Shown: positions 1 to 64,000 of the stretch, piece by piece
Layout of the letters: each line of letters begins with the position of its first letter
Position numbering within the stretch: the stretch's first letter is position 1
Source of the DNA: an uncultured Verrucomicrobiae bacterium
GTDB taxonomy: Bacteria > Verrucomicrobiota > Verrucomicrobiia > Limisphaerales > Palsa-1400
Length of the DNA stretch: 64,000 bases
Assembly (NCBI GenBank): GCA_963759415.1
Contig: CAVWZG010000003.1
Coordinates: 735,031-799,030, forward strand
Reading direction: 5' to 3'
Notes under the pieces: model-generated
Told to the model about the DNA's origin: nothing
Databases searched by the model: none
Seen by the model: the letters and a program-made list of their open reading frames with translations, nothing else
Translations under genes and position numbers: made by a program

Positions 1-3000
1 GTTCGCGTCGTAACTGTAGGTGGTCGTGTTGTATTGCCAGTCGGTAACGGTTTTGAGCCGGTTTATCGCGTCGTAAGCATACGTCACGGTTTTGCCGCCC
101 GGATAGGTTATACTCGTGCGGTTGCCGTTCTTGTCGTAGGCGTAGCTGACAGTCTTGCCGTAGCAGTCGGTGACGCTGGTGAGGCGGTTGAGGGCGTCAT
201 ACAAATAGGTCGTCGTGCCCAAAGCGTCAGTCATGCTGGTGCGGTTGCCGTTGTTGTCGTAACCGAACGTCACCGGCGTGCCGGTGGGATAGGTGATTTG
301 CGTGCGGCGATTGTTGGCGTCGTAAAGGTAGGTGGTGGTCTTGCCGTTCGGGTCTTTCCGGCTGACGAGGCTGCCGACGGCGTCGTAACCCAGTTGCGTG
401 ACACCGCCCACCGGGTCGGTGGTTTGCGACAAACGGTTCAGGGCATCGAAAACATTCGTGGTGGTGTGGCCGTTGGGGTCGGTGGTGAAAAGGCGGTTGC
501 CGACATTGTCGTAAGCGTTGACGACCGTGCCGCCGGCGGTGTCGGTGAAGTTGGTGAGGCGGCCCATCCGGTCGTAGGCAAAGAAATTGGTGCGGTTCAG
601 CGGGTCAATCCCCTGAAGGCGACGGCCCAGCGCGTCATAAACGGACGCGGTTGTGCGGCCGAGCGCGTCCTGGGTGGAAACCAGCCGATTCAGGGAATCG
701 AATACGTTCGTGATGGAGTTTCCCAGCGCATCCACAGTGTTGGTGCGGTTCCCGTTCGGGTCATAAGAGTAGCGCGTGACGGCGTTCACCGCGTTGGTGA
801 CGGCCAGCAGGTTGCCATTGGCATCGTAGCCAAACCGCGTGACGCCGCCCATTGCATCCCAAACACGGATTTTGCGGTCGAGGGCGTCGTAATCGTTGGT
901 GACGGAATTGCCCAGCGCATCGCGGGTGATGATGAGGCGGTCTTTGACATCGTAGATGCTCGTGGTGGTGTAGCCGCGAAAATCAGTCGCCGAGACGCGA
1001 TTGTTGTTGCCGTCGTAGATGAAACTGTTGGTCTTGCCCAGGGCGTTGACAGAGGCGGTCAAATTATCGGCGCTATCGTAAATGAAGAGATTGGTGTGGC
1101 CCAAGGCATCCACCGATTTGAGTTTCCGGCTGGCGGCGTCATAGGCGAAGGCGTTTGTGCCGCCGACGGCATCCCGGGTCAGAATCAGGTTGCCGAATGA
1201 GTCATAGGCGTTCGTCGTGATGTTTCCGTTGGCATCCTGCACGATGACAGGCTCGCCGAAAGCGTCGTATTGGTAGGTGTTAGTCTTGCCGATAGAATTA
1301 AATGTGTTGGTGAGATTGCCTTTGGGATCGTATTTGAAAATGGTCAACCCGTTTTGGGCGTCCAAGCGGTTGGTCGGATTATTCAGGGCGTCGTAGGCAA
1401 TCGTGGTGGGCTGGGCAAATGGGTCGGTTTTGGAAATCACGTTCCCGTTAGCATCGTAAGCGTATGCCGTAGATTTGCCGTTCTTATCAATGACCTGTAT
1501 GCGGTTGTTGTTGGTGTCGTATTGGAAGAACTGCTTGTTGCCCAGGTTGTCGTCAATTTCCTTCACGCGCAATTGGGGGTCATAATGGTAATAAGAAACA
1601 TTGGTCATCGCGTCAACCACCGTGGTGATGCCAGAGACAAAATCGTAGGTGAACGTCGTCGCACCCTGGAGCGCGTCTTTTTGCGAGGAAACGACGCGTT
1701 GCAGGTTGTCATATTGCATGCTGACAAAGGTGTTGCCGCGCGGGTCAATGGCGTTGGTCACCTGGTGATATTGGTCGTAACCGAACTGCGTCAAGCCGCC
1801 GCGCGTGTCCGTCACGCTGACAAGATTGGTATTGGCGTCGTAAGCAAACCGGACGGTGCGGCCCAGCGGGTCGGTGATGTTCGTCAGGCAGTTGTTGGCG
1901 TTGTAGGCAAAGCTGATCACGCGCCCAACGGTATTGGTAATTGTGGTGAGTGCGATTCCAGTGTAGCCCAGCGAAACGGCGTTGTTGTTTTTGTCCGCGA
2001 TGGAAGTGAGCTGACCCGATGAATTGAAATTGTATTTCTGCTGTTCTTTCGTGGTCAGGGTATAGTTGCCGCCACTGGTGGCCAGGACATTGTAAATGCC
2101 GGGCTGGCTGAAGTAGCCGCCCGCGCCGTTGGTGGCATACATTTCCGCATGTCCGTCGCCAAAAGTGATGACCACGGCGTTGTTGGTCTGGCTGACGGCA
2201 AGGCCGATGTTGTAAGAATCCGTCCAGCCGTAACCGAGCGGCAGTCCCGTGCTGGCGGTGGCCTTGGAATTGTAAAAGCGTTGGAATTCAAATGGCAGGC
2301 CACGCCCCGGAAGCCGGAGGTCAACGTGGTTGTAGGTGTAATTGCCGGTGGCGAGATTCACCGGGTCTTTGGAAGTGGGCTGCGCGGGATTGCTGTTGCC
2401 CAGGGCCTGACCGGTAATGGTGATGATCAGAGGCTGGGTATTCGCGGCTATTTTCCCGCATGAATCTGTAACCTGGAGATAGACGTTGTAGGTCGTGACG
2501 GAGCCGGGCGACGGATAATAAGTGTGTGATGGATAGGAACCCGTGCCGGTGCCGCCATCGCCAAAAGTCCATAGGTAGGACGCGATGCCACAAGAAGTCG
2601 AGGAACCGGTGGAAGCTGCTCCGTTGAAGGTGATGGTGACGGCGCTGGCGGGTGACGGAGAGCGGTTGTTGCAGTTGGGGACTGACGTTGGTGTGCCGGT
2701 TGTTTGGGAACTGATGGTGAACGCTGCACTTTGGTTCCAAAACATGGCCAACCCGCTGGAATTGACGGCGATGATCTGAACGATTGCTTGGCTGGAGTTG
2801 GCCGTAGTGGGAATAGACCAACTTCCCGAAACTGCTGAACCGGAGGCAAAGTAGCCGTATGGCTGCCAAGCCGTGCCGCCATTCAGAGAGTAATTCAGCG
2901 CGAAGTAGCTGACAGAAGGATTGGGGGTGCCATTCACGGTCCAAGATATGGTTTGGGATGTGCCGGCGGTCCAGGTTGTTGTGCTGGTGGGGGAGGTCAC

Positions 3001-5805
3001 GGCGAGTGATGGGGTGCCTGCGGTTTGCACACTGAAACTCATTGTGCCCGATGACTTTCCGTCGGGGTTGTTCACCTTCACTGTCCAGGTGCCGGAATCG
3101 CTGCCGTTGTTCAATTGGTAGTTGATCTGGGTGCTGGAAACGAAGGTGAGCTTGGCGGCGGTGCTGTTGATGTTCGCCCCGGTCGGCGGATCGAAGGTGA
3201 GCGTGGCGCCGTTCTGAAAATTGTTGCCGTAAATGGTGAGCGTCTGGTCGCTGTTCAACGGCGGCATCGAGGTGGGTGACACGCTGGTGATCGAAGGCGC
3301 TAGCACCACGGTGGTGACCGTGAAGCTCATTGTGCCGGACGATTGTCCGTCGGGGTTGTTCACCTTCACCGTCCAGGTGCCGAAATCGCTGCCGTTGTTG
3401 ATTTGGTAGTTGATCTGAGTGCTGGAAACGAAGGTGAGCTTGGCGGCGGTGCTGTTGATGTTCGCCCCGGTCGGCGGATCGAAGGTGAGCGTGGCGCCGT
3501 TCTGAAAATTGTTGCCGTAAATGGTGAGCGTCTGGTCGCTGTTCAACGGCGGCATCGAGGTGGGTGACACGCTGGTGATCGAAGGCGCTAGCACCACGGT
3601 GGTGACCGTGAAGCTCATTGTGCCGGACGATTGTCCGTCGGGGTTGTTCACCTTCACTGTCCAGGTGCCGGAATCGCTGCCGTTGTTGATTTGGTAGCTG
3701 ATCTGGGTGCTGGAAACGAAGGTGAGCTTGGCGGCGGTGCTGTTGATGTTCGCCCCGGTCGGCGGATCGAAGGTGAGCGTGGCGCCGTTCTGAAAATTGT
3801 TGCCGTAAATGGTGAGCGTCTGGTCGCTGTTCAACGGCGGCATCGAGGTGGGTGACACGCTGGTGATCGAAGGCGCCGTTCCCGCGACGGTGAAGGATGC
3901 GGAGACTGCGTAGTCGTTGGCGGTAGTGGTTTGTGTGAGAACACTGGTGTTGTCGGCGATCACCCAGACGTAGTAGGTGCCCGGGGCAAGCGAGGCGGGA
4001 ACGGTGACCGTGGTGCTTTGGTTGATTGTCGCGCCAGCGGCAATCGTTCCGGTCGCCACGCCGCTGCCGACGTTGTTGGCCGAATTGCCGTAACTGGAAC
4101 CGGAGCTGGTGATGCGCACCTGGCTTTGGGACGAGGCGGCGGCTGACGAACCATTGTTGCGGATCTGCCAACTGACCGACAAGGAAGCTCCTGGCGCCAC
4201 GCTGCTGGAACCACGCGTCACGTTCAATGTCTCCACATCCACCGTCCCCGCGACGGTGAAGGATGCGGAGACTGCGTAGTCGTTGGCGGTGGTGGTTTGT
4301 GTGAGAACACTGGTGTTGTCGGCAACCACCCAGACATAGTAGGTGCCCGGGGCAAGCGAGGCGGGAACGGTGACCGTGGTGCTTTGGTTGATTGTCGCGC
4401 CAGCGGCAATCGTTCCGGTCGCCACGGCGCTGCCGACGTTGTTGGCCGAGTTGCCGTAACTGGAACCGGAACTGGTGATGCGCACCTGGCTTTGGGACGA
4501 GGCGGCGGCTGACGAACCATTGTTGCGGATCTGCCAACTGACCGACAAGGAAGCTCCTGGCGCCACGCTGCTGGAACCACGCGTCACGTTCAATGTCTCC
4601 ACATCCACCGTCCCCGCGACGGTGAAGGATGCGGAGACTGCGTAGTCGTTGGCGGTGGTGGTTTGTGTGAGAACACTGGTGTTGTCGGCAATCACCCAGA
4701 CGTAGTAGGTGCCCGGAGCAAGCGAGGCAGGAACGGTGACCGTGGTGCTTTGATTGATCGTCGCTCCAGCGGCAATCGTTCCGGTCGCCACGGCGCTGCC
4801 GACGTTGTTGGCCGAATTGCCGTAACTGGAACCGGAGCTGGTGATGCGCACCTGGCTTTGGGACGAGGCGGCGGCTGACGAACCATTGTTGCGGATCTGC
4901 CAACTGACCGACAAGGAAGCTCCTGGCGCCACGCTGCTGGAACCACGCGTCACGTTCAATGTCTCCACATCCACCGTCCCCGCGACGGTGAAGGATGCGG
5001 AGACTGCGTAGTCGTTGGCGGTAGTGGTTTGTGTGAGAACGCTGGTGTTGTCGGCGATCACCCAGACGTAGTAGGTGCCCGGGGCAAGCGAGGCGGGAAC
5101 GGTGACCGTGGTGCTTTGGTTGATTGTCGCGCCAGCGGCAATCGTTCCGGTCGCCACGCCGCTGCCGACGTTGTTGGCCGAATTGCCGTAACTGGAACCG
5201 GAGCTGGTGATGCGCACCTGGCTTTGGGACGAGGCGGCGGCTGACGAACCATTGTTGCGGATCTGCCAACTGACCGACAAGGAAGCGCCCGGAGCCACGG
5301 TGCTGGAACCACGCGTCACGTTCAAAGGCTCCACGTCCACCGTCCCCGCGCTCGCGACGGTGAAGGATGCGGAGACTGCGTAGTCGTTGGCGGTGGTGGT
5401 TTGTGTGAGAACACTGGTGTTGTCGGCAACCACCCAGACATAGTAGGTGCCCGGGGCAAGCGAGGCGGGAACGGTGACCGTGGTGCTTTGGTTGATTGTC
5501 GCGCCAGCGGCAATCGTTCCGGTCGCCACGGCGCTGCCGACGTTGTTGGCCGAGTTGCCGTAACTGGAACCGGAACTGGTGATGCGCACCTGGCTTTGGG
5601 ACGAGGCGGCGGCTGACGAACCATTGTTGCGGATCTGCCAACTGACCGACAAGGAAGCGCCCGGAGCCACGCTGCTGGAACCACGCGTCACGTTCAACGG
5701 CTGCACATCCACCGTGCCAAAGCTTTGGGCTGCACTGAGCCACAGAACGATTGAACTGAGGAGAACAATCTGGATGCTACCTTTTTTTCCTCGAATAATA
5801 TTCAT
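1..5805 (-). CDS. Giant secreted RHS/YD-repeat protein, 3' end cut by window edge (signal peptide, 5 CARDB-like modules, 3 IPT/TIG-like modules, PKD domain, RHS/YD repeats)
   Basis: Own translation of the minus strand, in the frame whose codon first bases fall on coordinates divisible by 3. ATG at 5805-5803 gives MNIIRGKKGSIQIVLLSSIVLWLSAAQSFG (signal-like), then TVDVQPLNVTRGSSSVAPGASLSVSWQIRNNGS...PGTYYVWVVADN (CARDB-like). 2640-2470 reads YLWTFGDGGTGTGSYPSHTY (PKD motif). 2340-2281 reads YTYNHVDLRLPGRGLPFEFQ (RHS core entry). 60-1 reads RLKTVTDWQYNTTTYSYDAN (YD repeat). The frame is the same at all check points. The ORF is absent from the supplied track, apparently because it has no stop inside the window. 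Confidence 0.85.
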   Translation of the reverse strand, partial: MNIIRGKKGSIQIVLLSSIVLWLSAAQSFGTVDVQPLNVTRGSSSVAPGASLSVSWQIRNNGSSAAASSQSQVRITSSGSSYGNSANNVGSAVATGTIAAGATINQSTTVTVPASLAPGTYYVWVVADNTSVLTQTTTANDYAVSASFTVASAGTVDVEPLNVTRGSSTVAPGASLSVSWQIRNNGSSAAASSQSQVRITSSGSSYGNSANNVGSGVATGTIAAGATINQSTTVTVPASLAPGTYYVWVIADNTSVLTQTTTANDYAVSASFTVAGTVDVETLNVTRGSSSVAPGASLSVSWQIRNNGSSAAASSQSQVRITSSGSSYGNSANNVGSAVATGTIAAGATINQSTTVTVPASLAPGTYYVWVIADNTSVLTQTTTANDYAVSASFTVAGTVDVETLNVTRGSSSVAPGASLSVSWQIRNNGSSAAASSQSQVRITSSGSSYGNSANNVGSAVATGTIAAGATINQSTTVTVPASLAPGTYYVWVVADNTSVLTQTTTANDYAVSASFTVAGTVDVETLNVTRGSSSVAPGASLSVSWQIRNNGSSAAASSQSQVRITSSGSSYGNSANNVGSGVATGTIAAGATINQSTTVTVPASLAPGTYYVWVIADNTSVLTQTTTANDYAVSASFTVAGTAPSITSVSPTSMPPLNSDQTLTIYGNNFQNGATLTFDPPTGANINSTAAKLTFVSSTQISYQINNGSDSGTWTVKVNNPDGQSSGTMSFTVTTVVLAPSITSVSPTSMPPLNSDQTLTIYGNNFQNGATLTFDPPTGANINSTAAKLTFVSSTQINYQINNGSDFGTWTVKVNNPDGQSSGTMSFTVTTVVLAPSITSVSPTSMPPLNSDQTLTIYGNNFQNGATLTFDPPTGANINSTAAKLTFVSSTQINYQLNNGSDSGTWTVKVNNPDGKSSGTMSFSVQTAGTPSLAVTSPTSTTTWTAGTSQTISWTVNGTPNPSVSYFALNYSLNGGTAWQPYGYFASGSAVSGSWSIPTTANSSQAIVQIIAVNSSGLAMFWNQSAAFTISSQTTGTPTSVPNCNNRSPSPASAVTITFNGAASTGSSTSCGIASYLWTFGDGGTGTGSYPSHTYYPSPGSVTTYNVYLQVTDSCGKIAANTQPLIITITGQALGNSNPAQPTSKDPVNLATGNYTYNHVDLRLPGRGLPFEFQRFYNSKATASTGLPLGYGWTDSYNIGLAVSQTNNAVVITFGDGHAEMYATNGAGGYFSQPGIYNVLATSGGNYTLTTKEQQKYNFNSSGQLTSIADKNNNAVSLGYTGIALTTITNTVGRVISFAYNANNCLTNITDPLGRTVRFAYDANTNLVSVTDTRGGLTQFGYDQYHQVTNAIDPRGNTFVSMQYDNLQRVVSSQKDALQGATTFTYDFVSGITTVVDAMTNVSYYHYDPQLRVKEIDDNLGNKQFFQYDTNNNRIQVIDKNGKSTAYAYDANGNVISKTDPFAQPTTIAYDALNNPTNRLDAQNGLTIFKYDPKGNLTNTFNSIGKTNTYQYDAFGEPVIVQDANGNITTNAYDSFGNLILTRDAVGGTNAFAYDAASRKLKSVDALGHTNLFIYDSADNLTASVNALGKTNSFIYDGNNNRVSATDFRGYTTTSIYDVKDRLIITRDALGNSVTNDYDALDRKIRVWDAMGGVTRFGYDANGNLLAVTNAVNAVTRYSYDPNGNRTNTVDALGNSITNVFDSLNRLVSTQDALGRTTASVYDALGRRLQGIDPLNRTNFFAYDRMGRLTNFTDTAGGTVVNAYDNVGNRLFTTDPNGHTTTNVFDALNRLSQTTDPVGGVTQLGYDAVGSLVSRKDPNGKTTTYLYDANNRRTQITYPTGTPVTFGYDNNGNRTSMTDALGTTTYLYDALNRLTSVTDCYGKTVSYAYDKNGNRTSITYPGGKTVTYAYDAINRLKTVTDWQYNTTTYSYDAN
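3030..3876. repeat. Three tandem ~288-bp coding modules = IPT/TIG-like domains (APSITSVSPTSMPPLNSDQTLTIYGNNF...)
   Basis: The string gtcggggttgttcaccttcac.gtccaggtgccg.aatcgctgccgttgtt recurs at 3061, 3349 and 3637 (period 288). Shadow ORFs at 3343 and 3631 are near-identical. Confidence 0.85.
3877..5715. repeat. Five tandem near-identical ~366-bp coding modules (one of 372 bp) = CARDB-like domains of the RHS protein
   Basis: The track shows the same shadow ORF (MCENTGVVG.HPD.VGARGKRGGNGDRG...) restarting at 3931, 4297, 4663, 5029 and 5401. Spacings are 366, 366, 366 and 372 bp. The nucleotide strings are almost identical by eye. Confidence 0.9.
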
Positions 5806-5892
5806 GCCAAATCTGCCCATAAAATATCCATGCCTTGACCGTGTCTGATTTCCGACTTTCGTGACAGTCTGCCAGATTCCTGCGCCGTGCAT

Positions 5893-6003
5893 AGACGGCT
5901 GAACGGCCTACACCACATTTGAGACCTGAAACCTGAAACTTGAGGCTTGAAAACAAAGCGGTCTGAACGAAAAGCTGAAATTCTGAAAGCTGAAACGCTG
6001 AAA
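5893..6003 (-). promoter_or_regulatory. Conserved upstream motif pair, copy 1 (upstream of RHS gene); function unknown
   Basis: agacggctgaacggcctacac lies at 5893-5913 and gaaattctgaaagctgaaacgctgaaa at 5977-6003. Both recur upstream of the C39-like gene. Motif 1 lies 88-108 nt upstream of the ATG at 5805. Confidence 0.45.
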
Positions 6004-6061
6004 GTCCGAGCCGGACGGGGCAGCGAATTCAAAAGCAGATATTCTGAAAGATGGATTGAAG

Positions 6062-7598
6062 TCACTGCACTGAAGCGCGGAAATATTGGCCGCTCAATGC
6101 CGGACTGATGGTGTTGGTGATCAGGAGCGTTGAACCGGTCACGACATTCGTTTGAATCGGAGACCACTCCTTCAAGTCGGTTGAAACATGAAGGACAACT
6201 TTCTTTCCCGTCGAGAGCCCGGTCAAGGTGGTTTGTAGTTTGCCACCGGCAACCGAACATCCGTCAAAAAAAGGTGCTGGGCTTATACCGCTCGCGTAGA
6301 TAATGCGAACAACCGTGTTCAGATTCGGGTGACCGTAATTGTAGCCAGGCCAATCATATTTCGCACCGGCTCCATTTGGGTTGGGATAAACCGACGCCTT
6401 GTTGCCATACGAGTCATTAAAAACCAGCGTGTGCTGCCCGCTGACATAGCCAATACAAGTGATGTAGTGGCCTGAGGTTGTGATAGACGTCAGGACAACC
6501 ACCGGGTGACCGGCGTCAATTTCCGAACAAATTTTCGCAAATCCGGTTTCTCCAGGAGCGGCATCATCAACGGATGACGTTAATCCGTGGTAGGAAATGT
6601 AATCGCTTAAGCGTTGGCTTCGTTGCAGTGAATTTCCAGGGTTGTCTTGCAAGAAATACCCAAAACCACCGTAAAAGCCAATATCCCACGTGTCCCACGC
6701 CGCAGAAGACGGAATATTGAAAGTGTGCCCGTTGTAGGTGTAGATGCTGGAAACATAGAATCCGTAGTCAGAAATATGCGAGCCGTTGCGCGTGCAAGTG
6801 ATTGGATTTGCGGGCAATTTTCCGGTAATATTGAATTGCCATCAAGGCAGCAACTGCATTGCAACAGTCATTTCCAGCAGTAAAACCATCGGCCGTGTCG
6901 TATAGCTGGTGGATATAGGGCACGCCTGAGAGTTGGACTGTGCCTCCGCCTGATGAATTAACCGTAAAGATGGCTCCGCTGCTGGTCCCGCCGCCGGGGG
7001 TGGGAGTGTAAATGGTGACGGTTGCTGATCCAGCCGGGGCGATGTTGGCGGCGGGAACTTGGGCGGTCAAGGCGGTCACCAAACCGCCAGCGTTCACGGT
7101 TGCGGTTGTTGTCAGGCTGATACCATTCCAGCGCACAACCGAATTTTGAGCGAACGTGCTGCCATTGACCGTCAGGTTGAACGCCCCTCCCCCGGATGAC
7201 GCACTGGATGGCGACAACGACGTGATTACCGGGGCCGGTGCTTGCACACTAAAACCGTAGGTCGAGGAGGTGACACTTCCGGGATTGATGGCTTGGGCCG
7301 TCCAGGTGCAGGCATCCGTGCCAAAAGTCGCGTTAACTTGAAGCTGCGAACTGGTGATATACGTCGTCACCAAGGTGGCATTCCCCGCAGGCGCAACGCC
7401 GACCGGCGGCCAGGCCAATTTCACCTGCGCACCACTGACAAAGCCAGACCCGTAAACGGTGAAAGTCTGTTTGTTGTTTGAACCCGTCACTGGATCCGGG
7501 GATACACTCGTGATGCTGGGCGCTGCCACTGCCGTACAAAAAAAGGAAGAAGACGCCAGGGAGAAAACCAACAGCAACCGAACAATATAAATTGGCAT
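6062..7598 (-). pseudogene. Secreted IPT/TIG-repeat + peptidase C39-like (papain-fold) protein, reading frame broken by a 1-nt shift near 6817-6826
   Basis: Frame A (from ATG 7598) reads MPIYIVRLLLVFSLASSSFFCTAVA (signal), two IPT-like modules, then VPYIHQLYDTADGFTAGNDCCNAVAALMAIQYY (Q...C motif of C39-like peptidases). Frame B (ORF 6062..6817) continues with GKLPANPITCTRNG...SGHYITCIGY...VFNDSYG (His and Asn/Asp region). The switch occurs at tattaccggAAAAttgccc. Confidence 0.6.
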
Positions 7599-7674
7599 TT
7601 TGATTTTGTTTGCTTGAGCGCAGAGAATCATCCCGACTCCCGTGCAATTATTGGCAGATTGCGAGGATTTGAAC

Positions 7675-7743
7675 AGACGGCTGAACGGCCTACACTTTGA
7701 ACCGAAGGGAAAATGGGAAATTCTGAAAGCTGAAGCGCCGAAA
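7675..7743 (-). promoter_or_regulatory. Conserved upstream motif pair, copy 2 (upstream of IPT/C39-like gene); function unknown
   Basis: agacggctgaacggcctacac at 7675-7695 is identical over 21 nt to copy 1. gaaattctgaaagctgaagcgccgaaa lies at 7717-7743. Motif 1 lies 77-97 nt upstream of the ATG at 7598. Confidence 0.45.
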
Positions 7744-7807
7744 TCGGGGTTCGGAGGAGGACGTGGCAGGTAGTTCGGAGATGGGGATGATGAGGGCAGC
7801 CCGTGGC

Positions 7808-8185
7808 TCAGTCTTTCTGGAGGCGGGAGGGCGGGGTGTGCAGGCGGCATCGTCCGGCGCGGTGACGGGGGCAAATGGGCGGTAACACGGCGGTTTCTGA
7901 CAGGGTGAGCGCGACCAGCTGTTCCACAGTCCGCAACACAAGCTCGGTGCGGCTGGTGACGGTGAGTTTCTTAAAAAGCCGATTCAGATGCATGTGGACG
8001 GTGTGGGGCGAAATCTTGAATCGTTCGGCAATGTCCACCTCATGTTTATTGTCAAAGACGCCCTGGACGATCTGGATCTCGCGCTTGGTGATGCCGAGCG
8101 CCTTGGCGATCTCGGACCATGCGTGGTCGCTGAGGATGGCGGCTCCGAGCAATTTCCGCTGTTGAGGTAGTCGGGGTCGCGGCAT
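7808..8185 (-). CDS. LuxR/GerE-type HTH transcriptional regulator
   Basis: ITKREIQIVQGVFDNKHEVDIAERFKISPHTVHMHLNRLFKKLTVTSRTELV matches the GerE-type HTH pattern. Confidence 0.75.
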   Translation of the reverse strand: MPRPRLPQQRKLLGAAILSDHAWSEIAKALGITKREIQIVQGVFDNKHEVDIAERFKISPHTVHMHLNRLFKKLTVTSRTELVLRTVEQLVALTLSETAVLPPICPRHRAGRCRLHTPPSRLQKD

Positions 8186-8212
8186 GGAATTAGGCCAGGT
8201 TGTGCGGGTTGC

Positions 8213-8536
8213 TCATTCGTGTTGCCGGGCGCGCCAGCGGGTGAGTTTGAGGATGCGGCCGAGGCGGATGGCGTAGAGGGCTTTGGCGCCACGGCCCTGG
8301 CGGGGGACCGAGACAGAGCCGGACAGGATGAAGCAGATGTCATTGTCGGAATTCCCTTGTGTGAGAATCTCGCGGTTGGCAGGGAATTCCTGGCGTGTGG
8401 CCGCGGTAGCCAGCGCTTGGGCGACTCGTTGGTCCCCGGCGACTATCTCCTGGCCGCGCAGGGCTTCGATGAAGCGCACCCTTCCGGCACGGCCGGTGAA
8501 GCGCTGTATTAGACCTGGGCTGCTCTTGGTTGCCAT
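8213..8536 (-). CDS. Short cyclic-nucleotide-binding-like domain protein (partial domain)
   Basis: FPANREILTQGNSDNDICFILSGSVSV resembles the beta-barrel start of cNMP-binding domains, and the domain appears incomplete. ATG at 8536 lies 2 nt after the DUF262 gene stop. Confidence 0.4.
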   Translation of the reverse strand: MATKSSPGLIQRFTGRAGRVRFIEALRGQEIVAGDQRVAQALATAATRQEFPANREILTQGNSDNDICFILSGSVSVPRQGRGAKALYAIRLGRILKLTRWRARQHE

Positions 8537-8538
8537 AC

Positions 8539-10392
8539 TCAACTGACGTCAAGGGGCGTGATCTTCCAGACCTCTTTCGCCAGCTCGATTAGCATCGTCT
8601 GGCGTTGGGTAATGGTTTCGCCGGTCCAATCGTCAAACGACGCCAGCTTTTCGTTGATTCGGCTGATGGAGCTGTTGTTGCCGACGGGCGTCAGGGCGGC
8701 GATGCTGCTGGTGAGGTAGTGTTTGCACTTCGCGTATTCCACCTTCTTGGCTGCGAAAAAGTCGTTGCTAGCGACAATGTTGATCGGCTTTTCCAGCAAC
8801 GTCAGATTGCCGAGCCTGATTTTGCAATCTTGATAGGTGGCTTTGGTGTTCTTGGCTGCGAAATCATCAAGGAGGGCCTGCTTTGGATTGTCCGGGAGGA
8901 TGTGCTCGACCTGGAGCCCGGCGTAGTCGGCTAGTGAGCCGGGCACCTTCAGCCCTTTATAGGCCATGTCCACGTGCTGGGTCAACTTGGCCAGCAGGTA
9001 GTGGGTGCGGTACTTCTGCATCGAGTAGAGCGTGTAGCGCTTGAGGGCGTCCGATAGTTCGACATCCTTGGCGGCCATGTTCTTCTGGAAATACTCGGCG
9101 ATGAACGCGTTGAGCCTTTCCTTCTGCTTTGTGGGGTCAACCTCCGCGCCAATGGCCCGCAGGTCGTCGGCCCACAAGGAGAAATTCCGCTCCAAGTCCT
9201 TGGTCGGCGTCTTGGTGAAGATGTAGTAGAAAAGGAAGCTCTCCAACTGGCCGATGAAATGGTCGAACAGGGGTTTTGGAAAGGTGCTCGCGGCGAGGAG
9301 CAGCACGTAATGCAAACTGAAGGCCCCGCCGGTCAGGCGAGCCAAGCTGAGCATGGCCAGATTGGTCTGGCCGTCGTTACCGCGCCCGCCAGCATAGGCC
9401 AGGTAGTGCTCCACGTTGCGGGTGATTTTGCGGACAAACTCAAACGGCTTTTCCGTGTAGCCGCAGAGCTTGGCGTTCTCCTTTTTGGTCAGCCAATCGT
9501 AGATCTCATCCTCGCGGACGACGGCGTCCTTGCGCTCTTCATCGCCCCGTTCGACCTCGATCTTGTAGTTGGCCATCAGGAAATAGCGGAGGAAGCGCAA
9601 CGGCTTTTCCTTGGCCTGCTCCAGCGGCTTGGTGATCTTCTTCCATTCGTCCTTTAGCCGGGTGAACTCGGCGGTGCGGACGTGGGTGAACAGCAGGTTC
9701 TTCAACAGGTCCATCGGGTTCAAGCCGACGCCGCGCTCGTTGATGGTCTCAAATATTTTAAGCGCGCTGCTGACATCCGTCGAGATTTGGATGAAAACGA
9801 CGTTGTTGGCCAGGTAACCCCAGTACTTTCTCAGCGTTCCTTTGGCCTGGTGTGTGTCGCGTAGATGCCGGTACAGCAGGTCGTAGGCGTTCAGGAGGTT
9901 TTCCAGGGACCCAAAACTGGCGATGCCGGCGGCTTGGATGCCGGCGCGGGTCGCCTGCGGGTCGGCGTCCAGCGCGACGATTTTGGCCATGACCTCTCCA
10001 GCGTTCTCGTAGCGGGGCTCAAGCTTGAGATTGGTCCTTGTCTCGCCGTCGGTAGATGTGTAGCTGGTGGAAATCAGACCGGTGATGGTCTGGTGCTGCG
10101 GTTCGTTGCGGAAAAAATGTTGCAGCGCGCACAGGAGGAGGAAAAACGTGGTCAGTCGTTGCTGGCCGTCGATCACCTCAAAATGGTTCTTCTGGTCGGT
10201 GGGGGACACCAACACGGTGCCGATGAAGTATTCTCGACTAGCCCCTCCGTCCAGTTGCTCGTTGATGTCGTCGAGCAACTGCTGCACTTCCTTGTCCGTC
10301 CAGACGAATTCGCGCTGGTAGTCGGGCACAATGTAGAAGCACTCGCGGAACGCTTCCTCGATGCTGTATCTGTAGTTTTCGATTCTGGCCAT
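8539..10392 (-). CDS. DUF262 + DUF1524 protein (GmrSD/BrxU-like type IV restriction enzyme family)
   Basis: N-terminal YIVPDYQREFVW and VIDGQQRLTTFFLL (DUF262/ParB-like DGQQR motif). C-terminal VEHILPDNP...LGNLTLLEKPIN (DUF1524 His-Me finger pattern). Confidence 0.85.
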   Translation of the reverse strand: MARIENYRYSIEEAFRECFYIVPDYQREFVWTDKEVQQLLDDINEQLDGGASREYFIGTVLVSPTDQKNHFEVIDGQQRLTTFFLLLCALQHFFRNEPQHQTITGLISTSYTSTDGETRTNLKLEPRYENAGEVMAKIVALDADPQATRAGIQAAGIASFGSLENLLNAYDLLYRHLRDTHQAKGTLRKYWGYLANNVVFIQISTDVSSALKIFETINERGVGLNPMDLLKNLLFTHVRTAEFTRLKDEWKKITKPLEQAKEKPLRFLRYFLMANYKIEVERGDEERKDAVVREDEIYDWLTKKENAKLCGYTEKPFEFVRKITRNVEHYLAYAGGRGNDGQTNLAMLSLARLTGGAFSLHYVLLLAASTFPKPLFDHFIGQLESFLFYYIFTKTPTKDLERNFSLWADDLRAIGAEVDPTKQKERLNAFIAEYFQKNMAAKDVELSDALKRYTLYSMQKYRTHYLLAKLTQHVDMAYKGLKVPGSLADYAGLQVEHILPDNPKQALLDDFAAKNTKATYQDCKIRLGNLTLLEKPINIVASNDFFAAKKVEYAKCKHYLTSSIAALTPVGNNSSISRINEKLASFDDWTGETITQRQTMLIELAKEVWKITPLDVS

Positions 10393-10429
10393 GGTTTTCT
10401 TTTTTTATTGGCTTAGATGGACGTGCCGC

Positions 10430-11125
10430 TCAGTGGCGCCTCCTGCGCTGCGCGGCCGGAGGTGCGGTCACCGCCTCCTCGAAGGATTTGTTCGCTAACT
10501 GCTCGATCAGGCGAACGAAGGACGGGCAGCACCCAAGTCGTGTAAAACGTGTTGTGCTGGCAGCCCTGAAAATGGCGGGCGTGTCGGTGAACTTTTGGAA
10601 TTCGACGTTGTGGCTGCGGAAGAGCGCATCAAGAACGTCCTCGGGGTAGGGCTCTGACTCTGGGCGTCGGGTCCGTCGGGTCCGCACCCGGACGCCGCCC
10701 CGCACCTTATCTTCGAGGACCGAACGCAAGGCTGCTTCGTCCGCCAGGCACCACGCTTCCAACTCTTGCGGGATGCAAAGGAGCACGATGTTTTCTCTGC
10801 ATACCGACCCATGTTGGGTCGCCTTGAGGCTTTTCCAGATACTGACCGAGTCGATCACACAGTCGCCGTCTCGGTAGCGTTTGGTTCTAGCTTGCTGCCT
10901 CCAAGCGACTTCGGCGGGGTGCCAGTCCCACATAATGAAGACCCGGTCGCAGCCCTGGTCGAAGAGGCGGGTGGCGTCACTCGCAGCGTTCTTAAGGAGA
11001 AGGCCTTTGTTGCCCTGCGGAAGGACTATGAATTGATCGCGAGGACAGAAACACTGCATGAGCGACCTGACCGCCTGGTGCTCCGGTCCCTGCAGGGTGG
11101 ATTCAACGATAAAGCCGATTTTCAT
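10430..11125 (-). CDS. DUF4276-like protein (putative TOPRIM/OLD-like nuclease partner of the upstream ATPase)
   Basis: N-terminal KIGFIVES..GPEH acidic motif and IPQELEAWCLADEAAL, which I recall as the DUF4276 signature. ATGA start/stop overlap with the ATPase gene. Confidence 0.65.
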   Translation of the reverse strand: MKIGFIVESTLQGPEHQAVRSLMQCFCPRDQFIVLPQGNKGLLLKNAASDATRLFDQGCDRVFIMWDWHPAEVAWRQQARTKRYRDGDCVIDSVSIWKSLKATQHGSVCRENIVLLCIPQELEAWCLADEAALRSVLEDKVRGGVRVRTRRTRRPESEPYPEDVLDALFRSHNVEFQKFTDTPAIFRAASTTRFTRLGCCPSFVRLIEQLANKSFEEAVTAPPAAQRRRRH

Positions 11126-12297
11126 TTCTGCGTCCCCAGAAGGCCCTTCTTGTACATGTCTCCCAAACTAAATGACTTGGCCCAATTTCGCAGCTCTTTC
11201 GAGTCGCCTGGACGATGAAAGGCGGGCTCGCCTGAAGCGTTACGCTCCACCGTTATGACGTGCTCCAAGAGGACCTGGTCCAGGAGATAGGGAGAATGGG
11301 TCGTGGCGATGATTTGGCTTCGGCCAGACTTCACCGCGCGACGTATCTCGTCCAGGAGCAGCCCGATCGTTCGCGGATCCAAGCCGTTCTCAATTTCCTC
11401 GATCACTATTAGGGGGGATGGAGTCGGATGCCGCAGGACTGCCAGCAGGGCCGCGGCGCGCAGTGTGCCGCTCGATAGCAGCCAGCCTGGAACCTTGAAA
11501 TCCTTCTCCACCATGGACAGGTGGACGGTGCGCTCCAGTTCGGAGGTGACCTCTGGTTGCAGATCGCGCGCGTACGGCAATACGAATTTCAGTGCCTCAA
11601 CAATGCCGGCAAAGGCTGCCTCGTCGAGATTTCGCAGGTGGTGCAGATACTCTCCGATACCCGAACCGTCTTCTTCCAAAACGGTGGCCGTCTTGGCCAA
11701 CCGTTGCGGCCTCGGCAAACCCATTTGGCCTGGGGAGAGGGAGAGGAACTGCCATCTGACGATTACCTTCGTGATGCCATCGGCCAGGAGTGATACGTCC
11801 GCGGGCAAGGGCGTCTGGAAGGGTAGATTGTCCTCGCCCCATGTTACCTTCCCCTGCTTACGGATAAGATGCGCCTCATTGGCCACGTTGACCTCCTCGG
11901 AATCCAGCCGCAGGTCGTTAAAGCCGCGATTGTCCCGAACTTCTGTTTTGGACTCGAAGGCGTGCCCTCTTACTTCTCCAGTCAGCTCAAAGCTCATGGG
12001 TTGTTCCCAGTCGAGGTCGTCGCCCTCCTTCGGTTTGAGCTGTTCGCTTTTGTGAAAAACGTGCTGGAAACCCTTCCAGCGCCGCATCGCTTGATCGAGG
12101 CCCACCGTAGCGATGTCGTTCAGTGTTTGTAACCCTTCAACCAGGCTGCTTTTTCCACTTCCGTTGTTGCCGACGAAGACAGTGAACGGCGTGAATTGAA
12201 CAACACCGCTGTCATGGATCGCCTTGAAGTTGCGGAGCCTGAAAGAGTTGATGAACCATTTTGGCTGTCCGTCTTTAGGTGCGGGGCGGGATTTCAT
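11122..12297 (-). CDS. ABC-type AAA ATPase (AAA_21/AAA_15-like)
   Basis: Walker A FVGNNGSGKSSLVEGL. Walker B/D-loop LIVIEEIENGLDP. ATTHSP switch. ATGA overlap with the methyltransferase stop. Confidence 0.85.
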   Translation of the reverse strand: MKSRPAPKDGQPKWFINSFRLRNFKAIHDSGVVQFTPFTVFVGNNGSGKSSLVEGLQTLNDIATVGLDQAMRRWKGFQHVFHKSEQLKPKEGDDLDWEQPMSFELTGEVRGHAFESKTEVRDNRGFNDLRLDSEEVNVANEAHLIRKQGKVTWGEDNLPFQTPLPADVSLLADGITKVIVRWQFLSLSPGQMGLPRPQRLAKTATVLEEDGSGIGEYLHHLRNLDEAAFAGIVEALKFVLPYARDLQPEVTSELERTVHLSMVEKDFKVPGWLLSSGTLRAAALLAVLRHPTPSPLIVIEEIENGLDPRTIGLLLDEIRRAVKSGRSQIIATTHSPYLLDQVLLEHVITVERNASGEPAFHRPGDSKELRNWAKSFSLGDMYKKGLLGTQK

Positions 12298-15200
12298 TTG
12301 ATGAGTCCTAGTTGAACGTCACGAAAGGCATTTCGAGTAGCCACTTTTACGGGTTCGGGAACAAGGGGAAAAGTATTAAGGATGTGCGTGAACTCGGACT
12401 CGGTGAGGCCGTAAAGGTGGGCGATGAGGCCGTCTAGCTCGGCCCGGAGGCGGGCGCGGGCGGCGGCGTCCGTGACGCCCTTTACGGCGGCAGGCAGTTT
12501 GAGCGCGGTGCTGACTTCCTTGGCCAGCGCGTCAAATTCCGGCGCGGTGCAAGTCAACTGCGTCGCCCGCTGGACGATCGGGCGAAACGCGGCGTCCGTC
12601 GCCGCCAGGCGGGGAACCGAAAGCTGGTAGAGGAAAAAGCTGTTTAGGTTTGTCGTCATCTTCGCGCGAAGCGAGTAATCAACGACGAAGCTGTTCAGCA
12701 ATGCCGTTAGAAGCACGAGTTCAGCGGCGGAGAATCGGTGTTGGGCGTAGCGTGCTTTGTCGTGATGAAATGGAAAGTGGACTGCCAGCGAATTGCCGGT
12801 CACCGAGCCTGGCGGAATAATTGCCACGATAAGTGTCCGCTCGTTGGTGTTGGAAGCGATTTTCCGCAAGGCTAGGCGAAACGTTTCGTAATCATTACGC
12901 ATGTCCTTCGGAACGGCGTTAAGTCCTTCGGTGCGCTTAACCCTTTTCTCGAGGAACGATTCGCGGATGTCCCGTTCGGTAATCCAGTATTGCGGCTTTG
13001 CATACTGGTGGTCGAACTGCCAAATCATGCCTCCTTCGTAGAGGAGCGTCTTTGTCGGCTTCGTCTTGAAAAGATGCGAAGCGCGATTCATGTGAAGCTC
13101 CTCGCCGTAGATTTCGAGCCCCCAACCCTTCTCGCTATCGCTGAGAAACGGAAACTTGAGGAGCTTCTCGGCGATCTCGATGTCCATCTGTGTTTTGAAC
13201 TCGGGGACTGACAATGAATCGGGTGAGAGCTTCTGAACCAAGGCAAGCGGGATGTGGAGCGAGTGGCTGTTTGGAAATGCATTCAACTCGGCCACGTCGT
13301 GCCTCATGAACGCGGCGGGAAAATCGCTGGTCTGCCCGCCTTTCTCAAAGGTTAGGACGACGAACTTGAAGCTGCGGTGAACGCCCTCGAAGACTTCGTT
13401 GCGATTCTCAAAGCAGAAGAGCCCTTCGACGGCAGTTTTGGCGAACAGCATTTGACGGAGTTGTTTTGCGCCCAAGTCGGTGTAGACGCCGCTTGGAATC
13501 ACGATGCCGCACTGTCCGCCGTTCTTGAGCAAATTGAACGACTGCTCAAGGAACACTTTGTAGAGATTCACGTCGGCGCCGACTTTTCTGCCATTCACCT
13601 CGGACGTTTGATTCGGGAACTGTCTGGCCTTACGGAAATAGACGATCTGGTGCGGGAACTGGCTCTTGTATTCGAGCCAGGCGTCGCAAACGTCGGTGTC
13701 CCGCAGCAACTTCGCTTGCTCTTCCTCGAAATCATGGATGGTCATCTTCTTCTTGGTGACCAGGTCAGAGTATCTGGAGCAGAATTCTTTTGCCTGCGGT
13801 TTGAATATCTCCCAGGGCGGATTCGTGATGATGCCGTCGAAGCCCCCTTCGGCGAGGACTTTGTCAAACTCGTAGGCCCAGTGAAGAGGAATGAGCGCCT
13901 GAATATCGGATATCTTGAGGGCGCGTTTCTCAGACTCGCCCTCCTCACCGGCTGCTTTAGCCCAGGTTGCTTGTTCGAATTGGATGCCGAGGGCTTTAAA
14001 TTCGTCCAGGAGCATCTGATTCAGGCGGTCGTAGGATTCCCGGCGGACGTTCTCAATGTCGCTGCGGAGTTGGATGAGCGCCACTTCCTGCGTGACCGCA
14101 TCGCGGTCGTGACGCTCGAAAGCGTGTTTTCGATAGAGCTCAATGGACTTGTTCTTATGTTCCAAGATGGCGGCGAATCGCGCGGCGTGTTGTTGGGAGA
14201 CGAACGCGGTGGCTTTTTCCTCCTTGGTCGGCGCGGTTTTGGTCTCGACCGTGAAACCGAGGTCGCTGCTGTGTTGAAGTGTCAGCCTTTCCTGAGCGCC
14301 GCCGCTCTTCTGCTGCCCGGCATCGAACTTAGCCGGGTCAATGCGGAGCAAGCCGATGAGCGAGTTGCCGGCGAGGATATTGAAGTCAATGTTCGGCAGC
14401 GGCTCAAGCTGGTCTTCGGTTTGTGCGGAGGCGACGAGCGCGAGGAAAAGGCGCAGGCGGGCGATTTCACTGCCTTCCTCCATGATGTCCACGCCGAAGA
14501 GATTGTTCGTGATAATTTGCTTCTTGATGAAGTAGAGGACAGACGGGTGCTCGGCCTGGGTCTGCTTGTGCCACTTCGCGAGTTCCACGTCGTTCAGGAA
14601 TTGAATCTTGCCGATGACGGCGGAGTAAATGGCGATGAGCACCTTCATGGCGGCGACAAGGAACGCGCCGGAGCCGCACGCGGGATCGAGCAGGCGCAGC
14701 GATGGCAGGATCTCGAACAGGAGCGCCCTGCAAAGGTTGGCGTCCAGGTTTAGCAGGAGGTCGGAGATGGTGGCGAAGCGGCGGTTGAGCGCCTTATTCA
14801 CACGGTTGAGGACGAGCTTGTAGATGGTGCGCTCGCACAGGTAGCCGGTCATTTCGTGCCGGGTGTAGTAGGCGCCGAATTCCTTTTGGTTGATGTACTT
14901 CTCGAAGATGTAGCCGAGGACATCGGGATTGATCTCATGGTCGTCGCCCCCGGGCGTGTCGTTGAGATTCCAAGAGTAGCGACTGAACAGCGCGAAAATG
15001 TTTTCGAACGCGACATCGGGGATTTTGATGCGCTGCTTGTCGGGGAAGCCATGGTTGAGCTCGACGCGGTGCGGCAGGAACAGGCCGCCGTTCAGGTAGC
15101 GGATTTTACCGAGCAGTGCGCGGGCAGCCGGGCTGCGGGCGAGCTCCGGCTGGGCGAAGCCTTCGAAGAACAGCGATTTGAGGAAGCCAGAGTAAAATGT

Positions 15201-15911
15201 ATCCGCGCCGCGCTTTTTAGATGCGGCGAGTTTGTTGGTGAGGTAATCGCGATCCGCGCCGTCGAGGAAGCCTTTGCGCTGGAGGAACCAGATGAACATG
15301 AGGCGGTTCATTAGCACGGACGCATACCAGCGGCGCTGGTGGTCGTCGTTGATGCCCTGGATGTGTTCGACGAACGCGAGGCGCTGGGTGTCAAACTCGC
15401 CGTAGAACTTTTTGGTGACGCGTTCGACATCGAGCGCGGCTTTGAGGCGACCGGCGACTTCGGTGACGGGGATGTTGCCCTCGGCGTCGAGTTCGCTGAT
15501 GTCCACGACCATCGCGGCGAGCTTGCTCAAGAACAGGTCGCCGGGCTGGCCTTTGACGTAGAGGTGATCGCGGGCATGGGTCTTGCCGGCCTCGCGTTTG
15601 ACCCAGTACCAGAGGCTTTGGGTGCGGGCGGCGTCGAGGAAGATGAGGAGGTTTTCAACGTGCTCCTCGGCTACGTGCTTTTGGATGGCGGCGCGGGCCT
15701 TTGCGTCCGGGATGCCGTTGCCGGTGGTGACTTCAAAGACAACCACACCGGCCAACTGCGCAATGGGTGTCCGGGTGTATGGCGTTTCTTTGACCTGGGC
15801 CTTGATCGGGTTGCGCGACTTGGGGTTCGACCAGCCGAGTTCGTCAATGAACAGGCGCGCAAACTCGAATTTTTGGAGACGGTCGCGAGTGGTGGCGATG
15901 TTGAGCGGCAT
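12294..15911 (-). CDS. Large (1205 aa) N6-adenine DNA methyltransferase, Eco57I/PglX/DrmMI-like, with N- and C-terminal extra domains
   Basis: Motif I LLDPACGSGAFLVAAM. Motif IV GIITNPPWEIFKP. LAGNSLIGL. N-terminal FARLFIDELGWSNP. No obvious nuclease motif seen. Confidence 0.85.
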   Translation of the reverse strand: MPLNIATTRDRLQKFEFARLFIDELGWSNPKSRNPIKAQVKETPYTRTPIAQLAGVVVFEVTTGNGIPDAKARAAIQKHVAEEHVENLLIFLDAARTQSLWYWVKREAGKTHARDHLYVKGQPGDLFLSKLAAMVVDISELDAEGNIPVTEVAGRLKAALDVERVTKKFYGEFDTQRLAFVEHIQGINDDHQRRWYASVLMNRLMFIWFLQRKGFLDGADRDYLTNKLAASKKRGADTFYSGFLKSLFFEGFAQPELARSPAARALLGKIRYLNGGLFLPHRVELNHGFPDKQRIKIPDVAFENIFALFSRYSWNLNDTPGGDDHEINPDVLGYIFEKYINQKEFGAYYTRHEMTGYLCERTIYKLVLNRVNKALNRRFATISDLLLNLDANLCRALLFEILPSLRLLDPACGSGAFLVAAMKVLIAIYSAVIGKIQFLNDVELAKWHKQTQAEHPSVLYFIKKQIITNNLFGVDIMEEGSEIARLRLFLALVASAQTEDQLEPLPNIDFNILAGNSLIGLLRIDPAKFDAGQQKSGGAQERLTLQHSSDLGFTVETKTAPTKEEKATAFVSQQHAARFAAILEHKNKSIELYRKHAFERHDRDAVTQEVALIQLRSDIENVRRESYDRLNQMLLDEFKALGIQFEQATWAKAAGEEGESEKRALKISDIQALIPLHWAYEFDKVLAEGGFDGIITNPPWEIFKPQAKEFCSRYSDLVTKKKMTIHDFEEEQAKLLRDTDVCDAWLEYKSQFPHQIVYFRKARQFPNQTSEVNGRKVGADVNLYKVFLEQSFNLLKNGGQCGIVIPSGVYTDLGAKQLRQMLFAKTAVEGLFCFENRNEVFEGVHRSFKFVVLTFEKGGQTSDFPAAFMRHDVAELNAFPNSHSLHIPLALVQKLSPDSLSVPEFKTQMDIEIAEKLLKFPFLSDSEKGWGLEIYGEELHMNRASHLFKTKPTKTLLYEGGMIWQFDHQYAKPQYWITERDIRESFLEKRVKRTEGLNAVPKDMRNDYETFRLALRKIASNTNERTLIVAIIPPGSVTGNSLAVHFPFHHDKARYAQHRFSAAELVLLTALLNSFVVDYSLRAKMTTNLNSFFLYQLSVPRLAATDAAFRPIVQRATQLTCTAPEFDALAKEVSTALKLPAAVKGVTDAAARARLRAELDGLIAHLYGLTESEFTHILNTFPLVPEPVKVATRNAFRDVQLGLIK

Positions 15912-15913
15912 GG

Positions 15914-18900
15914 TCAGGGATTTCTAATTCCGAGGGAACAGATGATGCGCGGCTCGCGGGTTTCGGTGTCGTCCTCGTGGACGCACAGACGGTCTTCTTC
16001 GTGGAGCGCGAGAACCAGGTCAGCCAGCTTGTTGTTGCTGACGCCTGTGCGCAGCTCGCGGGCCAGCGTTTCGCGCGCCGATTCCTGCAATGGGCGGGCG
16101 AAGATAGCCTCGATGGCCCGAGTCAGGAGTTTGGTGTCGAACAGCGTGTCGCGCATGGACTCAGCATAGTCTTTCAAGTGCTCGTACACGCGGCGGCGGG
16201 CACTGGTGGGACGGCCAAGCGCGCCGCCTTCGGTGCGTTGTTCGGCGGCGACCAACTCGACGCCGACGCGGACCAGCGCGTGATGCTTTTCGAGCCGGGG
16301 CAAGCCGGGCGTTTCCGGATCACAAGCGGCGGCACGAAGAATCTCGTGCTGCGATTCCGTGACCGTGCGGCCTTCCTCGTCCACCCATGCCAGCGCGTCA
16401 TTGTCGTCGGCGGTGCGAACATAGACCATGACGCCCGTGGCGGCGGTTTTGCCCGGCGCGACCGGCACGGCGGAGAGCGGCTTGGTGGCGAAAATGACGT
16501 TGGGCAGGTCGGGCACGGTCTTTTTAAGCGCCGGGTTGAGGTCGGTGGCGTTCTTCCAAATCTGGTAAGCTTGCGAGGCGAGGTCCACTTCGTTGTCGTC
16601 GGGGTCGTCAAGCACGCCGGATTTTTCGGTGAAGAGATCAAGAATGGTGGGGTCGTGCTTTTCGTCTTCGAAAAAGGTTTCGTCCGTGCCGACAACCTCG
16701 GCGTTTTCGTGCAACCGTTGGCGGACGCGCGAGCGCAACCGGATGAGGCGCTCGACACCGTCGGCAGGCAGGAAGGAGTAGCAGAGGATTTCCTCAGAGC
16801 GCTGGCCGATACGGTCCACGCGGCCAGCGCGCTGGATGAGGCGGATGATGGCCCAGGGCAGGTCGTAGTTTACGACGATGGCGGCGTCCTGGAGATTCTG
16901 GCCTTCGCTCAGAACATCGGTGGCGACGAGAAGGCGTAATTCTTCGGTAGCAGAAATTTTCTCGCGGCAGCGGTTGCTGTTGGGGCTGAACCGCCGCGCA
17001 TACTCGGACGGGTCGTCATTGTCACCAGTTACGGCGGCAAGTTCTTTCACGCCGCGTTTCCGCAACTCCGCGTTGAGGTATTCCACGGTATCTGCGAACT
17101 GGCTAAAGATCAGGATCTTGTCCTTCGGATGCTTTCTGGTAATGAGTTTGTGAAGCTCGGCGAGTTTGGTGTCCGTGTCGGGCTGCCAATGGCCGGAAAG
17201 CGTGAGGATCGAGAAAAGGCGGTCAATATCGTGTTGCAGGTGCTTGGCAAGGTCCGCGACGAACAAGCCCGGACGGAGCCAATCGAAGCGGTTGCTGTAA
17301 TGGCGGGTCAGGAAGTCGTAGCCGGCGACGGCTTGCTTCCGAAAATCGTCGAGGGATGTGCAACCCGCGAGGTTCAGTGTGTGGTTGGTGTGGTCTGTGC
17401 CGCCGTCGAAAAAATCGCCGGGCGTAGTCGTGGTGTCGCCGTCCGCGTCGTCGCCGCGAGTGTCGAAGAGCGCGGCGTCCTGGGTGCCAATGGGCAGCGG
17501 CTGCCCGGACTCGATGGCGTGGAGGTAAAGGTAGTTGCGGAGGATGTGGCGCTGGATGGATTGGAGGAAAGCAGAGCCGCTGCTTTCCAGCCGCTTGAAA
17601 AGGTTGGTGCGACAGAAGCCGATCAGCCGTTTGCCGGCGCGGGACAGGTTTTGGAGGACTTCGGCTTCCTCCTGGGTCGGCGGGTGGTCGAGCGTGGGAT
17701 GCACGTAGTTTGCCAGCCCGTAGCGGGGTAGATGCAACACACGGATGGTGTCCACCACCTTGTCAGAGTAGAGGCGGGCGTATTGGTCGTCCGGGTCTTT
17801 GTCGCGGATGCGAAAGGCGAGCGTGCGCGGTTTGCGTTTGGGGAAATAGAATTTGGTGCCGTCCTCCAAGAGGAGGAAGGCGCGGCCCTGCGCGGGCTTG
17901 TGTCCGTTGCAAGACGGGCACTGAGTTTGCCGCGCGAGGATGGGACTGCGGCACTGGGGGCAATCGGTGGTCGCGTAGTTTTTTTGAATGAACGAGCGCG
18001 TGCGGCGAACCATGAACAGGCGCATGAGTTCGCGCCAGTCGTCGGCGTGTTCGCTTTTCTCGAACGCGGCGAGACAATTCACCGGGCACTGATGTTTCTT
18101 GGTGAATTCCTCGACGCGGTTGTCGCAATCGCGGCGGATGTATTCCTCGGGCCGCAAGCCCAAAGCCTGCTCGGGGTCCAGGAAGAGGCGGATCTGATTC
18201 GCCAGGTCGAGGTAGGCTTTGTTATAGGGCGTGGCTGACAGTAGAATGCAGCGGGAGTCGTTGCGCTGGATGTAGTCGCGGACGACAGCGTAGGTCTTGC
18301 CCTCGCGATTGCGGAGATTGTGGCTTTCGTCGAGAAGCACAATGCGATAGCGGCGCAAATCGGGAAGCTGGTTGCGCGCCTGCGACAGCGGCACGATTTT
18401 GGCCAGCAAGCGAAAGCGGGCGGCGTGGTCCTCCCACATGCCGACAAGGTTCTTGGGGCAGAGGATGAGGGTTTCCAGCGAGTGCGGCGGGTCCTGGAAC
18501 ACGCGAGAAAGAGCGGTCGCCATGAGGGTTTTGCCGAGGCCGACCACGTCGCCGATGATGACACCGCCGCGTTTCTCCAAGTGGCGGGCGGCGATCTTCA
18601 CGGCGGCGGACTGGAAGTCGAAAAGCGTGTCGCGAAAATCTGAGGGGATGGAAAACTCGGACAGGCCGGCCCGGGCTTCCTCGGCCAGGTGGTAGGCCAT
18701 CTTCACGTATATCAGATATGGCGCAATGATGTCCGGGCGCGCCCAGCTTTCTGCGATGACCTGGATCAGTTCCTGCGTGATGTCGAGGCACCAGCGGTCG
18801 GCCCAACGGTCTTCGAACCACTTGGCCAATTTCGCGGTGGCGTCGTGGTCGAGGACGTCCACGTTCAATTCGCCCTGCTGGGAGAGGCCGGCGAAGGTGA

Positions 18901-19387
18901 GGTTGCTGCTGCCGACGTAGCCGACGCGCGGGTTGTTGAAATCGTTGCGGAAGCAAAGGTAGAGCTTGGCATGAAGGGTGTGGCGGAGAAAAAGTTTCAC
19001 GGCCAGTTTGCCGGACTCCATTTGGGCGGCGAGGCGGCGCAATCCAGTTTCGTCAGCGTCGTTCGGGGCGCCCATCGCGAGCTGATTCCGGAATTCCTCG
19101 GCGAGCTTGCGCTTGAGGCGGATGGCGGTCTGGTTGTCCATCGGCTCGTCGGCGCGGACCAGGCTGAGGCACTGGCGGAGTTCGTCGGCTGGAAGGCGTT
19201 GCATGCCGACGAGGAGGCGGCACTGGTGGTCCGGGCCGCCGGACCATTGGTCGATGCGCGAGTCGATAGACTTCCAGCCGCGCAGATTGAAGTAGCCAAC
19301 GCAAAAGTCCGCGCGCTCGGAGACGAGGAGGGTCTGCTCAAGGGCTGGGAGCAGGGTGGTGTCAATGTTGTCGAAGATGCGGGGCAT
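15914..19387 (-). CDS. PLD(HKD) nuclease - SNF2 family helicase fusion protein
   Basis: Single HKD motif LHAKLYLCF...[14 protein letters not shown] near the N-terminus. Helicase motif [12 protein letters not shown], motif [13 protein letters not shown], motif [20 protein letters not shown]...CPSCNGH zinc-ribbon insert. Confidence 0.9.
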
Positions 19388-19399
19388 CTGGTTAGATCC

Positions 19400-19585
19400 T
19401 TATGTATCCTTCTGACCGGCTGTGCCCTTCTTTACCCATGTGTCAACCTCTGACGCCAGGAATTTCCAGAGGCGGCCGACTTTGTGACCGGGCATTTTCT
19501 TGCGCTCGATCCATTTGTAGATCGTGTCGCGGTTGACGCCCAAGTGGGCGGCGATTTCTTCGACTGACAACCAGCGCTCTTGCAT
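19400..19585 (-). CDS. Excisionase/MerR-type helix-turn-helix DNA-binding protein (possible operon controller)
   Basis: LSVEEIAAHLGVNRDTIYKWIERKKMPGHKVGRLWKF is a typical HTH_17/excisionase-family pattern. The stop lies 12 nt before the helicase ATG. Confidence 0.75.
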   Translation of the reverse strand: MQERWLSVEEIAAHLGVNRDTIYKWIERKKMPGHKVGRLWKFLASEVDTWVKKGTAGQKDT

Positions 19586-20157
19586 AAAGGTGTTTCAGGT
19601 TTATCCGCGTCGGAGTCATTTCCGGTGCGGCGAGCCTTCGGGCAGCATTGTAGGAACTCTGTCCGATAGCGCCAGAGAAAAACGATGAAAAGCCGATTGA
19701 GACTGGTTCTTAATTGGCTGAGGCGGAGGGGGGCGTCTACGCGTGATCGCAAAGTGCGAGGGGGTGGACAACGTGCCCCCTCGCGTCCTTTTCCCCCTGT
19801 GGCCCCACCCGCCCCGGCCTTGGGGCCGGGGAGAGCCAGGGCGAAGACCTCTTGGGTTCGTGGAAGGGGTCGAGCATTGGGGATGGGTGGGCCTGGGTCG
19901 CGAGTAGAAGAAATCCCCGACTGGCGCCGGGGAGGTCTGACTTATGCGGCCACCTGTTCGGCGGTGCCCATGCGGGAGTTACAGGTAATTCTCGGACGAT
20001 CCCGGAGCGTTGACAAAGGGCAAGTCAATCGGCCAAATTCATCGTAATGGACACGATTTCGGGCTCGAATTTAGAGGATGTTATTTCTGCAATTTTGCTT
20101 GCACTCAGAGCGAAAAAGAGCGAAAATCGTTTTTAGTAAATCGCACGTTCAATTACA

Positions 20158-20221
20158 GATGAACACAGATAAAGACTCTGGCCGGTCGTCTGCTCCTCAT
20201 CTGTGTCGATCTGTGTTCATC
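20158..20221. repeat. REP-like inverted repeat (13-bp perfect arms)
   Basis: gatgaacacagat (20158-20170) and atctgtgttcatc (20209-20221) are exact reverse complements. An extra atctgtgt copy sits inside. Confidence 0.7.
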
Positions 20222-20285
20222 CGTGGCCTCCCTTTCTTTCTTTTCCGGTGGGGAGACTTTGTCGCACTGTGAGCTTATCCGGGGC

Positions 20286-20323
20286 AATCGAGTCAGGGAT
20301 CGACGGAGTCTCTCCCTACCGAG
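20286..20323 (+). repeat. 38-nt dispersed repeat, copy 1 (aatcgagtcagggatcgacggagtctctccctaccgag)
   Basis: Matches 21485-21522 with 4 mismatches, in the same orientation. Confidence 0.75.
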
Positions 20324-20437
20324 ACCAGATCGGGCCGAAGTTTCCTCCAGGATACGAGCTACCCGGCAGCATAAAGTATTGGTTGGAAAATCTTGCAAAG
20401 AGCCGGAATTAGCTCAAAATCAACTGTAGAGTTATCT

Positions 20438-21325
20438 ATGAGTTCAGCGTCTATTCGATCCCGCCGTGAATTCCTGAAGCAGACGGTTATCCTCGGGGCC
20501 GCCATGACCGCCGCGCAGTCGGCTGATGAACTGCTGGCGGCTCCGCTGGCCCTAAACGAGCTGCCCAAGATCAAGCTTGGCAGCTTGGAGGTTTCCCGGC
20601 TCATTCTCGGCAGCAATCCGTTTTGGGGCTTTGCGCATGGCAATCCCCAGGCCACCGCGGAAGAAATGACGGCCTACTACACCGACGCGCAGGTCATGAG
20701 AGTGCTCGAGGCCGCGGCCGAACAGGGCATCACGGCGGTGTGGACTCCGCCCCATGATCGCTGGGTTCGACTGTGGGACAAATACCGGGAGGGCGGTGGC
20801 AAGCTGAAAACCTGGATCGGCCAGCCTGACGTGCGGCCCGACCAGATGAAACAGCACATCATCACGGCAGCGAAGAACGGCGCGACGGCGGTCTGCATTC
20901 AGGGCATACAGGCAGACGCCCAGATGGAGACGGGGCAACTGGACGTGCTGCGGGGCTGGCTGGAACTGATCAAGAGTTTCGGCCTGCCGGCGGGCATGGC
21001 CACACACAGGGCCAGAACTCACTTGGTGGCCGAAGAGAAAGGGCTGCCGACGGACTTCTATCATCAGACGCTCTACCGCCCGGATCATTACGTTCGGGAA
21101 GGGCTTGAAGAATCGCTGGCCACGATCGAAAAGCTCGACAAGCCGGTGATCGCCTACAAGGCGCTGGGGGCCGGCCGCTTCCTGCCCAAGGATACGCTGC
21201 CCTACATTTTCAAGCGGCTCAGGCCCAAGGACGGCCTGTGCATCGGCGCCTTCCCGAAGAAGCGAGACGAACTGGCGGAGAACGCCGAGCTAACGCGGCG
21301 TCTGTCGAAAAACGGAACCGCCTGA
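20438..21325 (+). CDS. Tat-signal hypothetical protein (possible TIM-barrel enzyme)
   Basis: MSSASIRSRREFLKQTVILGAAMTAAQS twin-arginine signal from ATG 20438. I do not recognise a family for the remainder. Confidence 0.55.
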   Translation: MSSASIRSRREFLKQTVILGAAMTAAQSADELLAAPLALNELPKIKLGSLEVSRLILGSNPFWGFAHGNPQATAEEMTAYYTDAQVMRVLEAAAEQGITAVWTPPHDRWVRLWDKYREGGGKLKTWIGQPDVRPDQMKQHIITAAKNGATAVCIQGIQADAQMETGQLDVLRGWLELIKSFGLPAGMATHRARTHLVAEEKGLPTDFYHQTLYRPDHYVREGLEESLATIEKLDKPVIAYKALGAGRFLPKDTLPYIFKRLRPKDGLCIGAFPKKRDELAENAELTRRLSKNGTA

Positions 21326-21484
21326 GAAGCGTTCCGCCTCTTGCCTCCGGTTTTTGTAATCCGAAGGAGCATCCACAAAGTTGTGACGCATCAAAGGGAA
21401 GGGCGGCGCGAGACGCACCGCCCGGCGACCGGGACGGTCGCGCTCCCCCTGAAGAGGAGATACGGTCAAGACTTTATCCCAGGA

Positions 21485-21522
21485 AATCGAGTCAAGGCTC
21501 GACAGAGTCTCGCCCTACCGAG
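21485..21522 (+). repeat. 38-nt dispersed repeat, copy 2 (aatcgagtcaaggctcgacagagtctcgccctaccgag)
   Basis: Matches 20286-20323. Weaker similarity extends about 12 nt upstream (ttatcc..gg). Confidence 0.75.
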
Positions 21523-21603
21523 CATCGGATGTCCAACAACTTTAACAACACCCAGGACTGGCGGCAGGGTTGAACTTTGGCCGCGTTTGATCCATGCTGC
21601 GTC

Positions 21604-22839
21604 ATGCGTGGAAGTTTGCTTGTCCTTTCATCGTGGCTCTGGGTCATTCTGGCGACGGGCCGGGTGGATGGGGAGCCGCTGCCGAAGATCATGCTTCAGC
21701 CGGTTTTTTCCAAACTGAAGTTCGAGAATATTGTTTGGATGGAACAAGCGCCGGACGGCTCGGACCGCTTCGCCATCGTGGGACAGGATGGACGGGTTCT
21801 GCTGGCGCGCAAGGGCACGGATGGCTCCGAGGCGAAGGAATTCCTCAACATCGAAGACCGCCAGCCGCATGCCTCGATGGAGCAGGGTCTGTTAGGCATG
21901 GCGTTTCATCCGGGATTCAAGAGCAACGGTCTTTTCTATATCTTTTACAGCCGGCAAAATCCGCGCCGCAGCGTCTTCAGTGAATGGAAGGTTTCGGCGA
22001 ATGATCCAGACCGCGCGGACACCAACAGCGAACGCATCCTGCTGGAAATTCCCCAGCCTCTCTCCGAGGTTCACAAGGGTGGGCAGTTGAGTTTCGGGCC
22101 GGATGGTTTTCTTTACCTCGGCGTCGGCGATGGCGGCGGGCAGAATGATGAATCAGGGGCGGCGCAAAACACTTCGAACTTGCGCGGAAAAATTCTGCGT
22201 CTGGACGTGAACACGCGCTCGAGCATCGGGTTGCGCGGCGCGCGCGTGACGCTGCCTTACGGGCTTCCGGCCGACAATCCCTTCATGGGCGAGCCGGAGT
22301 TTTGGGAGAATAGCACGTGCAAGGAGGTCTGGGTTTACGGCTTGCGCAATCCGTGGCGTTTCAGTTGGGACCGGCAGACGGGCCGGATGTGGACTGGCGA
22401 CGTGGGGCAGGACAAATGGGAGGAAATTGATTTGATTGTCAAGGGAGGCAACTACGGCTGGGGGGTGAGGGAAGGGGCGCATCATTTCAAGCCCGGGCCG
22501 GAAGGCGCCCGCTACATTGACCCAGTCATCGAGTACGCGCACTCGACCAACCAGTTGGCGGAGTCGGCGTTTCCCAGGCACAGCATCGGGGCGTGTGTGA
22601 TTGGCGGGTATGTTTATCGCGGCGCCAAGCATCCGTCGCTGCGCGGCATTTACATTTACGGGGACTATGTGATGGGCACCATCTGGGGATTTCGCTACGA
22701 GGGGGGCAAAGTCGGGGCTTACGGGACGCTATTGGAGCAACCCAGGAACATCGCCAGCTTCGCGCAAGACCTGGAGGGCGAGCTGTACGTCCTGACGCTT
22801 GACGGGCGTATTTTTGCCATTGCAGCGGCAGGGTTCTGA
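21604..22839 (+). CDS. PQQ-dependent sugar (glucose/sorbosone) dehydrogenase family protein
   Basis: GLLGMAFHPGF, HKGGQLSFGPDGFLYLGVGDGG, LRGKILRLDV, YGLRNPWRFSWD, GGNYGW. Signal-like MRGSLLVLSSWLWVILATG from ATG 21604. Confidence 0.85.
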   Translation: MRGSLLVLSSWLWVILATGRVDGEPLPKIMLQPVFSKLKFENIVWMEQAPDGSDRFAIVGQDGRVLLARKGTDGSEAKEFLNIEDRQPHASMEQGLLGMAFHPGFKSNGLFYIFYSRQNPRRSVFSEWKVSANDPDRADTNSERILLEIPQPLSEVHKGGQLSFGPDGFLYLGVGDGGGQNDESGAAQNTSNLRGKILRLDVNTRSSIGLRGARVTLPYGLPADNPFMGEPEFWENSTCKEVWVYGLRNPWRFSWDRQTGRMWTGDVGQDKWEEIDLIVKGGNYGWGVREGAHHFKPGPEGARYIDPVIEYAHSTNQLAESAFPRHSIGACVIGGYVYRGAKHPSLRGIYIYGDYVMGTIWGFRYEGGKVGAYGTLLEQPRNIASFAQDLEGELYVLTLDGRIFAIAAAGF

Positions 22840-22916
22840 GGAATCGGGAAGACAAGAAATTGTCAGGGGAATTTTGGGCAGGGGAATGGGAAAGAGCGCA
22901 TCGCTCAAGAGTTCAA

Positions 22917-22938
22917 GGCAGAGCGGCAGCTCTGCCCT
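22917..22938. repeat. REP-like hairpin motif GGCAGAGCGGCAGCTCTGCCCT, copy a
   Basis: The same 22-mer occurs at 55974-55995, and with one difference at 53572-53593. Confidence 0.8.
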
Positions 22939-22940
22939 GC

Positions 22941-23057
22941 TAAAACGATCCGCGCGGCGTTTAGCCAATCGCCATAGAAGGACGCTTTTGACATATTATC
23001 GTGCAACGACAGCATGAGGGCAACGCCTATGACGCGGAAATTGTGGACTACCATTAG
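22941..23057 (+). pseudogene. higB: Decayed higB (RelE/ParE-superfamily killer) remnant
   Basis: The frame ending at TAG 23055-23057 reads *NDPRGV*PIAIEGRF*HIIVQRQHEGNAYDAEIVDYH*. The C-terminus ...GNAYDAEIVDYH is the HigB-type ending. There are three in-frame stops, the N-terminal part is missing, and the remnant sits immediately upstream of higA. Confidence 0.6.
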
Positions 23058-23060
23058 AAT

Positions 23061-23372
23061 ATGAAGACCAAGAAACTTGCGCCGGTTCACCCGGGTGAAA
23101 TTCTGCTCCACGACTTTATGGAACCGCTGGGTCTGAGTCAATACGCGCTGGCCAAAGCCATCGGCGTCACCCCCATGCGGGTGAGCCAGATCGTTCGTGG
23201 ACACCGAGCGATCACGGTGGACACAGCCTTGCGACTCTCCCGCTACTTTGGCACCCGTCCCGCTTGGTGGCTCGATCTCCAGACCTATTACGACCTCGAA
23301 ATAGCCGCAGATGACCTGGAAGTCCGCATCGCCCGTACCGTCAAACCGTGCAAATTACGAGCTGCCGCTTAG
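23061..23372 (+). CDS. higA: HigA-family antitoxin (XRE-type HTH)
   Basis: VHPGEILLHDFMEPLGLSQYALAKAIGVTPMRVSQIVRGHRAITVDTALRLSRYFGT is the classic HigA/VapI pattern. Confidence 0.85.
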   Translation: MKTKKLAPVHPGEILLHDFMEPLGLSQYALAKAIGVTPMRVSQIVRGHRAITVDTALRLSRYFGTRPAWWLDLQTYYDLEIAADDLEVRIARTVKPCKLRAAA

Positions 23373-23405
23373 TGAATTATCATTTTGGCGATCATTGGCT
23401 TCGCA

Positions 23406-25643
23406 TCAGGGTCTCAGGGACGGATTCACGCGGAAGGAAGCCTGGAACGTCTTGCCCAGTGAGGCGTTGAGGTTGACGCTCAAGACGATGACGGGCGAGA
23501 GTTGCTTCACCGTTACGCCAGGATCGGCGGAGACCAGGGCTGAGGCCGCCTGATTGAGCGTCACGGTCATCGAGCCGGTGTTGGTTTGGGTGGGATCGGA
23601 AATGCCTACCGCGAAGGCGAGGGATTGCTTGCGCGTGATGATGGAGGAAGGCGCGGTGGCGGTGATCAAATCAATGGAGTTGGTTCCAGAGGTCCAGAAA
23701 TTGGCCGCGACCACGCCGAGGGATGGCTTCCTGGCGGCTTGAACGGCAGGGGTGTTGGCGAGCACAACGATGCCGGGATTGGCTGCATAAGCGGCCACGC
23801 TGCCGGCGGTCATGTTGGGCAGGAGCACATAAGCGTAGGTGGCGTTGGTGGGGCTGGCGCCGTGGTTGTACCATAGTTTTAGGTAATCATCGGTGTAGCT
23901 TCCGCCGCGCCTGCGACCGCCGATATCCGCCCAGGAGCCGCTGTTGCTGACGAACGCCGCTTGCAGATTGGCCGCGCCGCCGGGAAAGTAATATCCGCCC
24001 ACCCCGTCCAAGGCGCACCAGGAAACGTTGCTGAGATTGTTGCTCCAGCCCATCACCGGCTTTATGGCCGTGCCGTTGACGGTGAAATTGTTGGTCGGAT
24101 CCATCCCCAGCCGGCGGTCTTCCACCGTGGTGTCGATTTCCGCCGCGCCGCCACAGGTGATGCCCGCGCCCAGGCAAACAATTTCATTGTCAAACATAAA
24201 CCATGATTTCTTCGCCGTCAGCGAGGGCGACAAGGGGTCTGCCAGGGACATGCCGGCGGCGCCGTGGCTGGCGGACACTTGCGCACCACCCACCCAATGC
24301 TGCGTGGTCCTCTGGTCCGCGCCCTCGGCGGGGGCGCGCGGGGTCATCTCCACGGTCGTGCCGGGAAGGTGGTAAGGATCCACGGTGGGCCAGAAATCGC
24401 CGGCAAACTGCCGGTCCGCCTCGCCAATATAGAGATAGGTCATGCCATCGCCCGTGAACCAGCCGCGCAGATTCTCACGATGAATGGACTCGTAGATGGC
24501 GATGCGGGTGGAGGACATGCTGACGCCCAAGCGAAAGCCGTCGCGCAGGGCCAGCACGCGGTCCATGCCCGCAAATTGGAATTGGCCCGAAGGCAGGCGC
24601 GGCGCGTTGGCGAAATTGCTCAAGGCCGCCGCTGTCGCAGGCGGAGCGAAGCGCGCGACTTGCCGGATGGCGGAAAGAGCGCGATAGCGGTTGGTGCCAT
24701 CGGCTTCGTTGCCGCGGGAAATCTCGCGCCCGCGCACCATGTCCATCATGGCCCCGTTGCAAATCAGCGGCTCAAAGGAATTGGACACCCAGTCGATAAC
24801 ATGGGCCTGGCACGGGTTCGAGATTTGCCACGTCGAACCCTGGAGCAGGTTGACCAGATCGGCCATATCGTTGAGCAGTGTCACACCGTAGCCACCGGTA
24901 TAGGCTTTGTCGCTGTGGAACACGAAAGAGCCGTCGGTGTAAAAGCCATCGCCGGTGGTCACGTATTGAAAAACCGTGGTCAAGTTCATTTTGGCGTTGG
25001 TCATGCGGCCGCTGTCTTTGCCCAAAATTCCCCGGATAATCATAACCAGCGCCATGTCCGCGGTATTGGCCGAGGTCTGCCAACCGTAGGTATTGACGAG
25101 GCCGCCGGGACTGTGTCCGTCAATGGCGGCGCAGTAGCGGCTGATTTGCGCGCTGGTCAGCGTGGGATACATCAGGGCGAAGGCGTTGTTGAAGGCCTGT
25201 GCGCCGCCGATCTCCCAATCCCACCAGTTGTCGTACTCGTAAGCGGCCGGGGTATAAACATGGGCCACCATCCAATCCAAATCGTCGTCAATGGCCGCGG
25301 CCAGATTGGTGTTGCCATGGAGCGGGCAACCGGGCGTGGCCCACGCCAGCGCCATTGTTTCCAATTGCGAAAAAGCGCGGGTGATCATGGAACTGGAGGA
25401 ATTCGAGCCAAGGGGACCATTGTTCAACAAAGAGGCGCGGGAGGCGTTGGTGTTCCTGGTCTCCCAGGCGCGGTTGGCCCTGTTGGCAAGGTTGGTGGGG
25501 CCGCTGTCGATCAGGTAGTTTTGCCAATAGGTCCGCAAGGTGTCGAATTGATCCCCTTGCGCCAGCGGCGCCAGACCGACGCAAATTCCCAATGACAGCA
25601 GCCAGCCAAGACCGAGGCGAAATTCACGCGCAAACAGGGACAT
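23406..25643 (-). CDS. Polysaccharide lyase family 8-like secreted enzyme (paralog 1)
   Basis: Signal peptide MSLFAREFRLGLGWLLSLGICVGLAPLAQG. WWDWEIGGAQAFNNAFALMYP, FYTDGSFVFH, NLRGWFTGDGMTYLY, WVGGAQVS resemble hyaluronate/chondroitin/xanthan lyases. Confidence 0.7.
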   Translation of the reverse strand: MSLFAREFRLGLGWLLSLGICVGLAPLAQGDQFDTLRTYWQNYLIDSGPTNLANRANRAWETRNTNASRASLLNNGPLGSNSSSSMITRAFSQLETMALAWATPGCPLHGNTNLAAAIDDDLDWMVAHVYTPAAYEYDNWWDWEIGGAQAFNNAFALMYPTLTSAQISRYCAAIDGHSPGGLVNTYGWQTSANTADMALVMIIRGILGKDSGRMTNAKMNLTTVFQYVTTGDGFYTDGSFVFHSDKAYTGGYGVTLLNDMADLVNLLQGSTWQISNPCQAHVIDWVSNSFEPLICNGAMMDMVRGREISRGNEADGTNRYRALSAIRQVARFAPPATAAALSNFANAPRLPSGQFQFAGMDRVLALRDGFRLGVSMSSTRIAIYESIHRENLRGWFTGDGMTYLYIGEADRQFAGDFWPTVDPYHLPGTTVEMTPRAPAEGADQRTTQHWVGGAQVSASHGAAGMSLADPLSPSLTAKKSWFMFDNEIVCLGAGITCGGAAEIDTTVEDRRLGMDPTNNFTVNGTAIKPVMGWSNNLSNVSWCALDGVGGYYFPGGAANLQAAFVSNSGSWADIGGRRRGGSYTDDYLKLWYNHGASPTNATYAYVLLPNMTAGSVAAYAANPGIVVLANTPAVQAARKPSLGVVAANFWTSGTNSIDLITATAPSSIITRKQSLAFAVGISDPTQTNTGSMTVTLNQAASALVSADPGVTVKQLSPVIVLSVNLNASLGKTFQASFRVNPSLRP

Positions 25644-25661
25644 GGTTGGTCAGGGGCCGGG

Positions 25662-28013
25662 CTATGGACTCAATTTGAACGACGCCTGGAATGACTTGCC
25701 CAGCGAGCGGTTGAGGTTGACGCTCAGGACGATGGCGGGCGAGAGTTGCTTCACCGTCACGCCAGGATCGGCGGAAACCAGCGCTGACGCCGCCTGTTTG
25801 AACGTCACCGTCATCGAGCCGGTGTTAGTCTGGGTGGGATCGGAAATGCCCACCGTGAAGTTATGGGCGTGGCTGCGTGTAATGATGGACGATGGCGCGG
25901 TGGCGGTGATCAAGTCGGCGGAGTGGGTTCCGGCGGTCCAAAAATTGGCCGCGACCACGCCGAGGGACGGTTTTTTGGCGGCTTGCACCGCGGGGGTGTT
26001 GGCGAGCACAACAATGTCGGGGTTGGCCGCGTAAGCGGCCACGCTGTCCGCGGTCATGTTGGGCAGGAGCACGTAAGCGTAGGTGGCGTTGGTGGGGTTG
26101 GCGCCGTGGTTGTACCACAGTTTCAAGTAATCATCGGTATAAGCGCTCGAGCTGGAGCCGCGTCTGCTGCGGCCTCCGATATCCGACCATCCGCCGTTGT
26201 TGGCGACAAAAGCCGCCTGCAGGCTGGCCGCGCCACCGGGAAAGTAGTAGCCCCCCACCCCGTCCAAGGCGCACCAGGAAACGTGGCCGAGATTGTTGCT
26301 CCAGCCCATGACCGGCTTTATGACCGTGCCGTTGACTGTGAAATTGTTGGTCGGATCCGTACCCAGCCGGCGGTCCTCCACCGTGGTGTCGATTTCCGCG
26401 TGGCCGGGGCAGGTGATGCCCGCGCCCAGGCAAACGACTTCATTGTCAAACATAAACCACGATTTCTTGGCCGTCAGCGAAGGCGACATCGGGTTGGCCA
26501 GGGACATGCCGGCGGTGCCGTAGGTCTTGGACACCTGCGCGCCGCCCACCCAACTCTGCGAGGTCGTCTGGCCTCTGCCCTCGCCCGCGGCGCGCGGGGT
26601 CATCTCCACGGTGGTGCCGGGCAGGTGGTAGGCGTCCACGGTGGGCCAGAAATCATTGGCGAACTGCCGTTCCACCTCGCCGATGTAGAGGTAGGTCATG
26701 CCATCGCCGGTGAACCAGCCGTGCAGGTTCTCGCTGTGGATGGACTCGTAGTCCGCGATGCGGGTGGAGGACATGCTGATGCCAACGCCGAAGTCCTTGC
26801 GCAGGGCCACCACGCGATCCATGCCGGCAAATTGAAATTGGCCCGAGGCCAGGCGCGGGGCGTCGGCAAAATTGCTGAAGGCCACGGCCGTCGCGGGCGG
26901 CGCGAACTTGGCGAGTTGCCGCATGGCGGCCAGGGTGCGGATGCCGTTGGTGATTTCCGTTTCGTTCGGGCGCGAAATGGTTCGCCCGCGCACCATGTCC
27001 ATCATGACCCCGTTGTAGAGCACCGGCTCAAAGGAATTAGAGACCCATTTGAAAACGCAGGACTTCTCCGCCTCGGTGAATTGCCAGGGCGAATCCGCCA
27101 ACAAGTGGATCAGATCGGTTATGGCGTTGAGCAGGATGAGACCGTAAGCGCCGGTGTAAGCTTTGTTGGTGTGCAACACGAATGAGCCGTCGGCGTAAAA
27201 GCCGTTGCCGTTGGCCACGTCGGGAAACACCCTGGCGATGTTGGTTCGGGCATTGTTGATCCTGTCACCGTCTTTGCCCAGTATCCCCCGGACAGCCATC
27301 ACGATCCCCAGGTCCGCGATACAGGTGCTCCACTGCCATCCATAGGCATTGGCGGGGCCGCCGGGGCTGTGTCCGTCAATGGCGGCGCAGTAGTTGCTGA
27401 TTTGCGCGCTGGTCAGCGTGGGATACATCAGCGTGATGGCGTTGTTAAAGGCCTGGGGTCCGCCGATCTCCCAATCCCACCAGTTGTCGTACTCCGCGAC
27501 GGTCGGGGTATAGACGTGGGCCACCATCCAATCCATGCCGTCGTCGATGGCCGCAGCCAGATTCGTGTTGCCATGGAGCGGGCAGCCGGGCGTGGCCCAA
27601 GCCAGCGCCATCGTTTCCAATTCGGAGAAATTGCGGGTCACAGTGCCACTGGTGGCATTCGTGCCAGCGGGCCGGTTGGTGGCAAAAGTGAAGGAATTTG
27701 AGCCGAAAGGACGGTTCGTGCCGCGATTCATGCCAAAAGGACGGAAGCTCCACAGAGTCGTGCGGGAAGCGTTGGTGTTCATGGTGCTCCAGGCGCGGTT
27801 GGCCCTCTCCACAAGGTTGCTGGGACTGTCCCGGAACATCATGCCAATGGGGATGCCCTCGCCGGAGAGCAGGTAGTGTTGCCACGTCATCCGCAAGGTG
27901 TCGTATTGATCCCCTCGCGCCAGCGGCGCCAATCCAACACAAATTCCCAATGAAACCAGCCAGGCAACGCTCAGGCGAAGTTGGCGCGAAAACACACATG
28001 TTGCGGCAGACAT
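25662..28013 (-). CDS. Polysaccharide lyase family 8-like secreted enzyme (paralog 2)
   Basis: Collinear with paralog 1 (WWDWEIGGPQAFNNAITLMYP, FYADGSFVLH, NLHGWFTGDGMTYLY). Carries an extra N-terminal insert rich in NRP/GTN repeats. Confidence 0.7.
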   Translation of the reverse strand: MSAATCVFSRQLRLSVAWLVSLGICVGLAPLARGDQYDTLRMTWQHYLLSGEGIPIGMMFRDSPSNLVERANRAWSTMNTNASRTTLWSFRPFGMNRGTNRPFGSNSFTFATNRPAGTNATSGTVTRNFSELETMALAWATPGCPLHGNTNLAAAIDDGMDWMVAHVYTPTVAEYDNWWDWEIGGPQAFNNAITLMYPTLTSAQISNYCAAIDGHSPGGPANAYGWQWSTCIADLGIVMAVRGILGKDGDRINNARTNIARVFPDVANGNGFYADGSFVLHTNKAYTGAYGLILLNAITDLIHLLADSPWQFTEAEKSCVFKWVSNSFEPVLYNGVMMDMVRGRTISRPNETEITNGIRTLAAMRQLAKFAPPATAVAFSNFADAPRLASGQFQFAGMDRVVALRKDFGVGISMSSTRIADYESIHSENLHGWFTGDGMTYLYIGEVERQFANDFWPTVDAYHLPGTTVEMTPRAAGEGRGQTTSQSWVGGAQVSKTYGTAGMSLANPMSPSLTAKKSWFMFDNEVVCLGAGITCPGHAEIDTTVEDRRLGTDPTNNFTVNGTVIKPVMGWSNNLGHVSWCALDGVGGYYFPGGAASLQAAFVANNGGWSDIGGRSRRGSSSSAYTDDYLKLWYNHGANPTNATYAYVLLPNMTADSVAAYAANPDIVVLANTPAVQAAKKPSLGVVAANFWTAGTHSADLITATAPSSIITRSHAHNFTVGISDPTQTNTGSMTVTFKQAASALVSADPGVTVKQLSPAIVLSVNLNRSLGKSFQASFKLSP

Positions 28014-28145
28014 AATTCGTTAATATTTAATTGGAGGCAGACCACAACGCATTGGAAACTCGCGCCGCCATTTCGTTGATGCCACCGGCCATGATACTGA
28101 TGTTCGACGGTGACGACGACAGGATTAGTCATTAATTCTCAGGGC

Positions 28146-28669
28146 ATGAATATGCCCTTTCTGACCAATTGGCCAACTTTACTGTTGCTTTTGGGTGTTC
28201 CACGCTATTCCCTGCCAGGCGTGCGTGGCCGTCTGTGCAAATACTGGCTTCCGCTGATCCTCTGGATGGCCCTCATTTTCAGCGCCTCCACCGGGCTGGC
28301 GCCTCCTCCAATACCTCCTCCTTTTTCCGTCCGCTCATGCACTGGCTGTTTCCGGCCATGTCCGAGCATACGCTGGAGCTTATCCACCACAGCGTCCGCA
28401 AGACGGCTCATGTTGTCGAATACGCCGTGTTGGGGGTTCTGGCCTGGCGCACCGTTCGTTTTGACCCGGTCTTCGCCTCGTATCCGCCGCGCCGGCAACT
28501 TTTGTGCGTGTTGTTGCTCTGCATGCTCTACGCCTCGACGGACGAATTTCACCAAAGCTTTGTTCCCTCCCGCCAATCGGACGTGCTGGATGTCCTGCTC
28601 GATACCTGCGGCTCGGGCCTTGGCTTGCTGGCGGCTTGGGGCGTTCGCAAGCTGCGCGGCGCCACTTGA
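28146..28669 (+). pseudogene. VanZ-like membrane protein with apparent frameshift near 28297-28303
   Basis: The frame of ATG 28146 gives KYWLPLILWMALIFSASTGLA (VanZ first TM helix and IF..S motif). The next frame continues SSNTSSFFRPLMHWLFPAMS...RKTAHVVEYAVLG...STDEFHQSFVPSRQSDVLDVLLD and ends at 28669, 4 nt before comEC. The switch lies in a gcgcctcctcc tract. Confidence 0.5.
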
Positions 28670-28673
28670 CCTT

Positions 28674-31091
28674 ATGAAACGTCCGCTGCTGCCAGTGGCG
28701 TTCTTGTTGATTGGCGGCATTCTTTGCGGCGAAATCGTCCGGCCATCCCTGCTGCTGTTGTTCGGAGTGTCCTTTGCGACGGCGGTGGCGGCACTGGCTT
28801 GGGAGCGCGGGCGCGCCTGGCTGCTGGGATTGCTTCTGTTCCTGACGGGATGGACCGACGCTTGCTGGCACTCCGCGATTCTTTCGGGCCACGACTTGCG
28901 GTTGCTGCTGGGCAATCAACCGCAATTTGTGACCTTGCGCGGCGTCATCCTGGCCCCGCCTTCGCAACGCATATTCGAGCGGGACCAGCGCGAATCCTGG
29001 CGTTCTTCCGCGCTCATTCAGACGGACGGGATTCTCTCCAACGGCGTTTGGCAAGCGGCAGACGGCCGGCTGATTGCGAGGACTCCGGGGCTTTTGCCCG
29101 AAAACATCTTCGAGGGGCAGCGGGTTGAGGTGGCGGGGCTGATTGAACCGCCGCACGGCCCATTCGCCCGGGGGATGTTTAATCCGCGCGCCTTTTACCA
29201 GCGGGAGGAGGTCTTTTTCCAATTGCAGACCTCCGGGCCGGGCGACTGGAAAGCGCCCCCGGCCAGCTTGCCGGTCTCGGAACGATTCCGCCAATGGGCC
29301 AGGCAAACTCTGGCCTTGGGCCTGCCCGAGGAGGACGAAGCGCTGCGCCTGACCTGGACTCTGCTGCTGGAGTGGAAGGCCCCGCTGACCGGCTCGGTGG
29401 AGGAACCGTTCATGTGCGCGGGCACCTATCACATTTTCGCCGTGGACGGCTTGCGCATCGGGCTGCTGGCGGGCATCGGCCTGGGCTTGCTGCGGCTGCT
29501 GCGCATGCCCCGCGCGCTTTGCGGCGCGCTGGTGCTGCCGGCGCTCTGGTTTTACGCCGGACTGACCGGTTGGCCGGCGTCGGCGGTGCGCGCCGCGACC
29601 ATGGCCAGCGTCCTGATTCTCGGCTGGGCCTGCCGGCGTCCGTTTGATCTGCTCAATTCTCTTTTCGCGGCGGCCGTCATCGTGTTGTTGTGGGACCCGG
29701 CGCAACTTTTTCAACCTGGTTTTCAACTTTCGTTCGCGGTCGTTCTTTGCATTGGCGTCATTCTGCCGGGGATGCACTTGAAGTTGCGCGGCTATTTATT
29801 CAAGGGCGATCCGTTTTTGCCCGCCACTTTGCAACCGCATTTGCCGGCCTGGCTTTATACGCCCGCCGCTTACGCGGTGGACACGTTTGCCATGTCCCTG
29901 GCCGCCTGGATCGGCTCCATTCCGCTGGCCGCGTATTACTTCCATCTTTTCACGCCGGTAAGCGTCCCGGCCAATTGCGTGGTCGTGCCCGCCACGGCGC
30001 TGGCGCTGATGAGCGCCATGGGCAGCCTGCTGACGGGCGCGTGGCTGCCTGGCCTGGCCGGTCTTTTCAACAACACGACCTGGGCTTTGATGAAATTCAT
30101 CATCTGGTTCAGCCGTTGGGCCGCGCAATGGCCGGCCGGCAATTGCAACCTCGCCGCTCCGTGCGCGGGCGCGTGTCTCCTCTACTACGCCGTCCTGTTG
30201 CTGGCCGCCACCGGCTGGATATTCCGTTCACGGCACAAATGGGCCGTCTCCTCTGGCCTGCTGGCGGTTGGCCTCGGCGTCGCTGCTCATTGGGCGCTCG
30301 GCTGGCGCACCGCGCGCCTTGACCTCCTGCCGGTCAACGGCGTCCCGGTCGTTTTCGCCGCCGGGGAAAAACTTCTCGTTGACTGCGGCAGCGAGGAATC
30401 CGCCCGCAATCTCCTCAAGCCCTTCCTCTGCGCCCAGGGCGTCAATCGTCTGGACGGCCTGTGCCTGGCCGTCGGGCGTTCGGGTTATTTCGGTGGCGCG
30501 CGGCTTATCCTGGCCGACTTTCCCGCCGCTGGCATTTTCACCGGCGCGACGCAAGACCGTTCTCCGGCCTTTCGCAACCTGACCGCCGAACTGCGCCAAA
30601 CGAAAGGCTGGCTGGCGGTGAAGGACGGCGGCCAATTTGACGGCTGGCGCGTGCTCCATCCCGGCCCATCTGACCATTTCGCGCAAGCCGATGACAACGC
30701 CGTGGTCTTGGCCCGCGAATTCAACGGCCATTCCGTCTTGCTTCTGCCCGCCCTGGGCCGCGACGGCCAGGAAGCGCTCATGCGACGGCACCCGGACTTG
30801 CGCGCCGAAATCGTCATCGCCGGCCTGCCCGCGCGCGACGAGCCTCTTTGCGAACCGTTGCTGGACCAACTGCGCCCGCGTCTCATTGTGATTGCCGACG
30901 CCAAATTTCCCGCCACCCGCCGCGCCCCGGCCGCGCTACGCCAGCGGTTGGCTCGTCGCGCCGCGCGCGTGGTCTATGGCCGCGACAACGGCGCACTGAC
31001 CTTGGAATTTTCCCCAGCCGGCTGCTCCCTGCTCACCGCCGACGGTTTGCCCGCCGTTGATCCGCCGCCTATGGAAGACGAAATTCAATAA
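28674..31091 (+). CDS. comEC: ComEC/Rec2 family DNA internalisation channel protein
   Basis: Multi-TM N-terminus from MKRPLLPVAFLLIGGILCG. Competence-domain region LTGWPASAVRAATMASVLILGW. C-terminal metallo-beta-lactamase-like part. The track ORF 28110.. extends upstream only by off-frame read-through of the VanZ gene. Confidence 0.85.
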   Translation: MKRPLLPVAFLLIGGILCGEIVRPSLLLLFGVSFATAVAALAWERGRAWLLGLLLFLTGWTDACWHSAILSGHDLRLLLGNQPQFVTLRGVILAPPSQRIFERDQRESWRSSALIQTDGILSNGVWQAADGRLIARTPGLLPENIFEGQRVEVAGLIEPPHGPFARGMFNPRAFYQREEVFFQLQTSGPGDWKAPPASLPVSERFRQWARQTLALGLPEEDEALRLTWTLLLEWKAPLTGSVEEPFMCAGTYHIFAVDGLRIGLLAGIGLGLLRLLRMPRALCGALVLPALWFYAGLTGWPASAVRAATMASVLILGWACRRPFDLLNSLFAAAVIVLLWDPAQLFQPGFQLSFAVVLCIGVILPGMHLKLRGYLFKGDPFLPATLQPHLPAWLYTPAAYAVDTFAMSLAAWIGSIPLAAYYFHLFTPVSVPANCVVVPATALALMSAMGSLLTGAWLPGLAGLFNNTTWALMKFIIWFSRWAAQWPAGNCNLAAPCAGACLLYYAVLLLAATGWIFRSRHKWAVSSGLLAVGLGVAAHWALGWRTARLDLLPVNGVPVVFAAGEKLLVDCGSEESARNLLKPFLCAQGVNRLDGLCLAVGRSGYFGGARLILADFPAAGIFTGATQDRSPAFRNLTAELRQTKGWLAVKDGGQFDGWRVLHPGPSDHFAQADDNAVVLAREFNGHSVLLLPALGRDGQEALMRRHPDLRAEIVIAGLPARDEPLCEPLLDQLRPRLIVIADAKFPATRRAPAALRQRLARRAARVVYGRDNGALTLEFSPAGCSLLTADGLPAVDPPPMEDEIQ

Positions 31092-31146
31092 AAAACGCAA
31101 CGGCGGGCGGATCGGATAAATGCTTTGGAAGGAAGCAGCAGCCGTT

Positions 31147-31353
31147 TCAAGCAAAGATGCGTTTGGCGATTTGTTTGGGTGTGGCGGGACGGCAACAGCC
31201 GGTCTTGAATTCCGCGCGTGCCGATTTCACCGCTTCGAGAAGAGCTTCGCGCCGGCGTTCTGCCAGACGGCGTTGCAAAACCTCAACCAGCGACTCTTGT
31301 TCTTCGACGCCCAATTCGTCGGCCGAATCCAACACTTGCGCAAAAGTCTTCAT
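31147..31353 (-). CDS. Small alpha-helical hypothetical protein (antitoxin-like, orphan)
   Basis: MKTFAQVLDSADELGVEEQESLVEVLQRRLAERRREALLEAVKSARAEF. Composition is typical of small addiction-module components. No partner gene is present. Confidence 0.3.
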   Translation of the reverse strand: MKTFAQVLDSADELGVEEQESLVEVLQRRLAERRREALLEAVKSARAEFKTGCCRPATPKQIAKRIFA

Positions 31354-31460
31354 GGCTTTGTATATATGCCCATTCACCCGCGAATGCAACCGCCTACCAA
31401 CACAAGATTCTCAAAAAAGGTTGCAAAAACCCGGCATTGGCTCAAAGTTACCCATCAATT

Positions 31461-32114
31461 ATGCGACAGCCCCCCAAATGCAACAACGGCCAGCGCAAGC
31501 CCAAGGGCGGAGCAATTTCCCTTCCTTCCGCAGCGGCTTCGTTCGTCATCTTCGACTTGGAAACCACTGGACTGTATCCGGATGGATGCGAGATCATTCA
31601 GATCGCGGCGACGCGTTTTCGTAACGGAGACGTTGTGGCAAACGACGCGTTCTTCAGCTATTGCAGGCCGGCCCAGCGCATATCCCGATTCATCTCAGTT
31701 TACACCGGCATTACCGACCAGGATGTCCGTCATGCTCCCAGTCCCATTGAGGCGCTGGAGCAATTTTCAAGGTTTGTCGGAGATTCCGTCATCATGGCGC
31801 ACAACGGCCACCGATTTGACATCAAGTTTCTGGAGTCCACCTGCGCCAGACACCGAAGGAAGGTGCGAACCGTGGAATCCATCGATTCCATATCTCTTTC
31901 CAAACGCCTGTTTGGCACGGCCCGGGGAACGGGACATTCACTTGACCGTGTGATGCAGCGCTTGGGGCTGAATCCCTCCAAATATCAACGTCATGATGCG
32001 CGTGGCGACATCAAGGCCTTGGCGGACTCGGTCAAAATCATGTGGCAACGACTTGGCCTTGACCCGCAATGCAGCGTCATCGCGAGGCGCGAGACATCGC
32101 TGCCTGCAATTTAA
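31461..32114 (+). CDS. DnaQ-like 3'-5' exonuclease (DEDDh, Pol III epsilon family), stand-alone
   Basis: Exo I FVIFDLETTGL. Exo II VIMAHNGHRFDIKFL. Exo III YQRHDARGDIKAL. Confidence 0.8.
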   Translation: MRQPPKCNNGQRKPKGGAISLPSAAASFVIFDLETTGLYPDGCEIIQIAATRFRNGDVVANDAFFSYCRPAQRISRFISVYTGITDQDVRHAPSPIEALEQFSRFVGDSVIMAHNGHRFDIKFLESTCARHRRKVRTVESIDSISLSKRLFGTARGTGHSLDRVMQRLGLNPSKYQRHDARGDIKALADSVKIMWQRLGLDPQCSVIARRETSLPAI

Positions 32115-32163
32115 AAAAACGAAAATAGTTGTTTAGCTGGCCGTTTGGTTTTATAGTGTCAAC

Positions 32164-32394
32164 ATGAGAACGGCAGTTGAAATCGAAGCGGACATAGACC
32201 AATTGCCCGTTGCGGAACGGGCAAAGTTACGCGACAGGTTGTTGGCACGTACCGCGACGAATCCCAAAACCGGGGCTGAACTCGCCGCACTCTGGCCCAC
32301 GAGCTTTCATTTAACTACGCAAGAGGCAGATGAGTTCGCGCGGGACCTGGAGGCTTCACGTCAGAACCCGCCGAAAGCTCTGTTGTGGGAATAG
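32164..32394 (+). CDS. Putative antitoxin of the downstream PIN toxin
   Basis: 76-aa ORF whose stop overlaps the PIN gene start (GTG 32385). Assigned by position and size only. Confidence 0.5.
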   Translation: MRTAVEIEADIDQLPVAERAKLRDRLLARTATNPKTGAELAALWPTSFHLTTQEADEFARDLEASRQNPPKALLWE

Positions 32395-32792
32395 TGATTG
32401 ACAGTTCGCTGTTCATCGCCAGCGAGCGAGCAAGATTCAACCTCGAAGAATTTCTCGCCGCGCATCCCACCGATCTGTTTTTTATCGCCGCGATCACGGC
32501 ATCCGAACTCTTGCATGGCTGCGCCCGGGCAACCGACAGCATGGTTCGCGCGCGCCGCATCCGTTTTGTGGAAAGCGTATTGCAGAATTACGCCATGCTG
32601 CCTTTTGCGCTGGCCGAAGCACGGGAACACGCGAAGATATGGGCAGAGTTGGAGAGCCGCGGCCAGATCATCGGGGAGCGGGACCTTTAGATTGTAGCCA
32701 CTGCCAAGGCCAACAGTCATGCCGTGGCGACCCTCAATCGCGGGGAATTTGAACGGGTTCCAGGAGTAGTTCTTGTGGAAACCAAGCAATAG
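32385..32792 (+). pseudogene. vapC: PIN-domain VapC toxin interrupted by in-frame TAG at 32688-32690
   Basis: GIVIDSSLFIASER...ITASELLHG...GERDL*IVATAKANSHAVATLNRGEFERVPGVVLVE. The amber codon replaces the residue in the conserved DL(W/L)IAATA segment. The remainder stays in frame to TAG 32790-32792. Confidence 0.7.
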
Positions 32793-32873
32793 TCTCCGAG
32801 GCCGTTTACCGGCCCCTTTCGGATGAAAAGTTTTTCTTGCCAATGCATAGGGTTTCGATGTATCGTTCCCGGC

Positions 32874-33188
32874 ATGAACCTTAGGGGCGCATTGCCAACA
32901 TTGATTTTGCAAAATTTGCAGCGAGGGCCGAATCACGGCTACCACATCGCGCAGGAGATCAAGCAAAAATCCAAAGGCGTACTCGACTTCAAGGAAGGCA
33001 CGCTTTATCCGGCTCTGCACGGTCTGGAGGGAAAAGGGTTCATCGCGTCCCACACCTGCGAGGAAAACGGACGGACCCGCTGCTATTACAAATTGACAGA
33101 AAAGGGCAAAAAAGCCCTGGCGCGGGAAAGGCAGGAGTGGCGGCGCATTTCCGGCGCGTTCAATCTCGTTCTGGAGGAGGCAACGTGA
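32874..33188 (+). CDS. PadR family transcriptional regulator
   Basis: LILQNLQRGPNHGYHIAQEIKQKSKGVLDFKEGTLYPALHGLEGKGFI...YYKLTEKGKKAL. Confidence 0.85.
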   Translation: MNLRGALPTLILQNLQRGPNHGYHIAQEIKQKSKGVLDFKEGTLYPALHGLEGKGFIASHTCEENGRTRCYYKLTEKGKKALARERQEWRRISGAFNLVLEEAT

Positions 33189-33865
33189 GCAGGCATGATC
33201 CCGAGCGTGTGACATTTCTCTGGCAGTGGCTGGACATCGCCACGGCGAAACTTTCCGCCCCGGCCAAGGAACGAATACAACTCGAAATCGAAGCCCACGT
33301 TGCCGACAGCGTGCAAAGCCATCAGGCCGAGGGCTATTCTGAAACCGACGCTCAAGCTGCCGCTCTGGCTGAATTGGGGGACGCAACCACCGCCGCAAAG
33401 CGTTTCCGCAGACGGCATTTGACCAGCAAGGAAGCAAAGAGGGTGGGTAAAATATTGGAGCGTTCTGAGAGTTTTCAGACCCTCGCGGCGTATGCTTTCT
33501 GCGCTTTCGCGTGTCTCCTCCTCTACATTCGCATGAAAGTTAACACGCCTGATGCGTCTATCATGCTCATGATTACCGTCGCGTATTCCTTGTCCTTCGG
33601 GTATGCGACGATTGGTTTTTTAGCACACCGCAAAAGTTCCAAGCCCGATATTCGTTTGCTCGTTTTGCTCAAGATCCTATCTGATGGATGTTTTGAGGTA
33701 GTGACTGTGAAGACAATGTTCGGTTGGCTCGGGTGGGAAGTTTGCTGCGCCGTGGTGATCGTCCTAACTATGTATTTACTCCGCGATTTTCGCATCTGGT
33801 TCAAGCTTGGGCAGGGTGACACCATCGGGTTGGAAACGCCGTCGCGCGGCGCCCCTGCAGAATAA
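33185..33865 (+). CDS. PadR-associated membrane protein (N-terminal helical sensor-like domain + TM helices)
   Basis: GTG 33185 overlaps the padR stop. KERIQLEIEAHVADSVQSHQAEGYSETDAQAAALAELGD resembles the helical domain usually encoded after PadR genes. Hydrophobic helices follow. Confidence 0.5.
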   Translation: MSRHDPERVTFLWQWLDIATAKLSAPAKERIQLEIEAHVADSVQSHQAEGYSETDAQAAALAELGDATTAAKRFRRRHLTSKEAKRVGKILERSESFQTLAAYAFCAFACLLLYIRMKVNTPDASIMLMITVAYSLSFGYATIGFLAHRKSSKPDIRLLVLLKILSDGCFEVVTVKTMFGWLGWEVCCAVVIVLTMYLLRDFRIWFKLGQGDTIGLETPSRGAPAE

Positions 33866-33894
33866 TTTTGTGTCCCTTGTGCTTGCGCGGTATA

Positions 33895-34317
33895 ATGCAA
33901 ACGATGAGTCCAGACATCCGCTGGAAACAACGGTTTCAAAATTTTGACCGCGGCTTCGTGCTGCTCCGCGAGGCTCTGGAGCGCAAGCCGGAGGCCCTTT
34001 CCATGTTGGAGAAGGAAGGGGTGATTCAGCGGTTTGAATACACCTTTGAACTGGCCTGGAAAACCCTCAAAGACTACCTCGAAGAAGGCGGATTGATCAT
34101 CTCTCCGCTCACGCCGCGCCAGGTCATCAAGGAAGCCTTTGCCGCCAAGGTGATTTCCGAAGGTGAAGTGTGGGTCAACATGCTGGATCATCGCAATCTG
34201 CTTTCTCATACCTACGACTCTGCGGTTTTTGAACAGGCGGTCGAAGCCATTGCCGGGCGCTATCTGCCAGCCATGGCCAAGATGCATGAGTTCTTCCTGG
34301 AAAAAAGCGCGGAATGA
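33895..34317 (+). CDS. HI0074-family nucleotidyltransferase substrate-binding protein (HEPN toxin-like)
   Basis: RWKQRFQNFDRGFVLL...GVIQRFEYTFELAWKTLKDYLE...RNLLSHTYD (R-X4-H HEPN motif). Confidence 0.8.
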   Translation: MQTMSPDIRWKQRFQNFDRGFVLLREALERKPEALSMLEKEGVIQRFEYTFELAWKTLKDYLEEGGLIISPLTPRQVIKEAFAAKVISEGEVWVNMLDHRNLLSHTYDSAVFEQAVEAIAGRYLPAMAKMHEFFLEKSAE

Positions 34318-34628
34318 AATCTCCCAACCTCAGGCCCGATGAACTCGCCTTGTTGCGGCGAGTCTTTCAAGGACATCCGGAGATCAAGACTGTCAAGCTG
34401 TTCGGCTCTCGCGCCAAGGGCACCAACGTCCCTTCTTCGGATATCGACCTCGCGCTCTGGGGAGAGGTGGATGCCCTGCGCGCCGAATCCATAGCTGCCG
34501 AATTGGACGAATTGCCGACACCTTACAAATACGACGTCAAACCCTTTCACCTCATCAAACTGGCCCCGTTGCGCGAGCACATTGAGCGCGTCGGCATCAC
34601 CGTTTATCCGCAGGAAGAAGAGAGTTGA
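34314..34628 (+). CDS. Minimal nucleotidyltransferase (MNT antitoxin-like, HI0073 family)
   Basis: VKLFGSRAKGTNVPSSDIDLAL (GS...DxD NTase motif). ATGA overlap with the HEPN gene. Confidence 0.85.
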   Translation: MKSPNLRPDELALLRRVFQGHPEIKTVKLFGSRAKGTNVPSSDIDLALWGEVDALRAESIAAELDELPTPYKYDVKPFHLIKLAPLREHIERVGITVYPQEEES

Positions 34629-35130
34629 GCCTTAGAGGCTGCGCTGTCTGCAAGACCGCCATCATCGGCGCCCGCGCCCGGGAAGCGTCGTCAAATTCCC
34701 CATGCACGCATCCGGCAAACACGCGACCGCCGACAACGAAAAGGACCACCTCGGCGTGGCCCGGGTCGCCATCATCGGCCTCGTTGCCCGAACCGGTGAT
34801 ATGTTTGGCGGGCGCGCCCGCGACCACCATGTCCATGGAAGCGGTAGCTTTGAACTTGATGAACTCGCTCTTAATCAACTCGGCCGCGCGAGGCACGGCG
34901 TCGTTCGCGGTCCTGGCCTTGGCCACGGCCCAGACGTGGAGCGACATGTTGGTGGTCTTAATGTTGACGTAACCGTTGGAGGAGGCAACTTTAGCCGCCG
35001 CTGGAGCTTGCAACGCCAGCGCCGGCTTGCCGTCCACTGAAAGCGTCACGGTTGTGTCCTGGGCCGAAGCCCGGACAGCCACGCAAGCACTGACAAGGCA
35101 GACCAGGAGAGGCGTCAGGTATTTGTTCAT
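34597..35130 (-). CDS. Secreted hypothetical protein
   Basis: MNKYLTPLLVCLVSACVAVRASAQ signal peptide. No recognised domain. The 3' end overlaps the convergent MNT gene by 32 nt. Confidence 0.4.
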   Translation of the reverse strand: MNKYLTPLLVCLVSACVAVRASAQDTTVTLSVDGKPALALQAPAAAKVASSNGYVNIKTTNMSLHVWAVAKARTANDAVPRAAELIKSEFIKFKATASMDMVVAGAPAKHITGSGNEADDGDPGHAEVVLFVVGGRVFAGCVHGEFDDASRARAPMMAVLQTAQPLRLNSLLPADKR

Positions 35131-35135
35131 TTTGC

Positions 35136-36125
35136 TCACAATCGATATATACGCCGGGCGTTTCCGTAAAGGAGTTTGCGCTCGATGGACTTGCTCGGAG
35201 CCAGTTCGCGCACGGCTTGGATCGTCGTCCAACCGATGCAGACAGGGCCGCGTCCGGGCACGTCCGGGCAGTCGCTGCCGAAGATCAACTTATCCTGGTG
35301 GCGCTTGAGAAAACCGCGCGTGAAATCCGGGTCGCGCGTCAGGCCGTTGCGGGCGGAATTAGCCGCGAGGTCGGCGTAAAAATTCGGATAGTCGCTCAAA
35401 TAACGGTCGGTCCAGCCGCCCGGGGTCACCTTGCCAGGGGGATACAGCTTGTCGGCGTCATCCTTGCAATTGAGGTCGATGTGCGCCCAGACCGTTTGGG
35501 CGTGGCCGATAAAGGTCGTGCGCGGATGGGCCTGGAACATTTTGTAGAAGCGGTCGTAGCCGTGATTGTAACTTCCGAACTGGAAGTGCATAAGAATCGG
35601 CACGCCGTAATCGGCCGCCAGGCGGTAGAGCGCCTGCATCTGCGGGCAATCGCATTCCACCGCGAATTTTTGCTCACCGATGCAGACGGCGCCCAGCCTG
35701 AGATATTTTTCAATGACTTGCGGAGCGTTTTCCAGATCGGGAACTTCGTTGGCGCCAAAATAAAACTCGCCGGGGTGGGCCAGGGCCAGCGAGCGGCAGG
35801 ACTCGTTGCCCAACACGGTGCCCTGCAATCCGTTGCCATACCCTTCGTGCGTCGAGGGCCGGTTGACCGGCGAGCCGGAGGGCAGGAGCACCGTCTTGAT
35901 GGCGCCCATGTTGCGCTGATGTTGCACCAATTGCTCATCGGTCCGGGCCGGGCCGATTTGATGCCACTGCTGATCCCTTTTGCCGCCGTAGTTGGTGTGC
36001 TGGTGGATGTCAATAATTGGCTCCGATTCGGGCGTCGTCCGGCAGGACGGAAGCAGCGCCGAACCGGCCGCCAGGACTGAGGCGTGGCAAAAATGGCGTC
36101 GGGAGATGGTTTTTGATCTGTTCAT
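35136..36125 (-). CDS. Tat-signal amidohydrolase-2 family metal-dependent hydrolase
   Basis: MNRSKTISRRHFCHASVLAAGSALL (Tat-like). IIDIHQH metal motif. TIM-barrel hydrolase-like remainder. Confidence 0.7.
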   Translation of the reverse strand: MNRSKTISRRHFCHASVLAAGSALLPSCRTTPESEPIIDIHQHTNYGGKRDQQWHQIGPARTDEQLVQHQRNMGAIKTVLLPSGSPVNRPSTHEGYGNGLQGTVLGNESCRSLALAHPGEFYFGANEVPDLENAPQVIEKYLRLGAVCIGEQKFAVECDCPQMQALYRLAADYGVPILMHFQFGSYNHGYDRFYKMFQAHPRTTFIGHAQTVWAHIDLNCKDDADKLYPPGKVTPGGWTDRYLSDYPNFYADLAANSARNGLTRDPDFTRGFLKRHQDKLIFGSDCPDVPGRGPVCIGWTTIQAVRELAPSKSIERKLLYGNARRIYRL

Positions 36126-36238
36126 AAGCGTTGAAAACAGGCGCAGTCTCCCTCTTGCCCGCGCCGCACGCCAGCAAAATCCATCTTCCAGACGCCATTG
36201 CGTCATTGACCCTTCACTCCCCTATGCCCGCCGCCGCG

Positions 36239-36628
36239 TCACGGTGATTTCGCGTAAGTAATCATGCCCTGAAAATCAACCACGACCGCAGGCTCGTTGC
36301 CGACCACCCAAGCATCATGGCCGGGAGGCAACAAGGATACGTCGCCCGGCCCACAGTCGAACTCCGTGCCGTCATCCATGCGGACTCGCAGCACGCCGGA
36401 GACGTGATACTGGCAGTGCGCAGCTTCGCAACTCCTGGTCTTGGCAATCGGCTGAACCGACGTGCTCCAACGCCATCCTGGCTCCAGTGTGGCCCGGCCC
36501 ACCGTCGAGCCGCCGACCTTGACCAACTCCACTCTGCCTTTGGGAAACTCCCGAATCTCATCCGGTTTGCCAAACTTTTTCACTTCCGCTTTATTCATAC
36601 ATTCCCTTTCTGTTATTTGTGTTGTCAT
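36239..36628 (-). CDS. Cupin domain protein
   Basis: LEPGWRWS...HCQYHVSGVLRVRMDDGTEFDCGPGDVSLLPPGHDAWVVG is a cupin-2-like pattern. The start may instead be the internal MNKAEV. Confidence 0.6.
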   Translation of the reverse strand: MTTQITERECMNKAEVKKFGKPDEIREFPKGRVELVKVGGSTVGRATLEPGWRWSTSVQPIAKTRSCEAAHCQYHVSGVLRVRMDDGTEFDCGPGDVSLLPPGHDAWVVGNEPAVVVDFQGMITYAKSP

Positions 36629-36899
36629 GGCGGGGAACCTGATGCTTGGCGAAGCGGCACGGTTGACACGATGTATTCAAAGCGGTCAACACATTGCCAC
36701 TTCATTACATTGTAGCAACTCTAGCTCAAACCACCCTTGGCGGCAAGCACGACCGCACGACGGGGGTGCTAGAAGTGCCGTCCGGAATGGATTTGGGCGG
36801 CGCGGCAGCGCCGGCCCTGCCGGAAACTGACTTTTAATCGCAACCCTGCAACGGCAACCGTTTGACATGCCCGCTTTCCTGCCCCATCTTAAGTGCGTT

Positions 36900-38003
36900 A
36901 TGATTATTGGAGTGCCACGCGAGATCAAACTTCAGGAACATCGTGTCGCTTTGCTGCCATCGGCTGTCTATCTGCTGACCAAACGCGGGCACAAAGTCGT
37001 CGTCGAACGCTCCGCCGGCGCCGGGGCCGGCTATCCCGACGCCGATTACGAACAGGCTGGCGCGCGTCTAACCGGCGATCACGCGGCCGTCTTTGAACAG
37101 GCCGAATTGATCGTCAAGGTCAAGGAACCGCAGGAGTCCGAATGCGCCCTGCTGCGCGCGGGCCAGATTCTTTTCACTTACTTGCACCTGGCGGCGGATC
37201 GCGGCTTGACCCTGGCGCTGCTCAAATCCGGCGTGACGGCCATCGCCTATGAGACGATTGAGGTCAACCACCGCCTGCCCTTGCTCGAACCCATGAGTGA
37301 AATCGCCGGGCGCATGGCCATTCTGGTCGGCGGCTATTGTCTGGCCAAGCATAACGGGGGCAGCGGCGTGTTGCTGGGCGGGGTGCCGGGGGTGTTGCCG
37401 GGGCGCGTGGTGGTCCTGGGCGGCGGCTCCAGCGGCATCAACGCGGCCCGCATGGCTACCGGTCTGGGAGCCGACGTGACCGTTCTGGAAGTGGATTTGG
37501 AACGGATGCGCTTTCTGGACATCACGCTGCACACGGCCCACACCCTTTATTCCAGCGAGGCGCACCTGGTTGATTTATTGCCGGCAGTCGATTTGTTGAT
37601 TGGCGCGGTGCTGCTGCCAGGAGCCAAGGCGCCCAGATTGATACGCCGCGACATGCTCCGCCACATGCGGCCCGGCAGCGTTTTCGTCGATATTGCCATC
37701 GATCAGGGCGGCTGCGCCGAGACCTCGCGGCCCACCACGCACGATCTGCCGACTTATGTCGAGGAGGGAGTGATCCACTATTGCGTGGCCAACATGCCCG
37801 GTGCTTATGCCCGCACCGCCACGCAGGCTCTGACCAACGTGACCTATCGCTACATCGAGACCCTGGCGGACATGGGATTGAAGGAGGCGTGCCTCTTTCA
37901 GCCGGCCTTGGTCGGGGGCATCAACGTGATGAACGGCCAGTTGACGCACAAAGCCGTGGCCGAGGAGCATGGCCTGAAATACGCGCCGCCGCCGCTGGCG
38001 TGA
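36900..38003 (+). CDS. ald: Alanine dehydrogenase
   Basis: [21 protein letters not shown]..., [28 protein letters not shown] (NAD fold), [10 protein letters not shown]. Confidence 0.9.
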
Positions 38004-38037
38004 CGGATCGTGTTTAGCTTGGCCTCTTGTCGGCGCC

Positions 38038-41000
38038 TCAAGGCTTGGGGCCGAAGGCGGCCTTGAACTCGGGCGTTTCCCTCAGCGGCGCAAACATGGG
38101 ATCCTGGAACAGGTGCTCGCGCAAATCGACCGTCTTGGGGTTTTTGCCGCGTTCCGCGGCGTTAATGTCCAGCGATTTTTTGAGCGAGATCATGGCCTGG
38201 GAAATTTCACCGCGATAGGACTGGACGGCAGCCAGATTGTACCACGGCTCGGCATTGTTGGGCAAGGCCTGGGTCAGGCGCGTGACCACCTTTTCGCTGT
38301 TGGCCATATCGCCCATGCGCGCGTAGGCATCGGCCGCAGCCATGAGCGTGGACGGGTCCGAGCCGGCAAAGGAAAGCACTTGCTCCAGCATTTGCGCGGC
38401 GGTGTTGGTTTGGCCGCGGGACATGGCCTGCTGGATTTGGCCGAAGACTTGTTTGATCTGGTCGGCCACGGGCATCCCTTTTTTGCTCCGCTCCAATTGC
38501 GTAATCCACTCGCTGATGGAGCCGTTGTAAGGGTCCAGCTTATGGCAGGTTTGCAAAATCATCAGCGCATCGTCAATGCGGGGCGGCGAGGTTTGCATGA
38601 CCAGAAGATCCATGAAGTGGAAGACCGCCTCCGGGCTGAACGGGCAATAGGCAAAAGACTGTTTAAAGGCAAACTCCGCCTCCTTGGTCACCCGCGGCCG
38701 CTCCGTGGCGCTGCGGGAATTCTCCGGGCGCGAGCGCCATTGGTAGATGCTGCTGGCAATGGAGCTGCGCAGCTTGGAAAATGCCTTCTGCCCGTCGTCA
38801 TCGCGCACGAATCTCGGGTCGCCGGTAAAGTGGCTCAGGTCGTGGCGCAAATACACGTCCTCGGCCCAATCGCAAATCTGCTTGACGCTCGTGTCGTAGT
38901 TGATCCAATTGCCGATGGTGCGGCGGGAGAATTCGCTCCAGAAGGCGTGGTCTTTGTCGATCACGTCCTGCGACATTTCCTGCACGGGATGGCGGTTGAT
39001 TTTCATGATGACGCCAAATGGCTCCAGATAGGAATACATCCAATCCAGCGGGAAGCTTTCCTCCACGTAGAATTCGTGGTGGGGGTTCTTGTCGAAAATC
39101 ACCTTGGTCAGCAGGCCGTTGATGCTCATCACGGCCACCTGGCCGGAAACCGAGACGCGCCCGTTGTCCACGTGAACGTCCTCCCCCGGCTTGAGCTGGC
39201 GACGTTCCATGGGAAATTCGTCGTCGTGCTGCTTGCGCCGTTGCGCGTCGTAAAGATATTCCTGAAAGCAGTTGGCCGAATCCTCTGGAGTGGCCGTGAT
39301 AATCTCGGTGTCGGGATAGACGCCGCCGAGGCTCTTGACGATGGCCTCGGGATAGGCCACTTCCAACATGCGGCGATTGAGGCGGATGATGTTATTGTGG
39401 GTCAGGTTGCCGCCGGCGGCGGCTTCCTGAATCAACGGCGGCAGCTTGACGTCCTTGAACCGCTCGGCAGAGTACATGTTTTCGCCGTCCAGAATGGCAT
39501 TGAGGTCCTTGGAAAGGGCGCGGCGCAGGGCGGTTTCGTCCGCGTTGCCGACAACCAAGGGCTGTGTTTCCTTGCTCAGTTTTGCATAGAGATACTTGGC
39601 CAGCGGATCCTGCTCGCCGCCGGGACGCAGCTTGGCGGCGAGTTTTTGCGCGTTGAGGAATTGATCAGGTTTGAACCAGGAGGTGCCGGTGCGGCGCTCT
39701 CTTTCGACTTTTGCGCCCAGGCCCTCAAAAATGTCGTCCAGCCACGCCAGCGACCGGGTCGTCCCGGAAAACAACTTGGGCGCGCTGCCGGCCAGGAAGT
39801 TCTGGAAAAACGGCGGGTCGATCTGCGCGCTGCGGTTGTATTGGGCGCGGATGTAGTCCAGGTAAGTGTTATCCGCCAGCGCGTTTTGGGTGATGATATA
39901 GACGTCGCGGCGATCATAATGCTGGTCCTGCAAAGGCTGGCAATCATGCGGGATGAAGCTTTCGCAGAAAATGGTGTAGGTGGGACAAAAACGGCCGGGG
40001 TCCGTGCCGCCATAGAGCACCGCGTCGCGCGCCATTTCCGGATAAACCATTTTGCCGTAAGGGCCTTTGGCGGCCGCCTCGCGCAAGGTGGCGTCGTAGG
40101 TCAGGTTGCCGTCCGTCCCCACGAAGGGCGGGGTAAACATATCGTGGCCGAACCAGTAGCCAAACCAATGGTTGCGCTGCTCGCTCTTGTACCAGTGCGA
40201 CATGCCGGAGTAAACCGGCAGCAGCGCGAAAAGCGCCAGGGTGATCCCCAGCGGGGCGCGCCGGTTGTAAATGAAAAGGGACGCCAAAAAGGCCAGCGTC
40301 ATGACCACCAGCAGCAGGCTGGCGAACACTGCCGACCCATATTGGCGCGGCGCGAAAGATTGCGCGATCAAATGCGGCAGGCTCGACAGGCTCATGTGGC
40401 TTTCCGCGTCGAGACCGAAATAATTCCCGCCCGTGACCGCAAACAGTGAGTAAAGGGCCAGAGCGATGGCCACGCCCGCGCCGGCAAATCCCCAGCGGCG
40501 GAATTTCTCGTAGTTGGTGGCCATGAACGCGGCCGTCAAGGCCATGCCGTAACCGATCAATATCGCCACAATCGCGTGCGAGGCGGTGAAAAACACTTTG
40601 ACCAGTTCGGATGTCTGGCGGTCGCGGGTGGGACTCAGGAAGATGGAGAGCAGCACGCCCAGGAAGGGATAAATGGCGGCGACGGAAATGACCCAGGCGC
40701 GTTCCCGTTTTTGCATTTTGAAGAGGAAAAACAACGGCAATAGGACAAAAAACATCGCCACCCAGCTATACGCATCGGCCAACCCCGTGACCAACATGTT
40801 CAGCTCGGTCATGAAATGCCCCGGGTCTTTGAAAATGTCCGTCGGGCTGAGTTTGTCGTACTGCCCACGACTCAAAGCGTGCCAGAAACCTTCGACGGTG
40901 CGCGGGTAGCCCCATTCCATGGGAGGATTGGTCATGCCGGAGACGGCTTCGTAAAGGTAAAAACAAGCGCCCCCGCCCAGAAGGCTAAATGAGGCCAGAG

Positions 41001-41958
41001 TGGACTTCCATTCTGTCAATAGGCCGTTGGTCTTGATGGTCAGATAAATGCAAGCGGCCATCGAACACAAGCCGACGCCGACAAAAATCCGGAAGACCAT
41101 GGGCGTAGTGCTCTCGAAAATGCCCGCCATGTGGGCGCTCTTGGCCAGCAATCCCAGGAAAAAGAAAACGCTGTTCAAAAAGAACATGTCCCGGCCCAAT
41201 TTGGGCTGGCGGGCGGCCACGCCAATCTCGATGCCCATGATAGCCATGGTCAGCGTCTGGTGAATGGTGGCGCAGATGCCGAGAAAGAAAAACGCCGTGT
41301 ATAAATAGCGTCGCTGGTGGGGCGCATAATTCCACCGCAACAGCAATGTCAGCACCAACAGCAGCCAAGGCACGCCGAAAAGGGAAATGCGGTTGATGAC
41401 GACCGACTCCTTCCACATCGAACTGCCCAAGCCCAGCATCAGCCCGGCGGTGATGCCCGAAACCATGCAGATGGCCCCCTCCCACTTGCCGGTCATGTTT
41501 TTCAATTCCTCGATCCCTTCCATCAACATGCTGCTGCCGCGGGAAACCATCAAGGCCAGAAGCCCGCACCCCGCCGCCGCCGTGGTGGCCTCGGCCAGGG
41601 CCACGCGCCAGGCGATGTTCTTGAAAGGCACCAGCACCGTCCAGAGCCAGGTGTAAATGGTCCAGAACGGGTAGCCCGGAGGATGCGGGATGCCGGCGTA
41701 GTAAGAAGCCGTGCAAAGCTCCCCGGAATCCTCCAAGGTCACCTGTGGAGCCAGGCAGATAAAATAAATGACCCAGACGATCGCGAAAGCAATGAGCATG
41801 GTCAGCCAGTCCAGGCGCCGGAAGAGCGGCGGCACATTGGCTGACGTGGATTGCGGCGGCAGCGCGGCTTTGGCGGGCGGGGTCGTGGCGGCACTGGCAG
41901 CCGTGGCGGCGCCGCCTTTGGCTGGCGCGCCTTGGGGCGGTTGAGATTTAGAATTCAT
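38038..41958 (-). CDS. DUF2723 (TMEM260-like glycosyltransferase-fold) polytopic membrane protein with C-terminal TPR region
   Basis: SGELCTASYYAGIPHPPGYPFWTIYTWLW is the DUF2723 signature. Many TM helices. C-terminal TPR-like AEPWYNLAAVQSYRGEISQAM. Confidence 0.8.
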   Translation of the reverse strand: MNSKSQPPQGAPAKGGAATAASAATTPPAKAALPPQSTSANVPPLFRRLDWLTMLIAFAIVWVIYFICLAPQVTLEDSGELCTASYYAGIPHPPGYPFWTIYTWLWTVLVPFKNIAWRVALAEATTAAAGCGLLALMVSRGSSMLMEGIEELKNMTGKWEGAICMVSGITAGLMLGLGSSMWKESVVINRISLFGVPWLLLVLTLLLRWNYAPHQRRYLYTAFFFLGICATIHQTLTMAIMGIEIGVAARQPKLGRDMFFLNSVFFFLGLLAKSAHMAGIFESTTPMVFRIFVGVGLCSMAACIYLTIKTNGLLTEWKSTLASFSLLGGGACFYLYEAVSGMTNPPMEWGYPRTVEGFWHALSRGQYDKLSPTDIFKDPGHFMTELNMLVTGLADAYSWVAMFFVLLPLFFLFKMQKRERAWVISVAAIYPFLGVLLSIFLSPTRDRQTSELVKVFFTASHAIVAILIGYGMALTAAFMATNYEKFRRWGFAGAGVAIALALYSLFAVTGGNYFGLDAESHMSLSSLPHLIAQSFAPRQYGSAVFASLLLVVMTLAFLASLFIYNRRAPLGITLALFALLPVYSGMSHWYKSEQRNHWFGYWFGHDMFTPPFVGTDGNLTYDATLREAAAKGPYGKMVYPEMARDAVLYGGTDPGRFCPTYTIFCESFIPHDCQPLQDQHYDRRDVYIITQNALADNTYLDYIRAQYNRSAQIDPPFFQNFLAGSAPKLFSGTTRSLAWLDDIFEGLGAKVERERRTGTSWFKPDQFLNAQKLAAKLRPGGEQDPLAKYLYAKLSKETQPLVVGNADETALRRALSKDLNAILDGENMYSAERFKDVKLPPLIQEAAAGGNLTHNNIIRLNRRMLEVAYPEAIVKSLGGVYPDTEIITATPEDSANCFQEYLYDAQRRKQHDDEFPMERRQLKPGEDVHVDNGRVSVSGQVAVMSINGLLTKVIFDKNPHHEFYVEESFPLDWMYSYLEPFGVIMKINRHPVQEMSQDVIDKDHAFWSEFSRRTIGNWINYDTSVKQICDWAEDVYLRHDLSHFTGDPRFVRDDDGQKAFSKLRSSIASSIYQWRSRPENSRSATERPRVTKEAEFAFKQSFAYCPFSPEAVFHFMDLLVMQTSPPRIDDALMILQTCHKLDPYNGSISEWITQLERSKKGMPVADQIKQVFGQIQQAMSRGQTNTAAQMLEQVLSFAGSDPSTLMAAADAYARMGDMANSEKVVTRLTQALPNNAEPWYNLAAVQSYRGEISQAMISLKKSLDINAAERGKNPKTVDLREHLFQDPMFAPLRETPEFKAAFGPKP

Positions 41959-42110
41959 CTGTTATATGGCGTAAACCGGCGCACATCTACCGGACTGGAC
42001 ACCGGAAACGGTCTTTTTGTATATGAAGCTTCGCCCGTTTGGGCAATGAAGAAACGCGACAAAGTTTCGGGGCTTTCGAGGCGGGGCCAGGGCGAAATAT
42101 CTATCAAGCG

Positions 42111-42213
42111 GCCCCGTTTTCCGACAAAAACGGCCGCCCGCAAAACGAGGGCAACGCGATGGTCACGGCGACAGGCGCCCCGTTTTCCGACAAAAACGGC
42201 CGCCCGCAAAACG
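42111..42213. repeat. Two perfect 37-nt direct repeats (gccccgttttccgacaaaaacggccgcccgcaaaacg), each with an internal 7-bp hairpin
   Basis: The copies at 42111-42147 and 42177-42213 are identical. Each contains ccgtttt...aaaacgg. They lie in the divergent intergenic region between the DUF2723 and PMP genes. Confidence 0.9.
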
Positions 42214-42275
42214 CGTCATCTTCAAGTTGCTGCCATTCAGCGGGTTATCCGGTGGATAAAAAGCCCGGTATCGCG

Positions 42276-42309
42276 CCAATAAAATGTCCCACCTGGGACA
42301 TTTTATTGG
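42276..42309. promoter_or_regulatory. 34-nt AT-rich perfect palindrome ccaataaaatgtcccacctgggacattttattgg
   Basis: 16-bp arms with a 2-nt centre. It lies 54 nt upstream of ATG 42363. A second copy sits at 44466-44499 with an inverted centre. Confidence 0.5.
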
Positions 42310-42362
42310 TACTTTCCGGTCTGTCAATTTTGCGCTTGCATTCATTTGATAATAACGGCAGA

Positions 42363-44420
42363 ATGCCAACCATGCCTAAAGTTCAACCCTCTGGTATTCT
42401 TGCGGTTACCACCCTGGCGGCGATCCTCTGTTCTTCGACCGGGGCTTTTGCGGCGGGCGTGGTGACCAGCGCCAACGAAAGTTCATTGACGACCGCGATG
42501 GCCGGCGGCGGCACCGTGACGTTCGCGGTTAACGGGACGATCTACCTCACGAACACCATCGTTGTGTCCAACAACACGGTGCTGGACGCCACAGGCTATA
42601 ATGTGGCTGTCGATGGCAGCAACGCGGTGAGTTTATTCGCAGTTAATAGCAATGTGAGCTTCACGTTGAAAGGCCTGACCCTGGCCAATGGTTTGGCTCA
42701 AGCCACATTTATCCAGAACGCCGTAAGCGGCGGCAACGGCGGCGCGCTGTCTAACGCAGGGTCGCTGCAAGTCATCGGGTGTGTCTTATCGAACAATGCG
42801 GCCGTGGGATACAACGGGAATGCATATGAAGATCACAATTCAAGCCAGGGTTTTGGGGGGGCGATTTTTAGCGCCGGCTCTTTAATCGCAAGCAATTCCT
42901 TGTTCATCAACAACCATGCGGTTGGTGGTAATGGTCGCGCGTTTGCGCCACCTTCGCGATTTTACCCAACTGCCGGCAGCTCGGGGCTTGGAGCAGCTGC
43001 CTTCAACACTGGCTCTGCGTTGGTCGTCAACTGCGTCTTTTCCAACAACCAAGTCACCGGCGGCAACGGGGCTCTTGGAAACCCTGAGTATTCTGATGGT
43101 GCTAATAGCGCTCCAGGCACGGACGGAGGGAGCGCCAACGGCGGCGCAATATATAATTCAGGCCTGATTTCGATTCTCAGTTCCACAATCGTAATGAATT
43201 GCACTGCTGGCGGCGAAGGAGGCGCAGGAGCCTATGGCTATTATAATGGTGGGACCATGATTGGCGGAACCGGAGGCGCAGGGGGAGACGCATTGGGAGG
43301 AGGATTTTACGCCGCATCTGGCACGGCCGCCATAGTCAATTGCACCTTGGTAAGCAACGTCGCAATAGGAGGAAATGGAGGCCCAGGGGGAGCGGGAAGT
43401 GGCGGCGCCTTCGCGAGAGAACCGGGTGGCGCCGGAGGCTCCGGCGGCGGCGGCGCGAATGCCATAGGCGGCGCCATCTGTTTAGCAGGGGGCGCCCTCG
43501 ACATCACAAATGCCACCTTGGCCAATAATTTTCCCACCGGCGGAAGCAGCGGGGCGGGCGGACCGGGTGGCCCCGGTTACTATGGTCCTAACGGCCCTCC
43601 CGGTGCAAACGGCCAGTCGGGAATCGCCAAGGGAGACTCCATCGGAGTGTCAGACGGACAGCTTGTTCTCAAGAATTCGATACTTTATCCGAATATGTCG
43701 TCGGACACGAATATATTCGGTTCTCTTATCGATGCGGGCCACAATATAAACTCCGATTTCTCCGATTCACTTACCAATTCTACCAGCCTCAACGGCATCA
43801 ACCCCGATCTCGCCCCCTTGGGCAATTATGGCGGGCTTACGCCTACGATGGCGATGTTGCCGGGCAGCCCAGCCATCGATGCCGCCGATCCCGCCGATTT
43901 CCCGGCCACGGATCAGCGCGGCCGCCCCCGGCCTTTCGGCGCGGCGCCGGACATCGGCGCTTTTGAATTCTCGCCGACCGTCACTATTTCGGGGCAGATC
44001 GCCGGGCTGATGCCGGCCGACCAAATAACGGTCACGGCGGGCTGCTATTCGACGCTGACGACAAGCCACGGCGCCTATGAGTTTCCGTTTGACGATGGGC
44101 CTTCCTGCACGGTTGCGCCTACCAATGCCAATTACGTCTTTGTCCCGCCCGCGCAAACCATCAGCGTCTTTTCAAATCAAACCGTGGTGAATTTTCAAGC
44201 GTATCGGCTCAATGCGATCACCTTGGGCGTTCCGTCGGCCAATTCGCTCAATCTGGCATTTGCGGGAAGCAATGGCCAGCGATTCAGGATTGAAGCGTCC
44301 ACCAATTTCGCGGGCTGGACCCCCATTGCCACGAACACCATCAGCGCCGCCGGTTACGTGAGCGCCTCATTTCCCCTAAGCAATTCGGCCAGCCAATTCT
44401 TCCGGCTTGTCTCGCCGTAG
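42363..44420 (+). CDS. Secreted beta-helix protein with PMP (polymorphic membrane protein) repeats and choice-of-anchor-Q-like domain
   Basis: Signal MPTMPKVQPSGILAVTTLAAILCSSTGAFA. Repeated GGA(I/L) + FxxN units (GGALSNAGSLQV..SNN, FGGAIFSAGSL..INN, NGGAIYNSGL). DAGHNINSDFS...NPDLAPLGNYGGLTPTMAMLPGSPAIDA...DQRGRPRP...DIGAFE. Confidence 0.75.
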   Translation: MPTMPKVQPSGILAVTTLAAILCSSTGAFAAGVVTSANESSLTTAMAGGGTVTFAVNGTIYLTNTIVVSNNTVLDATGYNVAVDGSNAVSLFAVNSNVSFTLKGLTLANGLAQATFIQNAVSGGNGGALSNAGSLQVIGCVLSNNAAVGYNGNAYEDHNSSQGFGGAIFSAGSLIASNSLFINNHAVGGNGRAFAPPSRFYPTAGSSGLGAAAFNTGSALVVNCVFSNNQVTGGNGALGNPEYSDGANSAPGTDGGSANGGAIYNSGLISILSSTIVMNCTAGGEGGAGAYGYYNGGTMIGGTGGAGGDALGGGFYAASGTAAIVNCTLVSNVAIGGNGGPGGAGSGGAFAREPGGAGGSGGGGANAIGGAICLAGGALDITNATLANNFPTGGSSGAGGPGGPGYYGPNGPPGANGQSGIAKGDSIGVSDGQLVLKNSILYPNMSSDTNIFGSLIDAGHNINSDFSDSLTNSTSLNGINPDLAPLGNYGGLTPTMAMLPGSPAIDAADPADFPATDQRGRPRPFGAAPDIGAFEFSPTVTISGQIAGLMPADQITVTAGCYSTLTTSHGAYEFPFDDGPSCTVAPTNANYVFVPPAQTISVFSNQTVVNFQAYRLNAITLGVPSANSLNLAFAGSNGQRFRIEASTNFAGWTPIATNTISAAGYVSASFPLSNSASQFFRLVSP

Positions 44421-44465
44421 CTTGCCAGACTGCACGACCCGGCTCTGCTCGACTTCTTTGTTGTG

Positions 44466-44499
44466 CCAATAAAATGTCCCAGGTGGGACATTTCATTGG
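44466..44499. promoter_or_regulatory. Second copy of the 34-nt palindrome (ccaataaaatgtcccaggtgggacatttcattgg), opposite orientation
   Basis: The centre is ag/gt versus ac/ct, i.e. the reverse complement of copy 1, with one arm mismatch. It lies 46 nt after the PMP gene stop and 116 nt before the transporter ATG. Confidence 0.5.
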
Positions 44500-44614
44500 T
44501 ACGACTGCATTTTACAGTTGCGGCGGTGGGAATTTGTGTAAAGAATTTGCGCCATGACAATTGCAATGTGTCCGGGCACAGGTGTCGCCTGGCTGAATTT
44601 CATTACCTGCTGAT

Positions 44615-46615
44615 ATGCAACCAATTCATCTGGCTTGGGTTGATTACGCCATCCTCCTCTCTTACACGGTGTTCGTCATCGGCATCGGCTTCGCTCTGCG
44701 ACGCTACATGAAGACGTCGGCGGACTTCCTCACCGCCGCCCGCTCCCTGCCGACATGGGTCACCGGCCTGGCTTTCATTTCTGCCAACCTCGGCGCGCTG
44801 GAATTGGTCGGCATGGCTGCCAGCGGCGCCAAATACGGCATCGCCACCGCCCACTTCTATTGGGTTGGCGCGATTCCGGCGATGGTCTTTTTGGCGGTCT
44901 TCATGATGCCCTTCTATTACGGCTCCAAAGCCCGTTCGGTGCCCGAGTATCTGAAAATGCGCTTCGACGAGCGCACCCGCGCCCTCAATTCGGTTTCCTT
45001 TGCCGTCATGACCGTGTTTGCCTCCGGCATCTCCATGAACGCCCTGGCCAAGCTTTTGCACCAGCTTCTGGGCTGGAATTACGATGCCAGCCTCTGGATT
45101 TGCTCCGCGGTGGTGCTGCTCTACGTGCTCAAGGGCGGCCTCACTTCGGCGATTTACACGGAAGTCCTCCAGTTCTTCATGATCGTGCTCGGCTTCGCGC
45201 CGGTCGTTTACCTGGGGCTTAAGGACGTCGGCGGTTGGGACATGCTCAAAGGCAAACTGGTTGAAGTGGCGGCCAACCCGGCGGCGGCGGGGATGATCGA
45301 CAAGACGGGCAAAGTCTTTCCCGCTGATTCCTGGACCAGCACCTGGAAGCCGCTCCTGGCCGGGCCGTCCTCCAATCCCATGGGCGTTGATTGGTTCGCC
45401 ATCGTGTTTGGCCTGGGCTTCGTCCTGTCGTTTGGTTACTGGTGTACCAACTTCCTCGTCGTGCAGCGGGCCATGGCCGCCCGGAACATGGGCGCGGCGC
45501 GCCGCACTCCGTTGATCGCCGCCATTCCCAAAATGGTCTTCCCGGCGCTGGTCATCCTGCCTGGCATGATTGCCGCCGCGCTGGCCGTTTCTCACAAGGA
45601 CGGATACCGCCTTCCGCCCAAACCGCTCGACGCCGCGATCTATAGGAAGCTGACCCCTGCCGTCAACCGGGCCTCTTCGGCCGGCCTTCAGGGCCAGGCC
45701 GCCCTGCAAGCCATCAACACCGCTTTGGGCGATGCCGACGCCAAGACATTCAAGCTCAATCCCGAAAAAATCGCCGCCATTGTCTCTGACAACAAAACCG
45801 CCGTTCTCCCCGAGGCCACTCTCAGCGCCCGGCTGCAAGATGCCGTGGACGAGCCGGATTACGACGGGGTCATTCTCTCGCTGGTCAAGAAGTATTGTCC
45901 CACCGGTTTGCTCGGCCTGGCGTTGACAGGGTTGCTGGCCTCGTTCATGTCGGGCATGGCCGGCAACGTGACTGCCTTTAACACCATCTGGACGTACGAC
46001 CTTTACCAGGCCTACTTCGCGCCCAACAAGAGCGATGAACACTACGCCTGGATGGGCCGCGTCGTGACGGTCGCCGGCATTGGTCTGAGCATCGTTTGCG
46101 CCTACCTGGTAAGCCAATGGTCCAACGCCATGGACATCATCCAATTGGTATTTGGCTTTGTGAACGCCCCGCTCTTTGCGACCTTCCTGCTCGGCATGTT
46201 CTGGAAGAGGGCCACCGGCACAGGCGCTTTTCTGGGCCTGCTGGGCGGCACCGCCACCTCCGCTCTCTTCCACGCGCTCTCCACCACCTCCTCGAACGTT
46301 TTAGGGATCAAGGGCGGCTACCTGTGGCTCTGTCTGCACAAGAATATCGCGGATGTGCCCGCATACCTGAAATTCCCGAGCGACATGGCGCAGAATTTCT
46401 GGCTCGCCAGTTTTGCCTTCGCCGCCTGCTTCCTCCTGACCTTCGTTATTTCCCTCGCCACCAGGCGGACCAAGACGGACGAGGAGTTGAAAGGGTTGGT
46501 TTATTCATTGACGCCCAAGCTGGTTGATCACGACCAGTCGTTCTTCCTGCGGCCGTGGGTGTTGGGCAGCATTCTGCTTGGCGGCTGCGTTGTTCTTAAC
46601 ATTCTCTTTTGGTAG
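44615..46615 (+). CDS. Sodium:solute symporter family (SGLT-like) sugar transporter
   Basis: The multi-TM protein has SSS-family blocks (GGLTSAIYTEVLQFFMIVLG, WCTNFLVVQRAMAA). It is followed by galK. Confidence 0.85.
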   Translation: MQPIHLAWVDYAILLSYTVFVIGIGFALRRYMKTSADFLTAARSLPTWVTGLAFISANLGALELVGMAASGAKYGIATAHFYWVGAIPAMVFLAVFMMPFYYGSKARSVPEYLKMRFDERTRALNSVSFAVMTVFASGISMNALAKLLHQLLGWNYDASLWICSAVVLLYVLKGGLTSAIYTEVLQFFMIVLGFAPVVYLGLKDVGGWDMLKGKLVEVAANPAAAGMIDKTGKVFPADSWTSTWKPLLAGPSSNPMGVDWFAIVFGLGFVLSFGYWCTNFLVVQRAMAARNMGAARRTPLIAAIPKMVFPALVILPGMIAAALAVSHKDGYRLPPKPLDAAIYRKLTPAVNRASSAGLQGQAALQAINTALGDADAKTFKLNPEKIAAIVSDNKTAVLPEATLSARLQDAVDEPDYDGVILSLVKKYCPTGLLGLALTGLLASFMSGMAGNVTAFNTIWTYDLYQAYFAPNKSDEHYAWMGRVVTVAGIGLSIVCAYLVSQWSNAMDIIQLVFGFVNAPLFATFLLGMFWKRATGTGAFLGLLGGTATSALFHALSTTSSNVLGIKGGYLWLCLHKNIADVPAYLKFPSDMAQNFWLASFAFAACFLLTFVISLATRRTKTDEELKGLVYSLTPKLVDHDQSFFLRPWVLGSILLGGCVVLNILFW

Positions 46616-46630
46616 AAAGGAAACACAACT

Positions 46631-46846
46631 ATGGGACTCGATATTCGCTGGCCAATCGGCATCATGTTCTCGCTCGTTGGATTGTTGTTGGTCGTCTTCG
46701 GCGCCGCCACAAATTCCGACGTCGAAATGTACCGGCATTCCCTTGGCATCAACATCAACCTGATCTGGGGCGCCGTGCTGCTGCTCTTCGGCGCGGGGAT
46801 GCTTTTGGGGGCCATGTTCGGACGCAAGAAACCACCCACGCCTTGA
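46631..46846 (+). CDS. Small two-TM membrane protein (possible transporter accessory subunit)
   Basis: 71 aa with two hydrophobic helices. It sits tightly between the transporter gene and galK. Confidence 0.4.
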   Translation: MGLDIRWPIGIMFSLVGLLLVVFGAATNSDVEMYRHSLGININLIWGAVLLLFGAGMLLGAMFGRKKPPTP

Positions 46847-46861
46847 CACGAAACCTTCTCC

Positions 46862-48034
46862 ATGAAACTCCAGGAACTCTCCGCCCACGTCGCCCGTGAA
46901 TTTGCAAAGGCCTTCGGCCGTCCCCCGCGTTGGATCGTGGCCGCCCCCGGCCGCGTCAATGTCATCGGCGAACACACCGATTACAACGACGGCTTCGTTT
47001 TGCCGATGGCCATTGAGTATTACGCCGTCATGGCCGCAGACCTTCCGCCACGCGGCGGCGCCATGCTGTGCATCCGTTCCACCGCCGAAACGGAAACCGC
47101 GAATATAGACACCTCGAAGCCTATCACGAAAAGTCCGTTGAAATGGAGCAATTATCCACGCGGCGTCCTGGCTGGTTTCGTGGCGCGCGGCTTCAATCCG
47201 GGCGGGCTGGACGTTCTGTTGCACTCGACCGTGCCGCTGGGCGGCGGTTTGTCCAGCAGCGCGGCGTTGGAAGTTTGCACCGCGACGTTGCTCGAAGCGG
47301 TCAGCGGCAAGAAGATCGACCCCGTGGAGAAGGCGCTCCTGTGCCAGAAGGCCGAACATGATTTTGCCGGCGTGCCTTGCGGCATCATGGACCAATTCAT
47401 ATCCGTCATGGGCCGCGAGGGGCATTTGCTGTTGTTGGACTGCCGTTCCCGCAAAACCGAACTGGTGCCGATGCGCGATCCAGCCGTGGAATTGCTCATC
47501 GCCAACACCAACGTCAAACACGAATTGGGCAGCGGCCAATACGCCCACCGCCGCGCCCAATGCGAAGCGGCCGCGAAAATTCTCGGCCTGCCCTCCTTGC
47601 GCGACGCTTCCGCCGAAGCATTGGCACAGAAGCAAAGCAACATGGAGGGCGAGGTATTCCGCCGCGCCCGCCATGTTATCGGCGAAATCGCGCGCACGGT
47701 GAAGGCCGTCGAAGCCATTCGCGCCTCCGATTGGCCGAAAACGGGTGAGTTAATGTACGCCAGCCACCGCTCCTTGCGCGACGACTACGAAGTCAGTTGC
47801 CAGGAATTGGACGCGCTGGTGGAAATCGCCGAGTCCATCGGACTGGCGGGCGGCGTGTATGGCTGCCGGATGACGGGCGGCGGTTTTGGCGGATGCGCAG
47901 TGGCCCTGGTCAAGAGCAATGCCGTGCCCGCGATCACCCAAAAACTCGCGACGGGCTACAAAGCGAAAACAGGCATCGAAGCCACGATCTTCGACTCTCG
48001 ACCTGCCGCCGGAGCCACGGTCATCAAGGGCTGA
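46862..48034 (+). CDS. galK: Galactokinase
   Basis: APGRVNVIGEHTDYNDGFVLPMAI, PLGGGLSSSAALEV, GCRMTGGGFGGC. Confidence 0.9.
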   Translation: MKLQELSAHVAREFAKAFGRPPRWIVAAPGRVNVIGEHTDYNDGFVLPMAIEYYAVMAADLPPRGGAMLCIRSTAETETANIDTSKPITKSPLKWSNYPRGVLAGFVARGFNPGGLDVLLHSTVPLGGGLSSSAALEVCTATLLEAVSGKKIDPVEKALLCQKAEHDFAGVPCGIMDQFISVMGREGHLLLLDCRSRKTELVPMRDPAVELLIANTNVKHELGSGQYAHRRAQCEAAAKILGLPSLRDASAEALAQKQSNMEGEVFRRARHVIGEIARTVKAVEAIRASDWPKTGELMYASHRSLRDDYEVSCQELDALVEIAESIGLAGGVYGCRMTGGGFGGCAVALVKSNAVPAITQKLATGYKAKTGIEATIFDSRPAAGATVIKG

Positions 48035-48043
48035 CTTCACCCG

Positions 48044-51000
48044 ATGCCCAACCAGGCCAATTTCAACTCTTTCGAGAATGAACTGATTCGTCTGGTCGGC
48101 TCCTTCGAACACGGCCTCGGCGAGTTCAAAAGCTCCGGCTATGTTGAGGCGCAGCTTCGCGACGATTTCCTCAATCCCTTCTGGCGCTCTCTCGGCTGGG
48201 ACTTGGAAAACCAAGCCGGTCTGGTTCAAACCAAACGTGAAGTGGAAATCGAAAGCCGCACGGAGATCGGTGGACGGCAGAAGCGGGCCGATTACCTTTT
48301 CCGCGCCGAGGGCCAGGACCGCTTCGTTTGTGAAGCAAAGAAACCCGCGGAGGAACTCAATGCGCGCCACGCTTTTCAGGCCAAACGCTATGCTTGGAAC
48401 AAAGGCGTCGCCCTCGCCGTGCTGACCGATTTTGAGGAATTCAAACTCTACATCGTCGGCGGCAGGCCCTACCAGGCCGAGCCGTTGGCGGGCCTTTGGA
48501 AAACATGGCACTTCCGCCAACTCCCGCTGATGGCGCGAGAGATTTGGGACCTGCTCGCCCGCGACACAATCGCCGCCGGCAGCATCGACCAGGTGATTGA
48601 ATCACTGCCAAAAGCGCCGGCGGGCAAAGGCAAGGCGCGTCAGCAATGGCTCGTCAAGCCCGACCGTTCCCGCGCGCTCGACGTGGAGTTCCTGAATGTC
48701 CTTGATGAAGCCCGCCGCGATCTTGGCTTCGACCTGCTCCGCAATAACGACCGGACGGACCTGCTGGAAGACAACAAACTCAACGAAGCCGTCCAGCGTA
48801 TCATTGACCGGATTCTCTTTCTGCGCATCTGCGAAGACCGCGACATCGACACCGGGGTTCTGCTCGAATCCATCGATCAAACCTGGGGACGGAATTACCA
48901 CAAGGAAGATGTGGTTCGCGCCCACCAACAACCCTTGGAGTTGCGCGAGGAACCGCCCGCCGACTTCGGCTTCAGCGGCCTCCGCGCTCCCAAGGATTCT
49001 CTCTGGCGCGCCGTGGTGCGCCATTTCCGCGCGCTGGACCGCCGTCCCCCTTCGCACGTGCCATTCTTCAACGGCAACCTCTTCAAGCCCCACTTCAGCG
49101 AAGAATTGGTGGTGAGTGACGGATGGCTCGCCGAGTTCATCGCGGATTTGAGCGACGAGGAATCGCCGTATCTTTTCAGCTACATCCCGGTCGAAATTCT
49201 CGGCACGATTTACGAACGCTTCCTCGGCAAGGTCGTCCGCCCGCAGGGTCGCGGCGTCACGATTGAGGAAAAACCGGAAGTCCGCAAGGCCGGTGGCGTC
49301 TATTACACCCCGCGCTACATCGTGCAATACATCGTGGCGCAGACCGTGGAAAAACTTTTGCGCGAAGCCAGCCCGGAAGCCTCCTTGAAACTTCACTTCC
49401 TGGATCCCGCCTGCGGTTCGGGCAGCTTTCTCCTGCGGGTCTTTGAGGCCGTCTGCGAACACTGGGAGAAATGGCTCATCGACCGGCCGGACGAGCGCAA
49501 GAAGAAGTGGTGCTGGGTGGATGAAACGACCGGCGCCGTTCACCTGACCATGGCGCTCAAGCGGCAGATTCTCACCAGTAGCGTCTTTGGCGTGGACCTC
49601 GATCCCGGGGCGGTGGAAGTCACGCAACTCTCGCTCTATCTCAAGATGCTGGAGAACGAGAACCGCAACACCATCACCCATCAGCGCGAACTTCTTCCCA
49701 ACGATGACGACCCGCTCCTGCCACCGCTGGAGAACAACATTAAATGCGGCAACTCGCTTATCGCCTCCAACTTCTCAATGATCCCCGAAGACCTCGTGCG
49801 CGTGCGCGTCTTCGACTGGAACGTCGGTTTCAAGGACATCATGAAAACAGGCGGCTTCGATGCGGTAGTGGGCAATCCGCCTTACATTTTCACTCGCAAT
49901 CAGGGCATCGCCGAAGACGAAAAGGAATACTTCTACCAGGCCTACAAACACCAGAGCATCCAACTCAATACCTTCGGAATCTTTGTGGAGAAATCTCTGG
50001 AGTTGTTACGGCAGGACGGGGCGCTTGGATTTATCACGCCCAACAACTGGCTGACAATTGACACGTTTGCCCGGCTGCGGGCCTTCATGCTTGCTTCCAC
50101 GAGCCAGCTTAAAGTCGTCAATATTTTGGAACGGGTCTTTGAGGCCGCCGACGTGGACACCTGCGTCGTGGTTTTTCAAAAAGGAAAGCCGGATACGCTG
50201 ACCATTGCCGAGATGTCCGGTCAAAAGGTGGTGTTCACGCGGACCTTGCCGCCCAGCAACGTGCAACCGCCATCGTACATCATTCAAATTAGTCTCCTTA
50301 AAGATGCCAAGGCCCAAAGCCTGCTCACTAAAATTGAGCGGGCATCCGAGCCGCTTTCCTTCTATGCCACCGTCTCCACAGGGTTGAAGGCTTACCAGAC
50401 CGGCAAAGGCAAGCCGGCGCAAACAGACCAACTCAAGAACCAGCGAGTGTTTCACGCGGCCAGCAAACGGAATAAGACTTATGGCCGGTATCTTGACGGC
50501 GTGGATGTGTGCAGATATTGGCTTGGCTGGTCTGGCGAATGGTTGAGTTATGGCGATTGGATAGCCGAACCAAGGCACTCAGTTCCATTTGCTGGCGAAC
50601 GCATCCTGGTGCGGCAAATCCCCGCCTCCCCTCCCTATCTGGTGCATGGCGTTTTCACATCGGAGGAATTCTATAACGACATCAACAGCATGATCATCTT
50701 CGCTCCGAGCCAAGGCGTTTCTCTGAAATTTCTGCTCGGTATAATCAACTCGCGCCTCGTATCTTTTTGGTTTCAGAAAAAATTCGACAAGCTTCAGAGA
50801 AAAATATTCCCGCAATTCAAGGTTAAGGAACTTGCTGAATTCCCAATCGCGAAAATGGACCTGTCCAAGCAGGCCGGCCAAACACGCCACGATCAAGTGG
50901 TGGCATTGGTGGACAAGCTGCTTGGGTTGATCAGCAAGCTACGCCAGGCGCGGAGCGAGTCGGAACGGCAGACCTTGCAGAACGCCGTCACCGCCGCCGA

Positions 51001-51079
51001 CCAGCAACTTGACGCGCTGGTCTATGAGCTTTACGGCCTGACCGAAAAAGAAAAGAAACTGGTCGAGGACGGGCTATGA
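48044..51079 (+). CDS. Single-chain Type IIG/IIL restriction-modification enzyme (MmeI/Eco57I-like: PD-(D/E)XK nuclease + N6A MTase + specificity domain)
   Basis: N-terminal RADYLFRAEGQDRFVCEAKKP (D-X13-E-A-K). Motif I FLDPACGSGSFLLRV. Motif IV AVVGNPPYIF. KCGNSLIAS. Long C-terminal region. Confidence 0.85.
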   Translation: MPNQANFNSFENELIRLVGSFEHGLGEFKSSGYVEAQLRDDFLNPFWRSLGWDLENQAGLVQTKREVEIESRTEIGGRQKRADYLFRAEGQDRFVCEAKKPAEELNARHAFQAKRYAWNKGVALAVLTDFEEFKLYIVGGRPYQAEPLAGLWKTWHFRQLPLMAREIWDLLARDTIAAGSIDQVIESLPKAPAGKGKARQQWLVKPDRSRALDVEFLNVLDEARRDLGFDLLRNNDRTDLLEDNKLNEAVQRIIDRILFLRICEDRDIDTGVLLESIDQTWGRNYHKEDVVRAHQQPLELREEPPADFGFSGLRAPKDSLWRAVVRHFRALDRRPPSHVPFFNGNLFKPHFSEELVVSDGWLAEFIADLSDEESPYLFSYIPVEILGTIYERFLGKVVRPQGRGVTIEEKPEVRKAGGVYYTPRYIVQYIVAQTVEKLLREASPEASLKLHFLDPACGSGSFLLRVFEAVCEHWEKWLIDRPDERKKKWCWVDETTGAVHLTMALKRQILTSSVFGVDLDPGAVEVTQLSLYLKMLENENRNTITHQRELLPNDDDPLLPPLENNIKCGNSLIASNFSMIPEDLVRVRVFDWNVGFKDIMKTGGFDAVVGNPPYIFTRNQGIAEDEKEYFYQAYKHQSIQLNTFGIFVEKSLELLRQDGALGFITPNNWLTIDTFARLRAFMLASTSQLKVVNILERVFEAADVDTCVVVFQKGKPDTLTIAEMSGQKVVFTRTLPPSNVQPPSYIIQISLLKDAKAQSLLTKIERASEPLSFYATVSTGLKAYQTGKGKPAQTDQLKNQRVFHAASKRNKTYGRYLDGVDVCRYWLGWSGEWLSYGDWIAEPRHSVPFAGERILVRQIPASPPYLVHGVFTSEEFYNDINSMIIFAPSQGVSLKFLLGIINSRLVSFWFQKKFDKLQRKIFPQFKVKELAEFPIAKMDLSKQAGQTRHDQVVALVDKLLGLISKLRQARSESERQTLQNAVTAADQQLDALVYELYGLTEKEKKLVEDGL

Positions 51080-51970
51080 CGCGACTTCCTTCCAAGGCGG
51101 AGTGGCCGGGAGGCTTTCGTCGAATTCGGCGAACAGCTTTTTCTCGTAGTCACCGGCGAATTTCCCGGCAAAAAACCTGCCCAGACCGTTCTCGAAAAGC
51201 TCCTTCCACGACTCTTCCTCGTGGTTGGGCACCACCGGGAAAAACAGCACGTTGTTGGCCTTGGCGGCCTTGTAGTCGCCAGGGGCGTCACCGATCATCA
51301 AAATATTTTCGCGCGGGTATTTGCCGGCGGCGGCCAGCTTGAGGTGCTCGCTCTTGGATCCCATCTCCTGGCCGGCAATGAGGCGGACGTGCTGGTCAAT
51401 GCCGTGCTCGGCCCATTCGCGGCGCAGGGCCTCGCCCGGCGTCTGCGAAATGACCATGACATCGGCCTGCGGCGTCAGTTTCTCCAGGCATTCCCGCACC
51501 AGCGGAAACGGCGGCACGCCATGCACGATGTCCGCGATGGAGGCGTTGACGGCCTTGGACCAATCCAACAGGGGGGCCAATTCCTTGTGCCCGGCCTTGA
51601 TTTCCGCCGCCAAAGTGCTTTCGCCCAATTTGCTCTCGCGCGCGGTCCACTGCTCCAGGGCGCGGGTGTCGAAAATATCCACGTTGCGCGCCAGGACTTC
51701 CGGGCGGCGCCGCAACAGGTGCAGCGTGAAGGCCAGGGCGTGAAAGCGGTTGCAGCCGCGGGTCTTGGAGTAAAGATTGACGAAATCCCAGGCCTGCCGG
51801 GCGTATTTGCTGGCGGCCTGCAAGTGGAAATGCTTGATGAACATGGGAGTGAAGCATTCCTTGTGCTTGATCTCCATTGTGTCAAACACGCATCCGTCGG
51901 AGTCGATGCCGACGAAAAACTTTTCACGCGGCGCGAAGTCGCGCAGCGGTTGGGCGGGGTCTGGGTTCAT
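51074..51970 (-). CDS. HAD-superfamily hydrolase
   Basis: FFVGIDSDGCVFDT (DxD motif I) and MIGDAPGDYKAAKAN (motif IV-like). Start taken at MNPDPAQ (51970). The upstream extension in the track is P/A-rich and unlikely to be coding. Confidence 0.7.
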   Translation of the reverse strand: MNPDPAQPLRDFAPREKFFVGIDSDGCVFDTMEIKHKECFTPMFIKHFHLQAASKYARQAWDFVNLYSKTRGCNRFHALAFTLHLLRRRPEVLARNVDIFDTRALEQWTARESKLGESTLAAEIKAGHKELAPLLDWSKAVNASIADIVHGVPPFPLVRECLEKLTPQADVMVISQTPGEALRREWAEHGIDQHVRLIAGQEMGSKSEHLKLAAAGKYPRENILMIGDAPGDYKAAKANNVLFFPVVPNHEEESWKELFENGLGRFFAGKFAGDYEKKLFAEFDESLPATPPWKEVAS

Positions 51971-51977
51971 GGGTGGT

Positions 51978-53432
51978 TCAAACGGTATAGGTGCCGGAGG
52001 CGGTGACGCCGCCGCGGCCGGTCCAGTTGGTGTGGGAGAATTGGCCGCGCGGCTGGTCAACGCGTTCGTAGGTGTGGGCGCCAAAGTAATCGCGTTGCGC
52101 CTGGAGCAAATTGGCTGGCAGGCGCGCACAACGGTAGCTGTCGTAGAAATTGAGCGCGGTGGAAAAGGCCGGCGTGGGGATGCCCTTGCGCGCGGCGGTG
52201 GAGACCACCAGGCGCCAGGCCTTCTGGCATTTCTTGATTTCGCCGCGGAAGAAATTATCCAGCAGCAGGTTGGTCAGCTTGGCATTCTGATCATAGGCCT
52301 CCTTGATCTTGCCCAGGAAACGGCTGCGGATAATGCAACCGCCGCGCCACATCATGGCCACGCCGCCGTAATTGAGATTCCAGCCGTATTGCTTGGCGGC
52401 CGTCCGCATGAGCATGTAGCCCTGCGCGTAGGAAATAATCTTCGAGGCGTAGAGGGCCTGGCGAATGGCCTCGACAAAGGTCGCGCGGTCGCCGGAGATT
52501 TTGGCCCTTGGCCCTTTGAGTTTTCGGGCGGCGGCCACCCGCTCGTCCTTCAAGGCCGACACGCAGCGGGAATAAACCGCCTCGGCGATGAGGGTGATGG
52601 GGATGCCCAATTCGGCGGAATTGATGACCGTCCATTTGCCGGTGCCCTTCTGGCCGGCCGTGTCCAGGATTTTGTCCACCAGCGGCTGGCCGTCGGTGTC
52701 CTTGTAAGCCAGGATTTGCGCCGTGATCTCGATCAGGTAAGAATCCAGTTCGGTCTTGTTCCAGTTGGCAAAAGCCTCCTGCATTTCGGCGGCGGTCATG
52801 CCCAGGCCGTCCTTCATCAATTGATACGCCTCGCAGATCAATTCCATGTCGCCGTATTCGATGCCGTTGTGGACCATTTTGACGAAGTGGCCCGCGCCGT
52901 TTTCGCCCACCCAATCGCAACAGGGCGTGCTACCCTCGACTTTGGCGGCAATGCTCTGGAAAATATCTTTCACGTGCGGCCATGCGTCCTTGGAGCCGCC
53001 GGGCATGATGGATGGGCCAACCCGGGCGCCTTCTTCTCCGCCGGAAACGCCGGTGCCGATGAAGAGGAACCCTTTGCCTTCCAGATACTTGGTGCGGCGC
53101 GTGGTGTCCTCAAAAAGCGAATTGCCGCCGTCAATGATGATGTCGCCCTTTTCCAGGTGCGGCAGGAGTTCCTCGATCAAATCATCCACCGCCTGGCCGG
53201 CTTTGACCATGAGCATGACGCGGCGCGGGTGTTTGAGCATGCCGGCCAATTCCGCCAGCGAATGCGCGCCGACGACCTTGGTGCCCTTGGCTTCGCGGCC
53301 CAGGAACTCGTCCACTTTGGCCACCGTGCGGTTGAACACGGCCACCTTGAAGCCGTGATCATTCATGTTAAGAACCAGGTTCTGGCCCATGACGGCCAGA
53401 CCAATCAATCCAATATCAGCTTGTGTTTCCAT
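51978..53432 (-). CDS. gnd: 6-phosphogluconate dehydrogenase (decarboxylating)
   Basis: DIGLIGLAVMGQNLVLNMNDHGF..., GTGVSGGEEGAR, HFVKMVHNGIEYGDM. Confidence 0.9.
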   Translation of the reverse strand: METQADIGLIGLAVMGQNLVLNMNDHGFKVAVFNRTVAKVDEFLGREAKGTKVVGAHSLAELAGMLKHPRRVMLMVKAGQAVDDLIEELLPHLEKGDIIIDGGNSLFEDTTRRTKYLEGKGFLFIGTGVSGGEEGARVGPSIMPGGSKDAWPHVKDIFQSIAAKVEGSTPCCDWVGENGAGHFVKMVHNGIEYGDMELICEAYQLMKDGLGMTAAEMQEAFANWNKTELDSYLIEITAQILAYKDTDGQPLVDKILDTAGQKGTGKWTVINSAELGIPITLIAEAVYSRCVSALKDERVAAARKLKGPRAKISGDRATFVEAIRQALYASKIISYAQGYMLMRTAAKQYGWNLNYGGVAMMWRGGCIIRSRFLGKIKEAYDQNAKLTNLLLDNFFRGEIKKCQKAWRLVVSTAARKGIPTPAFSTALNFYDSYRCARLPANLLQAQRDYFGAHTYERVDQPRGQFSHTNWTGRGGVTASGTYTV

Positions 53433-53571
53433 ATAATGCGGGCTTGAAGATACAAAACGCCTCATTTTTGGCAACAAGAGAATAAGGCGATGAAAAGAGA
53501 CAGGCGCGGGACAAGATACTTCACGTCGCTGGTAGGTAGGGCGGCGCTGCGTCGCCGCCCAAGAGTTTCAG

Positions 53572-53593
53572 GGCAGAGCGGCAGCGCTGCCCT
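53572..53593. repeat. REP-like hairpin motif GGCAGAGCGGCAGCGCTGCCCT, copy b (next to a second GC hairpin 53539-53560)
   Basis: gggcag...ctgccc stem. The adjacent hairpin is gggcggcg-ctgcgt-cgccgccc. Confidence 0.8.
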
Positions 53594-53676
53594 ACCGGGA
53601 ACGACAAGTCTTACATAATAGTTGTTGCCTTACTTTTTGTCTTGTGGCATACTTTTCCAGAAATGACGCACAAAAC

Positions 53677-53928
53677 ATGAATGCTGCCTACGTCACATCC
53701 AAAGGCCAGTTGGTTGTGCCCTCCCGTATTCGCCGCCGTTATGGCATCAAACCCGGCACGCGCGTCAACTTCGTGGAGGAAGGCAATCGCATCATCTTCC
53801 AGCCCGTCACCCGTGAATACATCGATTCCTTCTGCGGCATCTTCAAGCTCCGGCCGGACGAAAAATCCGTCGTTCAGGAGCATCTGGAGGAGCGCCGCGC
53901 CGAACGCGAGAAGGAAAACCGCGAATGA
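53677..53928 (+). CDS. AbrB/SpoVT-type antitoxin
   Basis: VTSKGQLVVPSRIRRRYGIKPGTRVNFVEEGNRIIFQP (swapped-hairpin beta-barrel motif). ATGA overlap with the PIN gene. Confidence 0.75.
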   Translation: MNAAYVTSKGQLVVPSRIRRRYGIKPGTRVNFVEEGNRIIFQPVTREYIDSFCGIFKLRPDEKSVVQEHLEERRAEREKENRE

Positions 53929-54326
53929 AACCGGCAGTCCTGGATGCTTCCGCCGTGCTGGCCATGTTCTTTGGCGAACCGGGCATGGAGAAGATGCGCG
54001 AACTCTTTCACAAGGCCGCCGAAGCCGACCGCCCCGTCTTCATCACCGCCGTCAATTGGGCGGAAGTCCTTTACACGATGGAGCGCAAACAGGGCAAAAC
54101 CGGCCTGGAGACGGCCCGCCAGTTCGAGCGCACCACCCCCTTGGAAACCGTGCCCGTTGACCGCGACTTGGCCGAAGCCGCCGCCCATTCAAAAGCCGCG
54201 CACGGCCTGGGTTTGGCCGCCGCCTTCGCCGCCGCCCTGGCCGCCCAAAAAAAAGCCGAACTCCTCACCGCCGACACCGACTTCAAACCCCTCGAAACCC
54301 AAATCAAAATCAACTGGCTGAAATAG
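53925..54326 (+). CDS. vapC: PIN-domain toxin (VapC family), intact
   Basis: AVLDASAVLAMF..., ITAVNWAEVLY, LLTADTDFKPLE (acidic PIN residues present). Confidence 0.8.
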   Translation: MKPAVLDASAVLAMFFGEPGMEKMRELFHKAAEADRPVFITAVNWAEVLYTMERKQGKTGLETARQFERTTPLETVPVDRDLAEAAAHSKAAHGLGLAAAFAAALAAQKKAELLTADTDFKPLETQIKINWLK

Positions 54327-54356
54327 GCTTTCCGCCAGCCGCGCACAAATTAGCCT

Positions 54357-55151
54357 TCAAGTTTGAAAAATGTTTTCGCGGTGGTAACGCAGAAACTGCG
54401 GGTCGGGTTCGGCAAGTTTATCGGGCAAACGGATCGAATTGTTCTCGAACGGAACGAAATTTTGTTCAAGCGATATTTGCGGAAAAAAACTTTTCAGCCG
54501 CTTGCTCAAAACAACGCTTAACTTCTCGTCGAGTGTGATAAGTCCGCCGTCGAACGCGGCGTCGTGAATTGTTGAAAGGCAAAGTCCGTTGCGCGGGTTC
54601 AGCCGGTCATCTGGGAATCTTCCCCATGGCTTGATATGGCTGGCAACAAGCAACTCAGGCACATTGATTCCGCTGATGCAACAGCGCACATCGTAGGCAT
54701 TCAGCACCGTCTGCCGGAAAAATTGCTGTCCGCGCCGGACTTTGACCGTCGCCTGCGTTTCGGTCGGGCCAGTTGGCGTGATGAGCCGGGCCTTGTCACG
54801 CTGCAAAAAATCCACCTCTTTGGTTTCATCTTTCGTAAACAAATCATGCAGCATTTGCTCGCTCTCCGCCCCAAGCGTCGAAAGATTGCCTTGAAACTCG
54901 TGCCACATTATTTTGTCCTGCTTCGATGCTCCTTCAAGCCCTTTGACGCCGCGCGCTCGTTGAACGGGATCAAGCGAGGCGAGATTGCAAAGTTTCATGG
55001 CCAGACTGTTCGAGGTCCGTCCCATCTTGGCGGCGACTTCTTTGACAACCGCATTGTCGCGGTCAAAGCTGCCGAACGGCAGCTTACAGTACAGATTCAA
55101 CGCGATGAGCAGATGTTCGCGTGTCCATTTCACAGCCGGAGCTTTTGCCAT
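54357..55151 (-). CDS. HNH_2-type endonuclease (putative restriction endonuclease)
   Basis: CCISGINVPELLVASHIKPW...NGLCLSTIHDAAFDGGLITLDE is the PF13391-like HNH pattern. Confidence 0.8.
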   Translation of the reverse strand: MAKAPAVKWTREHLLIALNLYCKLPFGSFDRDNAVVKEVAAKMGRTSNSLAMKLCNLASLDPVQRARGVKGLEGASKQDKIMWHEFQGNLSTLGAESEQMLHDLFTKDETKEVDFLQRDKARLITPTGPTETQATVKVRRGQQFFRQTVLNAYDVRCCISGINVPELLVASHIKPWGRFPDDRLNPRNGLCLSTIHDAAFDGGLITLDEKLSVVLSKRLKSFFPQISLEQNFVPFENNSIRLPDKLAEPDPQFLRYHRENIFQT

Positions 55152-55239
55152 GCGGCCAGGCTGTCTGATTCCTTCCGAAAAAAGAAGCTGAAAAAACTTG
55201 TCCAGTCCGCCAAACTTGGCCAGGTGTATATGCCGAGCT

Positions 55240-55917
55240 ATGAATAATGAAAATGAATCGGCAACCGTACTTCCTGATTCCGCCGCCGTATTCGCGTCTG
55301 CCCTATCACTTTGGCAGGTTTGCCAAAAAGACGCCGCCAGAAACGCGAAACTAAACTTGGGCGGGTGCTACAACGGCATGGACGAATTCATGCGAGAATT
55401 GATGCGTGTTGCCAACCAATTCGAGACTTGGGCTTGTAGGCACATTGACTTCAATGAAACCCATGAAGCGTGGCCGTATTTACTGGAAAACAAATTCGGG
55501 GAAGCTTGTCTGACGGCTTTATCCCCGGCCTCGCTCAAACAATTCGCCGATTCCGACTGCCTGCGTATCGCAATGCGATTGCGTCTCCCGATAAAACTTG
55601 ATGGTGAACTTCCTGTCCCCATTGACGTGCGTTCGCCAAATCCAATAGCTGCCTCTGCCTTTCGTGAATTTCGGATTCAAACCATACGCAATTTAATTGC
55701 AGAAAGTGATGCAGTCCCATTTACTCCAGACGACGAACCGTTTGACGATAAATTCGGCAATCCTTATTTTGGGCTTTATGGCGTGGATAAAGACGGATTG
55801 CTTGAACACGTCGCCGATCGCATGACCTATGGAGACTTAGTGCGCCTTGCTGAAAAACTTGCGCCGGGTGTGAAGTTTCCTGTTTCGCCAACTCTTCTTT
55901 CCAGGCTTGCATCCTGA
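55240..55917 (+). CDS. Hypothetical protein, divergent from the HNH gene
   Basis: The ORF starts at ATG 55240 and its composition is non-shadow-like. I recognise no domain. Confidence 0.4.
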   Translation: MNNENESATVLPDSAAVFASALSLWQVCQKDAARNAKLNLGGCYNGMDEFMRELMRVANQFETWACRHIDFNETHEAWPYLLENKFGEACLTALSPASLKQFADSDCLRIAMRLRLPIKLDGELPVPIDVRSPNPIAASAFREFRIQTIRNLIAESDAVPFTPDDEPFDDKFGNPYFGLYGVDKDGLLEHVADRMTYGDLVRLAEKLAPGVKFPVSPTLLSRLAS

Positions 55918-55973
55918 CGGATTTGATGTGTCCGACAGCGGATGGCCGCGCAATCCGCCGGCCGGGAATTCAC

Positions 55974-55995
55974 GGCAGAGCGGCAGCTCTGCCCT
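55974..55995. repeat. REP-like hairpin motif GGCAGAGCGGCAGCTCTGCCCT, copy c
   Basis: Identical to copy a at 22917-22938. Confidence 0.8.
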
Positions 55996-56003
55996 CTACC
56001 CTG

Positions 56004-56088
56004 CCTTAATCTTAATCTTGCTCCTAATCCTGCTCTTCAAACTCAGGGTCGGAGATTAAGAGCAGGATTAGGATTAAGATTAAGAAGG
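56004..56088. repeat. Long imperfect hairpin of the TAATCTTAATCC family (13 + 14 bp stems, 20-nt loop)
   Basis: cttaatcttaatc (56005-56017) pairs with gattaagattaag (56072-56084). ctaatcctgctctt (56024-56037) pairs with aagagcaggattag (56058-56071). Confidence 0.85.
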
Positions 56089-56175
56089 GAAACCGCCCGC
56101 GCCGGCAGAAGCGGAATTTTAATCTTTTATCTCCGGCACCTACCCTCCATCCTTGCTCTTTGAAGGGTGAATCTA

Positions 56176-56952
56176 ATGTCAACATTCTCAATCGCGGGCA
56201 GGGAGTTCCGTTCCCGCCTGCTGCTGGGCACGGGCAAGTTCTCGTCCCCCGAATCGATGCGCCAAACTCTGGACGCCAGCGGCGCCGAAATCATCACGGT
56301 GGCGCTGCGCCGGGCGGATTTGAGCGGGGGCCGCGATCCGTTCGCCAATATCCTGGAATTTATTGATCCGGCCAAATACCTGCTCCTGCCCAACACCAGC
56401 GGCGCGCTCAACGCCGAGCAAGCGGTGCGCCTGGCCCATCTGGCCGCCGCCGCCGGCCTGCCCAAATGGATCAAATTGGAAATCCACCCCGACCCGCGCT
56501 ATTTGCTGCCCGATCCGGTGGAAACTTTGGCGGCGGCGCAAGTGCTGGTGCGCGAAGGCTTTGTCGTCCTGCCTTATATCAATGCCGATCCCGTCCTGGC
56601 CAAACGGTTGCAGGATGCCGGCACGGCCACCGTCATGCCGCTCGGATCGCCGATCGGCTCGAGCCGGGGCATCGAGACGCGGCAGCAAATTCGCATCATT
56701 ATCGAGCAGGCCACGGTGCCGGTGGTGGTCGATGCGGGATTGGGCGCTCCCAGCCACGCGGCCGAGGCGATGGAGATGGGGGCCGACGCGGTGCTGGTCA
56801 ATACCGCCATCGCGGTGGCCCAGGATCCATGCCGCATGGCCCGGGCTTTCGCGGAGGCGGTGCATTGCGGGCGCGAGGCTTATGAAGTCGGCCTGGCTCT
56901 GCCGCAAACGACCGCCAGCGCGACCAGCCCGGTGACGGCGTTCGTGAGTTAG
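56176..56952 (+). CDS. thiG: Thiazole synthase
   Basis: [21 protein letters not shown]..., [36 protein letters not shown]. Confidence 0.9.
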
Positions 56953-56961
56953 GTTTCCGCG

Positions 56962-57732
56962 ATGACCGCCGACAAGGTAAACAAAATTCGCGCCATGAAA
57001 GGCCGGCAACCTATCGCCGCCCTGACGGCCTACGATTTCCCCATGGCCAGGTTGCTCGATGCCGCGGGCATCCCGTTGCTCTTGGTCGGCGACTCGTTGG
57101 GGATGGTGGTTTTGGGCTATCCGGACACCACTTGCGTGACGATGGAAGAAATGGAACATCACGTGCGCGCCGCCGCCCGCGCCAAACCGCAGGGATTGCT
57201 GGTGGCTGACATGCCTTTCGGCACTTGCGCGACTCTGGCCAAGGCGTTGGAGAGCGCCCGCCGTTTAATCGCGGCCGGGGCGGAGGCGGTCAAAGTCGAG
57301 GGCGGACGGGGCATCCTGCCGCAAATCCAGGCGATCATTGGCGATGGCATTCCGCTGCTGGGCCACTTGGGCATGCTGCCGCAAAACGCGGTCATCGAAG
57401 GCGGCTACCATGTCAAAGGCAAAACAGAGGACGAACGTCTCGGGCTGATGGCGGACGCGATGGTTTTGGCGGAGGCGGGCGCGTTTGGGGTGGTGCTGGA
57501 ATTGGTGACGGCCTCCGTGGCGCGGGAGATTACGGCCAAGATTCCCATTCCCACCATTGGCATCGGCGCCGGTTCCCATTGCGACGGCCAGATCCTGGTC
57601 ACGACGGATTTGCTGGGCACCTCGCCCGGTCCCGTTCCCCGGCACGTGCAAAAGAATTGGCGTTTTGCGGAACAAATGCGCGCGGCGGTGGTTGAATGGA
57701 TGGAGAGCGTGGTTCACCCCGACCGCCCATGA
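56962..57732 (+). CDS. panB: 3-methyl-2-oxobutanoate hydroxymethyltransferase
   Basis: LTAYDFPMARLLDAAGIPLLLVGDSLGMVVLGY, AVKVEGG, IGIGAG..CDGQILV. Confidence 0.9.
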   Translation: MTADKVNKIRAMKGRQPIAALTAYDFPMARLLDAAGIPLLLVGDSLGMVVLGYPDTTCVTMEEMEHHVRAAARAKPQGLLVADMPFGTCATLAKALESARRLIAAGAEAVKVEGGRGILPQIQAIIGDGIPLLGHLGMLPQNAVIEGGYHVKGKTEDERLGLMADAMVLAEAGAFGVVLELVTASVAREITAKIPIPTIGIGAGSHCDGQILVTTDLLGTSPGPVPRHVQKNWRFAEQMRAAVVEWMESVVHPDRP

Positions 57733-58181
57733 AGAAATTTTCTCATTTGAACGCGCGTGGAGAGGCCAGCATGGTGGATGTCTCCGCCAAACCGGCCGTC
57801 AGCCGGGAAGCGGTGGCACGGGGGGCCATTCTTTTGCAACCGGCCACCCTCGCGGCCATCGAGAAGGATGAAGTGGCCAAGGGGAATGTTTTCGCCTGCG
57901 CGCGCCTGGCGGGAATTCTGGCCGCCAAGAAAACGGGCGACCTGATTCCTCTCTGCCATCCTTTGAACATCGCCCATGCCTCGGTCGAGTTTGAAATTCC
58001 ACCGGCCCGCGACCGCGTGGTCATCACGGCGGCGGCCCGGATCACGGCGGCCACCGGGGTGGAGATGGAGGCGCTGACGGCCGTGAGCGTGGCCGCGCTG
58101 ACCATCTACGACATGTGCAAGGCGCTGGACTCCACCATGCGCATCACCGACATCGCACTGGTGTCAAAAATAAAGAAATAA
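57729..58181 (+). CDS. moaC: Cyclic pyranopterin monophosphate synthase
   Basis: MVDVSAKP..., KGNVFACARLAGILAAKKTGDLIPLCHPL, GVEMEALTAVSVAALTIYDMCKA. Confidence 0.9.
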   Translation: MKKFSHLNARGEASMVDVSAKPAVSREAVARGAILLQPATLAAIEKDEVAKGNVFACARLAGILAAKKTGDLIPLCHPLNIAHASVEFEIPPARDRVVITAAARITAATGVEMEALTAVSVAALTIYDMCKALDSTMRITDIALVSKIKK

Positions 58182-58663
58182 TGCAAATCCTGGCTGGTAT
58201 TGTCACCATATCCGATCGCGCCTCGCGCGGTCTTTACGAAGACCTGGGCGGGCCGGCCTTGCGCCAGGCGACCGTGGCGCTGGACTGGAAAGTCCTGGTC
58301 GAGACGCTGGTGCCCGACGAAAAGCGCGATATTCAGCGCGCCATTAACGAGCAAATCACCAAAGGCTGCCACGTCATCCTGACCACCGGCGGCACGGGTG
58401 CGGCCGCGCGCGATGTCACGCCCGAGGCGGTGCGGGAAATCGCCGCGCGCGAACTGCCGGGCTTTGGCGAGGCGATGCGGATGCAATCCATGAAGATCAC
58501 CCCCAACGCGATTTTGTCCCGCAACCTGGCGGCAGTGGTAGGCAAGACGCTGGTGATTTGCCTGCCCGGCAAGCCGGCCGGCGCGGTGGAATGTTTGGGA
58601 TTTGTGGCGGCGGCGGTGCCGCATTGCATTGAGGTGTTGCAGGAATTTCAAACCAATTGTTGA
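58181..58663 (+). CDS. mog: Molybdopterin adenylyltransferase (Mog/MoaB family)
   Basis: VTISDRASRGLYEDLGGPAL, ILTTGGTGAAARDVTPEA, PGFGEAMR. The start overlaps the moaC stop (TAATG). Confidence 0.85.
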   Translation: MQILAGIVTISDRASRGLYEDLGGPALRQATVALDWKVLVETLVPDEKRDIQRAINEQITKGCHVILTTGGTGAAARDVTPEAVREIAARELPGFGEAMRMQSMKITPNAILSRNLAAVVGKTLVICLPGKPAGAVECLGFVAAAVPHCIEVLQEFQTNC

Positions 58664-58665
58664 CC

Positions 58666-59046
58666 ATGCGCAAGGCGGTGTTTTGCATATTGCTGGCCGT
58701 CCTGGCCGGCGCGGGCTGCGCCAGCCGGAAAGAGGCGCAACTGCAAGCCCGCCAGGCCTACGTGGCCGGACAGCAACAGGCCATGCAATCCGCCGCGCAA
58801 GCCCGGCAGCAGCAAGGGCCGGCGGTCTTCGTGCAGGGGCCGGTGCGCAACCCGTCGGTGCCGTGGCAGGAAGGGATGAAATTGAGCGAGGCCGTTGTGG
58901 CGGCCAATTACACCGGCTACATGAACCCGGCGCTCGTCCGGGTGCTGCGCAACGGCCAGGTCGCCGGAGAATTCAAAGGCATCGATCTTCTGCGCCACGA
59001 AGACATGGAATTGGAACAGGGCGACACCATCATCATCGTGCCGTAA
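58666..59046 (+). CDS. Lipoprotein, function unknown (SLBB-like C-terminus possible)
   Basis: MRKAVFCILLAVLAGAGC lipobox. The remainder is not confidently assigned. Confidence 0.5.
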   Translation: MRKAVFCILLAVLAGAGCASRKEAQLQARQAYVAGQQQAMQSAAQARQQQGPAVFVQGPVRNPSVPWQEGMKLSEAVVAANYTGYMNPALVRVLRNGQVAGEFKGIDLLRHEDMELEQGDTIIIVP

Positions 59047-59124
59047 ATCTTAATCTTAATCCTAATCCTACTCTTAACCCGGCTGAATCGGAAGCGGATT
59101 ACGATTAGGATTAAGATTACGAGG
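59046..59124. repeat. Second hairpin of the TAATCTTAATCC family (17-bp perfect stem)
   Basis: taatcttaatcctaatc (59051-59067) pairs with gattaggattaagatta (59103-59119). Confidence 0.85.
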
Positions 59125-59151
59125 GGAACCCCAAAAAAGTTTCCCCTTTTT
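59122..59151 (+). terminator. Candidate intrinsic terminator after the lipoprotein gene
   Basis: aggggaa (59122-59128) pairs with ttcccct (59141-59147), followed by a T-run to 59151. The stem is short. Confidence 0.35.
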
Positions 59152-59158
59152 CCCGGCG

Positions 59159-59186
59159 TTGACATCTGGCGGTGCTGGCCTACTCT
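59159..59186 (+). promoter_or_regulatory. Sigma70-like promoter candidate for the suf operon
   Basis: TTGACA (59159-59164), 16-nt spacer, TACTCT (59181-59186), 25 nt upstream of the sufB ATG. Confidence 0.4.
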
Positions 59187-59191
59187 GTAAG

Positions 59192-59208
59192 CGGACTAAA
59201 TTAGTCCG
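59192..59208. promoter_or_regulatory. 17-nt palindrome cggactaaattagtccg between the promoter candidate and the sufB start (operator or 5' UTR hairpin candidate)
   Basis: Perfect 8-bp arms around a central A. It ends 2 nt before the ATG. Confidence 0.35.
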
Positions 59209-59210
59209 AT

Positions 59211-60656
59211 ATGGATGCCACTACTGATACAATCGAGAGTTTTGTCAAATCCGAGTACAAATACGGGTTCGTGAGCGAGATCGAGACGGATGCCTTTCCG
59301 CCGGGACTGAGCGAAGAGGTCGTGCGCCGCATCGCGCAGACCAAGGGCGAGCCGGATTTCATGCTGGAATGGCGCCTCAAGGCCTACCGCCAATGGCTGA
59401 CCATGCAGGAACCGCATTGGGCCAACGTCACCTATCCGCCCATCGATTATCAGGGCTATATCTATTACGCCGCGCCCAAGCCGAAGAAAAAACTGGGCAG
59501 CCTGGACGAAGTCGATCCGGAAGTGCGCGCCATGTTCGATAAATTGGGCATTTCGCTCGATGAACAAAAGCGCCTCTCCAACGTGGCGGTAGATGCGGTG
59601 CTCGATAGCGCCTCGGTGGCTACGACCTTCCGGGAGGAACTGGCCAAAGTGGGCGTCATCTTTTGCTCCTTCTCCGAGGCGGTGAAACATCATCCCGACT
59701 TGGTCAAAAAATATCTGGGCACGGTGGTGCCGCATAACGACAATTTTTTCGCCTCCTTGAATGCGGCCGTTTTCAGCGACGGCTCGTTTTGCTACGTGCC
59801 CAAGGGCGTGCGCTGTCCGATGGAGCTTTCGACTTATTTCCGCATGAACACCGCCGGCGCGGGGCAATTCGAGCGCACCTTGCTCATCGCCGACGAGGGC
59901 AGTTACGTCAGCTACCTGGAGGGCTGCACGGCGCCCATGCGCGACACCAACCAGTTGCACGCGGCGGTGGTGGAATTGATCGCCATGGAAGGCGCGGAGA
60001 TCAAATACTCGACCGTGCAGAATTGGTATCCCGGCGACGAGCAGGGCCGGGGCGGCATCTATAATTTCGTCACCAAACGGGGCAAATGCGCGGGGCGCAA
60101 CTCGAAGATTTCCTGGACGCAGGTGGAAACCGGCTCGGCCATCACCTGGAAATACCCCAGCGTGCTCTTGCTGGGCGACAACTCGGTGGGCGAATTTTAT
60201 TCCGTCGCGCTGACCAACCACCGTCAGCAGGCCGACACGGGAACCAAGATGATTCACGTCGGGCGCAACACCACCAGCACCATTGTCTCCAAGGGCATTT
60301 CCGCCGGGCGCGGCCAGAACAGCTATCGCGGGTTGGTGAAAATCCGCCCCACCGCCGCGCACGCCCGCAATTATTCACAGTGCGATTCGCTGCTCCTGGG
60401 CGACAAGTGCGGCGCGCACACCTTCCCCTATCTGGAGGTGGGCAACAGCACGGCGACCGTCGAGCACGAGGCCTCCACCTCCAAGATCGGCGAGGACCAG
60501 ATTTTTTACTGCAATCAGCGCGGCATTGCCACCCAGGACGCCATTAATATGATTGTCAACGGATACTGCAAGGAAGTCTTCAAACACCTGCCGATGGAAT
60601 TCGCCGTCGAGGCCCAAAAGCTCCTCGGCGTCAGTTTGGAAGGCAGCGTTGGTTGA
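59211..60656 (+). CDS. sufB: Fe-S cluster assembly scaffold SufB
   Basis: [34 protein letters not shown] and the conserved C-terminal half. Confidence 0.9.
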
Positions 60657-60699
60657 TTTTGTGCTTAACGACAAGCCATCCAAACAATAACAATCAGAT

Positions 60700-61464
60700 A
60701 TGCTGGAAATTCGCAATTTATCCGCCGGCGTGGACGGCAAGGAAATCCTGAAAGGACTCAACCTTTCCGTGCAGGCGGGGGAAGTCCACGCCATCATGGG
60801 GCCTAACGGCAGCGGCAAGAGCACCCTGGCCCAGGTGCTGGCCGGCCGGGCCGATTATCAAGTCACCGCCGGCAGCGTCACCTTCAACGGTGTTTCCCTT
60901 CTGGAACTCAAGCCGGAGGAGCGGGCGCGGGCGGGGGTTTTTCTCGCCTTCCAGTACCCGGTGGAGATTCCCGGCGTCAACAGCACCGTCTTCCTCAAGG
61001 CCGCGCTCAACGAATGCCGCAAAGCGCGCGGCGAAGAGGAACTGGACGCGGTGGAGTTCCTGGCCATGGTCAAGAAGAAGACAAAACTGCTCGAACTCGA
61101 TCCGGCCCTGCTTAACCGCGCGGTCAACGAGGGCTTTTCCGGCGGCGAAAAAAAGCGCAACGAGGTGTTTCAAATGGCCGTCCTGGAACCCAAGCTCGCC
61201 ATCCTCGATGAAACCGATTCCGGGCTGGACATCGACGCCCTCAAGATCGTCTCCAACGGTGTCAATAAACTGCGCCGCCCGGACAACGCCGCGCTGGTCA
61301 TCACCCATTATCAACGCCTGTTGAATTACATCGTCCCCGACTTCGTTCACGTGCTCGTGCAGGGGCAGATCGTCAAGTCCGGCGGCAAGGAACTGGCGCT
61401 GGAATTGGAGGAGCGGGGTTACGATTGGCTTCTTGAAGGCGCCGCCGCCAATGGAAAAGCATGA
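60700..61464 (+). CDS. sufC: Fe-S cluster assembly ATPase SufC
   Basis: GPNGSGKSTLAQVLAGR, FSGGEKKRNEVFQ, LAILDETDSGLDIDAL. Confidence 0.9.
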   Translation: MLEIRNLSAGVDGKEILKGLNLSVQAGEVHAIMGPNGSGKSTLAQVLAGRADYQVTAGSVTFNGVSLLELKPEERARAGVFLAFQYPVEIPGVNSTVFLKAALNECRKARGEEELDAVEFLAMVKKKTKLLELDPALLNRAVNEGFSGGEKKRNEVFQMAVLEPKLAILDETDSGLDIDALKIVSNGVNKLRRPDNAALVITHYQRLLNYIVPDFVHVLVQGQIVKSGGKELALELEERGYDWLLEGAAANGKA

Positions 61465-62804
61465 TGGATACACTTGCCCAAACGGAGCCTAGACCGGCCG
61501 CCGCCGCTTTTTTCGAAGGCGCGTTGGGGCCTGGCCCGGCCTGGCTGCAAGTGTTGCGCCAGAAGGCGCGGACGCGGCTGGGTGAAATCGGATTTCCCAC
61601 CACGGCGCAGGAAGAATGGCGTTTCACCAACGTCGCGCCGCTGCTGCAATGGCCCCTGCATGTCCCCGAAAACGGCGCCTGCCGGGTCGGCCCGGCGGAC
61701 ATCGAAGCGTTTCGACTGGCCGGCGACGGCTATTGCGTGGTGTTTGTCGATGGGCGGTTTCGCCCGGAATTGTCCACCCTGCCCGGACGCGGCGCTCTCC
61801 TGCAAGCGGGCAGTTTGCGGGCGCAATGGGAAGGCGATGGCCGCGAATTGGAAAAGCATCTGGCCCGCCACGCCAGCGGCGGCGCCCAATTTTTTACCGC
61901 GCTGAACACGGTTTGCTTTGAGGACGGCGCCTATGTCTTGGTGCCGGCCGACGCCGTGGTCGAGCAGCCGGTGCAACTGCTCTATCTCGCCGTTTCCGAC
62001 CGGCCCGGGGCGGCCGTTCACCCGCGCAATCTGATTGTGGCGCAGCAGGGCAGCTCGGTGAAAATCATTGAAACCTACGCCAGCCTTACCGAAGCGCCGC
62101 ACCTGACCAACGCCGTGACGGAATTGGCCATCGGCCCCGAGGCGCGCGTCGAGCATTGCCGGCTGCAAGACGAAAGCGAGCACGCTTTTCACATCGCCGA
62201 GGTGCAGGCGGCCCAAAGCAGGGGCAGCCATTGGCTCTCGCATTCCATCGCCACCGGCGCGCGCCTGGCCCGCAATCAGATTCAGACTGCGCTTGGCGGC
62301 GAAGGCGCGGAAGCCATCCTCAACGGACTTTTCCTGGCGCGGGGCGAACAGTTGATCGATCATCACACCGTCGTCGATCACGTGCAACCGCATTGCGAAA
62401 GCCACGAATTTTATTACGGCATTCTGGCCGGCCACGCGCACGGGGTCTTCAACGGCAAAATATTCGTCCGCCCGGACGCGCAAAAGACCAACGCCAGGCA
62501 AACCAACCGCAACCTCCTGCTCTCGGAGCACGCCGTCATCAACACCAAGCCGCAGTTGGAAATTTTCGCCGATGATGTCAAATGCACGCATGGCGCCACC
62601 GTCGGCCAGTTGAACGACGAGGCGCTTTTCTACCTGCGCTCACGTGGCATCGGGGCCGCCCTGGCGCGGCGGATGCTGGTGCGCGCCTTCGCCCAGGACG
62701 CGGTGGAGCGCGTCACCCTGGCGCCCGTGCGCGCGCACCTGGAACAATTATTGACAGAACGGTTCGAGGGCCTTGATGCCTCGCTTTCTTCCCATGTCGG
62801 ATGA
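61461..62804 (+). CDS. sufD: Fe-S cluster assembly protein SufD
   Basis: It follows sufC with an ATGA overlap. The C-terminal half (QLEIFADDVKCTHGATVGQL) is SufB/D-like. Confidence 0.85.
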   Translation: MMDTLAQTEPRPAAAAFFEGALGPGPAWLQVLRQKARTRLGEIGFPTTAQEEWRFTNVAPLLQWPLHVPENGACRVGPADIEAFRLAGDGYCVVFVDGRFRPELSTLPGRGALLQAGSLRAQWEGDGRELEKHLARHASGGAQFFTALNTVCFEDGAYVLVPADAVVEQPVQLLYLAVSDRPGAAVHPRNLIVAQQGSSVKIIETYASLTEAPHLTNAVTELAIGPEARVEHCRLQDESEHAFHIAEVQAAQSRGSHWLSHSIATGARLARNQIQTALGGEGAEAILNGLFLARGEQLIDHHTVVDHVQPHCESHEFYYGILAGHAHGVFNGKIFVRPDAQKTNARQTNRNLLLSEHAVINTKPQLEIFADDVKCTHGATVGQLNDEALFYLRSRGIGAALARRMLVRAFAQDAVERVTLAPVRAHLEQLLTERFEGLDASLSSHVG

Positions 62805-63243
62805 CCTGAACGAACTTTACCAGGAGGTGATCCTGGATCACAGCCGCAAGCCGCGCCACTTCCACGTCCTGCCGGAGGCCAACCGCATGGCGGAAGGCAA
62901 CAATCCGCTCTGCGGCGATCGTTACACCGTTTTTCTCAAGCTCGAAGACGGCATCATCCGCGACATCAGCTTTCAAGGTTCCGGCTGCGCCATTTCCAAG
63001 GCGGCGGCTTCCATGATGACCGATCAACTCAAGGGCAAGACCGCCGCCGAGGCCCGCCGCTACTTCAGTCAATACCAAAACATGGTCAGGACCGGCCAGG
63101 CGGACGAGGAGGCGATGGGCAAATTGTGCGCTTTCGCCGGCGTTCACCACTTTCCGATGCGGGTTAAATGCGCCATATTACCCTGGCATGCCATGCTCGC
63201 CGGGCTGGATGGCCAGACGAGCGTCTCCACGGATGTCCCTTGA
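62794..63243 (+). CDS. sufU: SufU/IscU-like Fe-S assembly (sulfur acceptor) protein
   Basis: LYQEVILDHSRKPRHF, NPLCGDRYTVFL, GSGCAISKAAASMMT. Confidence 0.8.
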   Translation: MSDDLNELYQEVILDHSRKPRHFHVLPEANRMAEGNNPLCGDRYTVFLKLEDGIIRDISFQGSGCAISKAAASMMTDQLKGKTAAEARRYFSQYQNMVRTGQADEEAMGKLCAFAGVHHFPMRVKCAILPWHAMLAGLDGQTSVSTDVP

Positions 63244-63249
63244 ACGGCC

Positions 63250-64000
<751 letters not shown>

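Follow-up and report, generated by a model that had tools for sequence, protein, structure and literature searches.

A stretch of DNA from an uncultured Verrucomicrobiae bacterium, 64,000 nucleotides long and referred to here as the window, carries seven closely spaced genes that raise the question of whether they form one defence system, several systems stacked on one another, or a mosaic of parts of different standing. A preliminary description, made from the letters alone, had read them as a defence operon of unmatched composition, either one integrated system or three stacked ones under a single helix-turn-helix (HTH) controller. The locus is indeed a defence operon, and all seven open reading frames lie on the minus strand where they had been placed:

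19400..19585, minus strand: excisionase/MerR-type HTH protein, 61 aa (Pfam HTH_17, 3.8e-16)
15914..19387, minus strand: PLD(HKD)-SNF2 helicase fusion, 1157 aa (PLDc_2, RE_NgoFVII, SNF2-rel_dom, Helicase_C)
12294..15911, minus strand: Eco57I/MmeI-type N6-adenine methyltransferase, 1205 aa (Eco57I, 1.2e-20; MmeI_Mtase, 9.6e-10)
11122..12297, minus strand: ABC-type (SMC/OLD-like) ATPase, 391 aa (AAA_21, 1.8e-26; AAA_15; SMC_N)
10430..11125, minus strand: DUF4276 protein of the Toprim superfamily, 231 aa (Pfam DUF4276, 3.7e-06)
8539..10392, minus strand: GmrSD-family (DUF262-DUF1524) nuclease, 617 aa (GmrSD_N, 9.7e-40; GmrSD_C, 1.1e-18)
8213..8536, minus strand: ORF7, a 5' gene remnant of 107 codons with the ATG at 8536 taken as its start, for which the mechanical list of reading frames gives a TTG at 8542 (weak cNMP_binding match; PADLOC PycTIR, 1.7e-17)

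The gene junctions are exactly those first given: TAA, 12 nt and ATG between the HTH and helicase genes, TGA-CC-ATG between helicase and methyltransferase, ATGA overlaps at the methyltransferase/ATPase and ATPase/DUF4276 borders, TGA, 37 A-rich nt and ATG before the GmrSD gene, which is the sole sizeable gap in the operon, and TGA-GT-ATG before ORF7. Each predicted domain was found by Pfam, PADLOC or motif inspection, DUF4276 below the Pfam cutoff and cNMP_binding weakly. Among the ORFs scanned between positions 34 and 22839, neither PADLOC nor Pfam matched DrmA/DrmB, PglZ/BrxC/BrxL or HsdR, hallmark partners already noted as missing, and the locus is, as had been held, not DISARM, BREX or type I restriction-modification (RM). 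Tests of membership in DISARM, MADS, Hma/BR type-2 and PARIS likewise came out negative, and no named system covers the whole seven-gene locus.

The second and third genes are the core of the locus. The helicase fusion combines a PLDc_2/NgoFVII-type HKD domain with SNF2 and Helicase_C domains, its catalytic motifs are intact, and it matches the PADLOC model ‘HKD+Snf2’ (C3a139) at 3.2e-49; it has more than 8000 homologues, with at least 596 loci at 55-90% identity among GTDB species representatives. In a sample of 80 species-representative, helicase-anchored loci (numbered here with the prefix L), a methyltransferase gene follows the helicase in about 75 of the 76 informative species-level loci, from many phyla (60 by ORF call, and 15 at contig ends by tblastn), L017 being the only informative exception. 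The nucleotide sequences of the window and of L001, L162 and L166, its closest relatives, are homologous over exactly the stretch covered by the helicase and methyltransferase genes, from 19387 to about 12350. Judged by these neighbourhoods, the PLD-SNF2 protein and the N6-methyltransferase are an obligate pair, in which the former is the predicted ATP-dependent restriction subunit and the latter the one that would mark self. Evidence that such a pair is active comes from Synechocystis, which has it on pSYSX, where the methyltransferase slr6050 is M.Ssp6803IV, assigned GA(m6A)GGC, and where the slr6050 knock-out never segregated and a full deletion was not obtained (PMC6105098).

The methyltransferase has the motifs DPACGSGAF (from residue 409) and NPPW (from residue 697) and resembles those of type ISP/type III, type IIG/IIL (MmeI, Eco57I) and BREX PglX in being a gamma-class enzyme with a built-in recognition region; a site that is probably asymmetric and hemimethylated (GAAGGC for the Synechocystis homologue) and restriction by an SF2 translocase-nuclease are further points of likeness. 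The locus differs from this group of enzymes in that it has a single-HKD PLD domain as its nuclease in place of a PD-(D/E)xK or Mrr domain, that its helicase is SNF2-type and a polypeptide of its own, and that no nuclease was recognisable in its methyltransferase. The N-terminal ~520 aa of the methyltransferase are 43-46% identical family-wide, whereas conservation of the C-terminal half is confined to the subfamily.

One could argue that the methyltransferase is a self-contained type IIG RM enzyme with an N-terminal nuclease, the PLD-SNF2 protein being a separate, linked defence or repair factor. Residues 1-384 are hit by the PADLOC model REase_MTase_IIG (PDLC03628; 5.7e-117), a match strong enough to make a nuclease role for the N-terminal domain possible; UniRef names one homologue ‘type IIG restriction enzyme/methyltransferase’, homologues show weak MmeI_hel similarity, and the first 120 residues of the structure model have an alpha/beta layout. 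Against this stand the essentially universal adjacency of the PLD-SNF2 gene and the family-specific N-terminal domain of ~370 aa itself: its invariant columns lack a D...(D/E)xK pattern, and its model (mean pLDDT 80) gave no PDB match below E = 0.03, and no nuclease, in Foldseek. The same domain also occurs elsewhere as a separate ORF, which fits a docking module. We therefore hold the type IIG reading to be improbable and take the N-terminal domain as a likely docking surface for the helicase.

Resemblances to DISARM and PARIS had been pointed out; the domains are shared, yet nothing beyond the domain level is. DISARM class 1 also has an SNF2 helicase, a PLD nuclease and an N6-adenine methyltransferase in its inventory, but the locus has neither of its core genes, DrmA and DrmB (DUF1998), the DrmD model covers Helicase_C only and stays, with 117 bits, below its cutoff of 610, and the PLD domain of the locus is fused to the helicase where DISARM has a separate DrmC. 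PARIS and OLD differ in that AriB/DUF4435 and the fused OLD architectures are absent from the locus. Closer analogues, which the preliminary description did not name, are MADS mad1-mad4, PADLOC HEC-01 and HEC-06, and the REBASE-style ‘type IIG’ methyltransferases. The Hma/DUF499-centred ‘BREX-related’ (BR) type-2 systems (Payne et al. 2021/2024; PMC12839542) share an HKD domain at the SNF2 N-terminus and an N6-methyltransferase, a combination read there as an RM-like effector and modifier, and their operons often host embedded defences such as HEC-01-type ATPase/Toprim pairs and GmrSD enzymes. They differ from the locus in their core DUF499 ATPase and DUF3780, both absent here; the HmaA model matches the helicase over Helicase_C only, and the locus has a methyltransferase resembling Eco57I/MmeI.

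In over half of the PLD-SNF2/methyltransferase family the third gene is DprA/PsyrA-like, where the window has an ATPase and a DUF4276 protein. The ATPase is equipped with Walker A, Walker B, signature and H-loop motifs (GNNGSGKS, LSSGT, VIEEIE, TTHS) and matches PADLOC HEC-01A (4.9e-46) and mad3 (6.7e-27) over its full length. The DUF4276 protein reaches 27.8 bits on the Pfam model against a cutoff of 30.2, which a 41.5%-identical homologue in L166 passes, and matches HEC-01B at 2e-07; it is homologous to HEC-01B and to Mad4, the assignment of Mad4 to DUF4276 and of DUF4276 to Toprim being that of PMC12065111. We predict that it is a metal-dependent nuclease partner of the ATPase. In its clade E8, D67, E123 and D129 are conserved, but the Toprim DxD motif lacks its second D, which makes nuclease activity uncertain. 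HEC-01 also pairs an ABC ATPase with a Toprim nuclease, as do, at a greater distance, OLD, PARIS and Gabija, but the degenerate DxD motif sets the protein of the locus apart from them; the locus pair, as in most relatives, differs further from HEC-01 in overlapping the stop codon of an N6-methyltransferase gene.

A further comparison is with MADS (mad1-mad8; Maestri et al., bioRxiv 10.1101/2023.03.30.534895 / Cell Host Microbe 2024), which has the same order of excisionase-type HTH, N6-adenine methyltransferase, ABC ATPase and DUF4276/Toprim genes and likewise tells self from non-self by methylation. The arrangement of the pair is that of mad2-mad3-mad4, where the ATPase and DUF4276 genes are required for defence and loss of any of mad2-4 lowers it (bioRxiv 10.1101/2023.03.30.534895). 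MADS is nevertheless a different system: MAD5-MAD8 are absent from the locus, MAD6-8 being mandatory in the authors' detection model (bioRxiv 10.1101/2023.03.30.534895), the methyltransferase is no MAD2, reaching 34 bits where the cutoff is 720, the ATPase falls far short of the MADS3 model of NCBIfam (107.9 against 420), and a PLD-SNF2 gene, which MADS does not have, stands between the HTH and methyltransferase genes.

A rival view is that three independent systems (an RM-like helicase/methyltransferase, an autonomous HEC-01 after the methyltransferase, and a GmrSD type IV enzyme) are stacked in one transcription unit and linked by nothing more than co-expression. PADLOC assigns the parts separately, to an IIG-type methyltransferase, HEC-01A/B and HEC-06/Orf5. 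Relatives with helicases 89-90% identical to that of the window have the same genes 2-5, and the ATPases beside them are 36-40% and the DUF4276 proteins 25-41% identical to those of the window, alleles being swapped among near-identical helicases; in L001 three unrelated genes replace the pair. Such divergence and replacement imply that the pair can be exchanged, and it could be a self-sufficient system embedded in the operon. It also stands alone in L120 and L173, outlives a decayed core in L171, and is carried by only 3 of 51 species-representative loci. On the other side, an N6-methyltransferase gene lies directly upstream in 21 of 27 metagenomic relatives of the ATPase (18 times a homologue of the window methyltransferase, three times another N6-methyltransferase), these methyltransferases belonging to at least three families and usually overlapping the ATPase gene by 4 nt; where at least 4.6 kb of upstream DNA is available, 13 of 16 loci have both methyltransferase and PLD-SNF2 genes, and of 39 related loci 30 have DUF4276 after the ATPase. 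All co-occurrence counts given here are uncorrected for phylogeny and include some near-duplicate contigs. Long-contig look-ups agree with the association in three of four cases, among them L172, which has a complete island of genes 2-5 within housekeeping DNA. Among species representatives the ATPase clade accompanies the window-type C-terminal half of the methyltransferase in 3 of 9 loci, against 0 of 40 for others. HEC-01, a stand-alone candidate in PADLOC, gave no protection when tested by itself, while MADS defence genetically needs the homologous pair. Three stacked systems are thus in our view unlikely, though they deserve serious consideration, and the ATPase and DUF4276 genes are, from their distribution, a recurrent add-on specific to the methyltransferase subfamily of the window.

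Beyond the 37-nt gap the picture changes. The GmrSD protein shares DUF262 (DGQQR at 75) and the His-Me motif of DUF1524 (EHILP at 496) with GmrSD, BrxU, SspE and HEC-06, and its place within or beside a methylation-based system recalls BrxU in BREX; it is not BrxU, its best PADLOC models being Orf5 (9.7e-85) and HEC-06 (7.6e-69). In the 80 helicase-anchored loci phmmer found no clear homologue, the sole match being marginal (E = 3.6e-5) and to a fragment where L058 ends. Unrelated GmrSD-family proteins fill the corresponding slot in only two other loci, L001 (BrxU/HEC-05, 2e-237) and L109 (a GmrSD_N protein), and elsewhere it holds EVE-McrB and McrC (L099), DarT and Macro (L095) or Lamassu LmuA/C/B (L162). 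The type IV enzymes of this slot differ in family (HEC-06-like, BrxU/HEC-05, GmrSD_N, McrBC), which implies independent acquisitions; the GmrSD protein is, by these comparisons, an independently acquired cargo and a putative type IV, modification-dependent nuclease.

The last gene, first described as a short cNMP-binding-like ORF, is what a truncation has left of the 5' part of a larger gene. Residues 11-82 of ORF7 align to positions 1-71 of the 288 in the PADLOC PycTIR profile, and all matches among 1.84 billion representatives searched are limited to its residues ~1-85; many of the full-length matches are 300-311 aa long, and those examined have cNMP_binding and CAP12/Pycsar TIR domains. ORF7 is thus a remnant: of a Pycsar-type cNMP-binding TIR effector of ~305 aa it retains no more than the initial ~85 residues. 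Its last ~25 residues have no homology, the ORF that overlaps it in a different frame matches no family, and no Pycsar cyclase was seen among the ORFs scanned; the fragment is probably non-functional.

At the other end of the operon, the HTH protein matches PADLOC mad1 (9.5e-14) and comes just short of NCBIfam MADS1 (78.6 bits against 80), and a 63%-identical homologue lies immediately upstream of the helicase in L110. It is likely to be a transcriptional controller. The excisionase-type family occupies this position in only 7 of 74 helicase-anchored loci, the close relatives L162-L165 having an XRE-type HTH_3 in its place, and its distribution marks it as a variable, non-core part of the module.

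A single integrated seven-gene multi-effector system under one HTH controller, the first option of the preliminary description, would fit the tight spacing, the two ATGA overlaps and the recurrence of type IV enzymes at the ends of related operons (the window, L001, L109, L099). As a unit it does not recur: those enzymes come from different families, the GmrSD protein has no clear homologue in related loci, ORF7 is a pseudogene, the HTH family is not conserved, and four-gene versions are free-standing. We regard such a system as highly improbable. Co-occurrence at the level of random neighbours, named beforehand as what would count against the operon, is found for genes 6-7, whereas the PLD-SNF2, methyltransferase, ATPase and DUF4276 genes (2-5) recur jointly far above random defence-island neighbours.

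We thus favour, with moderate confidence, a mosaic made of a methylation-based restriction core, an ATPase/Toprim accessory and a cargo slot. Gene content, intact motifs, conservation and co-occurrence are observed; the biochemical steps are all inferred, from homology and from analogy with Synechocystis slr6050, MADS, single-HKD nucleases, OLD-family nucleases and BrxU. The methyltransferase, with its own recognition region, would mark host adenine in a short, probably asymmetric motif, and the PLD(HKD)-SNF2 protein would translocate along unmethylated DNA and cut it. With one HKD motif per chain, the active site must form across two chains, so that cutting would fall to translocases that dimerise or collide. 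Coupled to the methyltransferase, the ATPase/DUF4276 accessory would most likely either supply another nuclease or guard the methylation module, and the small upstream HTH gene, from an interchangeable family, would act as controller. The cargo slot after DUF4276, in which the dead 5' remnant of the Pycsar TIR effector gene also lies, may through its autonomous GmrSD enzyme attack hypermodified phage DNA that evades methylation-based restriction. On the evidence of gene order and conservation, four or five of the genes make up a widespread, unnamed methylation-based restriction module.

The seven-gene unit that had been considered as possibly one defence system dissolves into a conserved module, ordinary cargo and a pseudogene. 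Its physical description holds: the ORF list places all seven genes on the minus strand at 8213-19585, and, read on that strand, the junctions are those of the preliminary description, namely gaps of 12 and 2 nt, two ATGA overlaps and gaps of 37 and 2 nt. Every domain predicted there was also recovered by Pfam, PADLOC and NCBIfam, and the catalytic motifs of the helicase-nuclease, the methyltransferase, the ATPase and the GmrSD protein are intact.

Genes of the operon, in order of reading, and the junction of each with the next
19400-19585, minus strand: HTH protein; TAA + 12 nt + ATG
15914-19387, minus strand: PLD(HKD)-SNF2 helicase-nuclease; TGA-CC-ATG
12294-15911, minus strand: N6-adenine methyltransferase; ATGA overlap
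11122-12297, minus strand: ABC ATPase; ATGA overlap
10430-11125, minus strand: DUF4276 (Toprim) protein; TGA + 37 A-rich nt + ATG
8539-10392, minus strand: GmrSD protein; TGA-GT-ATG, the ORF7 ATG being at 8536
8213-8536, minus strand: ORF7

The operon ends at ORF7, since the genes past its 3' end encode a LuxR/GerE regulator, a TIG-domain protein and a C39-like peptidase; a gene for a 1140-aa protein (2321-5743) is also found there, which was considered as a missing large ATPase and rejected, as it matches no Pfam or PADLOC family. On the 5' side a divergently oriented gene without family match is followed by a glucose/sorbosone dehydrogenase gene, and farther out there are PL8 polysaccharide lyases, ComEC and alanine dehydrogenase. 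PADLOC returned nothing for the flanking ORFs (2321-8343 and 20393-22839) except a weak CARF match (E = 2.4e-4) in the LuxR-type ORF. A search for island boundaries gave no tRNA gene, no integrase among the scanned ORFs and no convincing flanking repeats, and the GC content of the operon is that of its flanks and does not mark it off. Because the flanks are housekeeping DNA nearly empty of defence matches, with no tRNA gene and the same GC content, the locus is an isolated operon outside any large defence island. Promoter and terminator counts were not above shuffled expectation and carry no information on transcription units.

Several features of the surroundings deserve mention in their own right. 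An element of ~90 nt, a GAAA..CTGAAA-rich stretch followed by CAGACGGCTGAACGGCCTACAC, occurs in two copies (5863-6064 and 7652-7743), which precede the minus-strand genes of the 1140-aa protein and the TIG-domain protein (6768-7874); it may be a shared regulatory leader, since both genes lie near the LuxR/GerE gene (7808-8185). The ~800-nt intergenic region upstream of the operon contains a 16-nt inverted repeat (20155-20224; 94% complementary, 38-nt spacer) that could be an operator or the terminator of the divergent gene. The family-8 polysaccharide lyase genes are tandem paralogues (23406-25643 and 25662-28013) and are followed on the opposite strand by the ComEC-type competence gene (28110-31091).

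The real core of the operon, as judged by sequence comparison, is the helicase-methyltransferase pair. The helicase family comprises more than 8000 protein clusters, with 70% identity across phyla, and scanning GTDB with one genome per species turned up at least 596 loci whose helicase is 55-90% identical to that of the window, in Verrucomicrobiota, Nitrospirota, Planctomycetota, Proteobacteria, Desulfobacterota, Acidobacteriota, Chloroflexota, Cyanobacteria, Firmicutes and others. The helicase is also present on 30 plasmids, and none was found in phage records. ORF calling in 80 fetched loci placed a methyltransferase of ~1100-1400 aa downstream of the helicase in 60, sometimes after one to three small genes; in 15 more it runs off the contig end, and it is absent from one informative locus only (~75/76 informative loci positive). 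Genes embedded between the two include VapBC, KilA-N, ORF6N and the YhcG nuclease. The window has the same arrangement, an HKD-SNF2 gene directly before a methyltransferase with a conserved ~370-aa N-terminal domain. The first ~520 residues of the methyltransferase are conserved throughout the family (43-46% identity to the window), and the remainder is alignable in just 9 of 49 sequences, a subfamily that includes the window. Nucleotide homology to the closest relatives, with helicases 89-90% identical, begins precisely at the helicase start codon and stops where the methyltransferase gene ends.

A type IIG enzyme would combine nuclease, methyltransferase and recognition domain in one chain. 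The window protein has the methyltransferase motifs and a long C-terminal region, and the PADLOC IIG model matches it (5.7e-117). Its N-terminal domain has no conserved PD-(D/E)xK pattern, and a Foldseek search with an AlphaFold model (mean pLDDT 80) gave no PDB match below E = 0.03 and no nuclease match. Because it is conserved family-wide, is sometimes a separate ORF and has no nuclease signature, this domain is probably the link to the helicase. PDB sequence searches returned generic SF2 and methyltransferase matches only.

Other details of the two proteins were noted in passing. A CxxC...CxxC pair inserted in the SNF2 core (helicase residues 476-493) is near-invariant in the family and is probably a zinc ribbon. 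In the window methyltransferase, motif I (DPACGSGAF, 409) and motif IV (NPPW, 697) are 288 residues apart; a similar spacing of ~250 aa is seen in distant methyltransferases that also precede the ATPase pair (related loci L095, L099 and L117), and the spacing is 109 residues in the methyltransferase of a MADS-like metagenomic locus, L122. The N-terminal ~380-aa domain is an ORF of its own in sequences P0253, P0257 and P0292 and in two helicase-anchored loci (L046:13351-16614 and L060:13382-16004); such ORFs occur on contigs up to 2.3 Mb and represent either a split gene or a natural two-chain variant.

The Synechocystis PCC 6803 plasmid pSYSX has the same layout, with a small ORF, a 'helicase-related protein' with 49% identity to the helicase of the window, VapBC embedded after it, and a DNA methyltransferase of 1100 aa. 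The methyltransferase slr6050 is M.Ssp6803IV, to which GA(m6A)GGC has been assigned, and its knock-out never segregated, which the authors read as essentiality (PMC6105098). This failure is what would be expected if the adjoining helicase-nuclease restricts unmethylated host DNA. Beside the pSYSX locus lies an operon (51619-54240) for ThiF-like E1, E2/UBC, multiubiquitin and DUF6527 proteins, which make up a bacterial ubiquitin-like conjugation set; sets of this kind have been linked to defence.

A third gene accompanies the core in many members of the family. Of the 47 helicase-anchored loci that extend 8 kb or more downstream, 30 encode, at variable distance after the methyltransferase, a DprA-like protein of ~210 aa that matches Pfam DNA_processg_A and PADLOC PsyrA (3e-22; for example L018:16714-17349 and L010:10323-10973), and cargo genes sit between the two. 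The six-frame translation of the window contains none at E <= 10 with an HMM built from 27 family members. The gene was seen in 4/28 ATPase-bearing loci versus 28/44 of the loci set against them, a comparison that is biased by unequal downstream lengths and the inclusion of near-duplicate loci and serves as a lead only. Members with the DprA-like gene and members with the ATPase/Toprim pair may thus be two subtypes of the family.

The relation of the ATPase-DUF4276 pair to the core is less simple. ATPases of this clade with DUF4276 occur in 3 of 51 species-representative loci (L010, L020 and L039), all of which carry the window-type methyltransferase subfamily, and the ATPase overlaps the methyltransferase stop codon each time. 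A metagenome scan with the single ATPase sequence gave no match, and a repeat with an alignment succeeded. Upstream sequence of 900 nt or more is available for 27 metagenomic relatives of the ATPase. The gene immediately before the ATPase encodes a homologue of this methyltransferase in 18 of them (13 full-length with 46-56% identity, 5 from a more distant helicase/methyltransferase family) and another N6-methyltransferase (DPACG.G/NPP[YF]) in 3 more, giving 21/27. Of the 16 loci that extend 4.6 kb or more upstream, 13 have both the methyltransferase and the PLD-SNF2 gene before the ATPase; DUF4276 comes after it in 30 of 39. Four look-ups on Pfam-annotated long contigs gave three helicase-methyltransferase-ATPase loci, among them a bare four-gene island amid housekeeping DNA (L172), and one stand-alone ATPase-DUF4276 pair. 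The gene order of the window recurs in part: helicase, methyltransferase, ATPase and DUF4276 recur together on contigs whose helicase is 89-90% identical to that of the window, and in the related locus L110 five genes recur, its HTH being 63% identical to that of the window. The seven genes do not recur as a unit.

Beside the near-identical helicases, however, the ATPase is only 36-40% and the DUF4276 protein 25-41% identical to that of the window, and in the species-representative locus L001 three genes without family match replace the pair; the pair is therefore kept in position but exchangeable. These two observations speak against tight integration and for a rival explanation, that the pair may be an autonomous HEC-01 system embedded in the operon. 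Both parts of HEC-01 are present by E-value, adjoining and with the ATGA overlap (HEC-01A 4.9e-46 over the full length; HEC-01B 2e-07 over residues 110-211). In one related locus (L171:1822-9004) helicase and methyltransferase are in fragments and the ATPase and DUF4276 genes intact, and the pair stands alone in the related loci L173 (9001-10760) and L120; it can therefore persist without the core or separate from it. Together with the upstream counts, this makes the pair an accessory with a preference for a methyltransferase, with which it probably works. The order N6-methyltransferase, ABC ATPase, Toprim recurs in this family, in the second helicase/methyltransferase family and in the methylation-associated defence system MADS. 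That genes of this ATPase-Toprim clade directly follow an N6-methyltransferase gene is a rule of which we found no earlier description.

The slot after DUF4276, or after the methyltransferase where the pair is absent, carries different defence genes from locus to locus.

Contents of the cargo slot
Window: GmrSD (PADLOC Orf5 9.7e-85, HEC-06 7.6e-69)
L001, species-representative locus: BrxU/HEC-05 (2e-237)
L109, related locus: another GmrSD_N protein, overlapping DUF4276 by 4 nt
L099, related locus: EVE-McrB + McrC
L095, related locus: DarT + Macro
L162, related locus with a helicase close to the window's: complete Lamassu (LmuA/C/B)
L120, related locus: another AAA_15/21 ATPase
Other loci: DUF4209, DUF6697

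The resemblance of the window protein to GmrSD-type enzymes is genuine, as DUF262 with DGQQR (at 75) and DUF1524 with the HNH/His-Me motif (EHILP at 496) are joined in one protein, with GmrSD_N at 137 and GmrSD_C at 68 bits, both above cutoffs. Among the 80 helicase-anchored loci no clear homologue of it occurs, the only phmmer match being a marginal fragment at the end of L058 (E = 3.6e-5), and type IV enzymes of four different families recur in the same slot (HEC-06-like GmrSD, BrxU, the other GmrSD_N protein and McrBC). For these two reasons GmrSD is best classed as independent cargo. The pattern agrees with the 'embedding' of defence genes described by Payne et al. and with the logic of BREX-BrxU, where phages that evade methylation-based restriction are dealt with by a modification-dependent nuclease.

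ORF7 had been described as a short cNMP-binding-like ORF; the homology stands, but on the sequence evidence the ORF is a stump of a larger TIR effector gene, a pseudogene. Residues 11-82 align to positions 1-71 of the 288-position PycTIR profile of PADLOC, and in an exhaustive HMMER search all 277 of 277 matches are confined to query residues ~1-85. Many of the matching proteins are full-length at 300-311 aa, and three of these carry cNMP_binding and a CAP12/Pycsar TIR domain. The homologous part of ORF7 covers ~85 of ~305 residues, ends partway through the cNMP-binding domain and includes no TIR domain; the last 25 residues of the ORF have no homology, and there is no continuation in another frame. 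No Pycsar cyclase (PycC) is encoded among the ORFs scanned. ORF7 and the LuxR-type ORF share a reading frame (7808-8542), one TGA and 27 nt apart, and a single interrupted gene was considered. This was rejected, because ORF7 is homologous to cNMP-binding TIR proteins and loses that homology 25 residues ahead of its stop codon; the shared frame looks like coincidence.

Membership in DISARM, BREX, type I RM, PARIS or Pycsar was rejected on profile scores and missing core genes. The DISARM class 1 likeness proposed earlier fails at family level: the DrmD model NF038317 has a cutoff of 610 bits, of which the helicase reaches 117.1, over residues 722-878 only. The absence of DrmA and DrmB, also part of that description, is confirmed, with no DrmB match and DrmA only as a generic Helicase_C match (PADLOC, seven proteins and ten neighbouring ORFs) and no DUF1998 in Pfam scans. 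The PARIS-type likeness fails as well, since AriA models match the ATPase only in part (residues 257-340, or the N-terminus) and its partner is DUF4276, with no match to AriB (DUF4435). Pycsar requires PycC and an intact effector, which the scanned ORFs lack. The helicase shares with the Hma / BR type-2 systems an HKD domain at the N-terminus of an SNF2 helicase (PLDc_2 at residues 114-195, then SNF2 and Helicase_C). This architecture and the HEC-01/HEC-06 matches raised these systems as a candidate, which was rejected: neither the DUF499 AAA+ ATPase (HmaC) nor DUF3780 appears in Pfam scans of the locus and flank ORFs or in the related loci L162-L173, and the HmaA profile covers only residues 744-863, the Helicase_C part.

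MADS comes closest in layout. Its order of HTH, methyltransferase, ABC ATPase and DUF4276 (mad1-mad4) is that of the window, which inserts PLD-SNF2 after the HTH, and Mad4 is a DUF4276 protein classified as Toprim (PMC12065111). The window HTH is borderline for MAD1 (NCBIfam; 78.6 bits, cutoff 80), whereas the methyltransferase reaches 34 against 720 for MAD2 and the ATPase 107.9 against 420 for MAD3, yet with an end-to-end alignment to PADLOC mad3. According to the MADS preprint, defence is weakened when any one of mad2-4 or mad6-8 is deleted, mad1 can be lost with little effect and mad5 can be deleted only jointly with mad2 or mad3; MAD6, MAD7 and MAD8 are mandatory in the authors' MacSyFinder model. 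PADLOC-DB contains mads models; mad5-8 are absent from the window, and MAD6-8 were not matched by PADLOC in the ORFs at 2321-8343 and 20393-22839. The window thus shares the mad1-4 layout but is not MADS, lacking mad5-8 and falling far under the MAD2 and MAD3 cutoffs. The metagenomic locus L122 (680-12287), found at 29% ATPase identity, encodes a 706-aa N6-methyltransferase, ATPase, DUF4276, an HsdS-like 480-aa protein and proteins of 1396 and 618 aa, and by this layout resembles MADS itself.

What the sequences show is gene content, intact motifs and the pattern of conservation and linkage; from these we propose how the parts would act. The methyltransferase would mark host DNA at a short asymmetric site, and the SNF2 motor would translocate on unmarked DNA. 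Single-HKD nucleases act as dimers; the active site would need two chains, and therefore two complexes would have to meet for cleavage. The ATPase-Toprim pair would be a second effector or a guard tied to the methyltransferase, GmrSD would work alone on modified DNA, and the HTH would be a replaceable controller.

Taken together, PLD-SNF2 and the N-domain methyltransferase could constitute a widespread unnamed defence family, found in hundreds of species, many phyla and pSYSX, with two subtypes, one with a DprA/PsyrA-like gene and one, as here, with ABC ATPase and DUF4276; the recurrent methyltransferase-ATPase-Toprim order would be a portable cassette in which the pair reads or guards the methylation module and is not autonomous. 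We advance this joint reading tentatively, our doubts somewhat outweighing our confidence. Much is already known: each of the domains, RM-like HKD helicase-nucleases, embedded defences, ABC-Toprim pairs and type IV back-ups. In the literature searched we found neither the helicase/methyltransferase family described as a system nor the combination of PLD-SNF2, methyltransferase and DprA, and such absence is no proof; as far as we found, the family is without name, mechanism or experimental test.

Taken singly, neither GmrSD nor the Pycsar remnant is out of the ordinary. Under PADLOC profiles the operon falls apart into type IIG methyltransferase, HEC-01 and HEC-06/Orf5, and PADLOC run as a tool would probably hide the rule by which genes are paired. 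The cargo slot is an example of defence embedding, with four type IV enzymes as well as DarTG and Lamassu placed after one core. The family is large yet unnamed, and the failure to delete slr6050 of Synechocystis is the only indirect evidence on it. Finally, the tight rule that this ATPase-Toprim clade comes directly after an N6-methyltransferase ties the locus to MADS, whose defence genetically depends on the same pair, and suggests a shared and testable principle, the coupling of methylation-based systems to OLD-like nucleases.

Follow-up and report, generated by a model that had tools for sequence, protein, structure and literature searches.

The PADLOC system HEC-01 consists of an ABC ATPase and a DUF4276 protein and was discovered embedded in Hma restriction-like operons (10.1101/2024.01.29.577857). 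In Hma, HmaA is an SNF2 protein with a C-terminal DUF3883/NOV_C nuclease, HmaB is a DUF1156 methylase and HmaC is a DUF499 ATPase. The HEC-01 representative of Payne et al. gave no protection (10.1101/2024.01.29.577857); a HEC-01 system from a cold seep gave E. coli protection from at least one phage (PMC12881386). For MADS of P. aeruginosa, mad3 and mad4 are required for defence and Mad4 is a DUF4276 protein, mad5 can be deleted only when mad2 or mad3 is deleted as well, and the MacSyFinder model of the MADS authors treats Mad6, Mad7 and Mad8 as mandatory. Another published DUF4276 protein is NsnC of Menshen, and the Menshen paper grouped RloB and DUF4276 as new Toprim members.

In PARIS, AriA senses Ocr and the system cuts tRNA (PMC11464382). 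The same paper placed MADS3-4 and AbiL among the ABC ATPase + TOPRIM systems, in line with the parallel to PARIS, AbiL and OLD drawn in the preliminary description of the pair analyzed here. Toprim-linked OLD-ABC modules occur inside RM-like operons in 1242 BREX/BREX-related taxa (PMC12839542), and OLD-ABC plus Toprim modules were proposed to be backup effectors of BREX/BR systems. Three statements of the preliminary description are contradicted by this literature. DUF4276 was said not to be the effector of a characterized system, yet it is a component of HEC-01 (10.1101/2024.01.29.577857; PMC12881386) and is Mad4 of MADS. Placement inside an RM-like operon was called unusual, yet HEC-01 was discovered in this way and the BREX/BREX-related modules lie in such operons too. 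Finally, the pair was put forward as new, and its type is already catalogued as a named system (HEC-01, Mad3/Mad4), a circumstance that the description itself had held to count against novelty.

The gene pair and its operon

The window, i.e. the whole stretch of 64,000 nucleotides analyzed, carries an operon composed of HTH, helicase, methyltransferase, ATPase, DUF4276 protein and GmrSD genes and nothing else (Table 1). Genes around the operon encode lyases, ComEC and LuxR-type regulators. Scanning positions 8000-20200 for promoters and terminators gave counts at chance level (4 vs 2.5 expected and 12 vs 15.5 expected), which speak neither for nor against internal promoters, and a tRNA scan of the window found none and therefore gave no clue to an integration site.

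Table 1. Positions of the operon genes, gene overlaps and protein motifs in the window.
Feature	Position	Strand	Remarks
Mad1-like excisionase-family HTH	19400..19585	minus	61 aa; HTH_17 3.8e-16; 12 nt upstream of helicase
Helicase–nuclease, N-terminal PLD/HKD + SNF2	15914..19387	minus	1157 aa; PLDc_2, SNF2-rel_dom, Helicase_C
Methyltransferase, N6-adenine gamma-class (Eco57I/MmeI_Mtase)	12294..15911	minus	1205 aa; Pfam; LDPACGSG, NPPW motifs
ATGA overlap atcaaATGAaatcc	12294..12297	minus	methyltransferase stop / ATPase start
OLD-like ABC ATPase gene, HEC-01A/Mad3-like	11122..12297	minus	391 aa, intact ORF; Pfam AAA_21/AAA_15/SMC_N matches
Walker A GNNGSGKS, residues 43-50	12148..12171	minus	sequence reading; invariant in 28/28 and 64/64 relatives
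ABC signature-like LSSGTLR, residues 274-280	11458..11478	minus	S275, G277, T278, R280 invariant
Walker B / D-loop LIVIEEIENGLDP, residues 296-308	11374..11412	minus	E301, E303, N304, D307 invariant
H-loop ATTHSP, residues 331-336	11290..11307	minus	T332, T333, H334, S335, P336 invariant
ATGA overlap cagaaATGAaaatc	11122..11125	minus	ATPase stop / partner start
DUF4276 partner gene, predicted Toprim-like nuclease, HEC-01B/Mad4-like divergent sub-lineage	10430..11125	minus	231 aa, intact ORF; PF14103
IVES..GPEH, residues 6-16	11078..11110	minus	E8 directly after strand beta1
WDWHP	10916..10930	minus	D67 ends strand beta3, position of Toprim DxD
QELEAWCLAD, residues 120-129	10739..10768	minus	after beta4; E121, E123, W125, D129 (nearly) invariant
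GmrSD-type (DUF262+DUF1524) type IV nuclease	8539..10392	minus	617 aa; 37 nt downstream of partner

The two-gene cassette with an ATGA overlap on either side of the ATPase gene was recovered as first described (12297-12294 and 11125-11122). All the motifs quoted at that time (GNNGSGKS, LIVIEEIENGLDP, ATTHSP, IVES..GPEH and QELEAWCLAD) were found and show little or no variation among relatives, and the flanking genes likewise fit that description, with an Eco57I/MmeI-type methyltransferase upstream and a GmrSD protein downstream. The stop-start overlap between ATPase and partner suggests translational coupling of both genes. This 4-nt NTGA overlap is kept in 10 of the 11 related loci checked. 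The 4-nt overlap between methyltransferase and ATPase occurs as in the window in five of ten related loci; in the remaining ones the two genes overlap by 1 nt or lie 16-29 nt apart.

Analysis of the ATPase revealed matches to Pfam AAA_21 (E 1.8e-26, 94 bits, cutoff 27) and AAA_15 (3.9e-17). Walker A, S275/G277/T278/R280, E301/E303/N304/D307 and H334 are intact in 28/28 ATPases. Against PADLOC the protein matched HEC-01A over its full length (4.9e-46), AriA (1.2e-28) and mad3 (6.7e-27), and its nearest profiles (HEC-01A, PDC-M07A, AriA, mad3, AbiLi, GajA and PtuA) all represent defence ATPases; with NCBIfam MAD3 (NF047739) it reached 107.9 bits, far below the 420-bit cutoff. The AF2 model (pLDDT 85) found the Thermus scotoductus OLD nuclease 6p74 as top PDB match in Foldseek (E 1.5e-11), with PtuA, Rad50 and GajA (8sm3) next. 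A PDB search by sequence and profile returned generic SMC/ABC matches only. By motifs and fold, the protein is thus an ABC-type ATPase of the OLD-like AAA_21/AAA_15 group, as the preliminary description had proposed.

The partner belongs to the DUF4276 family, again as first proposed. Its own match to PF14103 (E 3.7e-6, 27.8 bits) lies slightly below the gathering score of 30.2; PF14103 is matched by all 83 aligned relatives (best 9.3e-15), and RefSeq labels the Anabaena homologue a 'DUF4276 family protein'. The PADLOC profile HEC-01B was matched at 2e-7 over residues 110-211 only, and hhalign against bona fide HEC-01B gave a probability of 95.5%, the aligned region being that of the QELEAWCLAD motif. 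Comparison of 29 partners revealed E8, K40, W66 and D67 in every one and E121, E123 and D129 in 27-28 of them; E8 is kept in 83/83 relatives too. W66, D67 and P70 are invariant, and position 69 varies (R/Y/H/C/K). The partner had no NCBIfam match, no DUF4435 or AriB match in Pfam or PADLOC, and no Old or GajA match in PADLOC.

The AF2 model of the partner (pLDDT 92) has strands at residues 2-7, 31-36, 61-67 and 113-118, with helices alternating along the sequence. The model thus appears to contain the Toprim core order beta1-alpha-beta2-alpha-beta3-alpha-beta4 with a glutamic acid after beta1. The DxD of Toprim is reduced to a single conserved aspartic acid, D67, and E121, E123 and D129 after beta4 may compensate for this reduction. 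The best structural match of the model was an RloB-like phage protein at a borderline level (E 1.4e-3, TM 0.46-0.49). Foldseek against the PDB, a check suggested at the outset, gave OLD and GajA for the ATPase; for the partner, no OLD or Toprim chain was among the best 50 matches, and the top match, riboflavin synthase 2b98 (E 5.7e-3), is an unrelated generic alpha/beta fold. Alignment of the partner profile to P2 Old (AF063097) gave a probability of 0.13% in hhalign, a value that says little because the template was a single sequence. The PDB search by sequence and profile found no relative of the partner and hence, by sequence, no solved DUF4276 structure. The predicted Toprim fold is therefore only weakly reproduced by the model comparisons. 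To our knowledge, no DUF4276 protein has a known trigger or substrate.

Upstream of the pair, the methyltransferase matched the PADLOC type IIG model at 5.7e-117, and GTDB species genomes contain 247 relatives of it; the PDB search by sequence and profile found no relative of it. The helicase matched PADLOC 'HKD+Snf2' at 3.2e-49, scored 137 bits against the NCBIfam PLD anti-phage protein (cutoff 1100) and gave generic SF2 matches only in the PDB search. Its gene lies immediately 5' of the methyltransferase gene in nearly all of 80 related loci. The HTH protein, which is probably the operon regulator, matched PADLOC mad1 (9.5e-14) and scored 78.6 bits against NF047737 (cutoff 80).

Comparison with named systems

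HEC-01 is among the known systems nearest to the window pair. Both consist of two overlapping genes for an ABC ATPase and a DUF4276 protein, either enclosed in a restriction-like operon with helicase and methylase genes or placed at its end, and the hhalign result (95.5%) indicates homology between the partner and HEC-01B. However, the window pair's scores of 5e-46 (A) and 2e-7 (B) fall far short of those of true pairs (1e-140 to 1e-199 and 1e-71 to 1e-96), and the window lineage keeps almost entirely to one host core, while HEC-01 is common outside such loci too. Judged by these sequence comparisons, the pair is a divergent sub-lineage relative to HEC-01. The sub-lineage is barely detected by the current PADLOC HEC-01B models and is therefore probably under-called by annotation pipelines. 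Hma as the host system was rejected, as the helicase has an N-terminal PLD domain and no DUF3883, the methyltransferase is of the Eco57I/MmeI_Mtase type and DUF499 is absent; in PADLOC the helicase matched HmaA only at 1.4e-22, over the helicase C-terminal domain.

Likeness to MADS is seen in the mad2-mad3-mad4 order, which is that of methyltransferase, ATPase and DUF4276 protein, and in the mad1 and mad3 matches in the window (9.5e-14 and 6.7e-27). The window differs from MADS by the absence of Mad5-8 (kinase, specificity subunit and others) and by its type IIG-like methyltransferase of 1205 aa, compared with about 650 aa for Mad2. Membership was rejected on the absence of Mad6-8, the MAD3 score of 107.9 vs 420 bits and the lack of an NCBIfam match for the partner.

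With PARIS and OLD (P2 Old, GajA) the pair shares an OLD-like ABC ATPase and a predicted Toprim-superfamily nuclease, encoded by split genes as in PARIS. It differs in that the partner is DUF4276 instead of DUF4435 (AriB) or OLD-Toprim and keeps one aspartic acid of the DxD; membership in PARIS was rejected because neither Pfam nor PADLOC found a DUF4435/AriB partner. RloA/RloB cassettes of type I RM loci are likewise composed of an AAA_21 ATPase and a small Toprim-like partner embedded in RM loci. However, RloB is PF13707 and the window partner PF14103, no match was seen at the sequence level and the structural match is borderline.

The operon as a whole resembles MANTIS/Gao_RL and Type-2 BREX-related systems in that an N-terminal PLD/HKD + SF2/SNF2 helicase–nuclease stands beside an N6-adenine methyltransferase and in that accessory nuclease modules are often embedded. 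Unlike these systems, the window operon and its flanks have no DUF499 AAA+ ATPase (MtsA) or DUF3780 (MtsB), and the methyltransferase is of the Eco57I/MmeI type with large flanking domains of its own. Membership in MANTIS/Gao_RL/Type-2 BREX-related systems was thus rejected on the absence of DUF499 and DUF3780, with the HKD–SNF2 helicase being present.

Overall, the pair is a real example of an already catalogued kind of anti-phage module. As a single instance it carries little weight, being one more ABC ATPase + DUF4276 cassette in a named class that nests in RM operons. What is new is modest and consists of the divergent sub-lineage, its near-constant core context, the cores without a pair, the swapped cargo and the lone pair.

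Occurrence and gene contexts

Of the 16 contexts sampled for the window-type sub-lineage, 15 have the pair directly 3' of a core of helicase and ~1200-aa methyltransferase. Seen from the core, among 64 evaluable species-level loci the pair is absent from 46, present in 16 and decayed or partial in two; nearly all Nostocales cores are without it. Two sites of the core accept variable defence cargo, one where the helicase gene borders the methyltransferase gene and one at the 3' end. The slot of the pair is filled by other modules elsewhere: locus L027 has a bona fide HEC-01 pair there (4e-199 / 6e-96), and other occupants are AAA_21 + RhuM, AAA_15/DUF3696 with an unknown protein, RhuM and a STAND NTPase. 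TA-like genes (MqsA-like in L008, and Fic) occur in neighbouring cargo slots. The core's methyltransferase or the partner is found in several hundred lineages, and this widespread core of PLD–SNF2 helicase and type IIG-like methyltransferase (without DUF499 and DUF3780) carries variable defence cargo much as Hma does.

In one locus (L100) a window-type pair stands alone amid housekeeping genes with no helicase or methyltransferase remnant. In another (L099) the pair is intact and the helicase and methyltransferase genes are frameshifted, for which a sequencing error is possible. Among more distant HEC-01 pairs, solitary ones occur on Acinetobacter pTR11_2 and in the moron position of a Rahnella prophage. 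The order of methyltransferase, ATPase and DUF4276 genes also occurs between Mod and a Res-like helicase on Aeromonas pHX3 (type III-like), and in two cultured strains, Anabaena cylindrica PCC 7122 and Calothrix sp. NIES-4101, plasmids carry the helicase–methyltransferase–pair array.

Divergence is faster in the pair than in the core, mean sequence identity being 0.39 for DUF4276, 0.48 for the ATPase, 0.60 for the methyltransferase and 0.63 for the helicase. Divergence of ATPase and methyltransferase is correlated (rho 0.52, Mantel p 0.0005), and in the methyltransferase tree the pair occurs on the deepest branches.

Role of the pair

We hold it to be fairly probable that the pair is an autonomous anti-phage sensor–nuclease module, an accessory second layer on an RM-like core. 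The pair is dispensable to the core, which 46/64 evaluable loci hold without it; it seems accessory because the same slot elsewhere holds a HEC-01 pair or unrelated modules, and autonomous because the L100 pair and distant HEC-01 pairs stand alone. Its rapid divergence compared with the core is sensor-like. The OLD-like ABC ATPase would be the sensor and the separate DUF4276 protein the predicted metal-dependent nuclease of the Toprim superfamily, both probably in one complex. By the logic of MANTIS/Gao_RL MtsD and type III/ISP systems, the large N6-adenine methyltransferase would mark self DNA and the PLD/HKD–SNF2 helicase–nuclease would restrict unmarked DNA. The pair at the 3' end of this core would most likely act as a second defence layer, in which the fast-evolving ATPase may sense a phage product or failed restriction, by analogy to AriA and Ocr in PARIS, and may then license the nuclease to cut nucleic acid, so that infection would be aborted.

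Against this reading stand the need for mad3 and mad4 in MADS defence, the partner's lack of OLD or Toprim matches among the best 50 PDB chains, its single DxD aspartic acid and the HEC-01 representative of Payne et al. that did not protect. Part of the evidence points elsewhere, since the near-exclusive host core, the overlap with the methyltransferase gene, the correlated divergence and the deep branches fit an integral component equally well or better. The pair could then be MADS-like, with helicase, methyltransferase, ATPase and DUF4276 protein forming one four-gene restriction system in which the methyltransferase recruits the pair to unmethylated sites and the pair is needed for cleavage, or for cleavage control, beside the PLD–SNF2 protein. 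We regard this as possible and rather unlikely. Consistent with it are the identical array in 15/16 sub-lineage contexts, the ATGA shared with the methyltransferase gene, seen in five loci besides the window, the recurrence of the gene order in MADS and on Aeromonas pHX3, the dependence of MADS defence on mad3 and mad4 and the deletion behaviour of mad5; the deepest branches would fit an ancestor with all four genes and losses thereafter. However, a core with its own PLD nuclease lacks the pair in 46/64 loci (nearly all Nostocales among them), the slot elsewhere holds unrelated cargo or another HEC-01 lineage, a pair stands alone in L100, and the L099 pair is intact beside frameshifted (or possibly misread) core genes. 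The idea that the pair is always integral, which came from the first 12 contexts, lost ground once loci were surveyed starting from the methyltransferase (46/64 without the pair) and the lone pair of L100 was found. It is doubtful, too, that the four genes make up a distinct unnamed system with the pair as an ancestral, integral second nuclease coupled to the methyltransferase, of which the versions without a pair, e.g. in Nostocales, would be secondary reductions.

A role other than phage defence, as an addiction or stabilization (TA-like) module or as a DNA-repair/recombination ATPase hitch-hiking in a variable region, is in our judgement very improbable. It would account for the Pfam title of AAA_21 ('putative AbiEii toxin, Type IV TA system'), the resemblance of the ATPase to Rad50/SMC/RecF heads, the Payne et al. 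HEC-01 representative without defence and the TA-like genes in neighbouring slots. However, the nearest profiles of the ATPase are all those of defence ATPases, one HEC-01 system protects against phage and MADS defence needs mad3/mad4, the pair is consistently found in restriction-like operons, on plasmids and in the prophage moron position, and long coiled coils and Mre11/RecN-type partners are absent. Least credence is given to the view first taken, an uncharacterized two-gene system with a novel DUF4276 effector in an unusual insertion between unrelated RM enzymes. The partial HEC-01B match of only 2e-7, the partner's lack of an NCBIfam name and the absence of a solved DUF4276 structure from sequence searches agree with that view. 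Yet the kind is published as HEC-01, as Mad3/Mad4 and, for DUF4276, as Menshen NsnC, DUF4276 has been assigned to Toprim, and the placement is the rule for the sub-lineage.

The natural contrasts found here (pair present, absent, swapped, alone or in plasmid arrays) bear on the autonomy of such ATPase–Toprim modules versus their dependence on a methyltransferase.

The pair had also been described as wedged between its neighbours. Our analysis instead found it to be the usual 3' extension of the helicase–methyltransferase core, and the GmrSD gene is variable cargo outside the conserved array. The GmrSD protein matched GmrSD_N (9.7e-40) and GmrSD_C (1.1e-18) in Pfam and Orf5 (1e-84) and HEC-06 (7.6e-69) in PADLOC, and its translation contains IDGQQRLTT and VEHILPDN, the DGQQR of DUF262 and the HNH-like element of DUF1524. 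It would provide a third layer, against modified phage DNA. A single-sequence HMM (E<=1e-5) found no relative of the window GmrSD protein in 80 related genome loci; at locus L092 a GmrSD gene likewise lies 3' of the pair.

The ATPase and its DUF4276 partner

The genes between positions 19585 and 8539 of the window form one tight minus-strand operon, in which an ATPase and a small partner (the pair) follow a PLD–SNF2 helicase and an Eco57I/MmeI-type methyltransferase (the core). The coordinates of these and other features are listed in the table. The preliminary description had reported the pair with a set of motifs, and this observation was confirmed: all the motifs were found in the translations and correspond to columns invariant across relatives in the alignments, and ATGA is present in the window DNA at both ATPase junctions.

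Analysis of the partner against Pfam DUF4276 gave 27.8 bits, slightly below the gathering score of 30.2. A profile search found 207 partner relatives. Membership in DUF4276 is secure, since PF14103 was matched by all 83 aligned relatives (best 9.3e-15). When 1.84 billion cluster representatives were searched exhaustively by HMM, 163 clusters passed a threshold of E<=1e-30, 448 passed E<=1e-10 and 1625 passed E<=1e-3. The best PADLOC match of the ATPase was HEC-01A (4.9e-46), ahead of PDC-M07A, AriA, mad3, AbiLi, GajA and PtuA; its NCBIfam MAD3 score was 108 bits against a cutoff of 420. The partner matched HEC-01B of PADLOC weakly (2e-7) and nothing in NCBIfam, and hhalign aligned its sub-lineage with bona fide HEC-01B at 95.5% probability across the C-terminal half. 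The pair is of the ABC ATPase plus DUF4276 (HEC-01/Mad3-Mad4) kind and is a new, somewhat divergent member within this known class. The labels of two PADLOC models look swapped: PDLC04144, labelled HEC-01B, matches the ATPases full-length (1e-31 to 1e-101), and PDLC04143, labelled HEC-01A, matches the DUF4276 partners.

Such pairs are documented in the literature. HEC-01 was defined as an ABC ATPase with a TOPRIM-like partner and discovered through its embedding in Hma helicase–methylase–ATPase operons; the representative of Payne et al. did not protect E. coli (bioRxiv 10.1101/2024.01.29.577857). E. coli B was protected by a cold-seep HEC-01 from one or more of the phages T4, T5 and T7 (PMC12881386). 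Defence by MADS, the methylation-associated defence system, requires mad3 and mad4 (bioRxiv 10.1101/2023.03.30.534895); Mad4 belongs to DUF4276, which is reported, like RloB, as a new Toprim member (PMC12065111). The ABC ATPase plus TOPRIM systems of the PARIS paper include MADS3-4 and AbiL (PMC11464382). A 2026 survey counted 1242 taxa in which BREX or BREX-related loci contain or adjoin Toprim-linked OLD-ABC modules, and it reads these modules as backup effectors (PMC12839542). The preliminary description was right about the kind of system and, on these records, wrong about its novelty: DUF4276 does belong to named systems (HEC-01, and MADS through Mad4), and placement in a restriction-modification-like operon is not unusual, given the Hma and BREX loci.

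The partner was modelled confidently (pLDDT 92, pTM 0.88). Its predicted core alternates strands and helices, with invariant E8 after strand 1, invariant D67 at the end of strand 3 and E121/E123/D129 after strand 4. This layout fits a Toprim-like arrangement, except that the canonical DxD is cut down to one Asp. Foldseek of the model against the PDB did not find a Toprim/OLD match among its top 50, hhalign against the single P2 Old sequence gave nothing, and of all structural searches the top match came from BFVD, an RloB-like phage protein (E 1.4e-3, TM 0.46-0.49). The "Toprim nuclease" label is a published assignment that is weakly reproduced here. For the ATPase model (pLDDT 85) the best match was 6p74, the OLD nuclease of Thermus scotoductus (1.5e-11); Retron/Septu PtuA, Rad50 and Gabija GajA came next.

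Features of the window and of related loci
Feature	Location	Strand	Remark
HTH, 61 aa	19585..19400	-	5' of helicase; near-threshold MAD1 match
Helicase, 1157 aa	19387..15914	-	PLD–SNF2
Methyltransferase, 1205 aa	15911..12294	-	Eco57I/MmeI-type
ATPase, 391 aa	12297..11122	-	AAA_21/AAA_15/SMC_N (Pfam)
Partner, 231 aa	11125..10430	-	DUF4276 (Pfam)
GmrSD, 617 aa	10392..8539	-	37 nt after partner
Family-8 polysaccharide lyase genes	23406-25643; 25662-28013	-	Tandem paralogues
ComEC-type competence gene	28110-31091	+
Tandem array	3033-3876		288 bp x 2.9 copies, 97% identity
Tandem array	3876-5715		366 bp x 5.0 copies, 96% identity
Stand-alone pair	L100:9001-10760		JGI 3300082212
Split core, intact pair	L099:1822-9004
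ATPase in three ORFs	L037:13372-14578
HEC-01 pair of pHX3	L095		NZ_CP040718.1, 83-92 kb
Junction cargo	L042:8107-9153
Junction cargo	L058:8860-9993
Junction cargo	L074:6739-7308
Junction cargo	L074:7769-9004

The PLD–SNF2/methyltransferase core and its cargo

In Hma (PMC11232893), SNF2 carries DUF3883/NOV_C at its C-terminus, the methylase is of the DUF1156 type and the ATPase of the DUF499 type. Assignment of the core to Hma was rejected on this differing composition, and assignment to MANTIS/Gao_RL or Type-2 BREX-related systems because DUF499 and DUF3780 are also needed there; neither was found in the window operon or its flanks. The helicase has the same N-terminal PLD plus SF2 motor design as MtsD, whose dimer makes a single PLD active site. 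The methyltransferase had no PDB relative at E<1e-3. Its N-terminal region of about 380 aa is highly conserved (motifs RTQSLWYW and YVKGQPGD), and its relatives show weak DUF7814 matches.

With each GTDB species represented by one genome, 247 methyltransferase relatives were found, and the best 80 of the 247 loci were analysed. The closest (64-73% identity) are from Verrucomicrobiota and many are from Nostocales; others belong to Planctomycetota, Acidobacteriota, Nitrospirota, Kiritimatiellia and Gammaproteobacteria. Nearly all have the helicase immediately 5' of the methyltransferase, and the two genes therefore constitute a conserved core. No description of this two-gene core as such was found in the literature; it is widespread and apparently undescribed. 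The HTH protein scored 78.6 bits against the NCBIfam Mad1 equivalog model of MADS (cutoff 80), and an HTH gene precedes the helicase in only two of the 80 related loci (L031 and L036).

The core is a cargo platform. Of the loci, 64 extend at least 2 kb beyond the methyltransferase: 16 of these carry the pair, one the ATPase only, one a fragmented ATPase and 46 neither. In L027 a bona fide HEC-01 pair (HEC-01A 4e-199, HEC-01B 6e-96) fills the slot that follows the methyltransferase, and in its sister locus L014 the window-type pair does. Elsewhere, where the pair is absent, the slot is occupied by AAA_21 with RhuM, AAA_15/DUF3696 with an unknown protein, RhuM alone, or a deoxyribosyltransferase-like protein with a Schlafen/NB-ARC STAND NTPase. 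The helicase/methyltransferase junction, tight in the window, is a second embedding hotspot: in Nostocales and others (loci among L012-L089) cargo of 0.4-4.3 kb interrupts it, including YhcG/DUF1016, Uma2, Fic, KilA-N, ORF6N, DUF3800, TnpB (IS605-type) and DUF4351.

Accessory module or integral component

The contexts of the pair were surveyed on every sufficiently long contig that encodes a partner relative (25-47% identity) or an ATPase relative (about 43-50%). With a single exception they share one array of PLD–SNF2 helicase (~1125-1195 aa), methyltransferase (~1150-1205 aa), ATPase and DUF4276, in metagenome loci (L001, L004, a 5.1-kb JGI contig, L005/L006, L007, L008, L091, L092, L093 and L099) and on plasmids of two cyanobacteria in culture: pANACY.05 of Anabaena cylindrica PCC 7122 (NC_020056, genes ANACY_RS30255-30240) and plasmid4 of Calothrix NIES-4101. 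The 4-nt ATPase/partner overlap is retained in 10 of 11 loci, and half of the loci have an overlap of 4 nt at the methyltransferase/ATPase junction. Apart from the window, L092 alone has GmrSD 3' of the pair. The sole exception, L100, has the window-type pair (ATPase 50% identical) alone in housekeeping surroundings, flanked by genes for a sulfatase and a DUF3386 protein; within 9 kb there is no trace of the helicase or the methyltransferase. More distant true HEC-01 pairs occur alone on Acinetobacter pTR11_2 and, as a moron between antiterminator and lysis genes, in a Rahnella prophage. On Aeromonas veronii pHX3, Mod (a 627-aa site-specific methyltransferase) and a Res-like 1019-aa DEAD/DEAH helicase flank a bona fide HEC-01 pair, in the methyltransferase→ATPase→DUF4276 order of MADS and of the window.

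The pair could be tied more closely to methyltransferase function, as in MADS, and so be an integral restriction component. Its near-exclusive association with one core and its translational coupling to the methyltransferase argue for this, as does the correlated pairwise divergence of methyltransferase and ATPase (rho 0.52, Mantel p 0.0005); the corresponding values are 0.81 for ATPase with partner and 0.72 for methyltransferase with helicase. The pair also sits deep on the methyltransferase tree: by neighbour-joining, pair-bearing loci are dispersed over all non-cyanobacterial branches, the deepest included, and the pair is missing from the Nostocales clade save in its basal member. This reading is rather unlikely. 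The pair is dispensable for the core, other cargo can take its place, it diverges more rapidly than the core (mean identities of 0.48 and 0.39 versus 0.60 and 0.63), and it occurs once alone. These properties argue for a self-contained accessory module, and the pair is somewhat more probably than not a second layer of defence, a PARIS-like guard. For this guard, we infer trigger, substrate and outcome by analogy.

Some arrays are altered. L099 has an intact pair beside a helicase and a methyltransferase split over several frames; the split could be decay or long-read sequencing error. L037, with its ATPase in three ORFs, also shows signs of decay. P0009, a 395-aa protein on ENA contigs of up to 1.7 kb, is a chimeric ORF of methyltransferase N-terminus, ATPase C-terminal piece and full DUF4276; it arose by deletion from the array or is a product of misassembly.

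Surroundings of the window operon

The flanks of the operon encode PL8 lyases, ComEC, a glucose/sorbosone dehydrogenase and LuxR-type regulators; no integrase or tRNA was seen near it in the window. The two long-period tandem arrays adjoin each other within very long ORFs and are probably part of a repetitive surface/adhesin-type protein gene.

Follow-up and report, generated by a model that had tools for sequence, protein, structure and literature searches.

Type ISP restriction–modification (R–M) enzymes such as LlaGI and LlaBIII combine a nuclease, an SF2 translocase, a gamma-class N6-adenine methyltransferase and a target-recognition domain. They recognize asymmetric sites, methylate one strand and rely on ATP-driven translocation with collision-dependent cleavage. 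The helicase–methyltransferase gene pair analysed here encodes the same set of activities, but whereas a Type ISP enzyme is a single polypeptide with an Mrr-type PD-(D/E)XK nuclease, the pair consists of two polypeptides, and its nuclease is of the PLD type and its motor belongs to the SNF2 family. Type III enzymes (Res/Mod, for example EcoP15I) resemble the pair in having one subunit with helicase and nuclease and another with methyltransferase and target recognition. They act at asymmetric sites, methylate a single strand and require ATP for cleavage; Mod belongs to the beta-class methyltransferases, and in Res a PD-(D/E)XK nuclease is attached to a Rad25-like helicase. The pair differs in its SNF2-family motor, its gamma-class Eco57I-type methyltransferase and its gene order, in which the helicase comes first. 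Rare HKD variants of the Type III Rad25-like helicases were reported by Iyer et al. 2008.

The MANTIS system (Gao_RL, Type-2 BREX-related; MtsABCD) has, like the pair, an effector composed of an N-terminal single-HKD PLD domain and an SF2/SNF2 motor, and likewise an N6-adenine methyltransferase, which in MANTIS directs both modification and restriction. The solved structure of its effector, MtsD, is a dimer of PLD–SF2 chains that share one PLD site. MtsD acts downstream of methyltransferase-directed recognition of asymmetric 6-bp, hemimethylated sites, and its cleavage of DNA in vitro has yet to be shown. However, MANTIS depends on MtsA, a DUF499 AAA+ loader, and on MtsB, a small co-regulator whose domain is named DUF3780 in one source and DUF3870 in another, and it uses a DUF1156-type methyltransferase, whereas the enzyme studied here is of the Eco57I/MmeI type with an orphan N-terminal domain. 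No MtsA, MtsB or DUF1156 methyltransferase gene was found among the ORFs scanned in the window, the 64,000-nucleotide stretch of DNA that was analysed. The window helicase scores 137 bits against NF042964 (cut-off 1100) and 79 bits against PADLOC PLD_Helicase, models that we take to represent the MtsD family, and thus appears to be only a distant relative of MtsD.

The NgoAVII, CglI and SauUSI enzymes share with the pair an NgoFVII/BfiI-type PLD nuclease powered by an SF2 ATPase. In NgoAVII and CglI, nuclease and ATPase are separate proteins, accompanied by a B3-like DNA-binding domain and a separate C5 methylase, and SauUSI belongs to Type IV, attacks methylated DNA by means of an SRA reader and lacks a methylase partner. 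SauUSI is a PLD–helicase fusion that works as a dimer; the sequence of its structure gave no match at E ≤ 0.01. DISARM class 1 (DrmD, DrmMI, DrmA, DrmB and DrmC) also has an SNF2 helicase, a large N6-adenine methyltransferase and a PLD nuclease, but these are three separate genes accompanied by a DrmA/DrmB core, whereas PLD and SNF2 are fused in the pair. A DISARM-like core, one of two descriptions proposed in the initial annotation, was discarded: the DrmD model yields 117 bits against a 610-bit cut-off and covers just the generic helicase core, the DrmMI models match the catalytic core only and likewise stay far below cut-off, and no DrmA, DrmB or DrmC gene occurs among the ORFs scanned (window positions 34 to 28013). 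By membership, the pair is not DISARM, MANTIS/Type-2 BR, Hma or Type ISP, and the other description, ‘split Type ISP-like’, is fair as a functional analogy.

Both genes lie on the minus strand, exactly where they had been annotated, and their products comprise the following parts.

15914..19387, minus strand: PLD(HKD)–SNF2 helicase-nuclease, 1157 aa, predicted restriction (motor and nuclease) subunit (ORF and translation)
18683..19387, minus strand: N-terminal PLD nuclease domain, aa 1–235, single HKD motif (PLDc_2, RE_NgoFVII)
17978..18625, minus strand: SNF2 N-lobe, aa 255–470, with Walker A GLGKT (aa 283–287) and DESH (aa 353–356) (Pfam SNF2-rel_dom)
17909..17962, minus strand: CxxC…CxxC zinc-ribbon insert, aa 476–493, one clade only (translation)
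16673..17167, minus strand: SNF2 C-lobe (Helicase_C), aa 741–905, with a 13-residue motif (Pfam, E=4e-17)
15917..16672, minus strand: conserved helicase C-terminal region, aa 906–1157 (sequence conservation)
12294..15911, minus strand: gamma-class N6-adenine methyltransferase, 1205 aa, predicted modification and specificity subunit with a C-terminal target-recognition region (Pfam, PADLOC)
15462..15911, minus strand: orphan N-terminal α/β domain of the methyltransferase, aa 1–150, proposed docking or coupling domain (AlphaFold2)
13302..14891, minus strand: methyltransferase catalytic region, aa 341–870 (translation, Pfam, homologue alignment)
12297..13301, minus strand: variable C-terminal half, aa 871–1205, putative target-recognition domain and conserved C-terminal helices (alignment)

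The helicase combines a single HKD motif with a full set of SNF2 motifs, as originally described. Its translation contains LHAKLYLCF…GSSNLT (aa 138–164), GLGKT, DESH and an 11-residue motif at aa 852–862, and the PLD residues H139, K141 and G159-S-S-N162 map to nt 18896–18976. Among 78 members of the helicase family, H139 is present in all 78, and K141 and GSSN are each present in 77. Walker A, the D353-E354-S355 core of the DExH box and the core of motif VI (Q852, R853, G855, R856, D858, R859, G861 and Q862) are invariant; position 356 is H in 72 members and Q in 6. Assignment of the N-terminal domain to the PLD nucleases was upheld by profile, with PLDc_2 (32.3 bits, cut-off 27) and RE_NgoFVII (25.3, cut-off 23.8) above their gathering cut-offs, as are SNF2-rel_dom (47.0, cut-off 24.9) and Helicase_C (62.8, cut-off 23.5). 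The isolated PLD domain (aa 1–235) matches PLDc_2 at E=8e-9 and RE_NgoFVII at E=5e-7, and the best PADLOC match of the whole protein is C3a139 ‘HKD+Snf2’ (E=3e-49).

The annotated zinc ribbon is present (CPQC…CPSC) but is not a family-wide feature. It is nearly invariant in relatives of at least 69% identity and is found in 12 of the 78 members across the wider family. [quoted passage not shown] Pfam searches with the whole protein and with isolated domains revealed no recognizable reader or target-recognition domain in the helicase.

By its profiles (Eco57I 74.8, MmeI_Mtase 38.5 and N6_Mtase 25.9, all above the Pfam cut-offs), the second protein is an Eco57I/MmeI-class (gamma-class) N6-adenine methyltransferase. 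Motif I (LDPACGSGAFL, aa 408–418, nt 14658–14690) and motif IV (NPPW, aa 697–700, nt 13812–13823) are both present, as had been noted, and residues D409, P410, C412, G413 and S414 of the former and N697, P698, P699 and W700 of the latter are invariant in the homologue alignment. Conservation falls sharply towards the C terminus: identity of homologues to the window protein is 0.35–0.71 over aa 1–350 versus 0.12–0.27 over aa 871–1205, many relatives can be aligned only over aa 1–520 or 1–700, and close homologues carry mosaic alternative sequences in aa 871–1205. A highly conserved helicase beside a methyltransferase that is conserved N-terminally and variable in its target-recognition half suggests an R–M-like pattern. 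The architecture first proposed, with nuclease and motor on one chain and methylation and target recognition on the other, is real.

The strongly conserved orphan N-terminal domain sits where Type IIG enzymes have their nuclease. It occurs in 668 clusters at 50% identity and is N-terminal in nearly every one of the 150 listed; full-length proteins among these have about 980–1500 aa, and many of the shorter entries are probably fragments cut by contig ends.

The helicase and methyltransferase genes form a real, obligate, translationally coupled pair. The methyltransferase start follows the helicase stop by 2 nt (…CCC TGA cc ATG CCG…), the spacing originally given. The helicase is found in at least 596 GTDB species, and of 80 fetched loci, drawn from many phyla, 75 have the methyltransferase downstream on the same strand, the gap being at most 50 nt in 51 of these 75. 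The other five have no methyltransferase call, and in four the locus stops at the helicase or no more than about 170 nt from it. Counted from the methyltransferase side, the helicase is present in 69 of the 72 metagenome loci with at least 600 nt upstream. In one metagenomic fragment (P0282), the helicase C terminus (…IICSLGI) continues in frame into the N-terminal domain of a methyltransferase, which gives weak Rosetta-stone support for a physical association.

These features are best accommodated, with a probability of roughly 0.68, by a model in which the pair represents the two subunits of an ATP-dependent Type III/split-ISP-like R–M enzyme with a dimeric PLD motor-nuclease. [quoted passage not shown] At unmethylated sites, the orphan N-terminal domain may contact and recruit or license the PLD–SNF2 protein, which, by analogy, would hydrolyse ATP and translocate on double-stranded DNA. 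Given the single HKD motif, two copies would have to dimerize to form one PLD active site, presumably as in BfiI, SauUSI and MtsD. Cleavage would then occur when motors collide with another bound complex or with each other, and would be expected to depend on site orientation.

A homologous pair on the Synechocystis plasmid pSYSX bears on this model. Slr6050 (M.Ssp6803IV) is 41% identical to the window methyltransferase over aa 1–386, and its gene is preceded by SGL_RS01585, which encodes a helicase homologue of 49% identity. The Synechocystis study reported a tentative Slr6050 site, GAm6AGGC, that is asymmetric and carries one methylated adenine. Knockouts of slr6050 never segregate, which the authors of that study read as an essential methyltransferase, the helicase not being considered. 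The same observation fits loss of a protective methylase beside an active, lethal restriction partner.

It is unlikely that the pair defends in a different mode, either without classical cleavage of the invader (BREX/DISARM-like) or by abortive infection. In such a mode, methylation would mark self, and the PLD–SNF2 protein, joined in relatives by a DprA-like or other partner, would on triggering block replication or damage host DNA. The methyltransferase catalytic core does resemble PglX and DrmMI, and DNA cleavage by MtsD, a relative of the helicase, still awaits reconstitution. Moreover, a DprA-like third gene, similar to the PsyrA and ShosA components of the PADLOC PsyrTA/Shosta models, occurs in about 60% of the relatives whose flanking DNA is long enough. 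This gene was not found in the window, and the minimal functional unit is uncertain because it is so frequent elsewhere. Against such a mode, however, stand the strictly conserved PLD catalytic residues, the absence of BREX and DISARM core genes among the ORFs scanned and the Synechocystis non-segregation, which speaks for a toxicity towards unmethylated self DNA that is constitutive rather than phage-triggered.

Less likely still, the methyltransferase could be a self-sufficient Type IIG enzyme with a cryptic or divergent N-terminal nuclease, and the PLD–SNF2 protein a separate defence protein beside it, such as a SauUSI-like ATP-dependent nuclease. In defined Type IIG enzymes, an active PD-(D/E)XK nuclease is part of the same polypeptide and no ATPase partner is required, and an N-terminal domain, helical spacer, methyltransferase and target-recognition domain make up the MmeI-type layout. 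The window methyltransferase shares this domain order, the Eco57I and MmeI_Mtase core and the variable C-terminal target-recognition region, and its aa 1–384 match REase_MTase_IIG PDLC03628, a REBASE-labelled Type IIG model in PADLOC (E=6e-117). Its N-terminal α/β fold (AlphaFold2 model of aa 1–340, mean pLDDT 83.8, topology ααβββαβββα) has conserved residues G26, W27, P68, R73, E86, W101, W103 and R106, K/R105 in 68 of 71 family members and D93 in 50 of 71; the conserved charged residues E86, R106 and E107 may conceivably permit unconventional catalysis. Weak similarity of Slr6050 to HSDR_N was described by Hagemann et al. Nevertheless, neither a D…(D/E)xK nor an HNH motif is conserved in this domain across the 71 members, aa 1–150 match no Pfam family at E ≤ 10, a profile search of PDB sequences gave no match, and Foldseek returned nothing below E 0.01 for the N-terminal model (pLDDT ~84). 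The methyltransferase thus appears to lack a recognizable nuclease, in line with the initial annotation. Two further points favour the two-subunit R–M model over a Type IIG enzyme, namely the near-obligate PLD–SNF2 neighbour only 2 nt away and the helicase’s lack of a recognizable specificity domain of its own.

A housekeeping or regulatory pair (an SNF2 remodeller and an orphan methylase that serve epigenetic gene regulation or DNA repair), for which one could cite the supposedly essential slr6050 and the non-defence roles of SNF2 proteins such as RapA, is highly improbable given the patchy phyletic distribution with 55–70% helicase identity across phyla, the occurrence on plasmids and among defence genes, the embedded defence or toxin–antitoxin cassettes and the hypervariable specificity domain.

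The pair is less novel than first claimed, because the PADLOC Type IIG model matches the family and Milman et al. 2023 (PMC9881135) had pointed out the gene pairing. HKD–SF2 fusions are also an established predicted restriction module (PMC10853773), and the breadth of the helicase family, M.Ssp6803IV and MtsD likewise show that novelty was overstated. We found no experimental study of the pair (restriction, ATPase or cleavage) in the literature.

Three defence-related genes follow the pair in the window.

11122..12297, minus strand: HEC-01A-like ABC ATPase (AAA_21), accessory or embedded system (Pfam AAA_21 E=2e-26; PADLOC HEC-01A E=5e-46)
10430..11125, minus strand: HEC-01B-like DUF4276 (TOPRIM-type) protein, partner of the ABC ATPase (PADLOC HEC-01B E=2e-7)
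8539..10392, minus strand: GmrSD-family (DUF262 and DUF1524) Type IV modification-dependent nuclease (GmrSD_N E=1e-39; GmrSD_C E=1e-18)

The GmrSD gene, which also matches PADLOC Orf5 and HEC-06, is a neighbouring independent defence gene that lies beside the pair in none of 160 related loci. An ATGA overlap of the methyltransferase stop with the start of the ABC ATPase gene couples these two genes translationally, and a second one joins the latter to the HEC-01B-like gene, the TOPRIM assignment of which follows Payne et al. and which scores 27.8 bits against Pfam DUF4276, just below the 30.2 cut-off. The pair is co-transcribed with the ABC-ATPase/TOPRIM genes, the GmrSD gene lies downstream of them, and these neighbours probably provide independent layers of defence, for example against modified phage DNA. 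A HEC-01A-like match is found in 15 of 80 metagenome loci, and the gene also directly follows the methyltransferase in L010, L020, L036 and L039.

The PLD-SNF2 helicase and the adjacent N6-adenine methyltransferase most plausibly form a two-subunit, ATP-dependent restriction-modification (R-M) enzyme. We assign this reading a probability of roughly 0.68, and it builds on the domain content, motif conservation, pairing and variable specificity region observed in this family. The two long minus-strand open reading frames (ORFs) described in the initial annotation encode proteins of 1157 and 1205 amino acids, and the 2-nt spacing it had given between their stop and start codons is confirmed by the junction CCC TGA cc ATG. 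ATGA overlaps join the methyltransferase gene to an AAA_21 ATPase gene and the latter to a DUF4276 gene. With the 2-nt junction and two ATGA overlaps, the first four genes look, from their sequence, like one translationally coupled operon.

Genes of the putative operon and the gene that follows it (window positions)
15914-19387, minus strand, helicase, operon gene 1 (1157 aa)
12294-15911, minus strand, methyltransferase, operon gene 2 (1205 aa)
11122-12297, minus strand, AAA_21 ATPase, operon gene 3
10430-11125, minus strand, DUF4276 protein, operon gene 4
8539-10392, minus strand, GmrSD gene, after a 37-nt gap

All of the HKD, SNF2 and CxxC…CxxC motifs that had been named for the helicase are found in its translation (LHAKLYLCF…[26 protein letters not shown] and CPQC…CPSC). 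Four Pfam families exceed their gathering scores: PLDc_2, RE_NgoFVII, SNF2-rel_dom and Helicase_C. The first two of these, which pass their cut-offs in the profile search, assign the N-terminal domain to the BfiI/NgoFVII type of the PLD/HKD superfamily and agree with its proposed identity as a PLD-type nuclease. Membership in the SNF2 family is indicated by PF00176 (47 bits, cut-off 24.9), PF00271 (62.8 bits, cut-off 23.5) and motifs I, II and VI, while ResIII stays below its cut-off in a scan of the pair (21.9 versus 22.5 bits). A search of PDB sequences with the helicase returns solely generic SF2/SNF2 matches, and the C-terminal 278 amino acids match nothing in Pfam and yield a poor AlphaFold2 model (pLDDT 57.5). 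Each helicase chain carries a single HKD motif (HxK…GSxN), so a dimer would be required to build an active site. This motif is almost universally retained, with H139, K141 and GSSN kept in 77-78 of 78 family members. The same set shows no variation in Walker A, in motif VI or in the D-E-S core of the DExH box. The zinc ribbon is present in the window helicase but does not hold as a feature of the family, as it is seen in just 12 of the 78 members.

Both motif I (LDPACGSGAFL) and motif IV (NPPW) of the methyltransferase are found where the initial annotation had claimed them, and the protein scores above the gathering thresholds for Eco57I, MmeI_Mtase and N6_Mtase. We take it to belong to the gamma class because motif I precedes motif IV and the matching family models are of the Eco57I/MmeI type. 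Residues 1-520 are conserved across the family and residues 700-1150 diverge strongly. Classically, R-M systems pair a conserved motor-nuclease with a specificity subunit that varies.

The pair is a conserved module rather than a local accident. With one genome scanned for each GTDB species, at least 596 helicase loci are found, and protein searches give more than 100 clusters with full-length relatives (helicase at least 69% identity, methyltransferase at least 55%), with the nearest helicase relatives coming from Verrucomicrobia metagenome-assembled genomes. The 80 loci fetched for neighbourhood analysis include representatives of Verrucomicrobiota, Nitrospirota, Alpha- and Gammaproteobacteria, Desulfobacterota, Acidobacteriota, Chloroflexota, Latescibacterota, Poribacteria and Firmicutes. 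In 75 of them, a methyltransferase homologue that starts at query residue 1-3 lies downstream of the helicase on the same strand; the remaining five have no methyltransferase call, and in four of these five the sequence ends with the helicase or no more than about 170 nt from it. The two genes are at most 50 nt apart in 51 of the 75 loci and more than 300 nt apart in 21, where small genes are inserted. A sample taken from the methyltransferase side gives the same picture: among metagenome loci found with its N-terminal 340 amino acids and having at least 600 nt of upstream sequence, 69 of 72 contain a helicase homologue, mostly directly upstream and at times convergent downstream. The convergent arrangement, with the helicase on the opposite strand downstream of the methyltransferase, occurs in a minority of the metagenome loci (L118, L119, L126, L132, L133 and L137), and L138 has a downstream helicase on the methyltransferase strand. 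The order of the two genes is thus not absolutely fixed.

An unlikely alternative is that the methyltransferase is a true Type IIG enzyme with an unconventional nuclease active site. Its profile matches are those of this type (Eco57I, 74.8 bits; MmeI_Mtase, 38.5 bits; PADLOC PDLC03628, E=6e-117), and its C-terminal half is variable. A search of PDB sequences gives a single match, a weak one to BsaXI. A Type IIG enzyme also carries an active endonuclease in the same chain, which in MmeI-type enzymes is located at the position matching the first 150 residues. Residues 1-340 match no nuclease family or fold and show no conserved catalytic motif. Specifically, residues 1-150 have no Pfam match at E≤10, and a 24-sequence profile of this N-terminal domain has no match among PDB sequences. 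An AlphaFold2 model of residues 1-340 (mean pLDDT 83.8) has the topology ααβββαβββα followed by a helical, DUF7814-like region, and a Foldseek search of the PDB with this model returns nothing below E=0.01. Residues G26, W27, P68, R73, E86, W101, W103, R106 and E107 are conserved across 71 family members, and neither a D…(D/E)xK nor an HNH pattern is conserved in this set (position 93 is D in 50 of 71 and position 115 is D/E in 49 of 71). Every nuclease search of the N-terminus is therefore negative, as the initial annotation had proposed, and the methyltransferase appears to lack a nuclease domain.

This orphan domain forms 668 clusters at 50% identity, and nearly all of the 150 entries listed have it at their N-terminus. 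Full-length proteins among these 150 are about 1000-1500 amino acids long, and many of the shorter entries are probably fragments cut by contig ends. In one metagenomic fragment (P0282, 543 aa), a helicase C-terminus (…IICSLGL; homologous to residues 888-1154) runs in frame into the methyltransferase N-terminal domain. The fragment is either a naturally occurring, genuinely Type ISP-like form of the system on one chain or a product of faulty assembly or sequencing, and it supports a physical association of helicase and methyltransferase weakly at most. Some homologues of 1320-1390 amino acids (P0128, P0139, P0145, P0156-P0162 and others) have an extra C-terminal Schlafen/AlbA_2 domain (PF04326), which is missing from the window methyltransferase.

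By membership, as judged from gene and domain content, the pair is not a DISARM, MANTIS/Type-2 BREX-related (BR), Hma, Type ISP or Type III system. The description of the pair as a split Type ISP-like enzyme is reasonable as a functional analogy but does not stand as an assignment. Type ISP enzymes are single polypeptides, and here two ORFs are parted by a stop codon and 2 nt; they have an Mrr-like PD-(D/E)XK nuclease, a domain that is not detected in either protein here, and the nuclease of the pair is of the PLD/HKD type. The MANTIS/Type-2 BREX-related (Gao_RL) systems share the arrangement of an N-terminal HKD nuclease and an SNF2 helicase on one chain (PLDc_2, SNF2-rel_dom and Helicase_C). 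However, the relationship is distant at the level of sequence (NF042964, 137 bits versus a cut-off of 1100). The DUF499 AAA+ ATPase MtsA and the small co-regulator MtsB are not detected in the window ORFs scanned, and neither turns up in those recurrent gene clusters of related loci that were examined or annotated. The MANTIS methyltransferase is a DUF1156-type N6 enzyme with a target-recognition insert after core strand 2, whereas the window methyltransferase matches Eco57I, MmeI_Mtase and N6_Mtase without a DUF1156 match, and is thus not of the MtsC type.

A DISARM-like core, which had also been suggested, does not withstand comparison with the models for its components. With the DrmD model NF038317 the helicase reaches 117 bits (cut-off 610), a match limited to its C-lobe, and the PADLOC DrmMI model covers only methyltransferase residues 404-717, so that both match generic cores. 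The DISARM core genes DrmA (a DUF1998-associated helicase) and DrmB are absent from the ORFs of window positions 34-28013 searched with Pfam and PADLOC models, where the DrmA match is a weak helicase-core match in the helicase itself; no DrmC gene is found in these ORFs, and neither DrmA nor DrmB recurs in the 80 related loci. Hma/Type-1 BREX-related systems were considered because HEC-01 and HEC-06-like genes are present. These systems have a DUF499 ATPase, an SNF2 helicase with a C-terminal PD-(D/E)XK nuclease and a DNA methylase described as m5C or DUF1156-type N6 depending on the source. Here HmaA matches the helicase C-lobe only (E=1e-22), there is no DUF499 gene, and the AAA_21 ATPase is HEC-01A-like rather than HmaC. 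Type III systems combine a beta-class Mod methyltransferase with a Res subunit that has a PD-(D/E)XK nuclease, which is at odds with the gamma-class, Eco57I/MmeI-type methyltransferase and the PLD nuclease found here.

Published work offers several anchors for the two-subunit reading. Fusions of HKD and SF2 domains have been described as providing restriction in Type I/III-like systems (PMC2292703; PMC10853773; PMC12839542). The MANTIS effector MtsD is reported to be a SauUSI-like PLD and SF2 protein that forms a dimer with one shared PLD site; it is modelled to act after methyltransferase-directed recognition of hemimethylated 6-bp sites, and MANTIS restriction is strongest at inverted sites (10.64898/2026.09.23.753747). 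Milman et al. noted a Type II R-M coding sequence (Cj0031-like) with a neighbouring coding sequence that has PLD (cd09178) and SNF domains (PMC9881135). Plasmid pSYSX of Synechocystis PCC 6803 encodes a full-length helicase homologue (49% identity in this analysis), followed by a small hypothetical gene and a VapC toxin gene and then a 1100-aa 'DNA methyltransferase'. The latter shares 41% identity with the window protein over residues 1-386 and fits what is described for Slr6050 (1100 aa, on pSYSX), which is named M.Ssp6803IV and tentatively assigned to GAm6AGGC (Hagemann et al., PMC6105098). A Δslr6050 mutant is reported never to segregate, and that study does not mention the neighbouring helicase. 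The phenotype could arise if the PLD-SNF2 partner acts on self DNA that lacks methylation. Our literature search for experimental work on this exact pair found none, and returned the Milman 2023 neighbourhood remark and the Synechocystis methylome paper alone.

In the mechanism we propose for the two-subunit enzyme, coupling, dimerisation, translocation and site geometry are drawn by analogy from MtsD, SauUSI, Type ISP and Type III enzymes. The methyltransferase would read its site through the variable C-terminal region and methylate adenine, and the orphan N-terminal domain would couple it to the helicase-nuclease. Two PLD-SNF2 chains would build one HKD active site, and cleavage would follow ATP-driven translocation and collision.

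Many related loci carry a third gene. It encodes a DprA-like protein of about 215 amino acids (Pfam DNA_processg_A; akin to PADLOC PsyrA and ShosA) and lies on the methyltransferase strand, downstream of that gene. Overall 29 loci have it; where at least 6 kb of downstream sequence is available, it is present in 19 of 31. Such a frequency points to a canonical system of three genes. Neither tblastn nor an HMM search of the six-frame translation finds a DprA-like homologue in the window.

DprA-like genes in related loci (26 further loci also carry one)
L010, 10323-10973, same strand as methyltransferase
L018, 16714-17349, same strand as methyltransferase
L023, 16637-17284, same strand as methyltransferase

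Variable cassettes often lie between the methyltransferase and the DprA-like gene, and this stretch and the helicase-methyltransferase junction act as insertion hot-spots. The inserted genes include those for ORF6N proteins, PDDEXK_3 (GxxExxY-like) proteins, OLD-like ATPases, VapC toxins and HEC-01A/B pairs, and resemble the 'embedded defence genes' of Hma, BREX and Type I R-M systems.

Examples of insertions in related loci
L004, 13468-14324
L043, 13938-14321
L042, 13401-15128
L081, 12487-13120

HEC-01A/B directly follows the methyltransferase in four loci (L010, L020, L036 and L039), and a HEC-01A-like match occurs in 15 of 80 metagenome loci. This recurrence points to a frequent companion within this sub-clade. 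HEC-01 alone gave no phage defence in the work of Payne et al. GmrSD is confined to the window among the related loci examined. In several loci, alphaproteobacterial and other, the gene that directly follows the methyltransferase encodes a conserved protein of about 190 amino acids with no Pfam match (start MRIAVLAWGSL(V/I)W…); the L016 copy lies between the methyltransferase and the DprA-like gene.

Genes for the ~190-aa protein in related loci
L009, 17395-17985
L014, 10455-10913
L016, 8231-8827
L054, ~3.3 kb downstream of the helicase stop

The novelty implied by the initial annotation is unsupported: the family is widespread, a REBASE-labelled Type IIG model in PADLOC matches it, its neighbourhood has been remarked on before and effectors of this type have been structurally characterised. 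A broader proposal, to which we give somewhat less than even odds, is that these loci represent a distinct, unnamed ATP-dependent R-M class filed as Type IIG by the REBASE-labelled models in PADLOC. In such a class, the family-specific orphan domain of an MmeI/Eco57I-like methyltransferase would have replaced the nuclease and would load and license a dimeric PLD-SNF2 motor-nuclease, and the canonical form would include the DprA-like protein as third subunit and inter-gene insertion hot-spots that capture defence cassettes.

If the model holds, a large methyltransferase family (at least 596 species; 668 N-terminal-domain clusters at 50% identity) has been misfiled, and the 'self-contained Type IIG' proteins labelled from REBASE in PADLOC would be Mod-like subunits of a two-subunit motor nuclease. 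The pair would then join MANTIS, BREX-related and Type ISP systems as a simple counterpart made of two proteins, useful for studying how an unmethylated site is handed over from a methyltransferase to a PLD-helicase effector without AAA+ loaders. It would also explain, testably in a model organism, why slr6050 cannot be deleted, and may bear on the transformability of Synechocystis PCC 6803. With its recurrent embedded cassettes and DprA-like gene, the locus could serve as another 'guilt by embedding' anchor for new defence genes.

Several further features surround the defence block. Searches of the window for att-like flanking repeats, invertible target-recognition repeats and tRNA genes gave nothing convincing, and promoter and terminator scans gave matches at chance level. 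A 109-aa ORF (8213-8542, minus strand) has a 4-nt overlap with the GmrSD stop codon. It matches just the first ~71 positions of the PADLOC PycTIR and CBASS TIR-effector models (E=2e-17) and has a weak Pfam cNMP_binding match; a TIR part was sought nearby and none was found. The ORF looks like a truncated relic of a cyclic-nucleotide-sensing effector. A 1140-aa ORF (2321-5743, minus strand) without a Pfam match shows chance-level tblastn matches every 366 nt (~4035, 4401, 4767, 5133 and 5505), a periodicity that points to five or more tandem repeats, each about 122 amino acids long. By Pfam and other annotation, the genes flanking the block have no relation to defence; among them are genes for a TIG/choice-of-anchor repeat protein, a LuxR-type regulator, a glucose/sorbosone dehydrogenase and polysaccharide lyases. 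Two polysaccharide lyase family 8 genes are arranged in tandem (23406-25643 and 25662-28013, both minus strand), each with all three Pfam domains. Along with the TIG/choice-of-anchor-Z repeat protein (6768-7874), these genes are in keeping with a host that resembles Verrucomicrobiota and degrades polysaccharides.
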